This document shows, one piece after another, positions 1-43,847 of a stretch of DNA of 43,847 nt. The stretch lies in contig JADGPC010000021.1 in NCBI GenBank assembly GCA_017882645.1, positions 1-43,847 of the forward strand, written 5' to 3'. The notes beneath the pieces are model-generated. The model made no database searches. It had not been told where the DNA came from and was given only the letters and a program-made list of their open reading frames with translations. The DNA comes from Streptosporangiales bacterium (GTDB lineage: Bacteria > Actinomycetota > Actinomycetes > Streptosporangiales > Streptosporangiaceae). A program made the translations under genes and the position numbers. Position 1 is the first letter of the stretch. Each line of letters opens with the position of its first letter.

Positions 1-379
1 CTGACCCGCCAGCCGCCAGCACCAGCGGGCGCTCCGCTCCCCCGGCGTCCCAGACGAAGTAGCCGCCGACCGGCCCGCGCAGCTCAAGCTCGTCGCCTGG
101 GCGCAGCTCGCCGGTGAGGTACGGCGAGACCTCGCCGTCAGCGATCCGCTGCACGGTGATGGCGACCGGCTCGCCAGGCGCCGAGGCGATCGAGTACGAG
201 CGCTCGGCGACATACCCGTCCTCGGCCGTCAGCCGCACGTCCAGGTGCTGCCCGGCCCGGTGCCCGGCCCAGTCCGGCACGTCGAGCTCGATGGTGCGGA
301 CCGTCGACGTCTCGTCCATCACCTCGCCGACCGTGGCGATCTGCCAGGTCAGTCGCCCGCGTACCGCTGTTCCTGCCAT
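1..379 (-). CDS. FAD-binding oxidoreductase (ferredoxin-reductase type), N-terminal part; 3' end lies outside the window
   Basis: Reverse frame from ATG 379-377 reads MAGTAVRGRLTWQIATVGEVMDETSTVRTIELDVPDWAGHRAGQHLDVRLTAEDGYVAERSYSIASAPGEPVAITVQRIADGEVSPYLTGELRPGDELELRGPVGGYFVW. It carries the R-x-Y-S flavin-binding motif and the beta-barrel pattern of FNR-type reductases. It overlaps the stop of the upstream molybdoenzyme gene by 31 nt. It is absent from the ORF track because no stop falls inside the window. Confidence 0.6.
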   Translation of the reverse strand, partial: MAGTAVRGRLTWQIATVGEVMDETSTVRTIELDVPDWAGHRAGQHLDVRLTAEDGYVAERSYSIASAPGEPVAITVQRIADGEVSPYLTGELRPGDELELRGPVGGYFVWDAGGAERPLVLAAGGS

Positions 380-957
380 GGGTCTCCGTACATGTGGTAG
401 CCGTAAGTCTCCCAGAACCCTGGCTCGTCGGAGTCGAGCAGCCGCAGCCCGCGCACCCACTTCGCGCTCTTCCAGAAGTACAGGTGCGGCACGAGCAGCC
501 GCGCGGGACCGCCGTGCTCGGGGTCGAGCGGCTCGCCGTCGTAGCCGAACGCCAGCCAGCCCCGGCCGCCGGTCAGGTCGTCGAGCGGCAGGTTGGTGGT
601 GTACCCGCCGTCGCAGTAGGCCACGACATACGCCGCGTCATGCTCGACCTGCGCCAGCAACGTGTCCAGCGAGACCGCCTGCCAGCGGGTGTCGAGCTTG
701 GACCAGCGGGTGACGCAGTGGATGTCCGTGGTGACCGTCTCGTCCGGCAGCGCCCGCATCTCCGGCCAGGTCCACGACTTGGCTGCGCCGCCCGGCTGGC
801 CGACCGTGAACGTCCACTGGTCGAGCGGCGTGCGCGGCGTCGGGCCGGCCGACAGCACGGGGAAATCCTCGGTGACGTACTGACCCGGGGGCACCCGGCC
901 TTCAGCCCCTTCCGGGTCGCGGCGGCGGCCGTGAAAGCCGCGCGACACATGACTCAT
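349..957 (-). CDS. Sulfite-oxidase-like molybdopterin oxidoreductase (YedY/MsrP-like catalytic domain)
   Basis: Track ORF 349..1215. The conserved part starts at MSHVSRGFHGRRR (ATG 957-955). Motifs PGQYVTEDFPVL, TDIHCVTRWSKLDTRWQAVSL, GGPARLLVPHLYFWKSAKWVRGL and FWETYGYH are typical of this family. The upstream 86 codons are Ala/Pro/Gly-rich and overlap the divergent promoter region. ATG 1002 is an alternative start. Confidence 0.8.
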   Translation of the reverse strand: MSHVSRGFHGRRRDPEGAEGRVPPGQYVTEDFPVLSAGPTPRTPLDQWTFTVGQPGGAAKSWTWPEMRALPDETVTTDIHCVTRWSKLDTRWQAVSLDTLLAQVEHDAAYVVAYCDGGYTTNLPLDDLTGGRGWLAFGYDGEPLDPEHGGPARLLVPHLYFWKSAKWVRGLRLLDSDEPGFWETYGYHMYGDPWQEQRYAGD

Positions 958-1087
958 ACCGTGAGCTCCTTCCCGCGCCGCGGACTTTGCGGTACTGGCC
1001 ATCGCTTCAGCCTTATTCTCTACCCCGATACTCTCGACGGAGAACGTTCCGGCTGATGGCGGGGTGCCACAGGCAGGAGGCGTGCGG

Positions 1088-2644
1088 GTGGATGCTGCCG
1101 GTGGCCCTGGCCCGAATCCAGCCCATGGGCCTGAGCTGCGGGTATCCAGCGGAGCTGGCCGCTGGGTGCTGCTGGCGACGGTACTCGGCTCGGCCATGGC
1201 GTCGATCGACGCCACGGTCGTGGGAATCGCGCTGCCCGCGATCGGCCGTGAGTTCGGCGCCAGCCTGGCCGATCTGCAATGGGTCGTGACCGCCTACACG
1301 CTCACGCTGGCCGGCCTGCTGCTGTTCGCCGGCTCCCTGAGCGACAGGTACGGCCGCCGGCTCACGTTCGTTGCCGGCGTGCTGTGGTTCGCGGTCGCCT
1401 CAGTCCTGTGCGGCCTGGCCCCGAACGCCGGAATCCTCATCGCGGCGCGGGCACTGCAAGGTATCGGGGCCGCGCTGCTGACTCCTGGCAGCCTGGCGAT
1501 CATCGAGGCCTCCTTTCATCCCGACGACCGCGGCAAGGCCATCGGCGCCTGGTCCGGCTTCAGCGGTGTCGGGACAGCTATCGGCCCGTTCATCGGCGGC
1601 TGGCTGATTCAGGCCGTGTCGTGGCGGCTGATCTTCGCGATCAACGTGCCGATCGCCGCCCTGGTGGTCGCGGTTGCCCTGCGGCACGTCCCGGAATCCC
1701 GTGACGCGCAGATGACCGGCAAGGTGGATGTTCTGGGCGGCGTGCTCGTCACCTTCGGCCTGATCGGCATCACCTACGGCCTGATCGACGGGCCGTCCGC
1801 GGGCTGGATGAGCCCGGCGCCGCTCGCCGCGCTAGTCGTCGGCGCGCTGCTGCTGGCCGCCTTCCTGGTCCGGGAGAAGCGGGCCGCCGCGCCGGTCCTG
1901 CCGCTAGGGCTGTTCGCCTCGGCTCAGTTCAGCGCGGCGAACGTGGTCACTTTCGCGGTGTACGGCGCGCTCGGCGGCCTGCTGTTCCTGCTCCCGATCG
2001 AGCTTCAGCAGGTGTCCGGGGACACCGCGCTCGAGGCTGGCATCTCGCTGCTGCCCGTGACCGCGATCATGCTGGTCCTCTCCGCGCGCTCGGGTGCCCT
2101 CGCCGCCCGGATCGGCCCTCGGCTGCAGATGACCGTCGGCCCGTTCGTGCTCGCCGCGGGGCTAGCGCTGTTCGCGCGCATCGGCGCATCAGGCAGCTAC
2201 CTCAGTGACGTCCTGCCCGCCGTCCTTGTCTTCGGATTCGGCCTGGCGATCATCGTGGCCCCGCTGACCTCGACCGTTCTGGCCGCGGCCCCGGCCAGGA
2301 ACGCCGGCGCTGCCTCAGCCATCAACAACGACGTGGCCCGCGCCGCGGGGCTGGTCGCCGTCGCCGTGCTGCCCGCCGCCGCCGGCCTGTCGGGCGCTGC
2401 CTACCTCAATTCGCACCTGTTCGCGGCCGGCTTCCGCACCGCCTCGTTCATCTCGGCCGGACTGTGCGTTGTCGGCGGCGCGGTGGCCGCCGCGACCATC
2501 CGCAACCCGCGCCGGGCCGCCGGTCTCGAAGCCGCGTCCGCCGCCAGCAGGCTCGCGATCTCGCACTGCGGCCTGGACTGCCCGCCGGCCAGGACAAGCG
2601 AGGCGGTCGCTCCAGCGTCGGGTCTACGCCCGGACGGCTCCTAG
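1088..2644 (+). CDS. MFS transporter, DHA2 (EmrB/QacA-like, 14-TMS type)
   Basis: Track ORF 1064..2644. It shows a continuous series of hydrophobic segments. MFS motifs present: SIDATVVGIALPAI, LSDRYGRR and LQGIGAALLTPGSLAII. Start placed at GTG 1088, 7 nt after AGGAGG (1075-1080). GTG 1064 and GTG 1082 are in frame and possible. Confidence 0.85.
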   Translation: MDAAGGPGPNPAHGPELRVSSGAGRWVLLATVLGSAMASIDATVVGIALPAIGREFGASLADLQWVVTAYTLTLAGLLLFAGSLSDRYGRRLTFVAGVLWFAVASVLCGLAPNAGILIAARALQGIGAALLTPGSLAIIEASFHPDDRGKAIGAWSGFSGVGTAIGPFIGGWLIQAVSWRLIFAINVPIAALVVAVALRHVPESRDAQMTGKVDVLGGVLVTFGLIGITYGLIDGPSAGWMSPAPLAALVVGALLLAAFLVREKRAAAPVLPLGLFASAQFSAANVVTFAVYGALGGLLFLLPIELQQVSGDTALEAGISLLPVTAIMLVLSARSGALAARIGPRLQMTVGPFVLAAGLALFARIGASGSYLSDVLPAVLVFGFGLAIIVAPLTSTVLAAAPARNAGAASAINNDVARAAGLVAVAVLPAAAGLSGAAYLNSHLFAAGFRTASFISAGLCVVGGAVAAATIRNPRRAAGLEAASAASRLAISHCGLDCPPARTSEAVAPASGLRPDGS

Positions 2645-2869
2645 CGTCCTGCCGGGCCGTGGTATACAGTCGAGTCAGTCGATGGTGCGCCCGGTTGGCG
2701 GGCGACCGCTCTTCTGCGGAGCGGCCTCACCAGCTCCGCTCGGTTCGCGATCCGGACCGGGCGTCGAGAGCCTGTTACTAACTGCCGGGTTGATCCGGCC
2801 GTCAGCGTTCTGCCGGTTACCAGGCTCAGGCGCGGCCAGCTCGCGCATCCCGACTGCCCTTCTTCATGT

Positions 2870-2954
2870 CCGCCCGATTGCCGGGCTCCTCCCCGATCCG
2901 CCCGATTGCCGGGCTCCTCCCCGTATCCGCCCGACTCCCGGGCTCGTCCCTCGA
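2870..2954 (+). repeat. Three tandem C-rich ~28-nt direct repeats in the rho leader
   Basis: Unit 1 is 2870-2897 ccgcccgattgccgggctcctccccgat. Unit 2 is 2898-2926 ccgcccgattgccgggctcctccccgtat. Unit 3 is 2927-2954 ccgcccgactcccgggctcgtccctcga (diverged). The array ends 11 nt before the rho start codon region. Confidence 0.9.
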
Positions 2955-2965
2955 AAGGATTTTCG

Positions 2966-4201
2966 ATGACTACCACTACCTATCCGCCGGAAACCAGACC
3001 TCGCCCGGCGCGCCCGCCTGGGCCGGACGACAACCAGGCCGAGACCGTCCCGGTGTCCGGGATCCTCGACACCGGCGGCAACCAGCCTTTCATCCGCACC
3101 GGCGGCTACCGGCGCAGTCCCGGCGACATCTACGTGCCGATGACCATGGTCAGGCAGGACGGCCTGCGCCCGGGCGATCACGTCGCCGGCGCCGCGCGCC
3201 CGGCTCGCCAGGGCGGCGGAGACGACCGGGCTGGCCGCGCCGTCAAGGAGAGCGACCGGCGCAGCGCGCTGGTCCGCGTCGACACCGTCAACGGCCTGCA
3301 GCCGGGGGCGGCCAGGGCGCGCCGCGACTTCGATCAGCTGACCCCGCTGTACCCGCAGGAGCGTCTCCTCCTTGAATCTGCCGGCGGCTCGCCGACCGCC
3401 CGGATCATCGATCTGGTCAGCCCGATCGGCAAAGGCCAGCGCGGGCTCATCGTGGCCCCGCCCAGGGCCGGCAAGACCATGGTGCTGCAGGCCATCGCGG
3501 CCGCTATCGCCGCCAATCACCCCGACGTGCACCTGATGGTCGTGCTGGTCGGCGAGCGGCCTGAGGAAGTCACCGACCTCAGGCGCTCCGTTCAAGGGGA
3601 AGTCATCTATTCCACGTTCGACCAGTCCGCCGACGAGCACATCACGACCGCCGAACTGGCCATCGAGCGGGCCAAGCGCCTGGTCGAGGCCGGCCGCGAC
3701 GTCGTCGTGCTCCTCGACTCGATCACCAGGCTCGGCCGCGCCTACAACCTGGCCGCGCCCGCGACCAGCCGCATCCTCGCCGGCGGGGTGGCAACGTCGG
3801 CCCTTCAGCCGCCGCGCAAGTTCCTCGGCGCGGCCAGGAACATCGAGGAGGGCGGCTCGCTGACGATCCTGTCCACCGCACTGGTCGAGACGGGCTCCCG
3901 GATGGACGACGTCTTCTTCGAGGAATTCAAGGGCACCGGGAACATGGAGCTGCGGCTCCGCCGGGACCTGGCCGAGAAGCGGCTGTACCCGGCGATCGAC
4001 GTGATGCCGTCCGGAACGCGCCGCGACGACCTGCTGATGACACCGCGGGAGCACGCGGCCGTCGCCAGCCTGCGCCGCGCGCTCGCCGCGCTCGACCCCC
4101 AGCAAGCACTGGAGCTGCTGCTCGACAAGACCCGCGAGACCTCATCGAACCTGGAGTTCCTGCACCAGATTCAGGCCAGCGCCCGGCCCCGCCGTTCGTG
4201 A
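2966..4201 (+). CDS. rho: Transcription termination factor Rho (compact form, 411 aa)
   Basis: Track ORF 2906..4201. ATG 2966 is preceded by GAAAGGA (2953-2959). It is collinear with E. coli Rho from the OB-fold RNA-binding domain onward ([20 protein letters not shown].. [18 protein letters not shown]). Other matches: [22 protein letters not shown] (Walker A), [57 protein letters not shown] and LYPAIDV. Confidence 0.92.
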
Positions 4202-4279
4202 GCGCGGCCCGGTTGTCCCCAGCCGGCCGACCTGCCATGCTGGCGAGCGTCATACGCGTGGACCTGAACGGGGAAAGCC

Positions 4280-4630
4280 ATGGCGGAGCGGTTCGCGACG
4301 ATCGAGGAGTACATCAGCTCGTTTCCTGACGATGTCCAGGAGATCCTCGAGGAAATCCGGCGCAGGATCCTGCGCGTCGTCCCGGCGGCCGGCCAGAAGA
4401 TCAGCTACCAGATGCCGACAGTGACCCTTCATGGCCGGAATCTCGTTCATTTCGGCGCGTGGAAGAAGCACATCGCCGTCTACCCCATGCCCGCGGACGA
4501 AGCCCTCAGGGCTGAGCTCGCGCCGTACCTGGCCGGCCAGAGCACCGCCCGGTTCCCGCTCTCCGAGCCGGTCCCCTATGACCTGATTGAGCGCCTGGTC
4601 GGGCAGCTGGCTGACCAGCGTGCTCAGTGA
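4280..4630 (+). CDS. DUF1801 (YdhG-like) domain protein
   Basis: 116-aa ORF, with GGGGAAAG before the ATG. IEEYISSFPDDVQEILEEIRRRI..ISYQMPT..GRNLVHFGAWKKHIAVYP is the usual DUF1801 pattern. Its stop overlaps the convergent giant ORF by 7 nt. Confidence 0.75.
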   Translation: MAERFATIEEYISSFPDDVQEILEEIRRRILRVVPAAGQKISYQMPTVTLHGRNLVHFGAWKKHIAVYPMPADEALRAELAPYLAGQSTARFPLSEPVPYDLIERLVGQLADQRAQ

Positions 4631-7600
4631 CCGGCTTCGGCGATCAGGCTGGCGAACAAACCGAGGAAGGTCGAGCCGTCCGATCCGTCGGGGTCGGCCA
4701 TGTCATGCGTGGCTGGCAGCACGCTCGTGTCGGCCGGGCCCGGCCACAGCGGCTGGATCTGCCCGAGGCCACCTTCCGCCAGCCAGTCGGTGACCAGCTG
4801 GAAGGCCGACGCCGGGTGGCCAAGCCGGAGAAAGTCCGCTGACGGGGAGCCGGCTCCCGGCGGCTGAATGGCCATTTTCGCGGCCATCAGGGCCCGCCGG
4901 AACGCCCGCACGTTCCTGGAATAGCCGTTGTCGAGCTGCCGGTCGAACGATGCCACGGCCGCCGAGCCGTCGAAGGTCATTCCGCGGCGGCGGAAATGGG
5001 TCGCTCCGGTCAGCGACCAGACGTCGTCGACGATGACGCTCGTGGTCCTGATGAAGGCCGTGCGGCCGGGGAAGCCGACCGGATGGAACACCGCGATCCG
5101 GTCCGGCGCCGCCTGGAGCAGCATCGCCACCGCCTCGGCCCGGGCCTGATAGTGCTCGCGTGACCAGCCGGGATAGTTCGCCGCGAAGTCCGCCTCACGC
5201 GGCACGCAGATGATCACTTTCAGGTTGGGATGATCACCCAGGCTGGTCACGATCTCAGCCACGAGGTCAACTTGCTCGTCGGTAGCCGGGCCGGCGGGGC
5301 GCGCGGTCCGCGCGAACTGAGGCGACTCGATATAGATCAGCTCGCGTGCCTCGCGCAGCGCCCGGCGCAGTGACCACTGGGCGTCCCTGAGGCCGTGCGC
5401 GGAGACCACGCACTCTCGTCGGATCTCGCCGATCATGCGGACGTCGTTGGCGGCGGTCACGGTCGGCGCCGGGATCCCGATGCCGGACGCGATCGAGTTC
5501 ACTGCCTGCTGGATGCTCGTGCCCGGGTCGGGCGGCGTGACCAGGCTCAATTCCGGTGTCTCGCACACCGCCGCGACGGTCTCCAGGAGCACCCCGACGC
5601 CGGTGTTCGTGGTCGAGGTGTCCGACGGCTCGTTGAAGTTGTCACCGTCCAGCGCGACGATCCAGCCGGGCGACGCGCTCGGGATGCCGGGGAACGGGAT
5701 GATCGGCTGAGCTCGGCGCATGGCGTGCCTGGCCAGGTCGTAGGCGAGGCCGCCGGTCACGTGGATGCCGGGCGCATGCAGGTCGGGTCCGGCGGGATGG
5801 CCGGGATTCCCGCTGGCGTGCAGGGCCGACCGGGTCTCGCGGGCCCACCGGCCGCCGGTCAGCACGGCCTCCCACAGCAAGGTCCCGCCCGGGGTACCGC
5901 CGGTCGCGCCGGTGGCCAGGATGGTCTCGAACCTGGCCATGGTCGGCAGCCGGGGCCCCTGCCGCGGCGCCGCGTCGGAGGCCAGTGCCCGCAGGAACGC
6001 CACCAGGTTCGACGGCGCGGTGCTCGGCGGCGTCACCGTGTCCGGGATTCCGAACAGCGGCGACGGCGCGATCGACTCGAAGTCGGGCGTCATGGCCGTC
6101 AGCGCGTTGCTGCCGGCGAACGAGTCCGCCGGGGCCGGCTCAGGACCCGCAGCGACGGCGGCGACGACGGCTCCCCACATCTTCCTGGCCCCGCTGCGCG
6201 GCGCCACCACGATATCCATCGTCAGGCTGGCCGGGCTCGGCCTCGGCTGCCCGCCGGCCAGCTGGAACGGATTTATCAGCAGGATCGACGTCGGCTGGCC
6301 AGCGTGAGCGATCGCCGCTCCCCCGTCGCCGCGCAGGAACGACGGCTCGGCGGTGATGGCCGGAATCGTGACATAGACCTGCGGGTAGATCCGGACATGC
6401 GCTCCGTCCGGGGCCTTGTCGGCGGCAATCGTCACGACGACGTCATCGCCCGAGGTGAAAGCGGCGGTGATGCCGTCCTTCGCCGACGCGGCCGAAGAGC
6501 CGAAGCCGGTACCCGGGTTCGGGGCCGGGAACGTCGGCCAGTGCGCGCCGGCCCCGGGCTGAGCGGGCATCGCGACGGTCCCGTCGATCGCCGGCGACAC
6601 CGCGAGGATCATGCCCTGCGACGGACGGGTCGCGACGGCCGAAGCCTGGCCGAGCGTATCCGGGCCGTCGGCCAGGTAGTCGATCACGATCTGGTCCCTG
6701 ACCTTCGGCAGCAGGTCGGCGGGGATGGCCTGGTCGTCGCCGGCGATGTCAAGGATCTCCGAGTCCGTCCGGTTGCCCAGCAGCGCCCAGCTGGTGTCCA
6801 CCACCATCAGGCGAAAGAATTTCTGGCTCAACGAGGGCGCGGGCGTTCCTGTTGTCGGCAGAGCCGGCGGGATGAGCCTGGTCCTGGCCAGGACGCCGTT
6901 GGTCGCCCAGCCCCAGCGGAGCCGGCCGCTGTCGGGCGCCGGGCTGGCGACGTCGATGCCGTCGCCGTCGTTCAGCGTGGTCAGCCCGCTGGCGGGAACT
7001 ATTCCGGTCTGATTCCCGCTGCCGTCGGTGGTGACCAGGGTGGCGGTATCAAGCGCTGGCTGGTACACGTCGCCGTGCGGGCTGGTGACGTGGACCAGTG
7101 TCGCTGACCCGAGGCCCGCGATGGACTGGACTCCCCCGGCGCCGCTCGCCGGGGACGTCGAGGTCCGGCCGGTCAGGCCGGTCAGCCAGGCCTGGAGGTC
7201 GGCGAAGACCGAGGCGACGTAAACCGGGTCGACGATCAGCCCCCGGCTGTCGTGGAACGAGACCGGGCCGCTGATCGGGGCCATCGCCTCGTCTGGCTCG
7301 AACCAGCGCGGCCCGGTGAAGCCCTGCGCGCCGCGGACAACCATGGCCTGCGGCACTGGCAGGATCAGCGGGCCGGTCCCGCTGCCGTACCTGGCCTGCA
7401 TCAGCGTCTCCAGCCGCCACGCGGCCGCGGGGTGAGTCCGGAAGACCGCGCAGGTTCCGCTCAGCGGCTCGCCGTCGGCCCCGGTGAAGGCCTGGGTCCG
7501 GCCGCCAGCGGCAAGCTTCAGCGAGACCTTGGCCCCGGCCTTGAAGGACTGCGCGGTCGTGTTGGCCGCGGCACGGGCGATGGTCAGGGAATCGCCGCTG

Positions 7601-7980
7601 CGGGCCGAGCACGAGACGATCTCCTGCTTCGGGCCGGCCGCATCGGACACGGTCAGCAGGACGTCGCCGCCCGCCGGGCTGGGAAATGCGTCGCCGTCAC
7701 CCGCCGCCACGGTCAGCGTCATGTCGCCAGCGCCGAGCTCGGCGGCGAGAGTCGAGGACACCGGGGAGAAAGCGAAGTCGAGTATGCCCCGGAAGGGCGC
7801 GTGCAGCGCGCCGATGCTCAGCGTCAGGGCGGCCGGGTCGTAGTCTGCGCCGGCCGGCGTGGCGTCGGCCCAGCGGGTGGACAGCGCGACGGTGGTCAGG
7901 CCGAGCGTGTCCAGCCCGTTGCCCTGAAGGTCCTGCTGGATGTCGGATGGCGTGATCGTGGTGATGGTCACCGCTGGCAT
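4624..7980 (-). CDS. Giant protein C (1118 aa), unknown function; C-terminal degenerate PLD/HKD-like fold
   Basis: Uninterrupted 1118-codon ORF. ATG 7980 lies 1 nt after the stop of the upstream ORF (TGAcATG). No N-terminal signal peptide (MPAVTITTITPSD). The N-terminal QEIVSCSARSGDSLTIARAAANTTAQSFKAGAKVSL resembles a motif seen in phage tail proteins. The C-terminus has RELIYIESPQF ... FIRTTSVIVDDVWSLTGATHFRRRGMTFDGS, a PLD-like arrangement with H and K replaced. Confidence 0.85.
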   Translation of the reverse strand: MPAVTITTITPSDIQQDLQGNGLDTLGLTTVALSTRWADATPAGADYDPAALTLSIGALHAPFRGILDFAFSPVSSTLAAELGAGDMTLTVAAGDGDAFPSPAGGDVLLTVSDAAGPKQEIVSCSARSGDSLTIARAAANTTAQSFKAGAKVSLKLAAGGRTQAFTGADGEPLSGTCAVFRTHPAAAWRLETLMQARYGSGTGPLILPVPQAMVVRGAQGFTGPRWFEPDEAMAPISGPVSFHDSRGLIVDPVYVASVFADLQAWLTGLTGRTSTSPASGAGGVQSIAGLGSATLVHVTSPHGDVYQPALDTATLVTTDGSGNQTGIVPASGLTTLNDGDGIDVASPAPDSGRLRWGWATNGVLARTRLIPPALPTTGTPAPSLSQKFFRLMVVDTSWALLGNRTDSEILDIAGDDQAIPADLLPKVRDQIVIDYLADGPDTLGQASAVATRPSQGMILAVSPAIDGTVAMPAQPGAGAHWPTFPAPNPGTGFGSSAASAKDGITAAFTSGDDVVVTIAADKAPDGAHVRIYPQVYVTIPAITAEPSFLRGDGGAAIAHAGQPTSILLINPFQLAGGQPRPSPASLTMDIVVAPRSGARKMWGAVVAAVAAGPEPAPADSFAGSNALTAMTPDFESIAPSPLFGIPDTVTPPSTAPSNLVAFLRALASDAAPRQGPRLPTMARFETILATGATGGTPGGTLLWEAVLTGGRWARETRSALHASGNPGHPAGPDLHAPGIHVTGGLAYDLARHAMRRAQPIIPFPGIPSASPGWIVALDGDNFNEPSDTSTTNTGVGVLLETVAAVCETPELSLVTPPDPGTSIQQAVNSIASGIGIPAPTVTAANDVRMIGEIRRECVVSAHGLRDAQWSLRRALREARELIYIESPQFARTARPAGPATDEQVDLVAEIVTSLGDHPNLKVIICVPREADFAANYPGWSREHYQARAEAVAMLLQAAPDRIAVFHPVGFPGRTAFIRTTSVIVDDVWSLTGATHFRRRGMTFDGSAAVASFDRQLDNGYSRNVRAFRRALMAAKMAIQPPGAGSPSADFLRLGHPASAFQLVTDWLAEGGLGQIQPLWPGPADTSVLPATHDMADPDGSDGSTFLGLFASLIAEAGH

Positions 7981-7981
7981 G

Positions 7982-10900
7982 TCAGCTCGCCGCCTTCTGC
8001 GCGAACTGGCCGTCGGGTCCGGTGATCCTGACCACGAAGCCGGCTACGGCAGCCGTCGTCACGACCGTATAGGTGTACGGCGGGCCGGCCAGGCTGCGGA
8101 CCAGGTAGGACTCCGGCACCGGCCCGATCGGCAGCCGGGCCGGCACGCTCGGCAGCGGGATCGTCAGCGCCGGCGGTGGCGGGAGCTGGAACGGCTGCTG
8201 CTTGACGCCGGTGACCCGCAGGACGTAAGGCCCGTCGAGCAGCGCGGTCACCGGCGAGGTGCTGGTGAACGTCAGGACGGTCTGGCGCGGCACGCCGGGA
8301 AGGACCCGCATGACCAGGTTCTCCAGGTCCGGCGGCGGATCGGCGGGGCCGGCCGGAATGGTCAGCAGCTGCGCGCCGGTCCGGCCGATCGGATCGGTGA
8401 TGCGGACCGCGAAGTCGACGGCGTCGGTGACGGCAGCGCGGCGGACGATGGCCAGGTAGGTGGTGACACCGAAGGACGTGCCGTAGATCCACACACCGGA
8501 CCCGGCCGCCGGCTGGGCCGTGCCGAGCGCGTCGAGCGTGGTGTCCAGGGACAGCAGGGGCGTCGTGCCGATGGGAGCGCCGGGCACCTTGGCGCGGACT
8601 GCTAGCTGATGCGGCCCGAGCGGCGTCCTGGGCACCGGCGAGGCGCAGGTCCACTCCAGATAGACATCGCCAGCACCTGGTCCGCCGCCCGTCAGCAGTC
8701 CGGGGATGGACGGGCCATTGGGCGGCGGCAGCACGACCCAGGCGGCGTTGCTCGCGGCGGAGCGCCCGGCCAGGCCGCCGCGGGTGGCATCATCGCCGGT
8801 CCACGCGGTGGCGCGGTACCAGACCCGCTTCCACGAGCCGGGCGGGGCGTCCGCCCCCTGGGCGGTAGAAATGTACGGGCCGTAGACCGGGTCGGGCACC
8901 TGGGTGACGGTCCATCCACCGCCGCTCGCCGTCAGCCGCGCCACCGGCGGCCCCATCGTGTCGAGTTCCCTGGCGGCGTCGTCGACGCGGACCCGGTGCA
9001 GGTCGATACGCACCGGCCGGGGACCAGGCCGGGTCGTGACCAGGACGCTCGCCGTGAAGGCGGGCGGCATGACGGTGGTGTCGAGCACGCGCTGGATCTC
9101 GATCGTCGGCGCGGCTGGCGTCGTGATGCGCGGAGCCGCGACCGCGATCAGCGAGTCGTCGGCAGCCGGGCCGCCGGGCCAGTCGCTCTCGACCTGGCCG
9201 GCGCTGACGCCGAGGACGACGTACAGGTGGATACCGGTCGACCCGCGCGGCAGGGTGACGTCGAGGCTGGACCCGGTCAGCGCGGTCGCGTTCAGCCGGG
9301 TGAACGGCCGCCGCAGCGGGTTCGCCAGGAACGCGTTCCTCAGGACGGTGAGCCGCTGGTCGAGCGTGTCCGACTGGGCAGGCTCCGGCAGGCCGCTCGC
9401 GTCGGCGAAGGACGCTTCGGTGGACTCGTAGACGTAATAGCCGGCCGCGTTCGGCTGGGCGGTCCAGCTGATCTGGACGTGACTCGACCCGGTCGCGTCC
9501 GGCAGGCTGCCGAGCAGCACGTGCGGCACGGGCACGACCGGAGGCCGCGGATCGCCGGTGGAGACGATCACGGGCTGGGCCGACCAGGGCGTCAGCCGCT
9601 GCGGAGCGATCTGCTCCTGGCCCTGCGCCCAGATCGCCATCCCGGCGAACCCGGTGGTCGCGAAGTCGATGGCCAGACCGGACATCGTGAGCCGGTACCG
9701 CCTGGTGTCGTCGCCTTGCGCGGAGCCGAATCCACCGGCCTGGTCTCCGTTGGCGGTCAGCGCGACCAGCACCGATCCGGGAGCCGACGGCACGTCCCCG
9801 GAGAAGGTCACGACGAGCGGCCCGCCGCCGCCGGCTAGCGACCGGTCGAGCCCGGCGGGAATCGTCAGCGAAGGCGGCGGGTCCCCGTGGCCGGTGGCGG
9901 GGTACATCAGTCCGGTGAACGTCACCTGCAGCGGCGAGCGAATCCGCCAGTCCCAGCAGAATTCCAGCTCCAGCGTGGTAGCACAGACCGACCCGCTGGC
10001 CGGCCCGGAGGGCGTCAGTGTCGCGCCCACGATCTGGACGGGCTCGAGGTCCGGCTGGAAGAGCGACTGGTCGACCGACGTCCATGGCGACCACTGGCCG
10101 TAGCTGTCGGCGATCGCCGCCCCGTACTTGACCTGCCGGGTGCCTGGGCTGGCCGGGATGCCGAGCTCGCGGTCGACTACGTTCAGCCGGAAGAACTCGG
10201 GGTCCGGTGTCTGCGTCGACTGGTTGATCGCGATCGGCCGGTAACCGCCGCTCGGCCGGGGATCCAGCAGCGTCACAGCGGGCTCGGCCGGGGCGATGCC
10301 CGCCCGGGCCGCCGCGAAGCTCGCCAGGCGTACTAGCTGCGAGGCCGCCGGCCGGTCCCAGCTCACCCGGATCGAGTCGCGCCAGTCGCCGTCGGCAGCG
10401 ATCGGCCGCAGGGCGCCCAGTTCGGCCGCGGCCATGTTCGCCGGGGCGTCCGGCGGGAACGCCGCGCCCGGGGCCGGGATCACGGCGGCGTAGTCCGCCG
10501 GCCCTGACGCGCCGTCCAGGCCGTTCTCCCAGTGCGCCGTGATCATGAAATCCTGCGGACCGCGGCCGACGATCCCGACCTCGCTCTGCGGCGCGTCGTA
10601 CGCGGTGCCGAAGCCGAGCGCCAGAGTGAGGAAGGGGTCGGCCGACGCGGCCATCAGGGTCATCGGCAGCGGAGCGAGCTGCGTCGTGCTGCCGCCGCCG
10701 CTCATCTGCTGGCCGGAAGAATTCTCCGGTGGCGGCAGCGGCACATTGATGACCTGCGCGGCCTGCTGATCGGGCGGGAACCCGGCCACAATGTCGTGCA
10801 GCGCGTCGAGCAGCTCATCGTTCACCTCGGTGACCAGTGCCGGATAACTGGGTGCGGCCCAGACCGGGGCGGGGTAGCCCGCGCCCAGGTCAGGTCCCCA

Positions 10901-11569
10901 CCCGAACGGGGGTGCGCCGCGCGCGAGCCGGTCAGCGGCGGCGGACTCGGCGTCGGTGAACGAACCGACGATCCCCTGCGGCTCGCCCTGCTTGCCCACG
11001 TCACCCCATCGCCCGAGGCTCACCGGCAGGCCAGCCAGCTCGATGAGCGTCCAGCCGGCGGAATTGGCGAGGCCGCCTGGACCGAGGCCGCGAACCGCGG
11101 TCACGCTGACGCCCGGCGCGACGAGCAGCCCGTCGATCACGGGCGCCGCCACCTCGACGGTGGATGTGCCCGGGTACAGCGTGGCGATGCCGCCGATGGT
11201 CGAGGCCGTCGGGCCGCCGCTGAACGTCAGCACGTATCCGCCGGCCGCGGGCACCTCCACGTCGACGCTGACCCTGGACATGGCCCCGTCCGGCCAGGTG
11301 ATCATGGTCAGCAGGTCGGCGAACAGGAGCTGCCGCGACGAGATCGTGAGGGTCTGCCAGGGCGGAGCCGCCGCGTGCGGCCGCGCCCAGATCCCGAACG
11401 GCTCGGTCGGCATGCCCATGCTCGCCTTGAGCATCCAGCGCAGCTCGAGTACCGAGCCGTACGGCTTGAGGTTCCCGCCCGGCAGCCCGAGCCGCTTCGC
11501 CACCGCGTCCCAGTTGACGATGGCGCCCTCGCCGTGGAAGAGGGCCGGGTCGACGACGTACGACGGCAT
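7982..11569 (-). CDS. Giant protein B (1195 aa), unknown function; FN3-like module
   Basis: Track ORF 7982..11590. Start placed at ATG 11569 (MPSYVVDP), 2 nt after the stop of protein A (TGAccATG), with GGAAGAGGTGGA upstream. No signal peptide. SSHVQISWTAQPNAAGYYVYEST (about 9176-9538) looks like a fibronectin-III-type module. Otherwise unrecognised. Confidence 0.85.
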   Translation of the reverse strand: MPSYVVDPALFHGEGAIVNWDAVAKRLGLPGGNLKPYGSVLELRWMLKASMGMPTEPFGIWARPHAAAPPWQTLTISSRQLLFADLLTMITWPDGAMSRVSVDVEVPAAGGYVLTFSGGPTASTIGGIATLYPGTSTVEVAAPVIDGLLVAPGVSVTAVRGLGPGGLANSAGWTLIELAGLPVSLGRWGDVGKQGEPQGIVGSFTDAESAAADRLARGAPPFGWGPDLGAGYPAPVWAAPSYPALVTEVNDELLDALHDIVAGFPPDQQAAQVINVPLPPPENSSGQQMSGGGSTTQLAPLPMTLMAASADPFLTLALGFGTAYDAPQSEVGIVGRGPQDFMITAHWENGLDGASGPADYAAVIPAPGAAFPPDAPANMAAAELGALRPIAADGDWRDSIRVSWDRPAASQLVRLASFAAARAGIAPAEPAVTLLDPRPSGGYRPIAINQSTQTPDPEFFRLNVVDRELGIPASPGTRQVKYGAAIADSYGQWSPWTSVDQSLFQPDLEPVQIVGATLTPSGPASGSVCATTLELEFCWDWRIRSPLQVTFTGLMYPATGHGDPPPSLTIPAGLDRSLAGGGGPLVVTFSGDVPSAPGSVLVALTANGDQAGGFGSAQGDDTRRYRLTMSGLAIDFATTGFAGMAIWAQGQEQIAPQRLTPWSAQPVIVSTGDPRPPVVPVPHVLLGSLPDATGSSHVQISWTAQPNAAGYYVYESTEASFADASGLPEPAQSDTLDQRLTVLRNAFLANPLRRPFTRLNATALTGSSLDVTLPRGSTGIHLYVVLGVSAGQVESDWPGGPAADDSLIAVAAPRITTPAAPTIEIQRVLDTTVMPPAFTASVLVTTRPGPRPVRIDLHRVRVDDAARELDTMGPPVARLTASGGGWTVTQVPDPVYGPYISTAQGADAPPGSWKRVWYRATAWTGDDATRGGLAGRSAASNAAWVVLPPPNGPSIPGLLTGGGPGAGDVYLEWTCASPVPRTPLGPHQLAVRAKVPGAPIGTTPLLSLDTTLDALGTAQPAAGSGVWIYGTSFGVTTYLAIVRRAAVTDAVDFAVRITDPIGRTGAQLLTIPAGPADPPPDLENLVMRVLPGVPRQTVLTFTSTSPVTALLDGPYVLRVTGVKQQPFQLPPPPALTIPLPSVPARLPIGPVPESYLVRSLAGPPYTYTVVTTAAVAGFVVRITGPDGQFAQKAAS

Positions 11570-11571
11570 GG

Positions 11572-14500
11572 TCAGTCCACCTCTTCCCACGGAGCGGCCG
11601 ACAGCGTCATGTCGAGCACGGGGTAGAAATCGTCGGTCGCGCCCGGCCCGTCGAGATACGGCTCGGTGTGCACGACCCGGCGCAGCGCCAGCGTGACCCG
11701 CTTCCCCCTGCTGCCCGGCTTGAGCGTGATCAGGGCCCGCTGCCCGCCTGGCGCGCGGACCACATAGTCGACTACGTCATCGCCGCCAGCCTGCGCCGCG
11801 AGCTCCAGCCACGGCTGCGGCATCAGCTCGTAGCGCTGGGCCGACATCGGCGGCGGTCCGGTCACGGCGGTCGGGATCGGCCGGTCGCGCCACATCGGCT
11901 CGGAAGCGTCGATCAGCAGCGCGGCCGGCTGGGGCGCGGGCGTTTCCGGATCCCAGAAGACGGTGACGCCTGGAGTCTTCGGTACCGCCACGGCGGGCAG
12001 CCCCGCGCCGCTGAGCGCGGTATCGAATTCCGCGCCCTGCGGGTCGCGCCAGGCGAAGGCCGGCCCGATCGCCTGGAGCTTGCCGGCGTCGTCGGCGTGC
12101 ACGCCGCGATGCGCCACCTTGCTCGTCCGGAACGACGCGGCGAAGTCGGCCGCGGTCGCGAACCCGCCGGTCGAGAACGAGCCGCGCCAGACCCGTACCC
12201 CGGGCGAGCCTTCGGGCGCCGCGACGTCGAGCATCTCGATGTCCAGCAGGTAGTCGGTGAACAGGTCAAGCGGGATCGGGATCGTCACCGACGAGTGCCT
12301 GATCCGCTCGCCGCTGACGTTCACGCACGGGAGGCTGGCCGAGGCAAGTGCCTGGGCTGAGTTCTCCCACGGCGACAGGATCGTGGCCGGAAGGAACTGC
12401 AGATTCGCCGGGGTCAGCGGGTACGGATGCGGCACGCCGGGCGGGCCGCTCACCGGAACGTAGGACGCTGGCCGCAGCCGGGCCTGGAGTTTCTTGCCGT
12501 AGGCGGCATACAGGTCGCCGACGTTGCTGGTGGCGAACACGACCCGGACGGTCTCCGAGCCGAAGAAATGGGGTTCGGCCTCGCCAGGCAGTGCCACCAG
12601 CACCCACGGGTCCAGCCTGGCGGGCGGCTGAGCATCAGTCGCGAACCAGAATGTCTGAAGCTGCCCGGTCACGGTCTGCTGATCCGATGGCGGTTTCCCC
12701 TGGGCACGTCTCTCCCGGCTCGCATCCCAGGTCACGCTGACCTGGTATTGCTGGCCGGGCACTAGGAGCGCGTTGTCGGAGCTGTTCAGCCCCAGCGCAT
12801 CGGAGAGTACCTGCTGCTTGCGCACCTGCTCGGTGGTGTCGTAGTCGGAGCGGGTTAGCTCCGAGCTCTTTAGTGCCTCGATGCCGCCGATGTAGAACGG
12901 CCGCAGCGAGATCTCGCGGCGGATCTGCCGCGACGGCGGCGGGCAGCCGATCTGTACTCGGTCCGCGCCAGGTGCCCCCTTGATCTCCACGAACACGGGC
13001 GTGTAGTCGTTTTTCGCGGCCATGGCGGCGAGATCCTCGAGCCCGATGACATCGAAGTGCCAGGGGCTGGCCGGTTCCAGCCAGGACGCCGGAAGGGCCA
13101 GCGGCGGAACGGCGTCGGCGCCGGTGACTACATGGCTGTCGTAGATCGTGTCACTGGCGTCGCTCGCGCAGACGACCACCGTCGCGCCGTACAGGAACCG
13201 GGTCGGGACCCACAGGTAGAAACGCGCGTACTCGAACGGGCCGAAGGTGAGGACGACCGCGTCGTCCAGCGGCCCGGGCTTGAACTGCCGCTGACTCCAG
13301 GCATCGAGGACCAGCGGCTCGCGGGTCTGGTCGCCGATATCGATCGGGCGCCCGTCGTCGAAGATTGGCGAGGCGAGGGCCCAGCCATAGCAGCCGTCGG
13401 TGGCCGGGGCGCCCGGATGAGGCGATCCGGGGAGCAGGCCGCCGCGGATCGCGCGGATCGGGTTGCCGGCGAGCGGCGGCTGGGTTCGGGCGGCTCTGCT
13501 TGCTGTTACCGCCCGCTGGGCGGGCGTGCGGCCGTCCGGGCAGGGCACGGTCGACACCTCGACCTCGGCGGGCACGATGCCGCGCATGCGGTCAGCGAAC
13601 TTGTCGCCGCAGCGCCATCGCTCGGTCACGGTCAGAGCCAGGTCGGGCGGCGCCGACCGGATCGTCCCCGGCGGGTCGGGGAACGGCTGGCCGAACGGCT
13701 CCCAGCCGGCGTCCGACGGACCGGCAAGCTGGTAGAAGAAGGTCCAGAAGACCGGGGCCGGCGGCGCGGCCGGGTCGCAGACCGTGCCCCATTTCTCGAT
13801 CGTGGTCTCGTCCAGGTAGACGCTGGATCCGACCGCTTTCGGAGTGGGGTCGGGAACCCAGCTCAGCAGCGCGAGCTGGGCCTCTAGCGCCAGATCGCCG
13901 GCCTTGGTGTTCCACCAGGTGGCGGGAGTAGCGCCGGCTGTGACCGGGCCGGTCAGGCTCACCGCGGTCAGCGTGTACCGATACCAGACGTCACCGCGCT
14001 GGACCCAGCCGTCGGCCGAAGCGTCGGGCGTACCGCCGATTGCCTGGCCGCTGAAGGTCAGCGCGGGGTCCTGCAGCGGCGGCATCGCGAGCATCAGGGC
14101 GGGCAAGATGTCGATCGGGACGACCGGAAGGTTCGGCGGCGAGCCGCCCGAGTCGGCCTCGACGGCGCTGGCCAGGCCGGAGTCGATCGGCTTGTCGACC
14201 CCTGTCCCGACCACCAGGGCAGGTGAACGGCTGATCAGCTTCACCGACGCGACCAGCGGCGGCGGATCGGGAACCGGGACCGAGTCCGAGCCAAGCGACA
14301 GGCTGACGCAGGCCGAGATGGAGAAGAACAGGAAGTCGACCTCGCCGCAGACTTGGCCGCTGATCTGGGCGACGTGGCCGCCCTGGCCGTCGTCGCCCAC
14401 GTTGACGTCCAGCTCCGCCCACACGCTGATGTCGACGATGAACAGGTGCAGCGTGCCGCGCACGCTCATAATGCCGGCCAGCCGGAACGGGGAAAAGCCG

Positions 14501-17500
14501 AGTACCGCGTCGAACCCGGCGGCGAGCTGTGCGTACAGCGGGCCGATGCCCCACTTGTAGGACACGTGCAGGCCGGTGGCGATCGAGAACCCGGTAACGG
14601 CCGGGAGATTGTCGTGGGCCGGGATCCCGCTGCCCGACAGCATGAGGTAGCCAGCTGCGTCGAAGACCTGGAAGACGCTGGCCTGGACCTGGCTGGAGTA
14701 CTCGCCGAGGTACAGATGCCAGTCGCTGGTGTCGTTGAAGTCGAAGAACGCCTCGACCGGGATCTTGATCTCGATCAGCGGGTCGATCTCGAAGTCGACC
14801 GACAGCCCGATCGTCAGCGTGCCCCGGCCGAAGTCTAGGTCGATCACGGCGAGGAACGTGCCCTCCGCGTCACCTTGCAGGTCAGGCAGCGCCGCCAGCA
14901 GGTTCGCCTTCATAACGAGCAGCAGGCGCGGGCCGGGCAGCTCGAGCAGGACCATGCCCTTGAGGTTGAACAGGATGTCGGTGCCCTCGGTGCCCAGCAG
15001 CGCGCCGACGCCGAACGCCCAGCTGCCCACCTTCGGCGTCCAGTACTGCGGGTTGGCGACGTCACCGTGGGCGGCCTTGAGCCAGGCCAGCTCGGGCGCC
15101 TCGATGCTGCCGGCCGGGATGATGCTCATGTCCCGTTCGAAATTCATCGCGAACAGGCCGATCAGGCCGTAGATGCCCAGGCCCGAGTCAGCCAGCGGGA
15201 TGGCCACGGGGAAGTCGACCTCGAGTGAGGCCCGGACGCCGGTCGCCGGGCCGCCGTTGGCCGCGGAGATCTGGGCGATGGCCAGCGTCGCCGCGATCCT
15301 GATGTTGACCGGGGTGATCGTCAGGTCGAGCGCGCCCTTGATGACCGAATCGCCCTGAGCATCGGCGCCGACCTCCGCGTAGCCCTTGCCGGACAGGGCA
15401 CCGGGGATGTCCACGCTCGCGCCGAACGCCGTCAGCTCGGGAGGGCCACCAGGGCTGAGGTTCAGCCTGACCCGCGCCCGGTCGATCGACACGACTCCGA
15501 GGTCGATCGCGACGCCGAGGTCGATCTCGGCGTAGAACGGGTTGTTTCGCGAGAGACGGGCACCGAGGATCTTCAGGATCTTGTCGAACGGGTCGTGCAC
15601 CTGGATCGCGCCGGGCTTCGAGGCGTCGATCGTGTAGCCCTTGGCGGAGTCGAAGTACGGCCGGAACTGGAATTTCGGCTGGCCGGGCGGATTGCCGATG
15701 ATGAACCCGATCGCCTTGTAGCGGACCACCAGCGGCGTCTGGCGCGGGATCGTGATGATGTCGAGGCCAGCGATCGAGATGTCGGCCGAGATCGCCGTCT
15801 CGAGGTCGACCAGGATCAGGACCTGGTCGCCGTCGGGGCGGGCCTGCAGGTCGAACTCACCGCCGTACCAGATCACCCGCTCGACCCGGAACCATGGCAG
15901 CGCGGCCATGCCGGCGACGACAGCGAATCCGGCCGCGGTAACAGCCAGCTCGACTTCCGCGCCGTCGGCGGCCGCCGCTCCGGCCGAGTCGGCGATCAGC
16001 GGCCAGAAGGCGATCCCCAGGCCGAGGAAGTCCAGGCCGTAGCCGGGATCGGGCAGCGGATCAGGGGCCGGCGGCAGCCAGCCGATCATCTTGAGGCCGT
16101 CCTTATCGGCCGGGTCCGCGCCGAAATAGCCGCTGACCGTGATGACGTCGGTTGCGTCGTCGATCTGGACGACCAGCCGGATATCGATAATGCCGTCGGC
16201 CGGATTCTGGCTGCCGACGTCGCCCCATTGCGGGATCTGGGCATTCGGCACCCCGCCGCGGGCCAGCTGGTTCTCGCTCGGGGTCTGGATGTCGAACTTG
16301 CCGGAGATCTCGCAGGCGACGAAGTGGTCGCGGACGATCCGGACCTTCGCGTCGACCTTCTTGAACCAGCTGGGAGACGGCGGCGGGGTGGCGGTGGCCG
16401 GGTTGTCGGGGACCGGCACCGGCTGGGCCGGCTCGGCGGCTGGCCGGGTCACCGTGCCCGTCGTGGTCGTCCCGGGCGCCGGCTGCGGCGACCACGTTGC
16501 CTCGGCCTTCCAGAACGTCCGGCGGACGTCGGTGCCCGGACCCTGGCTCGGCCAGCTGGTCATGTCCGGGGCGGCGGTCACGTTCGTGAAGGTCGTGCCC
16601 TGGTACTTCCCGATGATCGCCTGCAAGCCCGTCGCGCGATTGGCGGCGAGCTGGTTGTTGTATGTCCAGGCGCTGCTGGCCGGACCGGTGTCGTCGCCGG
16701 CCTCGTAGCTGGCGTAGCCCTTGATCGTGATGGCGGTATCGGCGGCCAGATCCTTCAGCAGCGGGGCCAGCGCGGTCGCGACGTCGCTGCCGCCCGGCCA
16801 CGGGGCGGTCAGGCCCTGGTCGGCGGCTGGCTCGGTGCGGGTGTTGCCGGGAATAGTCGAGTAGGCAGCCGCATCGTCGACGTTCGGCTTGGGATGGTCA
16901 AAGCGGTAGTAGGCGGTGAAAGTGCCGATGCCGGCCGCTGCCCCGGGCACCGTGGCGGTGACGCTGACGGTGTCACCGGGGGCGCAGTCGACGGTGGTCG
17001 TCGGGCCGGTGCCGGCCGCCGAGCCGTTCACGGTCCACTGGGCACCGGCGGCGGCCGACGGGTCGGCGTTCACGCCGATCGTCGCCTGGCTGGACGTCTG
17101 CGAGATGAGCGTGAGCTGGGGCTGCTCGACCGGGAGGCCGTTCTGGGTGACGGACGTCGTCTGCAACTGGACGCCGGGGTTATCAGGGGTCGGCGTCGTG
17201 CCGGGCGGCGGCGGGGCCGAGGCGGGCTTCAGATTCGCGGTGATGGTCAGCTCGGTCTTGATTGCTCCCGGCTGGGAGCCGGTCGCCGAGACCTTGATCG
17301 TCATCGAGGTGCCGGTGCCGAAGTCCACGTCGAATAGCCGGCCAGGTGCGTCGGCACTGCCGCCGATCTGCGCGCTGGCCGTGTACGGGGTCAGGCCGCC
17401 GTCGATGTCGACGACCATCCGCGTCTTCGCGGGCAGCGCGACGGTTGCCGTGTCGTCGCCGGTCCTGGTGATCGCAAAGCATCGGCCGGCCGCGTCGTAG

Positions 17501-18513
17501 AACCGGGCGCTGACGGTGACCGGTCCAGAGCCCTGGTCGACGACCGCGAGCTCGAAGTCGCCGGTGACGCCGGCCGACGGGCCGAAGCCGATCAGCAGGT
17601 TGGTCGCGCTGGCGTCGATAGCCAGGCCGCTCGCTCCGCTCGGCGCGACGTACAGGCGCAGTTCGGGGAAGTAGACGCCCATCCAGCTGTCGTCGAAGCC
17701 GAACTGCGCCAGGACGTCGGGTGGGGTGGAGCCTTCGGAAAGGTCGAGGGTCGCGGTGCGGAACCCGATGCCGACGGTGTCGGACGAGCCGATGAAGGCG
17801 TACGGCGGGTCCATCGTGATCAGGTCGGCGACGCCGATGTCGTCGCGGTCGTCCAGGCCGCTCGCGCCCAGCGACAGGAGGTCGGCGCTAAGCGGGTCAG
17901 AGACCTGGGATCCCTGGGTCAGGCGCACCTTGATCTTCGGAAGGGTGATCTTTACCTGGGCGTGCTGCGGGTCCTCGGTGAGGATGCCGCTCGGGTCGAG
18001 CCTGGCTCCGCGCAGGAATGGAGGTCGCAGCACGATCGTGGTCAGCAGCAGGTCCAGCGTGAAGTCTGTGGACGGGTAGTCCGAGGGCGGCGGATCGGCC
18101 GTGTTCGCGTCGTACGCGGCCAGCACCGCCGCCGCGGTGGCGAAGCTGCCGCTGCCGCCGATCGCGGCGACGGCCGATGCCACCTTCTGTGATACCTCGC
18201 GCGGCGCGCTCAGCTCAAAGTCGAGCTCGGCATCCCGCACGTCGATCCACGGGTCGCGCCGTCCGGCGTCGCTGGCCGGGTGCCCTTCGGTGTTCTCGGC
18301 ATTCACGCCGAAGGTCATCGTCGTGGGGTCGACGTACGGGCTCACGTCCCCGCTGAATCGCGCGACGCCCCGGATCACGATGCCGAGATCATCGGCGGTG
18401 ACCGTGTACTCGCTGACGTAAATGACAGAAAGCGCCGCGTGCCACTGCCCGAAAGAGTCACCCTGAAGAACATATGGGGTGATCAGGTCTAGAAGCGCGA
18501 GATCATACGGCAT
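11572..18513 (-). CDS. Giant protein A (2313 aa), unknown function; embedded OmpA/MotB-like motif, Pro-rich linkers, hydrophobic segment, long beta-rich core
   Basis: Uninterrupted 2313-codon ORF. ATG 18513 lies 10 nt after GAAGGA. No signal peptide (MPYDLALLDLITPY). ATALAPLLKDLAADTAITIKGYASYEAGDD...YNNQLAANRATGLQAII (16594-16791) fits the OmpA C-terminal-like pattern. Pro-rich linkers sit at about aa 430-447 and 677-715. A hydrophobic stretch GLDFLGLGIAFWPLI...AVTAAGFAVVAGMAALPWF sits at 15886-16038. Confidence 0.85.
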   Translation of the reverse strand: MPYDLALLDLITPYVLQGDSFGQWHAALSVIYVSEYTVTADDLGIVIRGVARFSGDVSPYVDPTTMTFGVNAENTEGHPASDAGRRDPWIDVRDAELDFELSAPREVSQKVASAVAAIGGSGSFATAAAVLAAYDANTADPPPSDYPSTDFTLDLLLTTIVLRPPFLRGARLDPSGILTEDPQHAQVKITLPKIKVRLTQGSQVSDPLSADLLSLGASGLDDRDDIGVADLITMDPPYAFIGSSDTVGIGFRTATLDLSEGSTPPDVLAQFGFDDSWMGVYFPELRLYVAPSGASGLAIDASATNLLIGFGPSAGVTGDFELAVVDQGSGPVTVSARFYDAAGRCFAITRTGDDTATVALPAKTRMVVDIDGGLTPYTASAQIGGSADAPGRLFDVDFGTGTSMTIKVSATGSQPGAIKTELTITANLKPASAPPPPGTTPTPDNPGVQLQTTSVTQNGLPVEQPQLTLISQTSSQATIGVNADPSAAAGAQWTVNGSAAGTGPTTTVDCAPGDTVSVTATVPGAAAGIGTFTAYYRFDHPKPNVDDAAAYSTIPGNTRTEPAADQGLTAPWPGGSDVATALAPLLKDLAADTAITIKGYASYEAGDDTGPASSAWTYNNQLAANRATGLQAIIGKYQGTTFTNVTAAPDMTSWPSQGPGTDVRRTFWKAEATWSPQPAPGTTTTGTVTRPAAEPAQPVPVPDNPATATPPPSPSWFKKVDAKVRIVRDHFVACEISGKFDIQTPSENQLARGGVPNAQIPQWGDVGSQNPADGIIDIRLVVQIDDATDVITVSGYFGADPADKDGLKMIGWLPPAPDPLPDPGYGLDFLGLGIAFWPLIADSAGAAAADGAEVELAVTAAGFAVVAGMAALPWFRVERVIWYGGEFDLQARPDGDQVLILVDLETAISADISIAGLDIITIPRQTPLVVRYKAIGFIIGNPPGQPKFQFRPYFDSAKGYTIDASKPGAIQVHDPFDKILKILGARLSRNNPFYAEIDLGVAIDLGVVSIDRARVRLNLSPGGPPELTAFGASVDIPGALSGKGYAEVGADAQGDSVIKGALDLTITPVNIRIAATLAIAQISAANGGPATGVRASLEVDFPVAIPLADSGLGIYGLIGLFAMNFERDMSIIPAGSIEAPELAWLKAAHGDVANPQYWTPKVGSWAFGVGALLGTEGTDILFNLKGMVLLELPGPRLLLVMKANLLAALPDLQGDAEGTFLAVIDLDFGRGTLTIGLSVDFEIDPLIEIKIPVEAFFDFNDTSDWHLYLGEYSSQVQASVFQVFDAAGYLMLSGSGIPAHDNLPAVTGFSIATGLHVSYKWGIGPLYAQLAAGFDAVLGFSPFRLAGIMSVRGTLHLFIVDISVWAELDVNVGDDGQGGHVAQISGQVCGEVDFLFFSISACVSLSLGSDSVPVPDPPPLVASVKLISRSPALVVGTGVDKPIDSGLASAVEADSGGSPPNLPVVPIDILPALMLAMPPLQDPALTFSGQAIGGTPDASADGWVQRGDVWYRYTLTAVSLTGPVTAGATPATWWNTKAGDLALEAQLALLSWVPDPTPKAVGSSVYLDETTIEKWGTVCDPAAPPAPVFWTFFYQLAGPSDAGWEPFGQPFPDPPGTIRSAPPDLALTVTERWRCGDKFADRMRGIVPAEVEVSTVPCPDGRTPAQRAVTASRAARTQPPLAGNPIRAIRGGLLPGSPHPGAPATDGCYGWALASPIFDDGRPIDIGDQTREPLVLDAWSQRQFKPGPLDDAVVLTFGPFEYARFYLWVPTRFLYGATVVVCASDASDTIYDSHVVTGADAVPPLALPASWLEPASPWHFDVIGLEDLAAMAAKNDYTPVFVEIKGAPGADRVQIGCPPPSRQIRREISLRPFYIGGIEALKSSELTRSDYDTTEQVRKQQVLSDALGLNSSDNALLVPGQQYQVSVTWDASRERRAQGKPPSDQQTVTGQLQTFWFATDAQPPARLDPWVLVALPGEAEPHFFGSETVRVVFATSNVGDLYAAYGKKLQARLRPASYVPVSGPPGVPHPYPLTPANLQFLPATILSPWENSAQALASASLPCVNVSGERIRHSSVTIPIPLDLFTDYLLDIEMLDVAAPEGSPGVRVWRGSFSTGGFATAADFAASFRTSKVAHRGVHADDAGKLQAIGPAFAWRDPQGAEFDTALSGAGLPAVAVPKTPGVTVFWDPETPAPQPAALLIDASEPMWRDRPIPTAVTGPPPMSAQRYELMPQPWLELAAQAGGDDVVDYVVRAPGGQRALITLKPGSRGKRVTLALRRVVHTEPYLDGPGATDDFYPVLDMTLSAAPWEEVD

Positions 18514-18523
18514 TCCGGCGTAT

Positions 18524-18575
18524 TCCTTCGAGACCGCTCGTCCGACATATAAAGATCGCGGCTGGTCTCGAAGGA
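18524..18575 (-). promoter_or_regulatory. Perfect 12-bp inverted repeat enclosing an AT-rich 28-nt spacer; it overlaps the RBS of giant ORF A
   Basis: 18524-18535 tccttcgagacc and 18564-18575 ggtctcgaagga are exact reverse complements. On the reverse-strand mRNA the 3' arm GGUCUCGAAGGA contains the only Shine-Dalgarno-like element (GAAGGA), 10 nt before AUG 18513. The spacer holds the most AT-rich stretch of the intergenic region (catataaagat). Confidence 0.55.
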
Positions 18576-18903
18576 CGGTACTCGACCCGGTCGGTCCCCC
18601 CGCAGGTCAGGCGGCTCGGCTTAGCGCCTCGCCACCCGCCTGCAGTCAGTTTCCGCCGCCCTTAAAGCAGGGGCAAGCCGATTCTTGAATATCGCTCGAT
18701 GTCCACGCGGACCGTTGCCGCGTTTATTACGCGGCGGCCCAATTGCCCGCCGGTCAGTACCCGTAACCGCTGGGGCTTGACGACTTCGACGTCGGGCTGG
18801 ACGCGGGCGCGGTACCGGCGACCGTGACCTCATGCCAGACGCCGCCTGAGATGTTCAGGCCGTTGCCGGAGGCCTGCCCGGGCGACTTGTCGCCCTTATA
18901 GGT

Positions 18904-19656
18904 GTGCTGGTGGCCGTGCAGCGCGAGCGGGTCGCGGCCGCCGCGCACTTGCTGCGCTACTACGCCGATGAGCGGGCCGGCGTCGCCGCCCGCGGCGCCG
19001 GGTCGATCGAGTGGTTCCTGTTCTGGCCGCAGGCTCCGGCAGGCAACCCTTGCTGGCCGGACGCGACCGAGGCCGCAGGCCTGCTGATGGCTGCATGCAT
19101 CGGCCAGCTCGACCGGTGGGGCGTGACCCGTCAGGACGCCGGCGGCGAGCTTCCCGTGCCAGGCGTCTACGGGATACCCGAGCAGTGGCCGCACGTGCGC
19201 GCGCTCTACGAGCGCTCCGGATTCGCCCATACCGGGCACACCGAGGTTGTCTACCTGGCCAGAGTCGATGACCTGCCCCGGCCGGCCAGCCCACCCGTCG
19301 CCGGCCTGACCGCGAGCCGGTCGGTAGGAGTCAACGGGACGCGGTTCTCCGCCCTGCTTGGTGCGGAACCGATCGGGTACGCCGAAGTCGAGGCGGCCGA
19401 CGCGGGCGAGCGAGCACCTCGGCACGGCCGCTGGGCCGACATCGGCAATCTCTGCGTCCTCGCCGGGTACCGCCGGCGAGGCGTCGGAACGTGGCTGCTC
19501 GGCCAGGCCGCCGACTGGCTGAGGCTGGGCCACGTCGACCGGCTGCTCGACTACGGCCAGGACGACGCTCCGGATCGGGAATTCAGGCTCGCTGTCGGGT
19601 TCAGGGAACTGACCAGAACCAGACGCCGCTGGACCAGGGAAGCTCGCGGTGGCTGA
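18904..19656 (+). CDS. GNAT family N-acetyltransferase
   Basis: 250-aa ORF (GTG start as listed; the true start is uncertain). The acetyl-CoA binding core IGNLCVLAGYRRRGVGTWLLGQAADWL (motif A, R-x-x-G-x-G) is followed by the typical beta strands. The long antisense ORF 18754..19737 is Arg/Ala/Pro-rich and was judged an artefact. Confidence 0.7.
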   Translation: MLVAVQRERVAAAAHLLRYYADERAGVAARGAGSIEWFLFWPQAPAGNPCWPDATEAAGLLMAACIGQLDRWGVTRQDAGGELPVPGVYGIPEQWPHVRALYERSGFAHTGHTEVVYLARVDDLPRPASPPVAGLTASRSVGVNGTRFSALLGAEPIGYAEVEAADAGERAPRHGRWADIGNLCVLAGYRRRGVGTWLLGQAADWLRLGHVDRLLDYGQDDAPDREFRLAVGFRELTRTRRRWTREARGG

Positions 19657-19664
19657 CGCGCAGG

Positions 19665-19772
19665 CCGATGCTGCACGGCGCGCGTGGACAGTCCGACCTG
19701 CACCATCACAACGTGCTCGCCGCGATGCGAGAGCCATGGCTCGTCATCGATCCCAAGCCCTATCTGGACCAG
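19665..19772 (+). pseudogene. Relic of an aminoglycoside/antibiotic phosphotransferase (APH-type kinase) gene
   Basis: The frame of track ORF 19491..19910 reads MLHGARGQSDLHHHNVLAAMREPWLVIDPKPYLD. This matches the catalytic-loop pattern HGDLHxxNVL...PWLxIDPK of APH/streptomycin-kinase-like enzymes. No homologous sequence is seen upstream (inside the GNAT gene) or downstream (the convergent hydrolase gene). Confidence 0.4.
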
Positions 19773-19779
19773 GCGCGGG

Positions 19780-21441
19780 TCAGCCGTGCGGGCCGCCGAG
19801 CGAGAGCTGCTCGAGGGACAGGTAGGTGCGCGCCGCCCAGGAGACCGGGTCGGCGGCGAAGTCGCGCTGGAGCGCGCGGTTGTTCAGCGCGTTGTCCAGC
19901 GCGGCCATGATCATCGACTGGTCGAGCACGAGGTAGCGGTGGCCGACCGCGCCGGTGGTCGGGTCGACCGCGTCGAAGAACCCGTCGGGTCCGTACACGC
20001 CAGGGAACAGCCGGCGCAGCGCGGAGATGTTGGCGTAAGCCTGCTGCGGCGCCACGTCCAGGGCGAGGAACGACGCGTGCGGCGTGACGACGTCCTCGGT
20101 CGCGCAGCCGTGGCACTGCGACAGGCCCTGGTTCGGGTGAGCGGCGGTGGCTCCCGCACCGTAGTAGGGGAACGCCAGGCCCTCGACGCCGTAGCCGCCG
20201 TAGTTCCCGGTGTCATCGGGCGTGGACGACGGCGACATTCCCCAGACCGGGTAACCGAGCTGCTGGGTCGCGTACTTGATCTGCACCTGCGCCGTCCTGG
20301 CGTCGGCCAGTCCGAAGCTCTGAGCGCCCCAGCTGGTCTCGGGTACCACCTCGTTCGGCATCAGGCCCTCGAACATGCCGCCTGAGTAGGTCGGGATAAA
20401 GGTGAGGTTCGTACCCGGGTAGGTGTAGTGGCCTTCCCACACCGTGAACTTCTCGCCCGACTGGGGGTCGGTCCAGGTCTGCCAGTAGCCGCCCATCGGC
20501 CACTGCCCCTGCCAGGAGAAGTCCGGGTCAGAGGTCAGGCAGTCGGAGAACGGCGCGGGCGGCGGCAGGACCCGCCAGCTGCGCCACCACACGTTGCCGG
20601 GCATCTGGTGCAGGCCCATCCCGATGTAGGCGGAGATCCGCGGGTCGCTGTAGAACGCGCCGTTGTGGTAATAGTGCGCGGCGTTGTCGCCCTGGTCCGG
20701 CGGCAGGCCCACGTAGTAGCCGCCGTACATCTGACCAGTTGGCTGGTTCCCCGCGACGGCCGGGTTCACGTTGCAGTGCGTCTCGGGCCGGTTGTCGTAG
20801 AAGATCGAGAAGTCCATCGGCGCGATCAGGCTGCTCGCCAGCGACCGGAGCTGCGGCAGCGCCTGGCGGACCACGATCAGGCCGGAGGCGTACCAGCCGT
20901 TGTCCACGTTGGAGACGAAGTAGCAGTTGTCGAAGGTGGGGGTCGTCTCGGTCGAGCAGTTGACGTCCCCTGGATTCCTGATCACGTCACCGGTGGTGGT
21001 GTCGTACCACTGGTGCAGGAACCCGTCGAACCGCTTGAGCTGCGCCACCTCGGTGAGCGTGGCCCTGACCCTGGCCACCGCCTGCGGCGTGCTGATCAGG
21101 CCGAGGTCCCTGGCCGCCACCACGGCCCACAGGTACACGCCGATGTTGGCGGCGGAGGTGTACCGGCCGTAGCTGGTGGGCGCCGGCGAGCCGCCAGCGA
21201 ACGTGAGATTGTCCATCGGCAGGTTCGTCGCCGGGTCGACGTCGGCGCCGTAGAACTTCCAGGTGTCACTGGCAATCGATAGCAGGCCGGCCCGCTGGGG
21301 CGCCGATAGCCCGGTGTAGGCGGCCACCCCGTGCCCGGGTGCCTCAGCCGCTGCCCCGGCCCGGGCCTCAGCCACCGGCAGCACCGCGACAAGGCCAGCG
21401 GCGACCGCGGCGATGACGACGAGCAGGGTGTTCCACCTCAT
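19780..21441 (-). CDS. Secreted (alpha/alpha)6-type glycoside hydrolase, GH144/DUF3131-like ('glucoamylase family', beta-1,2-glucanase-like)
   Basis: Track ORF 19780..21627. Start placed at ATG 21441 (MRWNTLLVVIAAVAAGLVAVLPVAEARA, a signal-peptide-like N-terminus), preceded by GGAGAA. This ATG overlaps the upstream stop as ATGA. TSAANIGVYLWAVVAARDLGLIS, FLHQWYDTTTG, VSNVDNGWYASGL and DQSMIMAALDN resemble this family. The family assignment is from memory. Confidence 0.6.
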   Translation of the reverse strand: MRWNTLLVVIAAVAAGLVAVLPVAEARAGAAAEAPGHGVAAYTGLSAPQRAGLLSIASDTWKFYGADVDPATNLPMDNLTFAGGSPAPTSYGRYTSAANIGVYLWAVVAARDLGLISTPQAVARVRATLTEVAQLKRFDGFLHQWYDTTTGDVIRNPGDVNCSTETTPTFDNCYFVSNVDNGWYASGLIVVRQALPQLRSLASSLIAPMDFSIFYDNRPETHCNVNPAVAGNQPTGQMYGGYYVGLPPDQGDNAAHYYHNGAFYSDPRISAYIGMGLHQMPGNVWWRSWRVLPPPAPFSDCLTSDPDFSWQGQWPMGGYWQTWTDPQSGEKFTVWEGHYTYPGTNLTFIPTYSGGMFEGLMPNEVVPETSWGAQSFGLADARTAQVQIKYATQQLGYPVWGMSPSSTPDDTGNYGGYGVEGLAFPYYGAGATAAHPNQGLSQCHGCATEDVVTPHASFLALDVAPQQAYANISALRRLFPGVYGPDGFFDAVDPTTGAVGHRYLVLDQSMIMAALDNALNNRALQRDFAADPVSWAARTYLSLEQLSLGGPHG

Positions 21442-23366
21442 CGTGATTCTCCTCGTCCTCCAGCGGACAGCCGGATCCGGGCAATGCCCGGCATGGGCAG
21501 GTGGAAGCTGAAGCTGGCCGCGCCACGTTCGGGTGTGACGTCGGGCAGCCGCTCCTCGTGCAGTTCGTCGGCGGCGCGCAGCCGGGCCCACAGCGCATCG
21601 TCCGGCCACCTCACGTCGGCCGGGCACTGGGCGACGATGTTCGAGTGCCGCTCGTCGACGCGGGCCAGCCGGGCCTGGTACAGCTGGCCGTCCAGGCCGC
21701 TGACCTGCAGGCTGACGTTGCGGTCCAGCCGCGGATCGCCCGCCATCAGAGCCACGTTGATGGTGCCGTTCCAGACCAGGACGTCGATCGTGCCGTCCTC
21801 GTGCCTGGTGGCCCAGGCCTGCACTAGCGTGTCCGCGCCGTCGCCGCGCGAGCGCACGGCGAGCGCCTGATCGCCCATGTTCTCGGCCAGGTGGACTGCC
21901 CAGTACCTGGGCTTGCGCAGATTCCCGACGCTCAGCAGGCCGAACCCGTTGTGGAACAGCCGCTGAGGCCGCCCGAGTTCCTCGAAATGGTCGCTGATCA
22001 CCCAGTACGCCACCGCGTCGACCCGGCCCTGGGCGCTGTGCAGTCCGCTCAGCACGAACGGCGCGCCCATCGGGCTGTCATGGACGGGCCCGAAATGGGT
22101 GGAGCCGATCCCCCATTCGGTCCACCAGATCGGCAGCGTACCGAGGTCATGCCGCCGCAGCGCCGGCCGGAGGTCGAGCGGGAGGTTGCCGTAGGTGTGC
22201 GTGCTCACGAAGTCGAGCGGGATGCCGTTCTCGGCCGCGTGCGCCGCCAGCGGCTCGATCCACTCACCCGCGGCCGTGGACGGCCCGCCTACGCGAAGCC
22301 GCGGGTCGACCGCCTTGATCGCGAGCGCCGCCTCGTCGTACAGGCGCAGGTACTCCTCGCGGGTGCCAGGCCAGAACACCTCGAGGTTTGGCTCGTTCCA
22401 CACCTCGAAGGACCACTGCGCCACCTCGTCGATGCCGTACCGCCCGACCAGGTGGGCGGCAAGCTCGCCGACCAGCAGCCGCCACTGGGACCAGTCCCTG
22501 GGCGGCGAGATGATGCCGCGGTAGGTGAAGACCGTCAGGCCAGGATCCCTGGCCAGCGCGGCCGGCATGAAGGACAGCTCGACGACCGGCCGCAGGCCCA
22601 TCTCGCGCAGCTGATCGTAGATGGCATCGACCCGGGCGAAATCGAAGATCAGGACTCCGCCCGGGCCGGCCGCGACGACGCCGTTGTCGTCGTGCAGGAT
22701 CGCGTGCGCTCGCACGACCTGCGCTCCGAGGTCCTTGTGCGCTAGCCGCAGCGCCTCGGTGAACTCAGCCGCGATCTGGCCGGCGGCCGCGTCGCCGCCG
22801 CGCCCGCTGCCGAGCCGCAGCTGCGACAGGCGTTCCGAGCCCACCATCCGCCACACCCGGTCGAGCTTCCCGCGATCCGATGATGCATCCACGTCAACGG
22901 TGACCGGTCCGGCCGGGCCGGGTGCCGTTCGCGTGCTGACCGGCTCGGACCAGGACCACACCCGGTACTCGGCTCCGGTCACGGCGCCGACCCGGTAGCT
23001 GTATTCCGGCCCGTCCGCGAGTCCCGTGTCGGCGAACGGCGGGCCGGCCACGGCCGGCACGTCGCTGCCGCCGTGCCGGACGATCTCGGGCGCGCACCCG
23101 GCCTCGGTCCGCTCGATCACGTAGCCGGCCGCGCCCGGCACCCGTTCCCAGCTCAGCAGGGCATGGCCGGTGCGCGGCTCGGCCCGCAGCCCGGCCGGAG
23201 CAGGCAGCGCGAGCGGCCCGTCGGCGCCAGCGGGATCGGCCAGCCGCCGGTAGATCCGGCGCTCCCAGTCAGCGCGCGCGGCCTCGTCGGGCCTGCTGGT
23301 CCCGCGCGCGCCCTGGCCCCGGCCAGTGCCCTCCGCGTTCCTGAGATCTGCTGCCCGGCCGCTCAT
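21438..23366 (-). CDS. GH39-like glycoside hydrolase (beta-xylosidase-like) with an N-terminal FN3-like domain; apparently cytoplasmic
   Basis: Track ORF 21438..23510. Start placed at ATG 23366, preceded by GGAG and overlapping the lacI stop (ATGA). WSFEVWNEPNLEVFWPG (acid/base Glu region), DFVSTHTYGN and LPIWWTEWG (nucleophile region) are the TIM-barrel clan-A / GH39 pattern. HALLSWERVPGAAGYVIERT is FN3-like. Confidence 0.7.
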   Translation of the reverse strand: MSGRAADLRNAEGTGRGQGARGTSRPDEAARADWERRIYRRLADPAGADGPLALPAPAGLRAEPRTGHALLSWERVPGAAGYVIERTEAGCAPEIVRHGGSDVPAVAGPPFADTGLADGPEYSYRVGAVTGAEYRVWSWSEPVSTRTAPGPAGPVTVDVDASSDRGKLDRVWRMVGSERLSQLRLGSGRGGDAAAGQIAAEFTEALRLAHKDLGAQVVRAHAILHDDNGVVAAGPGGVLIFDFARVDAIYDQLREMGLRPVVELSFMPAALARDPGLTVFTYRGIISPPRDWSQWRLLVGELAAHLVGRYGIDEVAQWSFEVWNEPNLEVFWPGTREEYLRLYDEAALAIKAVDPRLRVGGPSTAAGEWIEPLAAHAAENGIPLDFVSTHTYGNLPLDLRPALRRHDLGTLPIWWTEWGIGSTHFGPVHDSPMGAPFVLSGLHSAQGRVDAVAYWVISDHFEELGRPQRLFHNGFGLLSVGNLRKPRYWAVHLAENMGDQALAVRSRGDGADTLVQAWATRHEDGTIDVLVWNGTINVALMAGDPRLDRNVSLQVSGLDGQLYQARLARVDERHSNIVAQCPADVRWPDDALWARLRAADELHEERLPDVTPERGAASFSFHLPMPGIARIRLSAGGRGESR

Positions 23367-24442
23367 CCTGGACTCCGACCGCTCGGCCCGCTCACGGCCC
23401 GGCTCGCGCAGCTGCAGCTGCGCCTGGTCACTAGCTCGGTCGGCAGCACGACCGACTTCCTCGCTGTGTCTGCAGCCGCGATCCGGCTGAGCAGCAGCCG
23501 CACCGAGCACTCGCCAAGCTCGCGCATCGGCTGGCGGACCGTGCTCAGCGCGGGCCTGGCCCGCCGGGCCGCGGCGATGTCATCGAACCCGGTTACCGCG
23601 ACATCGGCCGGGACCCGCAGCTCCGCGGCCCGCAGCGCGGTCAGCGCGCCCAGCGCCATCTCGTCGTTGCCGCAGACGATCGCGCCCGGACGCCGGCCGG
23701 TGGCGATCAGCTCCCGGACGGCCTGCTCGCCCCCTGCCTCGGTGAAGGAGCCGGTGGCCGCTGGCGCCGCGGGCTCGGGCAGGCCCGCGTCGCGCAGCGC
23801 CGCGCAGAAGCCGGCGAAGCGCTCCTCGGAGTCCGGCGAACCCGCGGGGCCGGCCAGGAAGGCCAGGTCGGTGTGGCCGTGCACGGCGATCAGGTGCGCG
23901 GTCATCGCCCGCGATCCGCCGCGGTTGTCGGCACCCACGAAATCCGGGCCGACGAAATCCGGGCCGCTGCGGGCCAGGTTGGTAGCCAGCAGGACCACTG
24001 GCACGCTGCGCGAGAGCGCGACGATGTCGTCGTCCGGCAGGCTACGGGCCAGGATGACCAGCCCGTCGACCTTGCCCGCCACGGAGAAGGCCAGGTCGCG
24101 GCCGGACGCAGTCGACGTCGCGGCGATCAGGACGGCGTCGCCGGCCGAGGTCGCCGCGCGCTCGGCGCCGCGGATCACCTGGTCGACGTAGAGCGGAGAC
24201 TCTTCCTCCGCGTCCCCGGACTGGCCGAGGTCCGGGAAGATCAGGCCGACAATCCCGGTGCGCCGTGCGGCGAGACCGCGGGCCGACCCGCTCGGCACCC
24301 AGCTCAACTCGGCCGCGGTTGCCTTGACCCGCTCGCGGGTTGCGGCGGAGAACCCGGTGCCGTCGGCCATCACCCGGGACACGGTGGCCGTGGAGACGCC
24401 GCTTCGCCTAGCGACCTCGTAGATCGTCGACCGGTCAGCCAC
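23363..24442 (-). CDS. LacI family transcriptional regulator
   Basis: Track ORF 23363..24742. The HTH STIYEVARRSGVSTATVSRVM lies at the N-terminus if the start is GTG 24442, which is preceded by GAGGGA plus a 6-nt spacer. ATG 24469 is an alternative start. The periplasmic-binding-fold body includes IVGLIFPDL, DGLVILARS, AIVCGNDEMALGAL and VTGFDDI. Confidence 0.88.
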   Translation of the reverse strand: MADRSTIYEVARRSGVSTATVSRVMADGTGFSAATRERVKATAAELSWVPSGSARGLAARRTGIVGLIFPDLGQSGDAEEESPLYVDQVIRGAERAATSAGDAVLIAATSTASGRDLAFSVAGKVDGLVILARSLPDDDIVALSRSVPVVLLATNLARSGPDFVGPDFVGADNRGGSRAMTAHLIAVHGHTDLAFLAGPAGSPDSEERFAGFCAALRDAGLPEPAAPAATGSFTEAGGEQAVRELIATGRRPGAIVCGNDEMALGALTALRAAELRVPADVAVTGFDDIAAARRARPALSTVRQPMRELGECSVRLLLSRIAAADTARKSVVLPTELVTRRSCSCASRAVSGPSGRSPG

Positions 24443-24471
24443 GGGGGGTCCCTCGAATCGAGCCGGCATCC

Positions 24472-24505
24472 AACGTAAGCGGTTACGTAGGTAACCGCTT
24501 ACGTT
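24472..24505. promoter_or_regulatory. Palindromic LacI-type operator in the lacI / lhr divergent intergenic region
   Basis: aacgtaagcggttac (24472-24486) and gtaaccgcttacgtt (24491-24505) are perfect 15-nt reverse complements separated by gtag. Each arm contains a GTAAxCGxTTAC core like LacI/GalR half-site pairs. A TANNNT-type hexamer tagtct (24561-24566) ends 6 nt before the lhr GTG. Confidence 0.65.
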
Positions 24506-24572
24506 TTCACCATTTCCGCCGCCTGTCAACGTGAACGCCGTGATTGTCGGTGCCCTGACATAGTCTGACCTG

Positions 24573-27500
24573 GTGCTTGAGTCGTTCCACCCGGCCGTGC
24601 GGACTTGGTTCGCCCGGCGGTTCCCCGCCGGGCCGACCGAGCCGCAGGCTGCGGGCTGGGCCGAGATCGCGGCGGGTAGGCACACGCTGATCGCCGCGCC
24701 GACCGGGTCGGGCAAGACCCTCGCCGCCTTCCTGGTCTGCATCGACCGGATCTACCGCGCGCACGAGGCGACGGCGCTTGCTGAGCCAGTTCCGGCGGAA
24801 GGGCCACAGGTCGTCTACGTCTCGCCGCTGAAGGCGCTGGCGGTGGACATCTGGCAGAACCTGGAACGGCCACTGGCCGAGATCGCCGACGTCGCCGCCG
24901 AGCTCGGGCTACCCGCCCCCGCGATCAGGGTCGCGGTGCGGACCGGCGACACGGCGGCCGCCGAGCGGGCGGCCATGCTGAAGCGACCGCCGGACTTCCT
25001 GATCACGACGCCCGAGTCGCTGTTCCTGCTGCTCACGGCGGAACGCAGCCGGGCGATGCTGACCGCGGCCCGCACGGTGATCGTGGACGAGATCCACGCC
25101 GTGGCCGGGAACAAGCGAGGCTCCCATCTGACCCTGACGTTGGAGCGGCTCGCGCACGTCGCCGGCCAGCCGGTGCAGCGGATCGGGCTGTCGGCCACCC
25201 AGCGTCCGATCGATGCCGTGGCCAGGCTCCTGATCGGAGCGGGCGACGACCGGTCGGAAGCGGATGGCTCGCCGCGCTGCTCGATCGTGGACGCTGGCCA
25301 CCGCCGCGAGCTCGACCTCGGCCTTGACCTGCCCGGCGACGAGCTCGGCGCCGTCGCGTCGGCCGAGCAGATGGCCGAGATCCATGACCTGATCGCGGGG
25401 CACGTCACCAGGCACCGCACGACGCTGGTGTTCGTCAACACCCGGCGGATGGCCGAGCGAGTCGCGCACGAGCTAGGCGAGCGGCTTGGCGACGGCCAGG
25501 TCGCCGCGCACCACGGCAGCCTGTCCAGGGACCGCAGACAGCGGGTCGAGGCCCGGCTGCGCAGCGGTGACCTGCGTGCCCTGGTCGCCACGGCCAGTCT
25601 CGAGCTCGGCATCGATATCGGGCCGGTCGAGCTGGTCTGCCAGATCGGGTCCCCGCGCAGCTTCGCGACCTTCCTGCAGCGGGTCGGCCGGTCCAACCAC
25701 ACCACCAGCGGTGTTCCCGCCGGACGGCTCTACCCCACGACCAGGGACGAGCTTGTCGAGTGCGCCGCGCTGCTCCGCGGCGCCCGGGCGGGACGGCTGG
25801 ACGCGCTCGTCATCCCCTCCTGCCCGCTCGACATCCTGGCCCAGCAGATCGTCGCTGAGTGCTCGGCCGCTGACTGGGAGCAAGACGAGCTGCTCGCACT
25901 GGTCCGCGGCGCGGCGCCGTTCTCGTCCGTGTCGGAGCAGGACTTCGAGGACGTCACCGAGCTCGTCAGCGACGGAATCCGCACCGGCCGCGGCCGCCGT
26001 GCCGCCTACGTGCACCGGGACCAGGTCAACGGGCGGCTGCGGGGCCGGCGGGGGGCCCGGCTCGCCGCGCTCACGTCCGGCGGTGCCATCCCCGAGCTCG
26101 GCGATTTCCGGGTGCTGGCCGAGCCGGACAACGTCCTGGTCGGCACGGTCAACGAGGACTGGGCGATCGAGAGCATGGCCGGGGATGTGTTCCTGCTCGG
26201 AACGACCTCGTGGCGGATCAGGCGGGTCGAGCCGGGCGTCGTCCGGGTCGAGGACGCGCACGGCGCGCCGCCCTCGGTGCCGTTCTGGCTCGGCGAGGCA
26301 CCCGGCCGTACCGTCGAGCTGTCCGAGGAAGTCTGCTCGCTCAGGTCGGCGATTGCCGCCGAGCTGGCGGCAGGCGGGCCGGAGCAGGCCGTCGGCTGGC
26401 TGATGACCGCCTGCGGGATCGGCCAGGCCGCCGCTGAGACGATCGCGGCCTACCTCAGCGTCGCGCTGACGCAGCTCGGGGTCCTGCCCACGATGGACAC
26501 CATCGTGCTCGAGCGGTTCTTCGACGAGGCCGGCGGGATGCAGCTGGTCGGGCACGCCCCGTTCGGCGCCCGGCTCAACCGCGCGCTCGGCCTCGCGCTG
26601 CGCAAGCGGTTCTGCGTGACGTTCGATTTCGAGCTGCAGGCTGCGGCCAGCGACGACGCGATCCTGCTGTCGCTCGGGCCGCAGCACAGCTTCCCGCTGG
26701 AGCGAGTGCCGAAATTTCTTGCCTCGCGGACCGTCGAGGAGGTCGTCCGCCAGGCGGTCCTCACCTCGCCGCTGTTCGCCGCCCGCTGGCGGTGGAACCT
26801 CAATACCTCGCTGGCCGTGCTCCGGATGCGGGGCGGGAAGAAGAACCCGCCGGCGATCCAGCGGATGGAGGCCGATGACCTGATGGCGGCGGTGTTCCCG
26901 ACTCTGGCCGCCTGCCAGGAGAACGTCGCGCCGGGCCCGATGGAGATCCCCGATCACGTGCTTGTCCGGCAGACGCTCGCGGACTGCCTGCACGAGGCGA
27001 TGGACATCACCGGGCTGCGGGAGCTGGTCGCCGGCATCGAGGCCGGCCGGGTCAGCGTGATCGTCAGGGACACCACGGAGCCGTCCGTGCTGGCGCACGA
27101 GATCCTCAACGGGCGCCCCTTCACCTATCTGGATGATGCGCCCCTGGAAGAGCGCCGGAGCAGGGCGGTGCCGCTGCGGCGCGGTCTGCCCGTCGAGCCG
27201 CACGAGCTTGCCCGGCTCGACCCGGCCGCGATCGCGCGGGTCGCCGAGCAGGTCAGTCCCGACCCGCGCGATCCCGACGAGCTGCACGACGTGCTCGCGA
27301 ACCTGATCGCAGTGCGCCCGGTGCCAGCCTGGGAACCCTGGTTCGCCGCGCTGGTCAGCGCCGGCCGGGCCGTCGAGGTCCGCGCGGCCGCTGCGCTGCT
27401 GTGGTCGGCGGTCGAGCGGCGGCCCGCGATCGAGGCGCTGTTTCCCGGCGCGGCGATCGAACCCGGACACCGCAGCCCGGTGCCGACCAGCCCAGTGCCG

Positions 27501-28853
27501 GCCGGCCCGGTCGACGAGGACGCAGCGGCCACGGCCCTGCTCCGCGGCCACCTGGAATGCCGGGGCCCGTCGACGGTCGCGGCGCTGGCCGAGGCGACCG
27601 GACTGGCTGGCACGCTGATCGTGCGCGGGCTCGCGGCGCTCGAGCAGGAAGGCTTCGCGATCAGCGGGCGCTTCACCGCACCCGACGCCGATGAGGAGTA
27701 CTGCGCCAGGCGCCTGCTGTCCCGGATTCACCTCTACTCGAGGGAGCGGCGACGGCGCGAGATCGAGCCGGTGACCGCGCGGGACTTCGTCAGGTTCCTG
27801 CTCCGCTGGCAGCACGTCACGCCAGCCAGCAAGCGCGAGGGCAGGTTCGGCGTCCTGGCCGTCGTCGAGCAGCTGCAAGGATTCGAGCTGGCCGCCGGGG
27901 CCTGGGAACAGTCCGTGCTGACGGCGCGGGTCGATGGCTACCGCCGTGAGTGGCTCGACGAGCTCTGCCTGTCGGGGCAGGTGTCCTGGGGACGGCTGTC
28001 GGTCCGCGACGCGGAACCTGACAGCGACCGGATGCCGTCCCGCGCCACCCCGATCACGCTGGCGCTGCGCGACGACCTGCCGTGGCTGCTGCGCGCGGCC
28101 CGCGGCGACCTGACCCCGGCGGAACCCGGCTCGCCCGGCACCCGCGCGGTCCTCGAAGCGCTGCGGCAGCGCGGCGCGCTCTTCCGGCCCGATCTCACCA
28201 CGCTGACCGGCCGGCTGCCCGACGAGATCACTGAGGCGCTGTGGGACGGCGTAGCGCGCGGGCTGATCACCGCCGACGGCTTCCGCGCGATCCGGTCCCT
28301 GCTGGGCCGTCGACTCCGGCAGCGGTCGTCGCAGTCCCGGGGACTCCGGCGCGGCCTGCGCGGCACTGCCGGCGGCTCAGCGGGGCGGTGGTCCCTGCTT
28401 CCGGCACCGGTCACCGACGGTGACCCGGACGAACTGGCCGAGGCCGTGGCGGAGCAGCTTGCCGCCCGCTGGGGTGTGGTCTTCCGCGACCTGGTGGTCA
28501 GGGAGAACCTAGCCGTGTCCTGGCGGGAACTGCTGTGGGCGTTCCGGCGGATGGAGGCCAGGGGGACGATTCGCGGCGGCCGGTTCGTGACCGGGTTCAG
28601 CGGCGAGCAGTTCGCCCGCCCCGACGCCGTGGATCTGCTCCGCTCGGTCCGCAAGCAGCCGCGCACCGGCGAGCCCGTCCAGATCTCGGCCGCGGACCCG
28701 CTCAATCTCACCGGCATCGTGCTGCCCGGCCCGCGGATCCCCGCCATCTCCGCCAATACCGTCACCTACATCGACGGAGCCGTCGCCGGTACGGATCCAG
28801 CGACGGACCCGGCCGCGGCCGGCGCTGCCGTGGCCGTCGCTGCCACAGCCTAG
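24573..28853 (+). CDS. lhr: ATP-dependent helicase Lhr (large helicase-related, superfamily 2)
   Basis: 1426-aa ORF. The N-terminus is VRTWFARRFPAGPTEPQ..AAPTGSGKTLAAF (motif I). Also present: VIVDEIHAV (DExH), LSATQRP, FVNTRRMAE, HHGSLSRDRR and QRVGRSNH (motif VI). A long Lhr-specific C-terminal extension follows. Confidence 0.92.
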   Translation: MLESFHPAVRTWFARRFPAGPTEPQAAGWAEIAAGRHTLIAAPTGSGKTLAAFLVCIDRIYRAHEATALAEPVPAEGPQVVYVSPLKALAVDIWQNLERPLAEIADVAAELGLPAPAIRVAVRTGDTAAAERAAMLKRPPDFLITTPESLFLLLTAERSRAMLTAARTVIVDEIHAVAGNKRGSHLTLTLERLAHVAGQPVQRIGLSATQRPIDAVARLLIGAGDDRSEADGSPRCSIVDAGHRRELDLGLDLPGDELGAVASAEQMAEIHDLIAGHVTRHRTTLVFVNTRRMAERVAHELGERLGDGQVAAHHGSLSRDRRQRVEARLRSGDLRALVATASLELGIDIGPVELVCQIGSPRSFATFLQRVGRSNHTTSGVPAGRLYPTTRDELVECAALLRGARAGRLDALVIPSCPLDILAQQIVAECSAADWEQDELLALVRGAAPFSSVSEQDFEDVTELVSDGIRTGRGRRAAYVHRDQVNGRLRGRRGARLAALTSGGAIPELGDFRVLAEPDNVLVGTVNEDWAIESMAGDVFLLGTTSWRIRRVEPGVVRVEDAHGAPPSVPFWLGEAPGRTVELSEEVCSLRSAIAAELAAGGPEQAVGWLMTACGIGQAAAETIAAYLSVALTQLGVLPTMDTIVLERFFDEAGGMQLVGHAPFGARLNRALGLALRKRFCVTFDFELQAAASDDAILLSLGPQHSFPLERVPKFLASRTVEEVVRQAVLTSPLFAARWRWNLNTSLAVLRMRGGKKNPPAIQRMEADDLMAAVFPTLAACQENVAPGPMEIPDHVLVRQTLADCLHEAMDITGLRELVAGIEAGRVSVIVRDTTEPSVLAHEILNGRPFTYLDDAPLEERRSRAVPLRRGLPVEPHELARLDPAAIARVAEQVSPDPRDPDELHDVLANLIAVRPVPAWEPWFAALVSAGRAVEVRAAAALLWSAVERRPAIEALFPGAAIEPGHRSPVPTSPVPAGPVDEDAAATALLRGHLECRGPSTVAALAEATGLAGTLIVRGLAALEQEGFAISGRFTAPDADEEYCARRLLSRIHLYSRERRRREIEPVTARDFVRFLLRWQHVTPASKREGRFGVLAVVEQLQGFELAAGAWEQSVLTARVDGYRREWLDELCLSGQVSWGRLSVRDAEPDSDRMPSRATPITLALRDDLPWLLRAARGDLTPAEPGSPGTRAVLEALRQRGALFRPDLTTLTGRLPDEITEALWDGVARGLITADGFRAIRSLLGRRLRQRSSQSRGLRRGLRGTAGGSAGRWSLLPAPVTDGDPDELAEAVAEQLAARWGVVFRDLVVRENLAVSWRELLWAFRRMEARGTIRGGRFVTGFSGEQFARPDAVDLLRSVRKQPRTGEPVQISAADPLNLTGIVLPGPRIPAISANTVTYIDGAVAGTDPATDPAAAGAAVAVAATA

Positions 28854-29278
28854 GCCGGACCGGGCGGCCCGCTGGTTCCGCCGCCGCTGGCCGGCAGTGT
28901 GGCCGTGACGGAGTCGACGATGCCGGATGCCAGGTAGACGATCCAGTTGTCGTCCAGGATGCGCACGTGGCTGGCCGGGTCAACGAGGATGTCGTGCTGG
29001 CCGAGGAGCTTGCTGGTGACCGGGTCGAAGATCAGCTCGTACCGGTACCTCAGCTCGAACGCGTTGACGCTGCAGCCGAGGACGGCAGCCGCGTCGGCGT
29101 GGCTGAGGTCGTCCCACAGGACGAGCCGAAGTGCCTCCCGATCTGCTGGCCGGAGCCTGTCCATCGCGGCCAGGAACCGGCGCCACGCCACCGCGAACAC
29201 ATGAGCGATGACGTCGCCGGCCTCGTGCTCGGCCACGCGGCGCTGGACGTAGCCGGCGATCTCTTGATACCTGGCCAT
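28850..29278 (-). pseudogene. Collapsed ECF sigma-factor locus: sigma region 2/4 remnant fused to the C-terminal tail of an associated protein
   Basis: 142-aa ORF. AGDVIAHVFAVAWRRF (region-2-like) runs straight into REALRLVLWDDLSHADAAAVLGCSVNAFELRY (region-4 HTH). The intervening regions are missing. It continues into ELIFDPVTSKLLGQHDILVDP...WIVYLASGIVDS, which resembles the C-terminus of the CU044_5270-type proteins that follow such sigma genes. Confidence 0.45.
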
Positions 29279-29660
29279 GTCAGATCCGTCACCGCCCGGT
29301 ACCAGACCCAGACTCGCAGAGGATCGCCCTCAGAACTCCGCAGGCCGGCCGAATCCGGCCGTGATCCACGTGTCTCGGGTCGACGAATTGTCGGCGGCCC
29401 GTGGTACTATACGAATGATTGTTCGAGAGAGATGGCGTGACCGGGGCCGCAGGAGACGGAGCGGCCAGGCAGTCCGGTAGTTGGTGGTCCCCTTCAGGGG
29501 AGTTCCGCCCCGGCCACGGCCCTCCGCAGGCATGATCCCCCGCCTTTCCCTGATGTGAATTCTTCCGCAACGAAAGCGCGCCCGCGAATGGCGGGCACAA
29601 TGGCCGATCCGGGCTACTCCGCACTGTGCTGCCGCCGACGCCGCTCCCGCTCTCGCTCGG

Positions 29661-29684
29661 CCTGATCCCCTGATCCCCTGATCC
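29661..29684 (+). repeat. 3 x 8-nt tandem repeat (cctgatcc)
   Basis: cctgatcc occurs at 29661-29668, 29669-29676 and 29677-29684. The array is intergenic, upstream of the DUF222-HNH element. Confidence 0.85.
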
Positions 29685-29769
29685 CGCTGCCCGCATAGCC
29701 CGATCCTCGTGTGCCGCCCGATCCTGGTGCGGCTCGACCTGGCTGCCGACCCCTTCCGAGGAGGTGCGC

Positions 29770-31355
29770 ATGTGCGTTCCCGGCCAGTCCGCCGCCCCCG
29801 GCGCGCCTGCCCCGGCGCCGGCGAGCACGCGGCAGGCGCTTGCCGCACTGCACGGCGCGCTGGCCTATCTGGCCACAGCGGACGCGACCGCGCTGACAAC
29901 CGCCGAGCAGGCGGACTGCCTGCGCATCCTCGAGCGCGCCGAATCGGTCAGGACCGCCGCCCACGCCACGGTCCTGACTGCGTTCAACGCCGGCTGCGGA
30001 TACGAGGACGACGGCCACGGCTCGGCCAGGTCCTGGCTGCGCTGGCGGACCCGGGTCACCGGTCCGGCCGCCGCCGCCGCGATAGCCTGGACCCGCCGCC
30101 TTGCCGCCCACCCCGCCGTCGCCGACGCCCTCGCCGCCGCTGGCATCTCCGCCGCTGGCATCTCCGCCGCTGGCATCTCCGCCTCGTGGGCCCGGCAGAT
30201 CTGCGACTGGACCGACCTGCTCCCGCCGGCCGCCCGCCCCGATGCCGACACCATCCTGCTCGCGGCGGCCGCCGCCGGCGCCGAGCTTGCCGACCTCGCC
30301 GGGCTGGCCGATGAATTGCGCAGCCGCACTGCCGCGCCCGACGAAGACGGCGATGATGACGGATCCGGCCGGTCGGTCCGCCTGGACCTGCACTACCGCG
30401 GCCACGGGCACCTCCGCGGCGACCTCACCCCCCGCTGCGCCGCCGCGCTGCGAGGAATCCTCGACGCCCTCGGCAAGAAGGCCGGCCCCGAGGACACCCG
30501 CACCAAGCCGCAGCGCGACCACGACGCGCTCGAAGAAGCCGGCCGCCGCCTGATCGCCGCCGACACCCTGCCCGACCGGGCCGGACAGCCCACCCGGATC
30601 CAGCTCCACATGAGTCTCGATGACTTTCTCAACCCGCCGCCCGGCACCGCACCCGGCCACGGCAGCGGCGGCCAGCCGGGCGGCACGCCCGGCGACGGCA
30701 GCAAGCGGGAGTACCTGGCCCGGGTCCTGGGCCTGCGGCCTTTCAACCTCACCGGGCCCGCCCCGGCCGGCTGGGCCGGACCCGGACCGCACGCCACGCC
30801 AGGCGACCTGTGCGACGCCACCATCACCCCCGTCGTCACCGGCCACGCCGACCACGAACTTCTCGACCGGCTCGCCGCCGAGCTCCTCGGGCACGTCAGC
30901 CCGAGCGGCGAGCAGGGGCGCCTCGGTCCGGCCTACGCCCGCGAGCTGATCCTCCGCAACGCCATCGCCCTGCTCTCCGGGCCTGCCGGACTCGCATCCC
31001 GCCTCCGCGCGACCCGCCTCACCGGGCCCGCCGCCTCCGTCAGCCTCCCCCTCGACGTCGGCACCGCGACCGACACCATCCCCCCGCACCTGCGCCGCGC
31101 CGTCATCCTCCGCGACACCCACTGCGCCTTCCCGGGCTGTGACCAGCCGCCCGCCGCCTGCCAGGTGCACCACATCGTCCCCCGCAGCCAAGGCGGCCCG
31201 ACCAGCCTGAACAACCTGCTGCTGACCTGCACCTTCCACCACCTCATCGTCATCCACCAATGGGGCTGGTTCTCAGCGCAGACGGCACCACGACAGCCGT
31301 CAGCCCCAACCGGACCCGCACCCTCCGCAGCCACGGACCTCCCAGCGCGGCCTAG
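29770..31355 (+). pseudogene. DUF222 / HNH endonuclease (REP13E12-like repeat family), frameshifted near the 3' end
   Basis: ATG 29770 lies 5 nt after GAGGAGG. The DUF222-type N-terminus is ALAYLATADATALTTAEQADCLRILERAESV..GHGSARSWLRWRTRVT. The HNH core is LRDTHCAFPGCDQPPAACQVHHIVPRSQGGPTSLNNLLLTCTFHHLIVIHQWGW. After WGW (about 31268) the family-typical tail VLSADGTTTAVSPNRTRTLRSHGPPSAA* is readable only in the +2 frame and ends at TAG 31353-31355. Confidence 0.8.
30136..30180 (+). repeat. 3 x 15-nt perfect tandem repeat inside the DUF222-HNH gene, encoding (AAGIS)3
   Basis: gccgctggcatctcc is repeated exactly three times: 30136-30150, 30151-30165 and 30166-30180. Confidence 0.95.
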
Positions 31356-31464
31356 GTCCCTGGGCCGGGCGGTGATCCGGCCAGGAACCCGGACCGGGCA
31401 ATGGCTCGCCGGCTCTTTCGTGTTACCGGCGGGTAGAACGGGGCACGTCCTCAGGGACAACCAC

Positions 31465-33423
31465 ATGACGGGACCTTCCATGAGCACTTCTCAGGCAGAC
31501 CATGTCCGCAACGTGGACGAGCGCGAAGCACGGAAGACGGCAGAAGAGGCGCGGGAGGCCGGATGGCATCGGCCCAGCTTCGGCAAGCAGCTGTTCCTCG
31601 GAGACTTCCAGCTCGACCTGATCCACCCGCATCCGCGTCCCGATGAGGAAGCCGCCGCCCGCGGCGAGGAGTTCTGCACCCGGCTACGCGAGTTCTGCAA
31701 GACCTCGGTCAGCGGCGCCGAGATCGAGCGGGACGCCCGGATACCCGATGACGTCGTCACGGGTCTCGCCTCGCTCGGCGCATTCGGCATGAAGATCGCC
31801 CCCGAGTTTGGCGGTCTCGGGCTGAGCAACCTGTACTACAACCGGGCACTGATGATCGTCGGCTCCGCATCGCCCGCGATCGGCGCGCTGCTGTCCGCGC
31901 ACCAGTCCATCGGCGTCCCGCAGCCGCTCGCGCAGTTCGGCAGCGACGAGCAGAAGCAGGAGTACCTGCCCAGGTGCGCGCGGGGCGAGATCAGCGCGTT
32001 CCTGCTCACCGAGCCCGACGTTGGCTCCGATCCGGCCAGGCTGAACACCACGGCCACTCCTTCGGACGACGGATCAGAGTACGTGCTGAATGGCGTGAAA
32101 CTCTGGACCACCAACGGCGTGGTCGCTGACCTGCTCGTGGTGATGGCACGGGTACCGAAGAGCGACGGGCACCGGGGCGGGATCAGCGCGTTCGTGGTGG
32201 AGGGCAGCGCGCCTGGGATCACCGTCGAGCGGCGCAACGCCTTCATGGGCCTTCGTGGCCTGGAGAACGGGGTGACCAGGCTCCATGACGTCGTCGTCCC
32301 GGCCGCGAACCGGATCGGCCAGGAGGGTCAGGGCCTGAAGATCGCCCTGACCACGCTGAACACGGGCAGGCTGTCACTGCCGGCCAGCTGCGCCGCGGCC
32401 GGAAAGCTGGCTCTGAAGATCGCCAGGGAATGGTCCGGCGAGCGAGTGCAGTGGGGCCGGCCGGTCGGCGAGCACGAGGCCGTCGCCAAGAAGATCTCGT
32501 TCATCGCCGCCACCACCTACGCACTCGAGGCCGTAGTCGAGCTGTCCAGCCAGCTCGCCGACGACAAGCGGAACGACATCCGGATCGAAGCGGCGATCGC
32601 CAAGCTCTACTGCTCCGAGATGGGCAGCATCATCGTGGACGAGCTTGTGCAGATCAGGGGGGGCCGTGGCTACGAAACGGCCGAGTCGCTGGCCGCGCGC
32701 GGCGAGCGCGGCGTGCCCGCCGAGCAGATGCTGCGGGACATGCGGATCAACCGGATCTTCGAGGGATCCTCGGAGATCATGCGGCTGTTCATTGCCCGCG
32801 AGGCGGTCGACGCGCATCTGTCGGCGGCAGGCGACGTCATCGACTCGGAGCTGCCCGCGGCGCGCCGCGCCCGCGCTGCCGCGCAAGCCGGCCAGTTCTA
32901 TGCCAAGTGGCTGCCCACGCTGGTCACCGGCCAGGGGCAGCGGCCCAGTGCCTACAGCGATTTCGGCCCGCTCGCGGCGCACCTGCGCTATGTCGAGCGG
33001 GCCAGCAGGAAGCTGGCCAGGGTGACCTTCTACGGGATGGGACGGTGGCAGGGCCGCCTCGAGCGCAAGCAGGGATTCCTCGGCCGGATCGTCGACATCG
33101 GCGCCGAGCTGTTCGCGATGAGCGCGGTCTGCGTCCGCGCGCAGATGGACGCCAAGGTCGCAGCGGGCACGAGCCGGGCCGCTGTCGCGCACGAGCTCGC
33201 AGACGTGTTCTGCACCCAGGCCCGGCTGCGGGCGGAGGAACGGTTCAGCCAGCTGTGGCACAACACCGACTCGGCCGACGTCGTGCTGGCCCGGCAGGTA
33301 CTCAGCGGCCGGTATACCTGGCTTGAGCAGGGCATCATCGACCCGTCACTACCTGGCCCGTGGATTTCCGCCGCGGAGCCAGGGCCGTCCAAGGCGGAGA
33401 ACGTGCACCGTCACATCGGCTGA
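31465..33423 (+). CDS. Acyl-CoA dehydrogenase, long form (~650 aa, FadE10/ACAD9-VLCAD-like with a C-terminal extension)
   Basis: This is the downstream part of the artefactual 1219-aa track ORF. ATG 31465 (MTGPSMSTSQ) follows AGGGA; ATG 31480 is an alternative. LTEPDVGSDPARL, YVLNGVKLWTTNG, GQGLKIALTTLNTGRLSL, QIRGGRGYET and RINRIFEGSSEIM are canonical ACAD motifs. Confidence 0.9.
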   Translation: MTGPSMSTSQADHVRNVDEREARKTAEEAREAGWHRPSFGKQLFLGDFQLDLIHPHPRPDEEAAARGEEFCTRLREFCKTSVSGAEIERDARIPDDVVTGLASLGAFGMKIAPEFGGLGLSNLYYNRALMIVGSASPAIGALLSAHQSIGVPQPLAQFGSDEQKQEYLPRCARGEISAFLLTEPDVGSDPARLNTTATPSDDGSEYVLNGVKLWTTNGVVADLLVVMARVPKSDGHRGGISAFVVEGSAPGITVERRNAFMGLRGLENGVTRLHDVVVPAANRIGQEGQGLKIALTTLNTGRLSLPASCAAAGKLALKIAREWSGERVQWGRPVGEHEAVAKKISFIAATTYALEAVVELSSQLADDKRNDIRIEAAIAKLYCSEMGSIIVDELVQIRGGRGYETAESLAARGERGVPAEQMLRDMRINRIFEGSSEIMRLFIAREAVDAHLSAAGDVIDSELPAARRARAAAQAGQFYAKWLPTLVTGQGQRPSAYSDFGPLAAHLRYVERASRKLARVTFYGMGRWQGRLERKQGFLGRIVDIGAELFAMSAVCVRAQMDAKVAAGTSRAAVAHELADVFCTQARLRAEERFSQLWHNTDSADVVLARQVLSGRYTWLEQGIIDPSLPGPWISAAEPGPSKAENVHRHIG

Positions 33424-34163
33424 GGCTGGCCTGGCCCGGCGATGTTCCGGATACCGACCTCGTCGGCATGCGCCAGCAGGTCGGCGGGGTCAGCGTAGAC
33501 GCGGTAGGCGCCTGCGCGCTCCAGTTCCTCGCGACCGTATCCGCCAGATAGCAGCCCGATGCCCAGCGCCCCGGCGCGCCGGGCGGCGAGCAGGTCCCAG
33601 ACGCTGTCCCCCACCACCATGGCGTGGGCCGGATCGACGCCCAGCAGCGCGGCGGCGGCCAGGAAGAGATCAGGATCCGGCTTGGCGTGCCTGACCATAT
33701 CGCGGGTCACCATGACCGCATCGTCGCCTACGCCGAGCAGCTTCAGCGACTGACGTGCCATCACGGCCCGCCCGCTGGTCGCGATCGCCCATGGCACCTT
33801 GTGCGCCGTCAGCGCCGCGAGCAGCTGCGGCGCTCCGGGCAGCGGCCGGACGGAATCGATCTGAGCCAGGTACTCGGCGGCGTGATCCTCCTGCAGGCAC
33901 TCGATGTCCTGCTCCGACAGGGACCGGCCGGTCTCTCGCAGCAGTGCCGAGACGAAGAGCCCGCCGCTCATGCCGATCCGGCGGTGAATCCGCCAGACCG
34001 ACAGCTCGATATCGAGCTTGGCCAGCGCGTTCCGCCAGGCGATCACGTTCTGGTAGACACTGTCGATCAGCGTGCCGTCCAGGTCGAACAGGAACGCTGG
34101 CACCGGAGGTTCGGCGTACGCGGGCCGGCCCGCCACGTCTGCCGGATCCGTCACGTCTACCAC
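33411..34163 (-). CDS. HAD-IA family hydrolase (phosphatase, phosphoglycolate-phosphatase/beta-PGM-like)
   Basis: 250-aa ORF. Motif I is FLFDLDGTLIDS, motif II is AIATSG, and motifs III/IV are KPDPDLF ... VVGDSVWDLLAARRAG. Its 3' end overlaps the convergent ACAD gene by 13 nt. Confidence 0.85.
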   Translation of the reverse strand: MVDVTDPADVAGRPAYAEPPVPAFLFDLDGTLIDSVYQNVIAWRNALAKLDIELSVWRIHRRIGMSGGLFVSALLRETGRSLSEQDIECLQEDHAAEYLAQIDSVRPLPGAPQLLAALTAHKVPWAIATSGRAVMARQSLKLLGVGDDAVMVTRDMVRHAKPDPDLFLAAAALLGVDPAHAMVVGDSVWDLLAARRAGALGIGLLSGGYGREELERAGAYRVYADPADLLAHADEVGIRNIAGPGQPQPM

Positions 34164-34826
34164 ACTAGCGCCGAGCTGATATCTGCTGGGCGGGCAGGCT
34201 CCGCAGATCGGGACACCGCTCGAGCAGGTCCTCCACGGCCAGCCAGCCGACTGAACGCGGCCGCGTCGATCGAGATCGGCGCCGTGGTCGTCGAGACGCG
34301 CCGCTGGTCAGGCAGGACGACCGTCGACCCGTGCACCGAGACGCCCACGTCGGTCAGCAGCCGGGCGCAGGCCCGCACGAAATTCGCCCGGTACCGCTCG
34401 GCGTGGAAGGAGATGACATCGGCGCCCAGCATGCCGAGCAGGATCTCCCGACGCCACGGCAGCCGGCCGAAGATCTCCGGCGCGGGCCAGGGAACATGCA
34501 GGAAGAAGCCGACCGGCTGATCGGGGCGGCGTTCCCTGATCAGCCCGGGCACGAGCGTCAGGTGATAGTCATGCACCCACGCGAGGGCACCATGGCGCTC
34601 GTCGAGAGCGCTAATCGCGGCCTCAGCGAAGGTGCCGGTGACGTCCCGGTAGCTCCGCCACCAGCTGCGCTCGAACCGCGGCTTCTCGATCGCGTCGTGC
34701 AGCAGCGGCCACCGGGTCGCCGTGCTGGATCGGCAGGGTGTTGGCGATCGCCACCACCGGAGCCTTACGCTGCGGAAGCATAAGCCTGCTGTTCGCCACT
34801 CGAGTCGACAGCTGCGCGGCTCTCAT
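34157..34826 (-). pseudogene. otsA: Trehalose-6-phosphate synthase (GT20) remnant: internal deletion, frameshift, C-terminal half missing
   Basis: Track ORF 34157..34576 reads HDYHLTLVPGLIRERRPDQPVGFFLHVPWPAPEIFGRLPWRREILLGMLGADVISFH, collinear with E. coli OtsA residues about 130-230. The same frame upstream gives RWPLLHDAIEKPRFERSWWRSYRDVTGTFAEAAI. The N-terminal VVAIANTLP (NRLP-like) is in another frame (ORF 34623..34826), with about 70 residues missing. Nothing matches the C-terminal 240 residues. Confidence 0.8.
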
Positions 34827-34970
34827 CGATCTGACTCATGAGGGCTTTCCCTCACCCCGAATGACGATGTCAAACAAGATCACCTCGGCGGCCGGGCAGC
34901 AGGGAAGAGAGCGCTGGCTGGCCTTCGCCCAGGCCGGGCGGCGAGCGAGGTGGGTCCGTTTAAGAGCGGC

Positions 34971-36503
34971 TCAGTGCAACCAGCGGCGGTAGCGGGACCG
35001 GGACGCCTCCCGCCAGGTGCGCCTGGCGTGCTTCTGCAGAGCGGCCGCCGCCTGATCATCTCGCTCGTACATCAGGCCGTAGCTGAACGCGTTCTCGCCG
35101 GCCAGGTGCGCGCTCATGCCTAGCTCGCGCTCGGTCCGCCGGGCGATGACGGCGTCCTGATGGTCGCCGAGCACGGACTGCATCCGCTTCATCTGCCTGG
35201 CAAACTGGCTCGCCTCCTGGCCGAAGGCAGGCGCTACCGCCTCGCCGGCGTAGCGGGCGCGCTTGGCCGCCTTGCGAGCCCGGTGCAAGGCATTGTCGCG
35301 GCGCGCGCCGGCCGGCGCGCGCCTCGCCTGCTTCATCCGGCGGCTGGTCGTGCCGTAGGCCTTCCGCACGGCGGCCGGAAGGACATCGGTGGCCGCACGG
35401 GCCGCGATGCCGGTCCGCGGCGGCTCGGCGGTAACCCGGTCGAGCCGGTCGAGCAGGGCGAAGTACCGCGGTGAGTCCAGCGCCGCCAGCACGCCGGCCT
35501 GGGCCTCGGCGCCGATCCGGGCGAAATGGCCGAGCACCCGGGCCATGACCGGCCCGACCATCAGCTCCTCCGGCAGCTGGCCGGCTCGCTCAGCCAGGTG
35601 CCCGGCGAGGACCTCCGCATCGCGCGCCTCGCCCAGCACCGCGCCGAGCCAGCGCAGCTCGTCAGCCAGCGAGTCACTCACCGAGCCGGCGACGACTGAG
35701 TCGGCGAAGAACGGGGCGAAGACCTGCAGCGTGCTGCGCAGCCGCCGGACCGTGGTCCGCATCTGATGCACCGCATCAGGCTCGCTCTCCCGCACCATCG
35801 GGTCGAGCGTCTTCAGCATCGCCAGCTGCGCTCCGAGGTAGGCCTGCAGTACCTGGCCGGCGGTCGCCGACCCACCGGGCGGCGGCTTCTGCGCAGGCGG
35901 CGGCGGAAGTCCGAGCGCGCGCGCGAGCTTGGCGGACTGGCCGGACCGGTTCAGGCCGGCCCGGCGCAGCAGATTGTCCGCGGCCACGAGAACGTCCTGG
36001 TTCCCGCCGGTCAGCTCGAGTTCCACCTCGTGCCACTGCGACTCTCGCGTCGCGTCGCCCAGGGTCCGAGCCGTTACGTCGTCGGACGCCACCTCTGCCA
36101 GCGAGTTACCCGAGCCGTCGAGCAGCAGCTGCCGCCGCCTCGAGGTGCTGATCATGGCCACCGGCTTGAGTTCCTCGCCCCTGGTATGCACCCGGACACG
36201 GCGAGCGAGCTCGTCGGGAACGCGGGTGCGGGACCGGCCGAGCGGCAGCCGGATCTCGCACCTGGTATGGGGCCCGGCGGGAAGCTTCAGGTGCCAGCCG
36301 GAGTCATGACCGCCCCGTCGCCGGCGCAGCGTAATCCCCGCCCTGATCAGGCGCAGGTCGCCGGTATCGAAGTATTCGGCATCGAGCTGCTCGCTGGCTG
36401 CCTGGCGGGTGCGGGCTACCTGGGGCAGGACGTCGAAGGTCGGCAGCGGGACGCCGGCGGCGGCCTCGTACTTGATCTCGGTCTCGCGTGCTTTCACGGC
36501 CAT
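34971..36503 (-). CDS. CYTH and CHAD domain-containing protein
   Basis: 510-aa ORF. The N-terminal RETEIKYEA is the ExExK signature of CYTH triphosphate-tunnel enzymes. The C-terminal half is a helical, His/Arg-rich CHAD pattern (VHQMRTTVRRLRSTLQVF, LHRARKAAKRARYAGE, LGDHQD). Confidence 0.85.
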   Translation of the reverse strand: MAVKARETEIKYEAAAGVPLPTFDVLPQVARTRQAASEQLDAEYFDTGDLRLIRAGITLRRRRGGHDSGWHLKLPAGPHTRCEIRLPLGRSRTRVPDELARRVRVHTRGEELKPVAMISTSRRRQLLLDGSGNSLAEVASDDVTARTLGDATRESQWHEVELELTGGNQDVLVAADNLLRRAGLNRSGQSAKLARALGLPPPPAQKPPPGGSATAGQVLQAYLGAQLAMLKTLDPMVRESEPDAVHQMRTTVRRLRSTLQVFAPFFADSVVAGSVSDSLADELRWLGAVLGEARDAEVLAGHLAERAGQLPEELMVGPVMARVLGHFARIGAEAQAGVLAALDSPRYFALLDRLDRVTAEPPRTGIAARAATDVLPAAVRKAYGTTSRRMKQARRAPAGARRDNALHRARKAAKRARYAGEAVAPAFGQEASQFARQMKRMQSVLGDHQDAVIARRTERELGMSAHLAGENAFSYGLMYERDDQAAAALQKHARRTWREASRSRYRRWLH

Positions 36504-36508
36504 GACTA

Positions 36509-36544
36509 CTCGCTACCCGCACGGACGGCTCGCTACCCGCACGG
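36509..36544. repeat. Two copies of a 16-nt direct repeat, 20-nt period, immediately upstream of the CYTH-CHAD start codon
   Basis: ctcgctacccgcacgg occurs at 36509-36524 and again at 36529-36544. On the coding strand this reads CCGTGCGGGTAGCGAG x2, ending 5 nt before ATG 36503. Confidence 0.85.
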
Positions 36545-36606
36545 TTCGCGGGCGCACGGCAGTGATGGCCGGCATACATTGGCCGTTTGGGGGCAGTTGG
36601 CACGCC

Positions 36607-36771
36607 ATGAGTATAAGAAGCAGTGTGCCGGGCCTCCTCTGGTGGCTGTTTTGGTTCCTAGTGGCGATCTTGCTCATCATCCTCGCCGCTCTGGTCATCC
36701 ATCACCTCGGCGGGTTCAATCTCGCCTTCCACGTCGGTTACTTCCACTTCCAGCTCGGCGTCACCGGTTAA
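36607..36771 (+). CDS. Small hydrophobic protein (54 aa, one predicted TM helix)
   Basis: ATG 36607 to TAA 36769-36771 encodes MSIRSSVPGLLWWLFWFLVAILLIILAALVIHHLGGFNLAFHVGYFHFQLGVTG. Local composition is AT-richer than the surroundings and the RBS is weak. A 15-bp hairpin follows 17 nt downstream. Confidence 0.4.
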   Translation: MSIRSSVPGLLWWLFWFLVAILLIILAALVIHHLGGFNLAFHVGYFHFQLGVTG

Positions 36772-36788
36772 TCCGGGCGGACCAGAAA

Positions 36789-36825
36789 GGCGCGTGGCCG
36801 GCCACGAACCGGCCGGCCGCGCGCC
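36789..36825 (+). terminator. GC-rich 15-bp stem-loop after the small ORF (no U-tract)
   Basis: ggcgcgtggccggcc (36789-36803), loop acgaacc, then ggccggccgcgcgcc (36811-36825). The arms are complementary with one G-U pair. No T-run follows, so if it is a terminator it is of the actinobacterial non-canonical type. Confidence 0.4.
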
Positions 36826-37160
36826 ATGATCACCGGATCCTGCAGGTCAGTTATTTATGCGACCCGAATGACGTGGCCTGCGCGCAATTACAGACATTGC
36901 CTCGACCTGAGTGGCGCTTCTCTTTTCGTACTAAATGATCGCGCAGGTTCTTGCTTATTTAGCGCTGAAAGCCTCCGGCATCCGTTTCGGCCTGGCTACT
37001 ATTCAACCCGCGTGGCTGTTCTAGGGCCGCCACGGAAGTACGCCGTACGAGCGATGGGATCTCACGGGGGAGAAATCCGATGCTCTGGACATGGCGCATT
37101 CAGACGATCGGAAGCGACCGCGTCGCATTTCAGCTGGGGCCACGCGCTGGCCGCCACCGG

Positions 37161-38675
37161 ATGCGGCGATCCTTCACATCGGCGCTGGCCGCCTCAGCCC
37201 TCGCGGCCGGCGCCGCGGCGTGCGGGCCGGCCCATGCGCTGCCCCCGAGTGTCAGCCTGGCGGCGGTTACCCGTCCGCCCCGGGTGGCGACCACGGTGCT
37301 GGCCGGGCCTCCCGACGTCGTGGCCGCGAGCGCGGCCTCGCGGCTGTTCGCCTCTTCTCCCCTCGTCGTGGTCGCGAACGCGGACCGGGAAGCCGACCTG
37401 GCCAGGGGAGCAGATCGGGCCGAGCGCGCGCACGCACCGCTCCTGCTGCTCTCACCAAGGCGGCAGCGCGCGGCCACCACCCTGGCCGCCCGCGTCGCGC
37501 TGCGGACGGAGACCCGCGCGCTGGCGGCTCGCGCCGTGCTCGACGTCGGCGTAAGCCGGACGCTGCTCTCGGCCGAACTGCCGTCGCTCCAGGTGATCAC
37601 CGCAGCCACCGCACTGCCGCACCGAGGGGCGCCGACCCCGCTCACCAATGTGGTGATGCTCGTGCATCGCGGTTACACGAATACGGGAACGACCGCCGCC
37701 GTGGCCACCGCCCGGGCGGCCGGGGTGCAGGTCATCACCGTCGCTGGCTTCGACCCTCGGGCTGACCCTTCGGCCATCTCGGCACTGTCAGCGGCCAGGC
37801 CCCAGCACGTCATCGCGGTAGGCGCCGGCTTCGGTTCCACCCGGCTCCTGGCTGTGCGGGTCGCCGTGGCCGCCACCGGAGTGCAGCTGCCGGGCGGCGG
37901 AGACGTCCTCCTCCCGATGCACAGGCTGCTCGCCCTCTATGGCTATCCGGGAACGCCAGCGCTCGGAGCACTGGGCGAGCAGAGCCTGAGCGCGAGTGTC
38001 GCGCGGATCCACCGGATCGCCGCGGCCTACCGGCCGCTGAGCAGCGTGCCGGTGGTTCCGACCTTCGAGATCATCGCCACCGTCGCGCAGGCAAATCCGG
38101 GACCGGACGGCAGCTACTCCTACGAGTCCGCGGTGTCCTCGCTCCGCCCCTGGGTCCGGCGCGCGACACAGGCGGGCATGTACGTCGTCCTTGACCTGCA
38201 GCCGGGGCGGGCCAGTCTGCTCGCCCAGGCCCGGCGGTACCGGTCACTGCTGCAGCTGCCCGACGTCGGGCTGGCACTTGACCCGGAGTGGAAGCTCCAG
38301 CCCGGTCAGCTGCCGCTGCGCCAGATCGGCAACGTGGCCATCAGCGAGGTCAACGGCGTCGTCCGCTGGCTGGCTGGCCTCACGGCCCGGTACCACCTGC
38401 CGCAGAAGCTGCTCGTCCTGCACCAGTTCAGGCTGTCGATGATCAGCGACGAGCAGCGGCTCGACACCCGCCACGACGACCTCGCGATCGTCATCCACAT
38501 GGACGGGCAGGGCACGCCCGAGGACAAGCTCCAGACCTGGCAGGCCGTCACCAGGAACGCACCAGCTGGCGTGTTCTTCGGATGGAAGAACTTCTTCGTC
38601 AAGGATCACCCGACGCTCAGTCCGCAGCAGACGATGGCCAACTCCCCGAAACCGGTCATGATCTCGTACCAGTGA
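37161..38675 (+). CDS. Putative lipoprotein; N-terminal cell-wall-binding-repeat-like region, C-terminal domain of unknown (possibly glycosidase-like) function
   Basis: Track ORF 37080..38675. ATG 37161 gives MRRSFTSALAASALAAGAAACGP, a signal peptide with a lipobox-like LAAGAAAC. PLVVVANADREADLARGADRAERAHAPLLLLS resembles CWB2-type repeats. The C-terminal MYVVLDLQPGRASLL...LALDPEWKL...LLVLHQF...IVIHMDGQG is conserved-looking but I cannot name it. Confidence 0.6.
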   Translation: MRRSFTSALAASALAAGAAACGPAHALPPSVSLAAVTRPPRVATTVLAGPPDVVAASAASRLFASSPLVVVANADREADLARGADRAERAHAPLLLLSPRRQRAATTLAARVALRTETRALAARAVLDVGVSRTLLSAELPSLQVITAATALPHRGAPTPLTNVVMLVHRGYTNTGTTAAVATARAAGVQVITVAGFDPRADPSAISALSAARPQHVIAVGAGFGSTRLLAVRVAVAATGVQLPGGGDVLLPMHRLLALYGYPGTPALGALGEQSLSASVARIHRIAAAYRPLSSVPVVPTFEIIATVAQANPGPDGSYSYESAVSSLRPWVRRATQAGMYVVLDLQPGRASLLAQARRYRSLLQLPDVGLALDPEWKLQPGQLPLRQIGNVAISEVNGVVRWLAGLTARYHLPQKLLVLHQFRLSMISDEQRLDTRHDDLAIVIHMDGQGTPEDKLQTWQAVTRNAPAGVFFGWKNFFVKDHPTLSPQQTMANSPKPVMISYQ

Positions 38676-38698
38676 ACGCCGCGCGCGGCGCTTTCCCG

Positions 38699-39385
38699 CT
38701 AAGGCCCAGGTGCCCCCGGCGCCGTCGCGGCTGATGCTGGCGCAGGCGGCGCGGGCGGCATCGCCGCTGGCGCCTTGCTGGCCAGCAGCTTGGTGATGTC
38801 CAGTTTGGTGCCGACCATCTGCTTGAGCATGAAGTCGTGGTTGAGGTCGAGTATCGCGCGAGTCTCCGCCGCGATCACGGCATTGCGGCTGAGCGTCAGC
38901 TCGTTGTCCTGCTCCTGCTCGCCTGACAGGGACCAGTTGGTCGACCCTTTCACGGTGAAGACGCCGTCGATGATCACGATCTTCAGGTGCGAGATCGCGT
39001 TATGGACGGAACTGGTGCCGATCGCGATGCTGTTGCCGAAGGCGTCGTTCTGCCACTGGGCCAGGATCTGCTTCTCGTGCACGCCGCTGGCCTGGCTCCG
39101 GTCCAGGCTCATCTGGACGTACACCTTCTCGTCCGCGAGCTTGGCGTGGATGATCTTGTTCAGCTCGTCGTCGTCGTAGCCGAACATGTTCACCACGATG
39201 GAGTGCTGTGCCGTACCGAGCAGCGCCACCAGCAGGCCGTGGACATTGTCACGCGGCGCGAAGAACGTGCGCTGATCGTCCGGGTAACCGTCAAGGAACC
39301 GTCCTTCCGCCTTGTACTTACCCAGGTCCTCCCACGCGAATGGCGCACCAGCCCCAATCGGATTAGGCACCGTCGGATTAGTCAC
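38699..39385 (-). CDS. Single-HKD phospholipase D superfamily protein (Nuc-like nuclease candidate)
   Basis: 228-aa ORF with a GTG 39385 start after GGAAAGGGG. The intact HKD motif is HLKIVIID (38966-38989), followed by GSTNWSLSGEQEQDNE. One motif per chain, as in Nuc-type dimeric nucleases. No signal peptide. Ala/Pro-rich C-terminal tail. Visibly lower GC and more A/T-ending codons than its neighbours. Confidence 0.8.
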   Translation of the reverse strand: MTNPTVPNPIGAGAPFAWEDLGKYKAEGRFLDGYPDDQRTFFAPRDNVHGLLVALLGTAQHSIVVNMFGYDDDELNKIIHAKLADEKVYVQMSLDRSQASGVHEKQILAQWQNDAFGNSIAIGTSSVHNAISHLKIVIIDGVFTVKGSTNWSLSGEQEQDNELTLSRNAVIAAETRAILDLNHDFMLKQMVGTKLDITKLLASKAPAAMPPAPPAPASAATAPGAPGP

Positions 39386-39453
39386 AGCCCGCCCCTTTCC
39401 CCGCCTGGCCCCATCCTGTCGGGTCGGGCCCGGGACGTCTACCCGCGCACCAG

Positions 39454-40437
39454 CTACCCAGGTGGCCGGCCCGCCATCGCCGCGGCGCGCAGGCTCCGGT
39501 ACAGCAGCTGCTGATCCCCGAGCCGCCGGCGCAGCTCGCGCTCGAGGCCGCCGATGGGAACCAGGTTCTGCGGCGCGCGCGGGTCCTTGTGCGGCACGCT
39601 GGCCAGCGGAGGCAGCACCCGGGCGGTCAGGTCGGCGAGCGCGGTGACCGCGGCGGCGGGCAGGTCAGCCGAGCACTCCAGCCGGACCACCCCTGACCAG
39701 GGCGCCCCGGCGGTGCCGGGGAGCCGGAGGTACCACGAGCTGCGCCGCCAGGAAGTGCCCATCGTGAACGCCGGCGTTCGCTGGCCTGGCCGCAACGCGG
39801 CCACCACCGCGGCCTGCTCGGCCGGCAGGTACGACGCGTGATGCGTCTTGACGTAGCCGACGGTCCGGTCCAGGTGCGTGCGCCCGCGCAGCGGGCCGTC
39901 GACGACGAGCAGATCGTCGCCGGCCTGGTGCCGGGCCCGGAAGGCCAGCGCGAGCTGTACCTCGGCGTCGGTGAGCCGCTGCTGGAGCGCGAGCGACAGC
40001 TGATCGGCCCCGGGCCCGGCGGCGAGCCGCGCCGGGTACCGCGCGGACCTGGTCACTAGGTCGGTTGCGTCCGGTGCGGCGGTGAACAGGCCGCGCTCGA
40101 CGGCGACGTCCGCAATCCGCGCAGCCCCGTCGCAGGCCACGATGCCGGCCGCGTAGGACGCGGCGATGCCCGGGCCAGGCTGCGGGTCGCCGCCGTGGAC
40201 CCAGATGCTCGCGTCGATCCGGCGCACCCCGTCGAGGAAAAGGACCAGGCCGGGAAGCGCGGGGGCCGGATCAGGATCGAGCGGCCGCCACTGCGCGGCC
40301 GGCACCTCGAGGTCCAGGTGCAGCTCGGCCGTCGACGCGGCCATCGCCCCGCCGTCCAGCTCGTCCCCGAACGCCATCCCGTAGCCGGGATCCCACGGGT
40401 CCACCGTGAACGAGACGGCCCCGCCCGCCGCGGTCAC
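39454..40437 (-). CDS. Hypothetical protein, NurA-like (RNase-H-fold nuclease) candidate, translationally coupled to sbcC
   Basis: 327-aa ORF. GTG 40437 overlaps the sbcC stop (GTGA). The ordered acidic/His motifs are LVLFLDGVRR (D69), VAVERG (E114), DLLVVDGPLRG (D180) and GYVKTHH (H199/H200). These echo the D-E-D-H arrangement and the hhhhDGxL signature of NurA nucleases. Assignment is by eye only. Confidence 0.45.
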   Translation of the reverse strand: MTAAGGAVSFTVDPWDPGYGMAFGDELDGGAMAASTAELHLDLEVPAAQWRPLDPDPAPALPGLVLFLDGVRRIDASIWVHGGDPQPGPGIAASYAAGIVACDGAARIADVAVERGLFTAAPDATDLVTRSARYPARLAAGPGADQLSLALQQRLTDAEVQLALAFRARHQAGDDLLVVDGPLRGRTHLDRTVGYVKTHHASYLPAEQAAVVAALRPGQRTPAFTMGTSWRRSSWYLRLPGTAGAPWSGVVRLECSADLPAAAVTALADLTARVLPPLASVPHKDPRAPQNLVPIGGLERELRRRLGDQQLLYRSLRAAAMAGRPPG

Positions 40438-42878
40438 GCGATGCCTTCCTTGCGCAGCGTTGACGTGGTTCCCGCGCGGCTGACCACGAAGCGGACCGGG
40501 ACGCGCTCGGCCAGCGCGGGCACGTGCGTGATGATTCCGATCATCCGGTCGGAGTCGGCCGAGAGCCGCTCGAGCGTGGCTCCGACGGTCTCGAGCGTGT
40601 CCTCGTCCAGCGTGCCGAAGCCCTCGTCGAGGAACATCGAGTTCAGGTCGCGCCTGCCCGCCGAGAGTCCGATCACCTGCCGGGACAACGCAAGAGCCAG
40701 GGCGAGCGAGGCCTGGAACGTCTCGCCGCCCGACAGCGTGTGCACCGGCCGCCTGGCCCCGGCGTCCTGGTAATCGATCACGAACAGGTCGTTGCGCTCG
40801 TCGCGGTCGAGCTGGTACTGCCCGCCGGACAGCTCGAGCAGCGTCGCCGACGCCTCGGCGACCAGCGAGTCGAGGGCCTCGCCGCAGAGCCAGCGCTCGA
40901 ATGACGACGCCCGCAGCAGCCGGCCCAGCATGGTCGCGACCTGTTCCTCCTCCCGGTGCGCCCGGATCTGGTCGTCAAGTCCGCCGGCCTGGGCCCGGCT
41001 GGCGCGGACGGCGGCAAGCTTGTTCGCTGCGCGTTCCCGGTGCGTCGCGACCGCGGCCTCGCACTGGCCAGGATCGGAGACTTCGGTGATGCCGTGCTCG
41101 GCCAGCTGCCCGGCCAGCGCGGCCTGCACGTCCGTGACCTGGCGGTGCAGGGCGCCGGCTGCCGCGTCGAGGTCCGCCTGGTGCGCCTGGCGCTCGTCCT
41201 GCTGCGTCCTGGCCCATCCGGTGAGCGCGTCCCACGCCGCGGACAGGTCCTGGCCGGCCGTGGCCGGAGCACCGAGCCGGACGACGGAGTCGCGCGCGGT
41301 GCCGAGATCAGCCCAGGCCCGCCGCTCGTCCTCGCTGAGGCTGGCCCGTTCTGCCTCGGCCCCGGCCAGTGCCTGCCGTGCGGCCCTGGCTGCCTGCTGG
41401 GCACGGCCGAGCAGCTTGTCCGCCGTCGCGATCGCTTCGAGCGACGCACGGACCTCGACTTCGCCCGGCGCGCCGTCCAGTGCGGCGGACACCCGGTCGA
41501 GCTGTCTCTGCGTCTCCTCGACATCCCGGCCCGCCACGGCCGCGGCCCTGGCGGCCTGGTCATGCGCGGAGTGGGCCCGCTTCACCTCGCTGGCCGCCCG
41601 GTCGGCCGCGGCCTGTGCTTCCATCAGGTCGGCCGGGACCGGGTGGTGTGGCAGCGACGTGACGCGCCGCAGGCAGACTGGGCAGTCGGCGCCGACGGTC
41701 AGATCCTGAGCCAGCGCGACGGCGGCATGGGTCCGGTCGGTGGCGGCTAGTTCCCGCCTGGCCTCGGTGAGCTTGGCCTCGGCGGACGTCAGCGCCGCCG
41801 ACCGCGCATCCAGATCGGCACGCCGGACGGCCAGCGCCTGTTCCTGCTGCTCCAGGCGGGTCCGAAGCCCGGAGTGCTCCGCGTAGGCCTCGCGCAGCCG
41901 CTCGGTGCGCGTCTTGTCGGGCAGTGCGTCACGGGCCTGCTGGGCCGCCAGCTCGGCGTGCTCCGCGGCGTCCCGCTGCTCCGTTCGTTCGGCGACCAGT
42001 CCGGCGGCGGCGCCGATCCGCCTGGCCAGGCCCGCCACCTCGGCGGGAACGCGGATGGCGGCCAGCAGTGCGGCATCGGCGGCGGTCGCCCTGGCTTGCT
42101 CCGCTGCCCGGCCGGCCTGCTCGGTGAGGCCGCGCAGCGCCGACAGCTTCTCCTGCACCACGCTGGCGAGCTCCGCGAGCGTCTGCACCCTGGCTGCGGC
42201 CAGATTCTCCGCCTCCGCACTCACGTCAGCGAGTCCCTGCCTGGCCGCCTGCGCCGTCCGCAGCCGTTCCCTGGCCAGGTCAGCCCGCCTGCGGGCCTGC
42301 TGGCCGATCAGGTTGTAGACGCCGAACGCGAGGAGCTCGACCAGCAGGTCCTGCCGGTCGGCCGCCTTGGCGTGCAGGAACTCCGAGAACCGGCCCTGCG
42401 GCAGCAGCACGGACTGGGTGAAGTGCTCGTAGGTCAGGCCCAGGATGTCCTGCACCGCCGACTTGACCTGGTCTGGTCCCTCAGCGAGCGCCTCGATGCT
42501 GGCCGCGAGCAGGTCGGCGAGCGGAGCGCTGGCCGGCACCTGCGGGTCAAGCACCTCCAGCCTGGCCTCCTTGGTATGCACCAGGCCTTTCTTATCCCTG
42601 GTCAGCGCCCTGACCACGCCGTACCGCCGGCCAGCAGCCTCGAAGACGAGGCAGACCCGGCACGAGTTCGCGGCGGGTGCCAGCGCCTGTGCGATCAGGT
42701 TCTCCCGCCCCCACCTGGGCACCGTCCCGTACAAGGCGAAGCACAGACCGTCGATGACCGTGCTCTTCCCCGCGCCGGTCGGGCCGACCAGGGCGAAGAA
42801 GTCCACGTCGGCGAAGTCCGCCTCGGCTGGCTCGCGGTAGGAGCCGAACCCGTCGAGAAGCAGTCGCAGCGGCCGCAT
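40434..42878 (-). CDS. sbcC: SbcC / Rad50-type SMC-like ATPase (exonuclease subunit)
   Basis: 814-aa ORF. Walker A is LVGPTGAGKSTVIDG. A long Ala/Glu/Arg/Leu-rich coiled coil carries a central CPVC zinc hook (41673-41684). Signature LSGGETFQASLALALALS, Walker B MFLDEGFGTLD and H-loop IGIITHV are all present. The ATG overlaps the sbcD stop (TGATG). Confidence 0.9.
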   Translation of the reverse strand: MRPLRLLLDGFGSYREPAEADFADVDFFALVGPTGAGKSTVIDGLCFALYGTVPRWGRENLIAQALAPAANSCRVCLVFEAAGRRYGVVRALTRDKKGLVHTKEARLEVLDPQVPASAPLADLLAASIEALAEGPDQVKSAVQDILGLTYEHFTQSVLLPQGRFSEFLHAKAADRQDLLVELLAFGVYNLIGQQARRRADLARERLRTAQAARQGLADVSAEAENLAAARVQTLAELASVVQEKLSALRGLTEQAGRAAEQARATAADAALLAAIRVPAEVAGLARRIGAAAGLVAERTEQRDAAEHAELAAQQARDALPDKTRTERLREAYAEHSGLRTRLEQQEQALAVRRADLDARSAALTSAEAKLTEARRELAATDRTHAAVALAQDLTVGADCPVCLRRVTSLPHHPVPADLMEAQAAADRAASEVKRAHSAHDQAARAAAVAGRDVEETQRQLDRVSAALDGAPGEVEVRASLEAIATADKLLGRAQQAARAARQALAGAEAERASLSEDERRAWADLGTARDSVVRLGAPATAGQDLSAAWDALTGWARTQQDERQAHQADLDAAAGALHRQVTDVQAALAGQLAEHGITEVSDPGQCEAAVATHRERAANKLAAVRASRAQAGGLDDQIRAHREEEQVATMLGRLLRASSFERWLCGEALDSLVAEASATLLELSGGQYQLDRDERNDLFVIDYQDAGARRPVHTLSGGETFQASLALALALSRQVIGLSAGRRDLNSMFLDEGFGTLDEDTLETVGATLERLSADSDRMIGIITHVPALAERVPVRFVVSRAGTTSTLRKEGIA

Positions 42879-43847
42879 CAGGCTCCTTCCGTCGCAGCCA
42901 GGCTGGAACCTTCAGATCCGGTGACCTCGTCAAGCAGCTCGGCGAACATGGCGCTGATCCGCGGATCGGCCACGCTCTGCTCGGCCAGGTAGTCGCCGAA
43001 CAGCTCCAGCGGGCTCCGGCCGGCCCGGCTTGGCCGACCGCCTGGATCGCCCCCGGGACGGGGCCGGTGCGCATCGTCGAGCAGCACCTCGAGGGTGCCG
43101 GGCAGCTTCTCCCTGACCAGGTCGCCCAGTCCGGCGCGGGCCGGCTCAGCGAGCACCACCCGCAGGTAAGCCGCACCGGCCTGTTCCCCTTCCTCGATCA
43201 CCTGGTCCAGCGTCCCGCGCAGGGTCTTCAGGCGGCGGGCACCGGACACCGGAACTGCCCTGGCGTCCGCGCGGACGCCAGGCTCGGCCGTCACGATCAG
43301 CGCGGCCGACTCGTTGGCCTCCTCCCCGAAGTCGATCGGCAGCGGGGAACCGGAGTAGAAGATCGGACACGGCCCGGGGATCTCCTGCTGGCGGTGCAGG
43401 TGCCCGAGCGCGACATAGTGCGCGCTGGCCGGGAACATGCTGGCCGGCAGCTCGTAGTCCAGGGTGGTCTGCACCTCACGCTCGCCGCCGCCGCGGCGGC
43501 CGCCGAGCAGCGTGCCGTGCGCCATGATCACGTTGACGGCGTCCTCGGTGAAGCCCTCAGTCAGCAGCCGCACGATCTCGGCAACCCGCTGCGCATAGTC
43601 GAGCGCGTGCTCGGCGAATTCATGGAAGATCACCTCGGCTGCGCGCACCGCGTACCGGTGCGACAGGAAAGGAAGCGCCGCCACCTTCACCTCGTTGCCT
43701 GCCCTGGTGCGCAGCGACAGCAGGCCGCCCGCGTTCGGCCGCTTGGGCAGGCCCAGTACATGCATCCCGATCTCGCCGAGCACCGGCCGGTATACCGCCT
43801 CGATCAGGGACTGGTTGTCATGGTTGCCGGCGATGACGACGACCTCA
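42878..43847 (-). CDS. sbcD: SbcD / Mre11-type nuclease, C-terminal ~320 codons; 5' end lies outside the window
   Basis: The reverse frame is open to the window edge and reads EVVVIAGNHDNQSLIEAVYRP... (the GNHD phosphoesterase motif), then IMAHGTLLGG and HYVALGHLHRQQ (GHxH motif). The track lists only the part from an internal Met (42878..43783). Confidence 0.88.
   Translation of the reverse strand, partial: EVVVIAGNHDNQSLIEAVYRPVLGEIGMHVLGLPKRPNAGGLLSLRTRAGNEVKVAALPFLSHRYAVRAAEVIFHEFAEHALDYAQRVAEIVRLLTEGFTEDAVNVIMAHGTLLGGRRGGGEREVQTTLDYELPASMFPASAHYVALGHLHRQQEIPGPCPIFYSGSPLPIDFGEEANESAALIVTAEPGVRADARAVPVSGARRLKTLRGTLDQVIEEGEQAGAAYLRVVLAEPARAGLGDLVREKLPGTLEVLLDDAHRPRPGGDPGGRPSRAGRSPLELFGDYLAEQSVADPRISAMFAELLDEVTGSEGSSLAATEGA

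Follow-up and report, generated by a model that had tools for sequence, protein, structure and literature searches.

The window analysed here, a 43,847-nucleotide stretch of a Streptosporangiales contig, contains three giant genes encoded consecutively on the reverse strand. Gene A (2313 aa; 11572-18513), the first in the operon, encodes a DUF6603 giant protein, and is followed by gene B (1195 aa; 7982-11569), which encodes a beta-rich protein, and gene C (1118 aa; 4624-7980). The A/B junction reads ...GTGGAC TGA cc ATG CCG..., with 2 nt between stop and start, and the B/C junction reads ...GCGAGC TGA c ATG CCA..., with 1 nt between stop and start; B is thus coupled to A via TGAccATG and C to B via TGAcATG. 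Re-reading the ORFs and junctions showed the sizes and spacings in the initial annotation to be correct. An RBS-like GAAGGAA lies 9 nt 5' of the A start codon. The start of B is placed at the ATG at 11569, which is backed by the alignment of homologues; a longer B (1202 aa, from a GTG at 11590), proposed by the ORF lister, was rejected because the same alignment favours the ATG.

A 327-aa ORF directly upstream of A on the same strand, probably a shadow ORF, does not belong to the unit; the true neighbour is a divergent GNAT acetyltransferase gene (18904-19656, forward strand). The intergenic region between A and GNAT (18514-18903) is presumed to hold the promoter of the A-B-C operon. No sigma-70-type consensus was found over the whole scanned region (4100-19000), and no Rfam element was found in the intergenic region. 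The neighbours of the cassette in the window encode GNAT, glycoside hydrolase, LacI, Lhr, DUF1801, Rho-like and MFS proteins. The GC3 of A, B and C (0.90-0.91) equals that of the flanking genes, with which their codon preferences correlate at 0.97-0.99, in keeping with the native codon usage originally described.

Features of Sec, Tat or lipoprotein-like N-termini (basic n-region, hydrophobic h-region, twin-arginine) were sought in A, B and C and none was found, nor was a YD motif (Y.YD), a C-terminal LPXTG or, consistent with the earlier statement that no ATPase is embedded, a Walker A motif. A single LPTTG at C aa 374 is internal and non-conserved. There is no clear or strong transmembrane segment in the three proteins.

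Database searches

The sole Pfam match among A, B and C is DUF6603, for which A scores 34.2 bits (gathering cut-off 27; E 1.4e-8), and Pfam returned nothing in B or C. NCBIfam gave no significant match for any of the three proteins, and neither these proteins nor the upstream ORF matched a PADLOC-DB v2 defence model at E <= 0.1. The Pfam and NCBIfam results contained no effector domain of the nuclease, helicase, ATPase, TIR or SIR2 type or the like, and the family is absent from the publications that our literature searches found. No match to a characterised system came out of the family databases (Pfam, NCBIfam, PADLOC), the sequence and profile searches of the PDB, Foldseek or the literature, in line with the initial annotation.

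Architecture of protein A

Protein A begins with a conserved N-terminal domain (aa 1-430; 17224-18513, this and all further protein features being on the reverse strand) of 49-65% mean identity across 40 homologues, for which no Pfam match was found in 31 homologue segments. A variable module follows (aa 431-715; 16369-17223; 32-40% identity), with Pro-rich linkers on either side and one or more Ig-like beta-sandwiches within. It includes a candidate OmpA-like peptidoglycan-binding motif (aa 583-636; 16606-16767), detected by searching the A family profile against the PDB (6u83, E 0.026, GYAS...YNxxLxxRRA aligned). Pfam OmpA (PF00691) reaches E <= 0.01 in five of the 44 A-homologue segments, with a best E of 1.3e-4, and the A' of R. 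tropici has a match at the corresponding position (E 0.002, below cut-off). These values weakly support the OmpA/MotB-like motif first noted in A; the window's own A is below the Pfam OmpA threshold, with the YNNQLAANRA core visible in its sequence.

The hydrophobic segment noted earlier in A was borne out. It lies within a conserved hydrophobic/amphipathic stretch (aa 825-871; 15901-16041) modelled by AF2 as three helices (model positions 111-157), of which aa 853-871 have a family-mean Kyte-Doolittle value of 1.66. The DUF6603 core comes next (aa 875-1428; 14230-15891; AF2 model m410f99fe255a, pTM 0.43), predicted to form an antiparallel array of about 35 long beta strands, each of 10-18 aa, and including the best Pfam DUF6603 stretch (aa 993-1228). 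Foldseek searches with aa 715-1914 returned weak matches only, to giant membrane beta-barrels and the ApoB lipid beta-belt (TM 0.09-0.2), which in this model suggest a generic beta-meander resemblance and nothing closer. A hypervariable loop (aa 1641-1720; 13354-13593; identity 0.28-0.30) carries a mean of 23-43 inserted residues in homologues and can accommodate as many as about 120 extra residues; the segment ranges from 126 to 233 aa in full-length homologues. It runs into an alpha/beta domain (aa 1714-1904; 12802-13374) with pLDDT >90 at model positions 1000-1190 and no strong PDB match in the Foldseek list. The N- and C-terminal peptides of A are strongly conserved.

Relatives acquire peptidoglycan-binding modules in other ways. 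PG_binding_1 is an N-terminal extension of A in two of them (P0004 and P0006), while a short-A variant (L055) encodes a separate PG_binding_1 protein 13 nt upstream. Peptidoglycan-binding domains have thus been recruited in three independent ways, and the OmpA-like module together with fused or adjacent PG_binding_1 suggests that the ability to bind the cell wall is built into the system. The same domains could equally serve cytoplasmic muropeptide sensing. The peptidoglycan anchor proposed in the initial annotation is retained (OmpA-like, PG_binding_1), whereas the envelope-spanning character is speculation, with no export signal or clear transmembrane segment to accompany it.

Proteins B and C

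In the last 365 aa of B, one beta-sandwich-like domain occurs twice in tandem (aa 831-1000 against aa 1001-1195 by hhalign, probability 92%). No Pfam match was found in 37 B homologues, and the B profile had no match in the PDB; these searches gave no statistical support to the FN3-like module that had been read in B. Pfam RHS, SpvB and TcdB_toxin domains were likewise absent from B, C and the 37 B homologues.

Protein C is predicted to consist of a beta-rich N-terminal half and a C-terminal two-lobed phospholipase D (PLD) fold (AF2 model pLDDT 85, pTM 0.89). The PLD-like domain spans about aa 640 to 1118 (4627-6063), boundaries that are approximate, being inferred from the lengths of the Foldseek alignments (390-617 columns) and from secondary structure. 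Against the PDB, Foldseek matched this confidently modelled C to PLDs from plants, human, the Pseudomonas T6SS and Streptomyces at E 3e-11 to 1e-5 and probability 1.0 (6kz9, 6oho, 7wdk and 1f0i at E 3e-11 to 5e-7). The most conserved stretch of C is the degenerate second 'HKD' motif (aa 978-1000; 4981-5049), which reads R978-x-T980-x4-D985-x6-G992-A-T-H995-F-RRRG. Where the canonical HxK(x)4D(x)6G(G/S)xN has its catalytic His, Lys and Asn, all 47 aligned homologues have Arg978, Thr980 and His995. T980, H995 and R997-G1000 are invariant, an invariant Lys occurs nowhere in C, and the pattern H.K....D has no match in the protein. The register was checked by hhalign of C against an intact PLD from Mycetohabitans (probability 94%), in which H-S-K and GSTN fall on R-T-T and GATH of C. 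The first-lobe motif is probably R683-x-E685, placed by secondary-structure register only. Sequence and model together confirm the 'dead' PLD fold of the initial annotation, and C is a catalytically degenerate PLD-fold pseudoenzyme.

A phage-tail-like motif had also been noticed near the N-terminus of C, and this identification held up. Aa 72-161 (7498-7767) form a 90-aa phage tail-fibre N-terminal (virion-attachment) domain, with matches to PHROG tail-fibre families at E 4e-18 to 2e-10 (6427, 4e-18; 8469, 7.5e-17), to PDB 8jov_1 by profile (E 5e-11), and to BFVD tail fibres at an rmsd of 1-2.7 A and mostly 16-44% identity. The BFVD matches are limited to the N-terminal segment (about 85-215 columns), and the domain is an optional insert, gapped in 54% of 46 C homologues. 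No relatives of A and B were found in 50,697 phage records or 2.9 million IMG/VR contigs. The proposal of a phage-derived apparatus is weakened, as it rests on this 90-aa domain.

Distribution and evolution of the cassette

A profile of B scanned over 185,579 species genomes identified 55 loci, in about ten phyla; in 53 of them A, B and C follow one another in this order and are just as tightly spaced. Median intergenic spacing is 1 nt from A to B and 7 nt from B to C. The divergences of A, B and C correlate pairwise (r = 0.96-0.98), and C has a dN/dS of 0.19, indicating purifying selection. There are 238 A homologues, the full-length ones being 45-93% identical across phyla. We conclude that A, B and C form one obligately linked unit, as first proposed: they are coupled, co-transcribed and inherited together, purifying selection acts on them (dN/dS computed for C), and their order is syntenic in relatives.

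Among the 56 loci examined, unrelated ones have no cluster of flanking ORFs in common. Pfam assigned 199 families to the 128 flanking ORFs, each in two ORFs at most, and the flanks show no enrichment of integrase, defence, restriction-modification, mobile-element, secretion or phage genes. With no shared flanking genes, the A-B-C cassette is autonomous and self-contained. In Edaphobacter the cassette adjoins an integrase fragment, SSB and ArdC; a Mycetohabitans locus is surrounded by transposases and toxin-antitoxin genes. The closest named relatives of the window's cassette are in Gammaproteobacteria, Ferrovum and Acidobacteria, and other Actinomycetota are among the most distant. Since the nearest named relatives belong to other phyla, the family is plainly horizontally mobile, and the original suggestion that the genes are no obvious recent import is true of their codon usage only. 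Hosts include diderms and monoderms (Paenibacillus, Arthrobacter), and A and B also occur in an archaeon, which has no peptidoglycan.

Distant variants keep part of the unit. An A'+B' pair is present in Paracoccus and in Haloferax, with a B-like partner adjoining the DUF6603 gene (probability 95% and 93%, respectively). The third gene beside the Haloferax pair encodes a Baseplate_J protein (E 2e-12) that has no relation to B or C, and in Mycetohabitans a PLD with an intact HKD motif is encoded beside the DUF6603 protein. The conserved core is A (DUF6603) plus B, and the third partner is exchangeable.

Proposed function and alternatives

We tentatively favour the reading that A-B-C is a self-contained, horizontally mobile module of three proteins, of a kind not characterised before, and that its action is on the cell envelope, a function that we infer. 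As the genetics only would suggest, A, B and C may come together at roughly equal abundance in one large, acidic complex, and the target would be a cell envelope, not a cytoplasmic substrate. A would bind peptidoglycan via its OmpA-like module and present a membrane-interacting element in which the hydrophobic helices lead into a very large, amphipathic beta sheet. B may be a beta-sandwich scaffold or adaptor. C would contribute a PLD-fold pocket lined by invariant Arg and His and without phosphodiesterase chemistry. Given these residues, its most likely ligand is a phosphate-bearing component of the envelope, for example the head group of a phospholipid or the phosphate of a teichoic acid or a lipid-linked molecule. 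The cassette is accompanied by no export signal, ATPase, immunity gene or secretion gene, and the complex would therefore reach peptidoglycan by a non-classical route, either release by lysis or self-insertion. The lack of a signal peptide, strong transmembrane helix or partner secretion system would also fit a purely cytoplasmic role for the three proteins.

Several other explanations draw on the same evidence. A-B-C may be an analogue of the ABC (Tc-type) toxins, with A for binding and pore formation and B and C as payload or adaptor, released by lysis against eukaryotic grazers, fungi or other bacteria. Gene order and sizes (about 2300, 1200 and 1100 aa) match, signal peptides, immunity gene and ATPase are all absent, and the cassette has a patchy occurrence, through horizontal acquisition, among bacteria of soil and water (Paenibacillus, Chromobacterium, the endofungal Mycetohabitans). 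The variable loops and Ig-like modules of A recall receptor-binding proteins, the T6SS phospholipase toxin PldA is among the structural neighbours of C, and in the Mycetohabitans variant the PLD still has its HKD motif intact. However, the PLD of the A-B-C family is degenerate, which argues against an enzymatic toxin payload, the C-termini are conserved, not polymorphic, and a eukaryotic target is at odds with peptidoglycan binding. TcA, TcB, TcC and RHS Pfam matches and YD motifs are missing; no Tc or RHS structure is in the Foldseek top 50 for the A core (aa 715-1914) or C, and neither Pfam nor that A-core list contains TcA-type VRP1 or TcdA/TcdB pore domains for A. We consider this analogy unlikely. 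A structure resident in the producer (wall-anchored scaffold, adhesin or transport device), exported by an unrecognised signal within the conserved N-terminus of A and tethered to the peptidoglycan of the producing cell, would account for the repeated recruitment of peptidoglycan-binding modules, for the conserved terminal peptides of A, for the resemblance of its beta-meander to outer-membrane barrels and for one homologue annotated as 'outer membrane protein'. It is decidedly unlikely, as no Sec, Tat or lipoprotein signal is present in any of the three proteins, and diderm, monoderm and (for A+B) archaeal hosts are hard to fit to one fixed envelope architecture.

An anti-phage or abortive-infection role, in which A senses wall damage or muropeptides and the complex kills by membrane disruption, appears improbable. 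Most defence systems are likewise self-contained, mobile and patchy multi-gene cassettes, PLD-fold proteins are known among them (DISARM DrmC), the tail-fibre domain of C could serve as a decoy or sensor, and the Edaphobacter and Mycetohabitans surroundings described above would suit such a role. Against it stand the negative PADLOC search, flanking ORFs that show no defence, restriction-modification or mobile-element enrichment, the missing effector domains, and an atypical size of about 4600 aa, mostly beta-sandwich. The least probable of these alternatives is that A-B-C is what remains of a domesticated phage tail or contractile-injection baseplate, in the form of wedge- and fibre-like proteins that function without sheath or tube. 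While the attachment domain of C is a genuine tail-fibre domain, the proteins are large beta-sandwich mosaics like those of baseplates and fibres, and Baseplate_J occurs in the Haloferax variant, PHROGs matches are confined to that domain, itself missing from about half of the C homologues, and the phage and IMG/VR collections contain no relatives of A or B. Sheath, tube, spike, gp25, gp6(J), gp7 and tape-measure genes were not found nearby, and neither B nor C is related to the J-like protein of Haloferax.

Comparison with known systems

The proposed envelope-acting complex can be set against several known families. DUF6603 (PF20248) is a domain label for uncharacterised proteins, to which we found no function, structure or paper attached; A aa 993-1228 exceed its gathering threshold and most homologues carry it as precomputed annotation, but the descriptions found mention neither a three-gene setting nor partners such as B and C. 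The core GYAS...YNxxLxxRRA aligns A aa 583-636 weakly with the OmpA/MotB/Pal domains, with homologues reaching E 1e-4 to 2e-3. Unlike periplasmic OmpA-like anchors, the candidate module of A lies mid-protein in a 250-kDa chain without a signal peptide. C shares the two-lobed fold of the PLD (HKD) superfamily (plant PLD-alpha, human PLD1/PLD2, PldA/Tle5a, Streptomyces PLD, poxvirus F13), but with TM-scores of only 0.23-0.44, no Pfam PLDc match, and fusion to a 600-aa beta-rich N-terminal half without any match. Its aa 72-161 closely match the N-terminal attachment domain of phage tail fibres (8jov chain 1; PHROG 8469, 6427; 23-44% identity, rmsd 1-3 A), whereas the remainder of A, B and C does not resemble phage proteins and no phage genes surround the cassette. 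The link to contractile injection systems is Baseplate_J in the distant Haloferax variant only, with no baseplate genes in the window's cluster. The TcA-TcB-TcC toxins, like A-B-C, are encoded by three consecutive giant genes ordered from large to small and have spread horizontally through Gram-negative and Gram-positive bacteria; A-B-C has peptidoglycan-binding modules where Tc has receptor-binding and neuraminidase-like domains. Although there is no homology between the two, the lifestyle of the ABC/Tc toxins resembles that proposed here for A-B-C.

Organization of the A-B-C operon

The giant genes A, B and C lie consecutively on the reverse strand at 11572-18513 (2313 aa), 7982-11569 (1195 aa) and 4624-7980 (1118 aa), and the ORF listing bears out the initial annotation on this point. 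A mechanical ORF list puts the start of B at GTG 11590; the ATG at 11569 originally proposed is preferred, as homologues from three phyla all start MP-Y or MA-F in alignment. The junctions read GAC-TGA-cc-ATG (A/B) and AGC-TGA-c-ATG (B/C), in agreement with the 2-nt and 1-nt spacings first noted. The three genes have the same GC3 as their neighbors (0.90-0.91), and their codon preferences correlate with those of the flanks at 0.97-0.99, so the codon usage is native, as had been suggested. It had also been stated that the proteins lack export and wall-sorting signals. Indeed, no N-terminus resembles a Sec, Tat or lipoprotein signal, and the YD motif and C-terminal LPXTG are absent. A search for a Walker A motif in the three proteins found none. 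All are strongly acidic, with a net charge of about -105 for A.

The RBS GAAGGAA precedes A, which is the first gene of the operon and follows a 390-nt divergent intergenic region, because the upstream 327-aa ORF (18754-19737, reverse strand) was ruled out of the unit. This ORF matches no family, has a GC3 of 0.75 versus about 0.90 elsewhere, is not conserved with the cassette, and is overlapped on the opposite strand by a GNAT acetyltransferase gene (18904-19656, forward strand; Pfam E 4.5e-8) divergent from A. It is probably a shadow ORF and was rejected as a fourth component. No riboswitch, RNA element or promoter was found upstream of A. Downstream, the unit ends at a small DUF1801 gene (4280-4621, forward strand) convergent with C. 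A DUF1801 gene is also convergent with C in the close relative L059 (13351-13701), but it is not conserved next to A-B-C in other phyla.

Between the cassette and an MFS transporter gene lies a gene for a 431-aa Rho-like protein (2906-4201, forward strand), with a Rho RNA-binding domain and an ATP-synthase alpha/beta nucleotide-binding domain; no Rho-like gene was called in the matching stretch of L059, the 92%-identical relative. Elsewhere in the window, one listed ORF (29764-33423, forward strand) encodes DUF222 plus an HNH endonuclease (aa 68-489) and a complete acyl-CoA dehydrogenase (aa 635-1168), and is probably two same-frame genes, not a fusion.

Conservation and spread of the cassette

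Among the candidates scored, 238 database entries are related to A at E <= 1e-5. Full-length (2270-2470 aa) and 45-93% identical, they come from Acidobacteriota, Myxococcota, Bacillota (Paenibacillus), Actinomycetota (Arthrobacter) and Alpha-, Beta- and Gammaproteobacteria, under no names other than "hypothetical", "large repetitive protein" or "DUF6603". Protein C has 156 relatives, Nostoc and Pseudomonas among them. Exactly A, B and C, and nothing more, are common to the Paenibacillus, Edaphobacter and Chromobacterium contexts. With a B profile, 55 loci were retrieved from 185,579 species, each represented by a single genome; these loci add Nitrospirota, Gemmatimonadota, Planctomycetota, Chloroflexota and Abditibacteriota.

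Whether the three genes co-occur in this order in relatives had been raised with the initial annotation. They do so at all but two loci: wherever the contig suffices, order and strand are identical, except at an Arthrobacter locus with A and B only and at one divergent Solirubrobacterales locus. Arthrobacter sp. 260 (L026, 13630 onwards) has no C gene after B and represents a natural two-gene form within the main family. The distance from A stop to B start has a median of 1 nt (20 nt or less in 43 of 44 loci), and that from B stop to C start a median of 7 nt (20 nt or less in 42 of 49). The few frame breaks all fall in draft or metagenome-derived assemblies, and we take them to be sequencing errors. 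When identity to the window proteins is compared across 33 loci, the values for A, B and C correlate at r = 0.96-0.98; the three therefore travel and diverge together. Comparison of C with its 92%-identical relative gave a dN/dS of 0.19, indicating purifying selection.

The window is actinobacterial in look, with a GC content of 71% and DUF222-HNH and Lhr genes that we regard as typical of Actinomycetota, yet the nearest named relatives of its cassette are from a Gammaproteobacteria MAG, Ferrovum and Acidobacteria, and other Actinomycetota are among the most distant. A-B-C thus arrived by horizontal transfer, with codon usage ameliorated afterwards.

No flanking ORF clusters are common to the loci beyond close relatives, and the sequences on either side of 56 loci hold no conserved accessory gene (immunity, ATPase, lysis or regulator). 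When 128 neighboring ORFs from about 40 loci were searched with Pfam, 199 families came up, each in at most two ORFs, with no enrichment of integrase, defense, secretion, lysis or phage genes. Neither the 50,697 phage genomes searched nor the 2.9 million IMG/VR contigs contained a relative of A or B. Phage or plasmid carriage was accordingly rejected, as there are no phage matches and the plasmid matches are chromid-type replicons with distant variants.

Protein C

Pfam returned no match for C. Its AlphaFold2 model (63 sequences, pLDDT 85, pTM 0.89) confidently places a two-lobed phospholipase D (PLD) fold in the C-terminal half, and Foldseek matched plant PLD-alpha, human PLD1 and PLD2, the P. 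aeruginosa T6SS effector PldA and Streptomyces PLD (E 3e-11 to 1e-6, probability 1.0). The best-conserved stretch, R978-T-T980-S-V-I-V-D985-D-V-W-S-L-T-G992-A-T-H995-F-R-R-R-G, is present in 47 of 47 aligned homologues, and no position holds an invariant lysine. The register of this degenerate motif is fixed because the intact H-S-K...G-S-T-N motif of a Mycetohabitans relative aligns with R-T-T...G-A-T-H of C. With the catalytic signature lost and the register fixed, the earlier description of C as a catalytically dead PLD is right. By secondary-structure register, the first-lobe motif equivalent would lie at R683-x-E685. The invariant Arg/His cluster suggests that C has kept a pocket in which an anionic or phosphate-bearing ligand could bind.

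The phage-tail-like N-terminal motif reported for C proved to be a genuine phage tail-fibre N-terminal domain (aa 72-161). It matches PHROG tail-fibre families (E down to 4e-18), PDB 8jov chain 1 (profile E 5e-11) and dozens of BFVD tail fibres (rmsd 1-3 A, mostly 16-44% identity). The domain is an insert and is accessory, as about 54% of C homologues, the forms of about 1030 aa, lack it. For aa 170-640 there was nothing among the matches listed, and the BFVD Foldseek search was likewise empty there.

Proteins A and B

From conservation profiling and Pro-rich linkers, five parts of A can be told apart: a conserved N-terminal domain (aa 1-430), a more variable module (aa 431-715), a highly conserved core (aa 716-1640), a hypervariable loop that takes large insertions (aa 1641-1720) and a C-terminal region (aa 1720-2313), whose last residues form an invariant A-P-W-E-E tail. 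The tail (window 11575-11591, reverse strand) is encoded by TGGGAAGAGG, which doubles as a Shine-Dalgarno-like sequence for B; its conservation could reflect protein docking, a coupling signal, or both. The only Pfam family found in A was DUF6603 (PF20248; 34.2 bits versus a 27-bit cut-off), and searches with its N- and C-terminal parts (62 homologue segments) and variable regions (44 segments) gave only sporadic OmpA matches.

In the variable module, profile comparison with PDB gave marginal matches to Ig-like sandwiches. This module also holds the OmpA-like motif initially annotated in A, which reads ITIKGYAS...YNNQLAANRA. The A family profile matches OmpA-like protein 6u83 (E 0.026), 5 of the 44 segments taken from homologues match Pfam OmpA (best E 1.3e-4), and a Rhizobium tropici protein (32% identical) has an OmpA match at the equivalent position (E 0.002). 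Each match is weak, but they agree with one another, and the motif may be regarded as a candidate. PG_binding_1 forms an N-terminal extension of A in two close homologues, P0004 and P0006. At L055, a Solirubrobacterales MAG locus, the divergent counterpart A' is short (1756 aa) and without the Ig/OmpA module, and a gene that lies 13 nt upstream of it (2883-4499, forward strand) specifies a separate 539-aa protein with PG_binding_1 at its C-terminus (E 1e-8). Peptidoglycan binding thus seems to recur by independent routes in the A family. Our main argument that wall binding belongs to the function is that PG_binding_1 is fused in one lineage and separate in another.

An AlphaFold2 model of A aa 715-1914 (71 sequences, mean pLDDT 74, pTM 0.43) comprises, in order, a small beta domain, three helices, about 35 long strands and well-predicted alpha/beta domains. 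The hydrophobic segment seen in A at first reading corresponds to a conserved stretch (aa 825-871) modelled as the three helices, and the long antiparallel strands make up the DUF6603 region (aa 875-1428). Foldseek of the core against PDB gave only low-TM matches (0.09-0.2), to giant membrane beta-barrels (FimD and PapC ushers, LptD, Deinococcus SlpA, porins) and the ApoB100 lipid belt. We read the modelled core as a putative "very large amphipathic beta-meander". An outer-membrane barrel was considered for A and rejected, as the PDB resemblance is generic (beta-barrel/beta-belt, TM about 0.1-0.2).

For B, neither Pfam (B and 37 homologues) nor PDB searches with its sequence and profile found a relative. 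The FN3-like module originally suggested, which would correspond to aa 690-800, is without statistical support. Over its last 365 residues, B consists of one domain duplicated in tandem (hhalign probability 92%), the only internal repeat or paralogy detected among A, B and C by all-against-all hhalign.

Variant systems

Counted as 50%-identity cluster representatives, relatives of the A core (aa 715-1640) number 1025 at E <= 1e-3, of which 328 reach E <= 1e-30. Deep variants came from a plasmid and chromid search. Rhizobium tropici CIAT 899 encodes a complete A'-B'-C' set at about 32% identity with the R-x-T motif kept, and Paracoccus aminophilus only A' and B' (B' versus B, hhalign probability 95%). 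In Mycetohabitans endofungorum there are three proteins: one of 1322 aa; a PLD of 509 aa that shows the canonical active-site motif (Pfam PLDc E 3e-6) and shares homology with the C-terminal part of C; and a DUF6603 protein of 2496 aa that bears a ConA-like lectin domain. In the archaeon Haloferax mediterranei, a DUF6603 protein (1858 aa) and a homologue of B (1370 aa; probability 93%, 704 columns) are accompanied by a protein of 1142 aa that carries a Baseplate_J domain (E 2e-12) and has no relation to B or C. A and B are therefore the invariant core, with an exchangeable third partner.

The Mycetohabitans trio (L060, 5201-18222) lies on the megaplasmid of an endofungal symbiont, in a different gene order and flanked by transposases and toxin-antitoxin genes. 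On Haloferax plasmid pHME322 (L062, 9856-22969), the DUF6603, B homologue and Baseplate_J genes lie in a row, followed by a MoxR ATPase. This locus, in a host without peptidoglycan, is the sole link of the superfamily to contractile-tail baseplates. The lead goes no further, as a homologue search with the Haloferax protein gave one relative, on a 4.8-kb contig.

Interpretation

The analyses demonstrate that A-B-C is a real, coupled, co-inherited, selectively maintained and horizontally mobile module without a characterized relative. That A, B and C form one large complex engaging a cell envelope is a plausible broad reading, which we hold at somewhat short of even confidence. In such a complex, A would bind peptidoglycan, and its hydrophobic helices and giant beta sheet would suit membrane interaction or insertion; B would be a beta-sandwich scaffold, and C would offer a non-catalytic PLD-fold pocket for a phosphate-bearing ligand. 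The substrate would be reached through lysis-mediated release or self-insertion, presumed because there is no export signal or helper gene and the hosts include diderms, monoderms and, for A and B, an archaeon.

Two narrower versions of this envelope-engaging complex are a true Tc-like toxin, which we consider unlikely, and a resident envelope structure, which we consider quite unlikely. No Tc, RHS or baseplate structure is among the Foldseek matches listed for the A core. We doubt strongly that A-B-C is an anti-phage defense system; neither PADLOC nor NCBIfam gave anything significant for the three proteins. A baseplate remnant, a reading on which the Haloferax Baseplate_J protein would bear, seems highly improbable. 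These readings overlap, and our estimates for them need not sum to one. 

With somewhat less confidence than for the broad envelope-engaging complex, A-B-C might represent a new class of autonomous tripartite machine independent of any secretion system. Its A+B chassis, found from Bacteria to haloarchaea, would dock on the wall and breach or remodel membranes via a giant single-chain beta sheet, and a plug-in third subunit (dead PLD, live PLD or baseplate-J-like) would set the target or activity, making it an independently evolved mechanistic analogue of Tc toxins or tailocins.

Some 14 kb of coding sequence has stayed whole and moved as one block among at least 10 bacterial phyla, with a recognizable A+B core in an archaeon. 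That so costly a unit is conserved implies that it brings a strong selective benefit, and one that is portable. For none of the three proteins is there a known function, a solved relative or a paper. Repeated recruitment of peptidoglycan binding, the giant beta-sheet core and the non-catalytic PLD fold together suggest a new way to engage or attack envelopes without a known secretion apparatus. If true, this would add an entry to the large self-contained bacterial weapons, defenses and envelope machines (Tc toxins, contractile injection systems, Rhs, CDI) and give a function to DUF6603, with more than 1000 sequence clusters at 50% identity. It would also provide a clean case of conversion from enzyme to binding module, since live-HKD and dead-HKD versions occur in sister systems.

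Comparison with known systems

The known elements of A-B-C are domain-level only: the OmpA-like module, the PLD fold and the tail-fibre N-domain. PHROGs matched the tail-fibre domain of C only, and sequence and profile searches of PDB with A, B and C gave 8jov (fibre domain) and the marginal OmpA-like match only. Within the library searched, no paper mentions DUF6603, PF20248, IPR046538 or locus tag VK98_15360, and none was found for 8JOV and keywords. A-B-C was checked for what defines Tc toxins, contractile injection systems, RHS systems, HKD enzymes and PADLOC defense systems, in each case with a negative result. The initial view that the cassette belongs to no characterized system therefore agrees with the family, structure and literature searches alike, and we rate A-B-C as outside every known kind, its function being inferred and its models covering C and A aa 715-1914. 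Although they have no detectable homology to the ABC (Tc) toxins, A, B and C would resemble them in lifestyle, with lysis-mediated release or self-insertion presumed for A-B-C.

Follow-up and report, generated by a model that had tools for sequence, protein, structure and literature searches.

Four genes lie in a row on the reverse strand at the end of the window, the whole 43,847-nucleotide stretch of DNA that was analysed. They are arranged as follows.

38699-39385, reverse strand: PLD gene, encoding a single-HKD, Nuc-like protein of the PLD superfamily (228 aa)
39386-39453, reverse strand: spacer between nurA and the PLD gene (68 nt)
39454-40437, reverse strand: nurA (ORF327), encoding a predicted bacterial-type NurA, an RNase H-fold nuclease (327 aa)
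40434-42878, reverse strand: sbcC, encoding a Rad50-type SMC-like ATPase of the short form (814 aa)
42878-43847 (window end), reverse strand: sbcD, encoding an Mre11-type metallophosphoesterase nuclease; the 3′ three quarters of the gene

The stop codon of sbcD and the start codon of sbcC have one base in common (cctgATGcgg; TGATG at 42878), and the end of sbcC overlaps the GTG start of ORF327 by 4 nt (GTGA, 40434-40437). Within the 68-nt spacer that separates nurA from the PLD gene, a simple scan of the coding strand finds neither a terminator-like site nor a sigma-70-like promoter. In the related locus L087 the called nurA gene runs through the homologous spacer and overlaps the PLD gene. 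The PLD gene is probably co-transcribed with the genes that precede it. The first-pass annotation had reported the four open reading frames, their two overlaps and a gap lacking a convincing hairpin, and all of this is confirmed. Its domain assignments likewise hold in profile matches (PLDc_2, NurA, the SbcC heads and the SbcD metallophosphoesterase). We know that sbcD is cut by the end of the window because contig L004, which shares 98.9% identity with the window across 5742 nt, contains the full gene; the window begins at around codon 75 of this 397-codon gene, so that some 74 codons lie beyond it.

What lies upstream of sbcD? In L004 the neighbouring gene encodes a protein of 592 aa with a match to Deinococcus HerA (7f6d_B) at E 1e-137, in two stretches spanning residues 16-567. 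Its Walker A (GVSGIATKTS) and Walker B (VMLDELNKY) motifs align to those of Deinococcus HerA, at the positions K175/T176 and D487/E488 given in the paper on the 7F6D structure. HerA is well preserved between genera, at 62-97% identity. The herA gene is outside the window, and we infer its presence next to the window's own sbcD from L004, L006 and L007. Judged by these sequences, the missing HerA-type translocase is encoded just upstream of sbcD, past the window end, where it had been suggested that a HerA-type ATPase might be found beyond position 43847.

ORF327 had been described as NurA-like and as a putative RNase H-fold nuclease, and a profile search places it in the NurA family. It scores 26.8 bits against Pfam NurA (PF09376), for which the gathering score is 21. 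An exact-sequence look-up of ORF327 returned no record, and close homologues were taken instead; a profile of 31 homologues matches Deinococcus NurA (7f6d_H) over residues 42-319 with E 7.4e-28, and TM1739 (1zup) with E 2.7e-6. Residues D69, E159 and D180 do not vary among 41 members with identities down to 35%. The AlphaFold model of ORF327, calculated from a shallow alignment of 31 sequences that are 76-91% identical, is poor (mean pLDDT 57). In this weak model D69 is located in strand 1, E159 in the first long helix and D180 in the DGP strand; these are the places expected for the DED triad, and the three are candidate catalytic residues. The top Foldseek matches of the model are 7f6d_G, 1zup and TdpB (8wfd_G), which agree with the sequence result and, given the quality of the model, add little to it. 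ORF327 is, on these matches, a conserved NurA nuclease of the bacterial type, and this NurA is encoded in at least 568 species genomes.

The sbcD gene matches NCBIfam sbcd_Bac (E 4e-25) and also Pfam SbcD_C. The motifs GNHD, HG and GHLH are present in the window translation, while DWH and GDLF are found in the N-terminus of the L004 protein. The full-length 397-aa orthologue from L004 matches E. coli SbcD (6s6v) with E 4e-30, compared with 5e-9 for archaeal Mre11. The sbcC gene matches TIGR00618 sbcc (E 5e-73) together with Pfam AAA_23, SMC_N and SbcC_Walker_B, and its product matches E. coli SbcC (6s6v) with E 3e-41, compared with 8e-9 for archaeal Rad50. A zinc hook sequence CPVC is located at residue 399 of 814. 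The Walker A (GPTGAGKS), LSGGE and Walker B (MFLDEGF) motifs and the CPxC hook are kept in nearly all intact relatives, and 70 of 83 relatives have an SbcC of 800-849 aa. There is a second SbcD-like locus in Nonomuraea gerenzanensis, suggesting that the SbcCD of this module may not be the general one.

How widely is the arrangement preserved? Of 85 related loci from Streptosporangiales and Pseudonocardiaceae, 70 have herA-sbcD-sbcC-nurA contiguous and in that order; L004 is one of these, and at each of them nurA is partnered by herA in the same operon. The genes follow one another closely or overlap. At six further loci the operon is interrupted by contig ends. At the other nine, all from MAGs, the operon is broken, with sbcD apart from sbcC-nurA and no herA nearby; at least two of these resemble decay rather than independent function, because sbcC is truncated as well. 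The window contains the distal three quarters of a four-gene operon herA-sbcD-sbcC-nurA that is conserved in many actinomycetes. The order sbcD-sbcC-nurA-PLD to which the first-pass annotation drew attention recurs in part: the conserved unit has herA at its head, and the PLD gene is not conserved with it.

The PLD protein matches PLDc_2 with E 4.6e-9, and has an intact single HxKx4D...GSxN motif (HLKIVIID...GSTNWS). Its best solved relative is the Nuc endonuclease (1byr, E 0.14), and there are weak matches to DrmC, DpdK and NucT, the last far below the family cut-off. The gene follows nurA in just three of the 85 surveyed loci (L004, L006 and L007) and in L087. It is absent from L009, L020, L023 and L025, where the same downstream gene is retained. 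Homologues that are 84-87% identical are found alone, in unrelated contexts in other genomes; searches of plasmids and of phage genomes gave no match. The G+C content of the gene is 63%, compared with 70-76% for the module. Loss of the gene elsewhere, rather than gain here, was considered and is disfavoured; gain or relocation is preferred because the gene is confined to the nearest relatives, has the lower G+C content and has close homologues that stand alone. The PLD gene is a lineage-specific, recent local addition at the 3′ end of the operon, and not a conserved member, so that its earlier inclusion as one of the nucleases of the unit is not upheld. Insertion of a Nuc-like gene behind nurA would be peculiar to this lineage, where the role of the gene would be accessory.

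In archaea the operon has the order herA, mre11, rad50, nurA, the same as here. The archaeal genes of Sulfolobus, Pyrococcus and Thermococcus provide the same four components, adjacent and co-oriented, and the job proposed for them is likewise end resection. The four have been named as one operon, and listed as herA, mre11, rad50, nurA (PMC4351679). The proteins tell a different story. SbcD and SbcC match E. coli SbcCD (4e-30 and 3e-41) far better than archaeal Mre11 and Rad50 (both ~1e-8), and NCBIfam archaeal HerA is matched with E 0.13. The best matches are to proteins of Deinococcus, E. coli and Thermotoga, and archaeal orthology of the operon proteins was not found. Deinococcus HerA and NurA are themselves less than 20% identical to the archaeal proteins (PMC9960219). 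The hosts differ too, being mesophilic soil actinomycetes here and thermophiles in archaea. By their matches, all four operon proteins are of bacterial type, nearest to Deinococcus HerA and NurA and to E. coli SbcCD. That the operon was acquired whole from archaea was considered and rejected on these affinities, because its proteins are bacterial. The archaeal-style Mre11-Rad50-NurA layout proposed at the outset is thus borne out in gene order, with herA, at 70 of the 85 loci, but does not extend to the proteins.

The closest solved relatives of the HerA and NurA described here are those of Deinococcus radiodurans (7F6D; DR_0836/DR_0837). The likeness of HerA extends across both halves of the protein, with an unusual Walker A sequence SG(I/V)ATKTS common to both. 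That of NurA is nearly full length: it takes in an aromatic segment conserved at the N-terminus and, at the C-terminus, the HKDxRAPQNL block. Descriptions of Deinococcus and Thermus place only nurA and herA together, whereas here sbcD-sbcC sits between the two. The association of all four genes, with proteins of bacterial type, is found in Oceanithermus profundus and on cyanobacterial plasmids as nurA-herA-sbcD-sbcC. Blesa et al. (2017) noted that hepA of Oceanithermus is followed downstream by sbcD and sbcC (PMC5448004), and the cyanobacterial clusters are carried by Sphaerospermopsis plasmid AP018315.1 and by a Nostoc plasmid. In these clusters nurA is first, in contrast to its last position here, and SbcC is a long form of 1006 aa rather than ~810 aa. 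E. coli SbcCD shares the Mre11-type nuclease, the Rad50-type ATPase with CxxC hook and the order sbcD then sbcC; yet here the pair lies inside a four-gene unit, and SbcC is ~230 residues shorter, with shorter coiled coils.

A candidate promoter lies before herA. The sequence at L004:762-783 reads TGTCATTACTTCGGCGTAGGCT. The published RecA-NDp consensus is tTGTCRgtg-8nt-TannnT (PMC5656591); the L004 element fits this in its TGTCA core, its exact spacing and its TAGGCT, differing at the weakly conserved 'gtg' positions. From the TGTCA-N11-TAGGCT element, which is found ~50 nt before herA in the nearest relatives of the window, we infer that the operon may be switched on by damage via PafBC/RecA-NDp. 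The −10 sequence TAGGCT is preserved in ten of 12 herA upstream regions that are otherwise unalignable, and the remaining two have TATGCT. More broadly, TGTCR-N11-TANNNT is present in 14 of 71 herA upstream regions, many of them mutually related, corresponding to 0.64 per kb compared with a background of 0.011. LexA SOS boxes are not enriched upstream of herA. The window itself contains a perfect RecA-NDp copy (TGTCGGTG-N8-TAGTCT, 24545-24566) directly before lhr, and RecA-NDp-type matches in the window number two, where 0.14 would be expected. The Lhr helicase is damage-induced in mycobacteria (PMC8301817). The operon probably belongs to the PafBC damage regulon, as judged from these elements.

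On balance we think it probable that herA-sbcD-sbcC-nurA is a four-gene operon for DNA-end resection, induced by damage through PafBC/RecA-NDp, with the PLD gene an addition in this lineage. DNA damage would turn on the operon through the actinobacterial PafBC/RecA-NDp pathway. By analogy with the archaeal and Deinococcus proteins, SbcCD would recognise and open blocked, hairpin or protein-bound DNA ends. A HerA6-NurA2 machine would next thread the duplex and degrade the 5′ strand or both strands, giving a 3′ tail for RecA. The evidence favours damage-inducible repair, in that there is a RecA-NDp-like promoter, the flanking genes are for the most part of housekeeping types and none of the known defence families is matched. 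Counting against repair, deletion of nurA or herA in Deinococcus or Thermus has a modest effect on damage resistance, or even improves it (PMC9960219), and a 2026 study argues that archaeal HerA-NurA may degrade foreign DNA instead of performing end resection (PMC12977600).

The module, with the PLD nuclease here, might instead be a mobile defence system that destroys the ends of foreign linear DNA, and not an agent of chromosome repair; we regard this as unlikely. There are parallels. Sir2-HerA and DUF4297-HerA are established anti-phage systems of HerA ATPase and nuclease (PMC12977600). These and TdpAB have the same architecture of a HerA-family hexameric ATPase with a nuclease effector, and the weak NurA model has some resemblance to TdpB. 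However, the defence HerA models match only ~100 C-terminal residues of our HerA (E 1e-4 to 1e-6, far below family cut-offs), there is no Sir2 or DUF4297 partner here, and SbcCD has no part in any of these systems, TdpAB included. PADLOC 2.0, which covers Lamassu, MADS, DISARM, Dpd and HerA systems, gives no confident match among the component proteins. NurA is not matched at all, SbcD has one weak N-terminal match, SbcC has generic SMC-head matches (mad3, LmuB), HerA is matched weakly and in part, and the PLD protein has the weak DrmC and DpdK matches, PLD nucleases being accessory components of DISARM and Dpd. The module is found on plasmids: a conjugative cyanobacterial one, and a 451-kb linear plasmid of Streptomyces, where it adjoins genes for an ImmA/IrrE peptidase and a restriction endonuclease. 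Some metagenomic copies adjoin TerB, BrxC/BrxD, a Cas3-like helicase or SNF2 with an MmeI-type methyltransferase. L087 has had its entire module swapped in situ for a 40-60% identical version between flanks that are 84-95% identical. A defence or mobile role keeps some probability because of the plasmids and this exchange. The flanking proteins are very variable (421 in 292 clusters), which speaks for defence, but those families that recur in cultured genomes are of housekeeping types (kinase, CBS, LysE, oxidoreductase, glyoxalase and carboxypeptidase), so that the flanks argue strongly neither for nor against one. Against defence stand also the damage-type promoter before herA, the strong conservation of HerA across genera and a search of phage genomes that found no copies of the module. 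The nuclease-based defence module put forward in the first-pass annotation thus gains no positive support from the PADLOC matches, the flanks or the promoter.

Alternatively the four proteins could form one machine for recognising and destroying ends, carried on a cassette exchanged horizontally among actinomycetes and cyanobacteria, on plasmids as well as chromosomes. It would mainly police linear DNA ends, by restricting phage or plasmid DNA or by managing linear replicons, with the PLD protein recruited as an extra effector; we consider this quite unlikely. It is very unlikely, in our estimation, that the genes are neighbours that are co-transcribed and work separately, SbcCD cleaving hairpins and palindromes, HerA-NurA acting for example as a translocase in segregation or DNA transfer, and the PLD protein acting on lipids. 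The nurA-hepA duet of Thermus is without adjoining sbcCD, and Deinococcus and Thermus genomes carry sbcCD elsewhere. The nine broken loci, with sbcD apart from sbcC-nurA and herA not nearby, point the same way, as do the weak match of the PLD protein to Nuc and the JGI naming of its homologues as phospholipid-synthase-like enzymes. Yet at the two junctions within sbcD-sbcC-nurA the stop codon of one gene overlaps the start codon of the next, and at least two of the broken loci have a truncated sbcC, which looks like decay. Moreover sbcDC lies between herA and nurA in actinomycetes, directly after nurA-herA in cyanobacterial plasmids, and downstream of hepA in the reported Oceanithermus cluster (PMC5448004). 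Without a functional link, it would be difficult to account for the same four genes being together, in differing orders, in distant phyla.

Cooperation between HerA-NurA and Mre11-Rad50 has been debated for twenty years, and nearly all the work on it has been done in hyperthermophilic archaea, in which each of the four genes is essential. Recent literature describes bacterial NurA-HerA as restricted to a small number of bacteria, Deinococcus-Thermus among them (PMC9960219). In contrast, we find bacterial-type HerA and NurA linked to SbcCD in hundreds of mesophilic actinomycete species, most of them culturable (Nonomuraea, Sphaerisporangium, Actinomadura and others). They offer a tractable system in which to ask whether the four proteins serve a single resection pathway that runs beside AdnAB and RecBCD, or destroy foreign DNA. 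In automated annotation NurA is labelled 'hypothetical protein' and HerA 'ATP-binding protein'.

Four reverse-strand ORFs lie at the end of the window, at exactly the positions given in the first-pass annotation:

38699-39385, reverse strand: PLD gene, an HKD-nuclease-like ORF
39454-40437, reverse strand: ORF327 (nurA), ORF with a GTG start
40434-42878, reverse strand: sbcC, ORF
42878 to the window end, reverse strand: sbcD, incomplete ORF

The junctions described there are also borne out. The sbcD stop and the sbcC start have one base in common, the sbcC stop overlaps the GTG of ORF327 by four bases, and ORF327 is separated from the PLD gene by a 68-nt spacer, in the coding strand of which neither a terminator-like nor a sigma-70-like site was found. 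The window end cuts sbcD at about codon 75 of 397, and the annotation had suggested looking past 43847 for a HerA ATPase. This is found in L004, a related locus that is 98.9% identical to the window across the full 5742-nt overlap. Upstream of the overlap come the remainder of sbcD, a 20-nt gap and a gene encoding a protein of 592 aa. This has no match in Pfam; it matches Deinococcus HerA (7F6D chain B) with E = 1e-137, including the family's unusual Walker A, as well as the Walker B. The layout recurs in L006, a 2.2-Mb contig from a MAG that shares 93% identity with the window, and in a further close relative, L007.

The assignment of ORF327 as NurA proves to be right. It scores 26.8 bits with the Pfam NurA profile (threshold 21), and a profile of its family, drawn from 31 homologues, hits NurA of Deinococcus radiodurans (7F6D chain H) with E = 7.4e-28 over residues 42-319, and Thermotoga TM1739 with E = 2.7e-6. 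With a mean pLDDT of 57 the AlphaFold model is a weak one; its best fold matches are 7F6D NurA and TM1739, followed by TdpB. Residues D69, E159, D180, K197 and E299 and the RAPxN block are unchanged in all 41 family members compared, some of which have no more than 35% identity; this fits an RNase H-type active site that is intact. At 50% identity and E up to 1e-3 the family comprises 1378 clusters. SbcC carries Walker A, LSGGE and Walker B motifs with a CPVC hook at residue 399, and SbcD has metallophosphoesterase motifs. Their nearest match is E. coli SbcCD (E = 3e-41 and 4e-30, respectively), whereas archaeal Rad50 and Mre11 are distant (E about 1e-8). SbcC is the least conserved protein of the module, and HerA the most (62-97% identity). 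Most intact copies of SbcC are about 806-819 aa in length (800-849 aa in 70 of 83), with long forms of 1006-1150 aa in the related locus L087, one Streptomyces plasmid and one cyanobacterial plasmid.

How general is this gene order? When each species is represented by a single genome, at least 568 genomes are found to encode a relative of ORF327. We surveyed synteny in 85 loci, comprising the best 80 of these at least 568 genomes and five metagenomic loci. The best 80 are mostly Streptosporangiales (Nonomuraea, Sphaerisporangium, Actinomadura, Herbidospora, Microbispora, Acrocarpospora, Planotetraspora and Thermocatellispora), with Pseudonocardiaceae also present. The order herA-sbcD-sbcC-nurA recurs, contiguous and intact, in 70 of the 85 loci, and contig ends interrupt it in six. 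It is broken in the other nine, all from MAGs (L013, L015, L016, L019, L022, L026, L029, L041 and L064), where unrelated metabolic genes lie between sbcD and sbcC-nurA and no herA was found within 9 kb upstream; at least two (L026 and L064) have a truncated sbcC. The intervening genes include a luciferase-like monooxygenase, YCII, TetR, an epimerase and a TMEM175-like gene.

The PLD gene had been proposed as the fourth member of the unit, and on this point the proposal is not supported. The gene follows nurA only in L004, L006, L007 and L087; in L009, L020, L023 and L025 the convergent gene next downstream, homologous to window 37080-38675, is kept and the PLD gene is absent. The G+C content of the PLD gene (63%) is below that of the module genes (70-76%), and homologues of 84-87% identity are solitary, in unrelated neighbourhoods. 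By these comparisons it is an accessory add-on of this lineage only. The protein has a single HxKx4D...GSxN motif and is weakly similar to the Nuc, NucT, DrmC and DpdK nucleases; the gene had no match in plasmid and phage collections. The C-terminus (38699-38790, reverse strand) is a proline/alanine-rich low-complexity tail, APAAMPPAPPAPASAATAPGAPGP, poorly covered in homologue alignments.

The four-gene association is the hallmark of thermophilic archaea (PMC2288612, PMC4351679), and the annotation had termed the layout archaeal-style. The gene order does coincide with the archaeal one, but all four actinomycete proteins are of bacterial lineage. The layout is thus no recent import from archaea: the arrangement is either parallel or anciently shared. 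Work on bacterial NurA-HerA has concerned Deinococcus and Thermus, where the two genes form a nurA-herA pair (PMC5448004 among sources), and a structural paper of 2023 states that few bacteria have it, Deinococcus-Thermus being an example (PMC9960219); sbcD-sbcC downstream of herA (hepA) in Oceanithermus was noted in passing (PMC5448004). In contrast to the actinomycete order, cyanobacterial plasmids have nurA-herA-sbcD-sbcC (Sphaerospermopsis AP018315.1, L093:8959-15959; Nostoc NZ_CP091916.1, L092). In the Nostoc plasmid the cluster spans the origin of the circular sequence. Our literature search, which covered the older literature in part, found no description of an actinomycete herA-sbcD-sbcC-nurA operon. 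The operon is widespread and unstudied, while the association itself is already known from archaea; what makes the operon most valuable is that it offers a tractable bacterial model of the cooperation of HerA-NurA with Mre11-Rad50.

The regions upstream of herA in 12 relatives are otherwise unalignable, yet share an element TGTCAnnn-N8-TAGGCT about 50 nt 5′ of the start codon. TAGGCT hardly varies: it stands in 10 of the 12 regions, and TATGCT in the other two. The element agrees in core, spacing and -10 with the RecA-NDp consensus, the actinobacterial RecA-independent damage promoter tTGTCRgtg-8nt-TannnT (PMC5656591), which is driven by PafBC (PMC6789036). Of the 71 regions upstream of herA, 14 have TGTCR-N11-TANNNT on the coding strand, a density of 0.64 per kb; the background over all loci is 0.011 per kb. 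The window, taken as an internal control, contains two matches where 0.14 are expected, which suggests that several PafBC-regulon genes may lie within these 44 kb. The sites are:

L004:762-783: putative herA promoter element
24545-24566, forward strand: RecA-NDp pattern copy 1, perfect consensus TGTCGGTGCCCTGACATAGTCT, directly 5′ of lhr, the gene of the Lhr helicase (24573-28853)
29389-29410, forward strand: RecA-NDp pattern copy 2, about 350 nt 5′ of the DUF222-HNH ORF

Enrichment of LexA boxes upstream of herA was not found. Downstream of the putative promoter and ahead of the ribosome-binding site of herA, L004:795-817 holds two copies of a 10-nt direct repeat, GATCGCATCT, 3 nt apart; L007 has a single copy. 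The repeat could be an operator or a mere small duplication.

Both a resection unit and an anti-plasmid or anti-phage system had been envisaged. The damage-type element upstream of herA favours repair, as do the perfect copy 5′ of lhr, given that mycobacterial Lhr is damage-induced (PMC8301817), and the repeatedly occurring flanking families, which are of housekeeping types. PADLOC gave no confident match for any component, and a role in defence is possible but currently the weaker reading. Defence or mobility draws on the carriage of the module by a Streptomyces linear plasmid, where ImmA/IrrE and a restriction endonuclease adjoin, and by cyanobacterial plasmids, one of them conjugative; on defence-like genes adjoining some metagenomic copies; and on a 2026 argument that archaeal HerA-NurA might act against foreign DNA (PMC12977600). 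L087 also belongs here. Set beside window 33411-43847, L087:1-7681 (ENA ERZ25039458 contig_12688) has flanks (PLD, a 531-aa gene, CYTH-CHAD and HAD) that are 84-95% identical, while herA-sbcD-sbcC-nurA is merely 38-60% identical, with an SbcC of 1150 aa and the Streptomyces linear-plasmid copy as nearest relative. NurA is identical over roughly its last 30 residues, so the cassette has been exchanged in situ, the crossover lying close to the 3′ end of nurA. Repair remains the favoured reading.

A record in PLSDB filed as 'plasmid I', NZ_LT559118.1 (L094), is the 11.85-Mb Nonomuraea gerenzanensis chromosome, so that the 'plasmid' match there is chromosomal; it holds a single locus for HerA and two that are SbcD-like. 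Elsewhere in the window, 4624-18513 (reverse strand) holds three very large ORFs in a row (1118, 1202 and 2313 aa) with coding-type codon bias; the sole Pfam match is a weak DUF6603 in the largest, and PADLOC gave none. A 1219-aa ORF at 29764-33423 (forward strand) joins an N-terminal DUF222 and HNH endonuclease to a complete C-terminal acyl-CoA dehydrogenase. In the syntenic L087 these are split into two genes (591 and 647 aa), and a true fusion is one possibility, a longest-ORF artefact of two genes with no in-frame stop between them the other.
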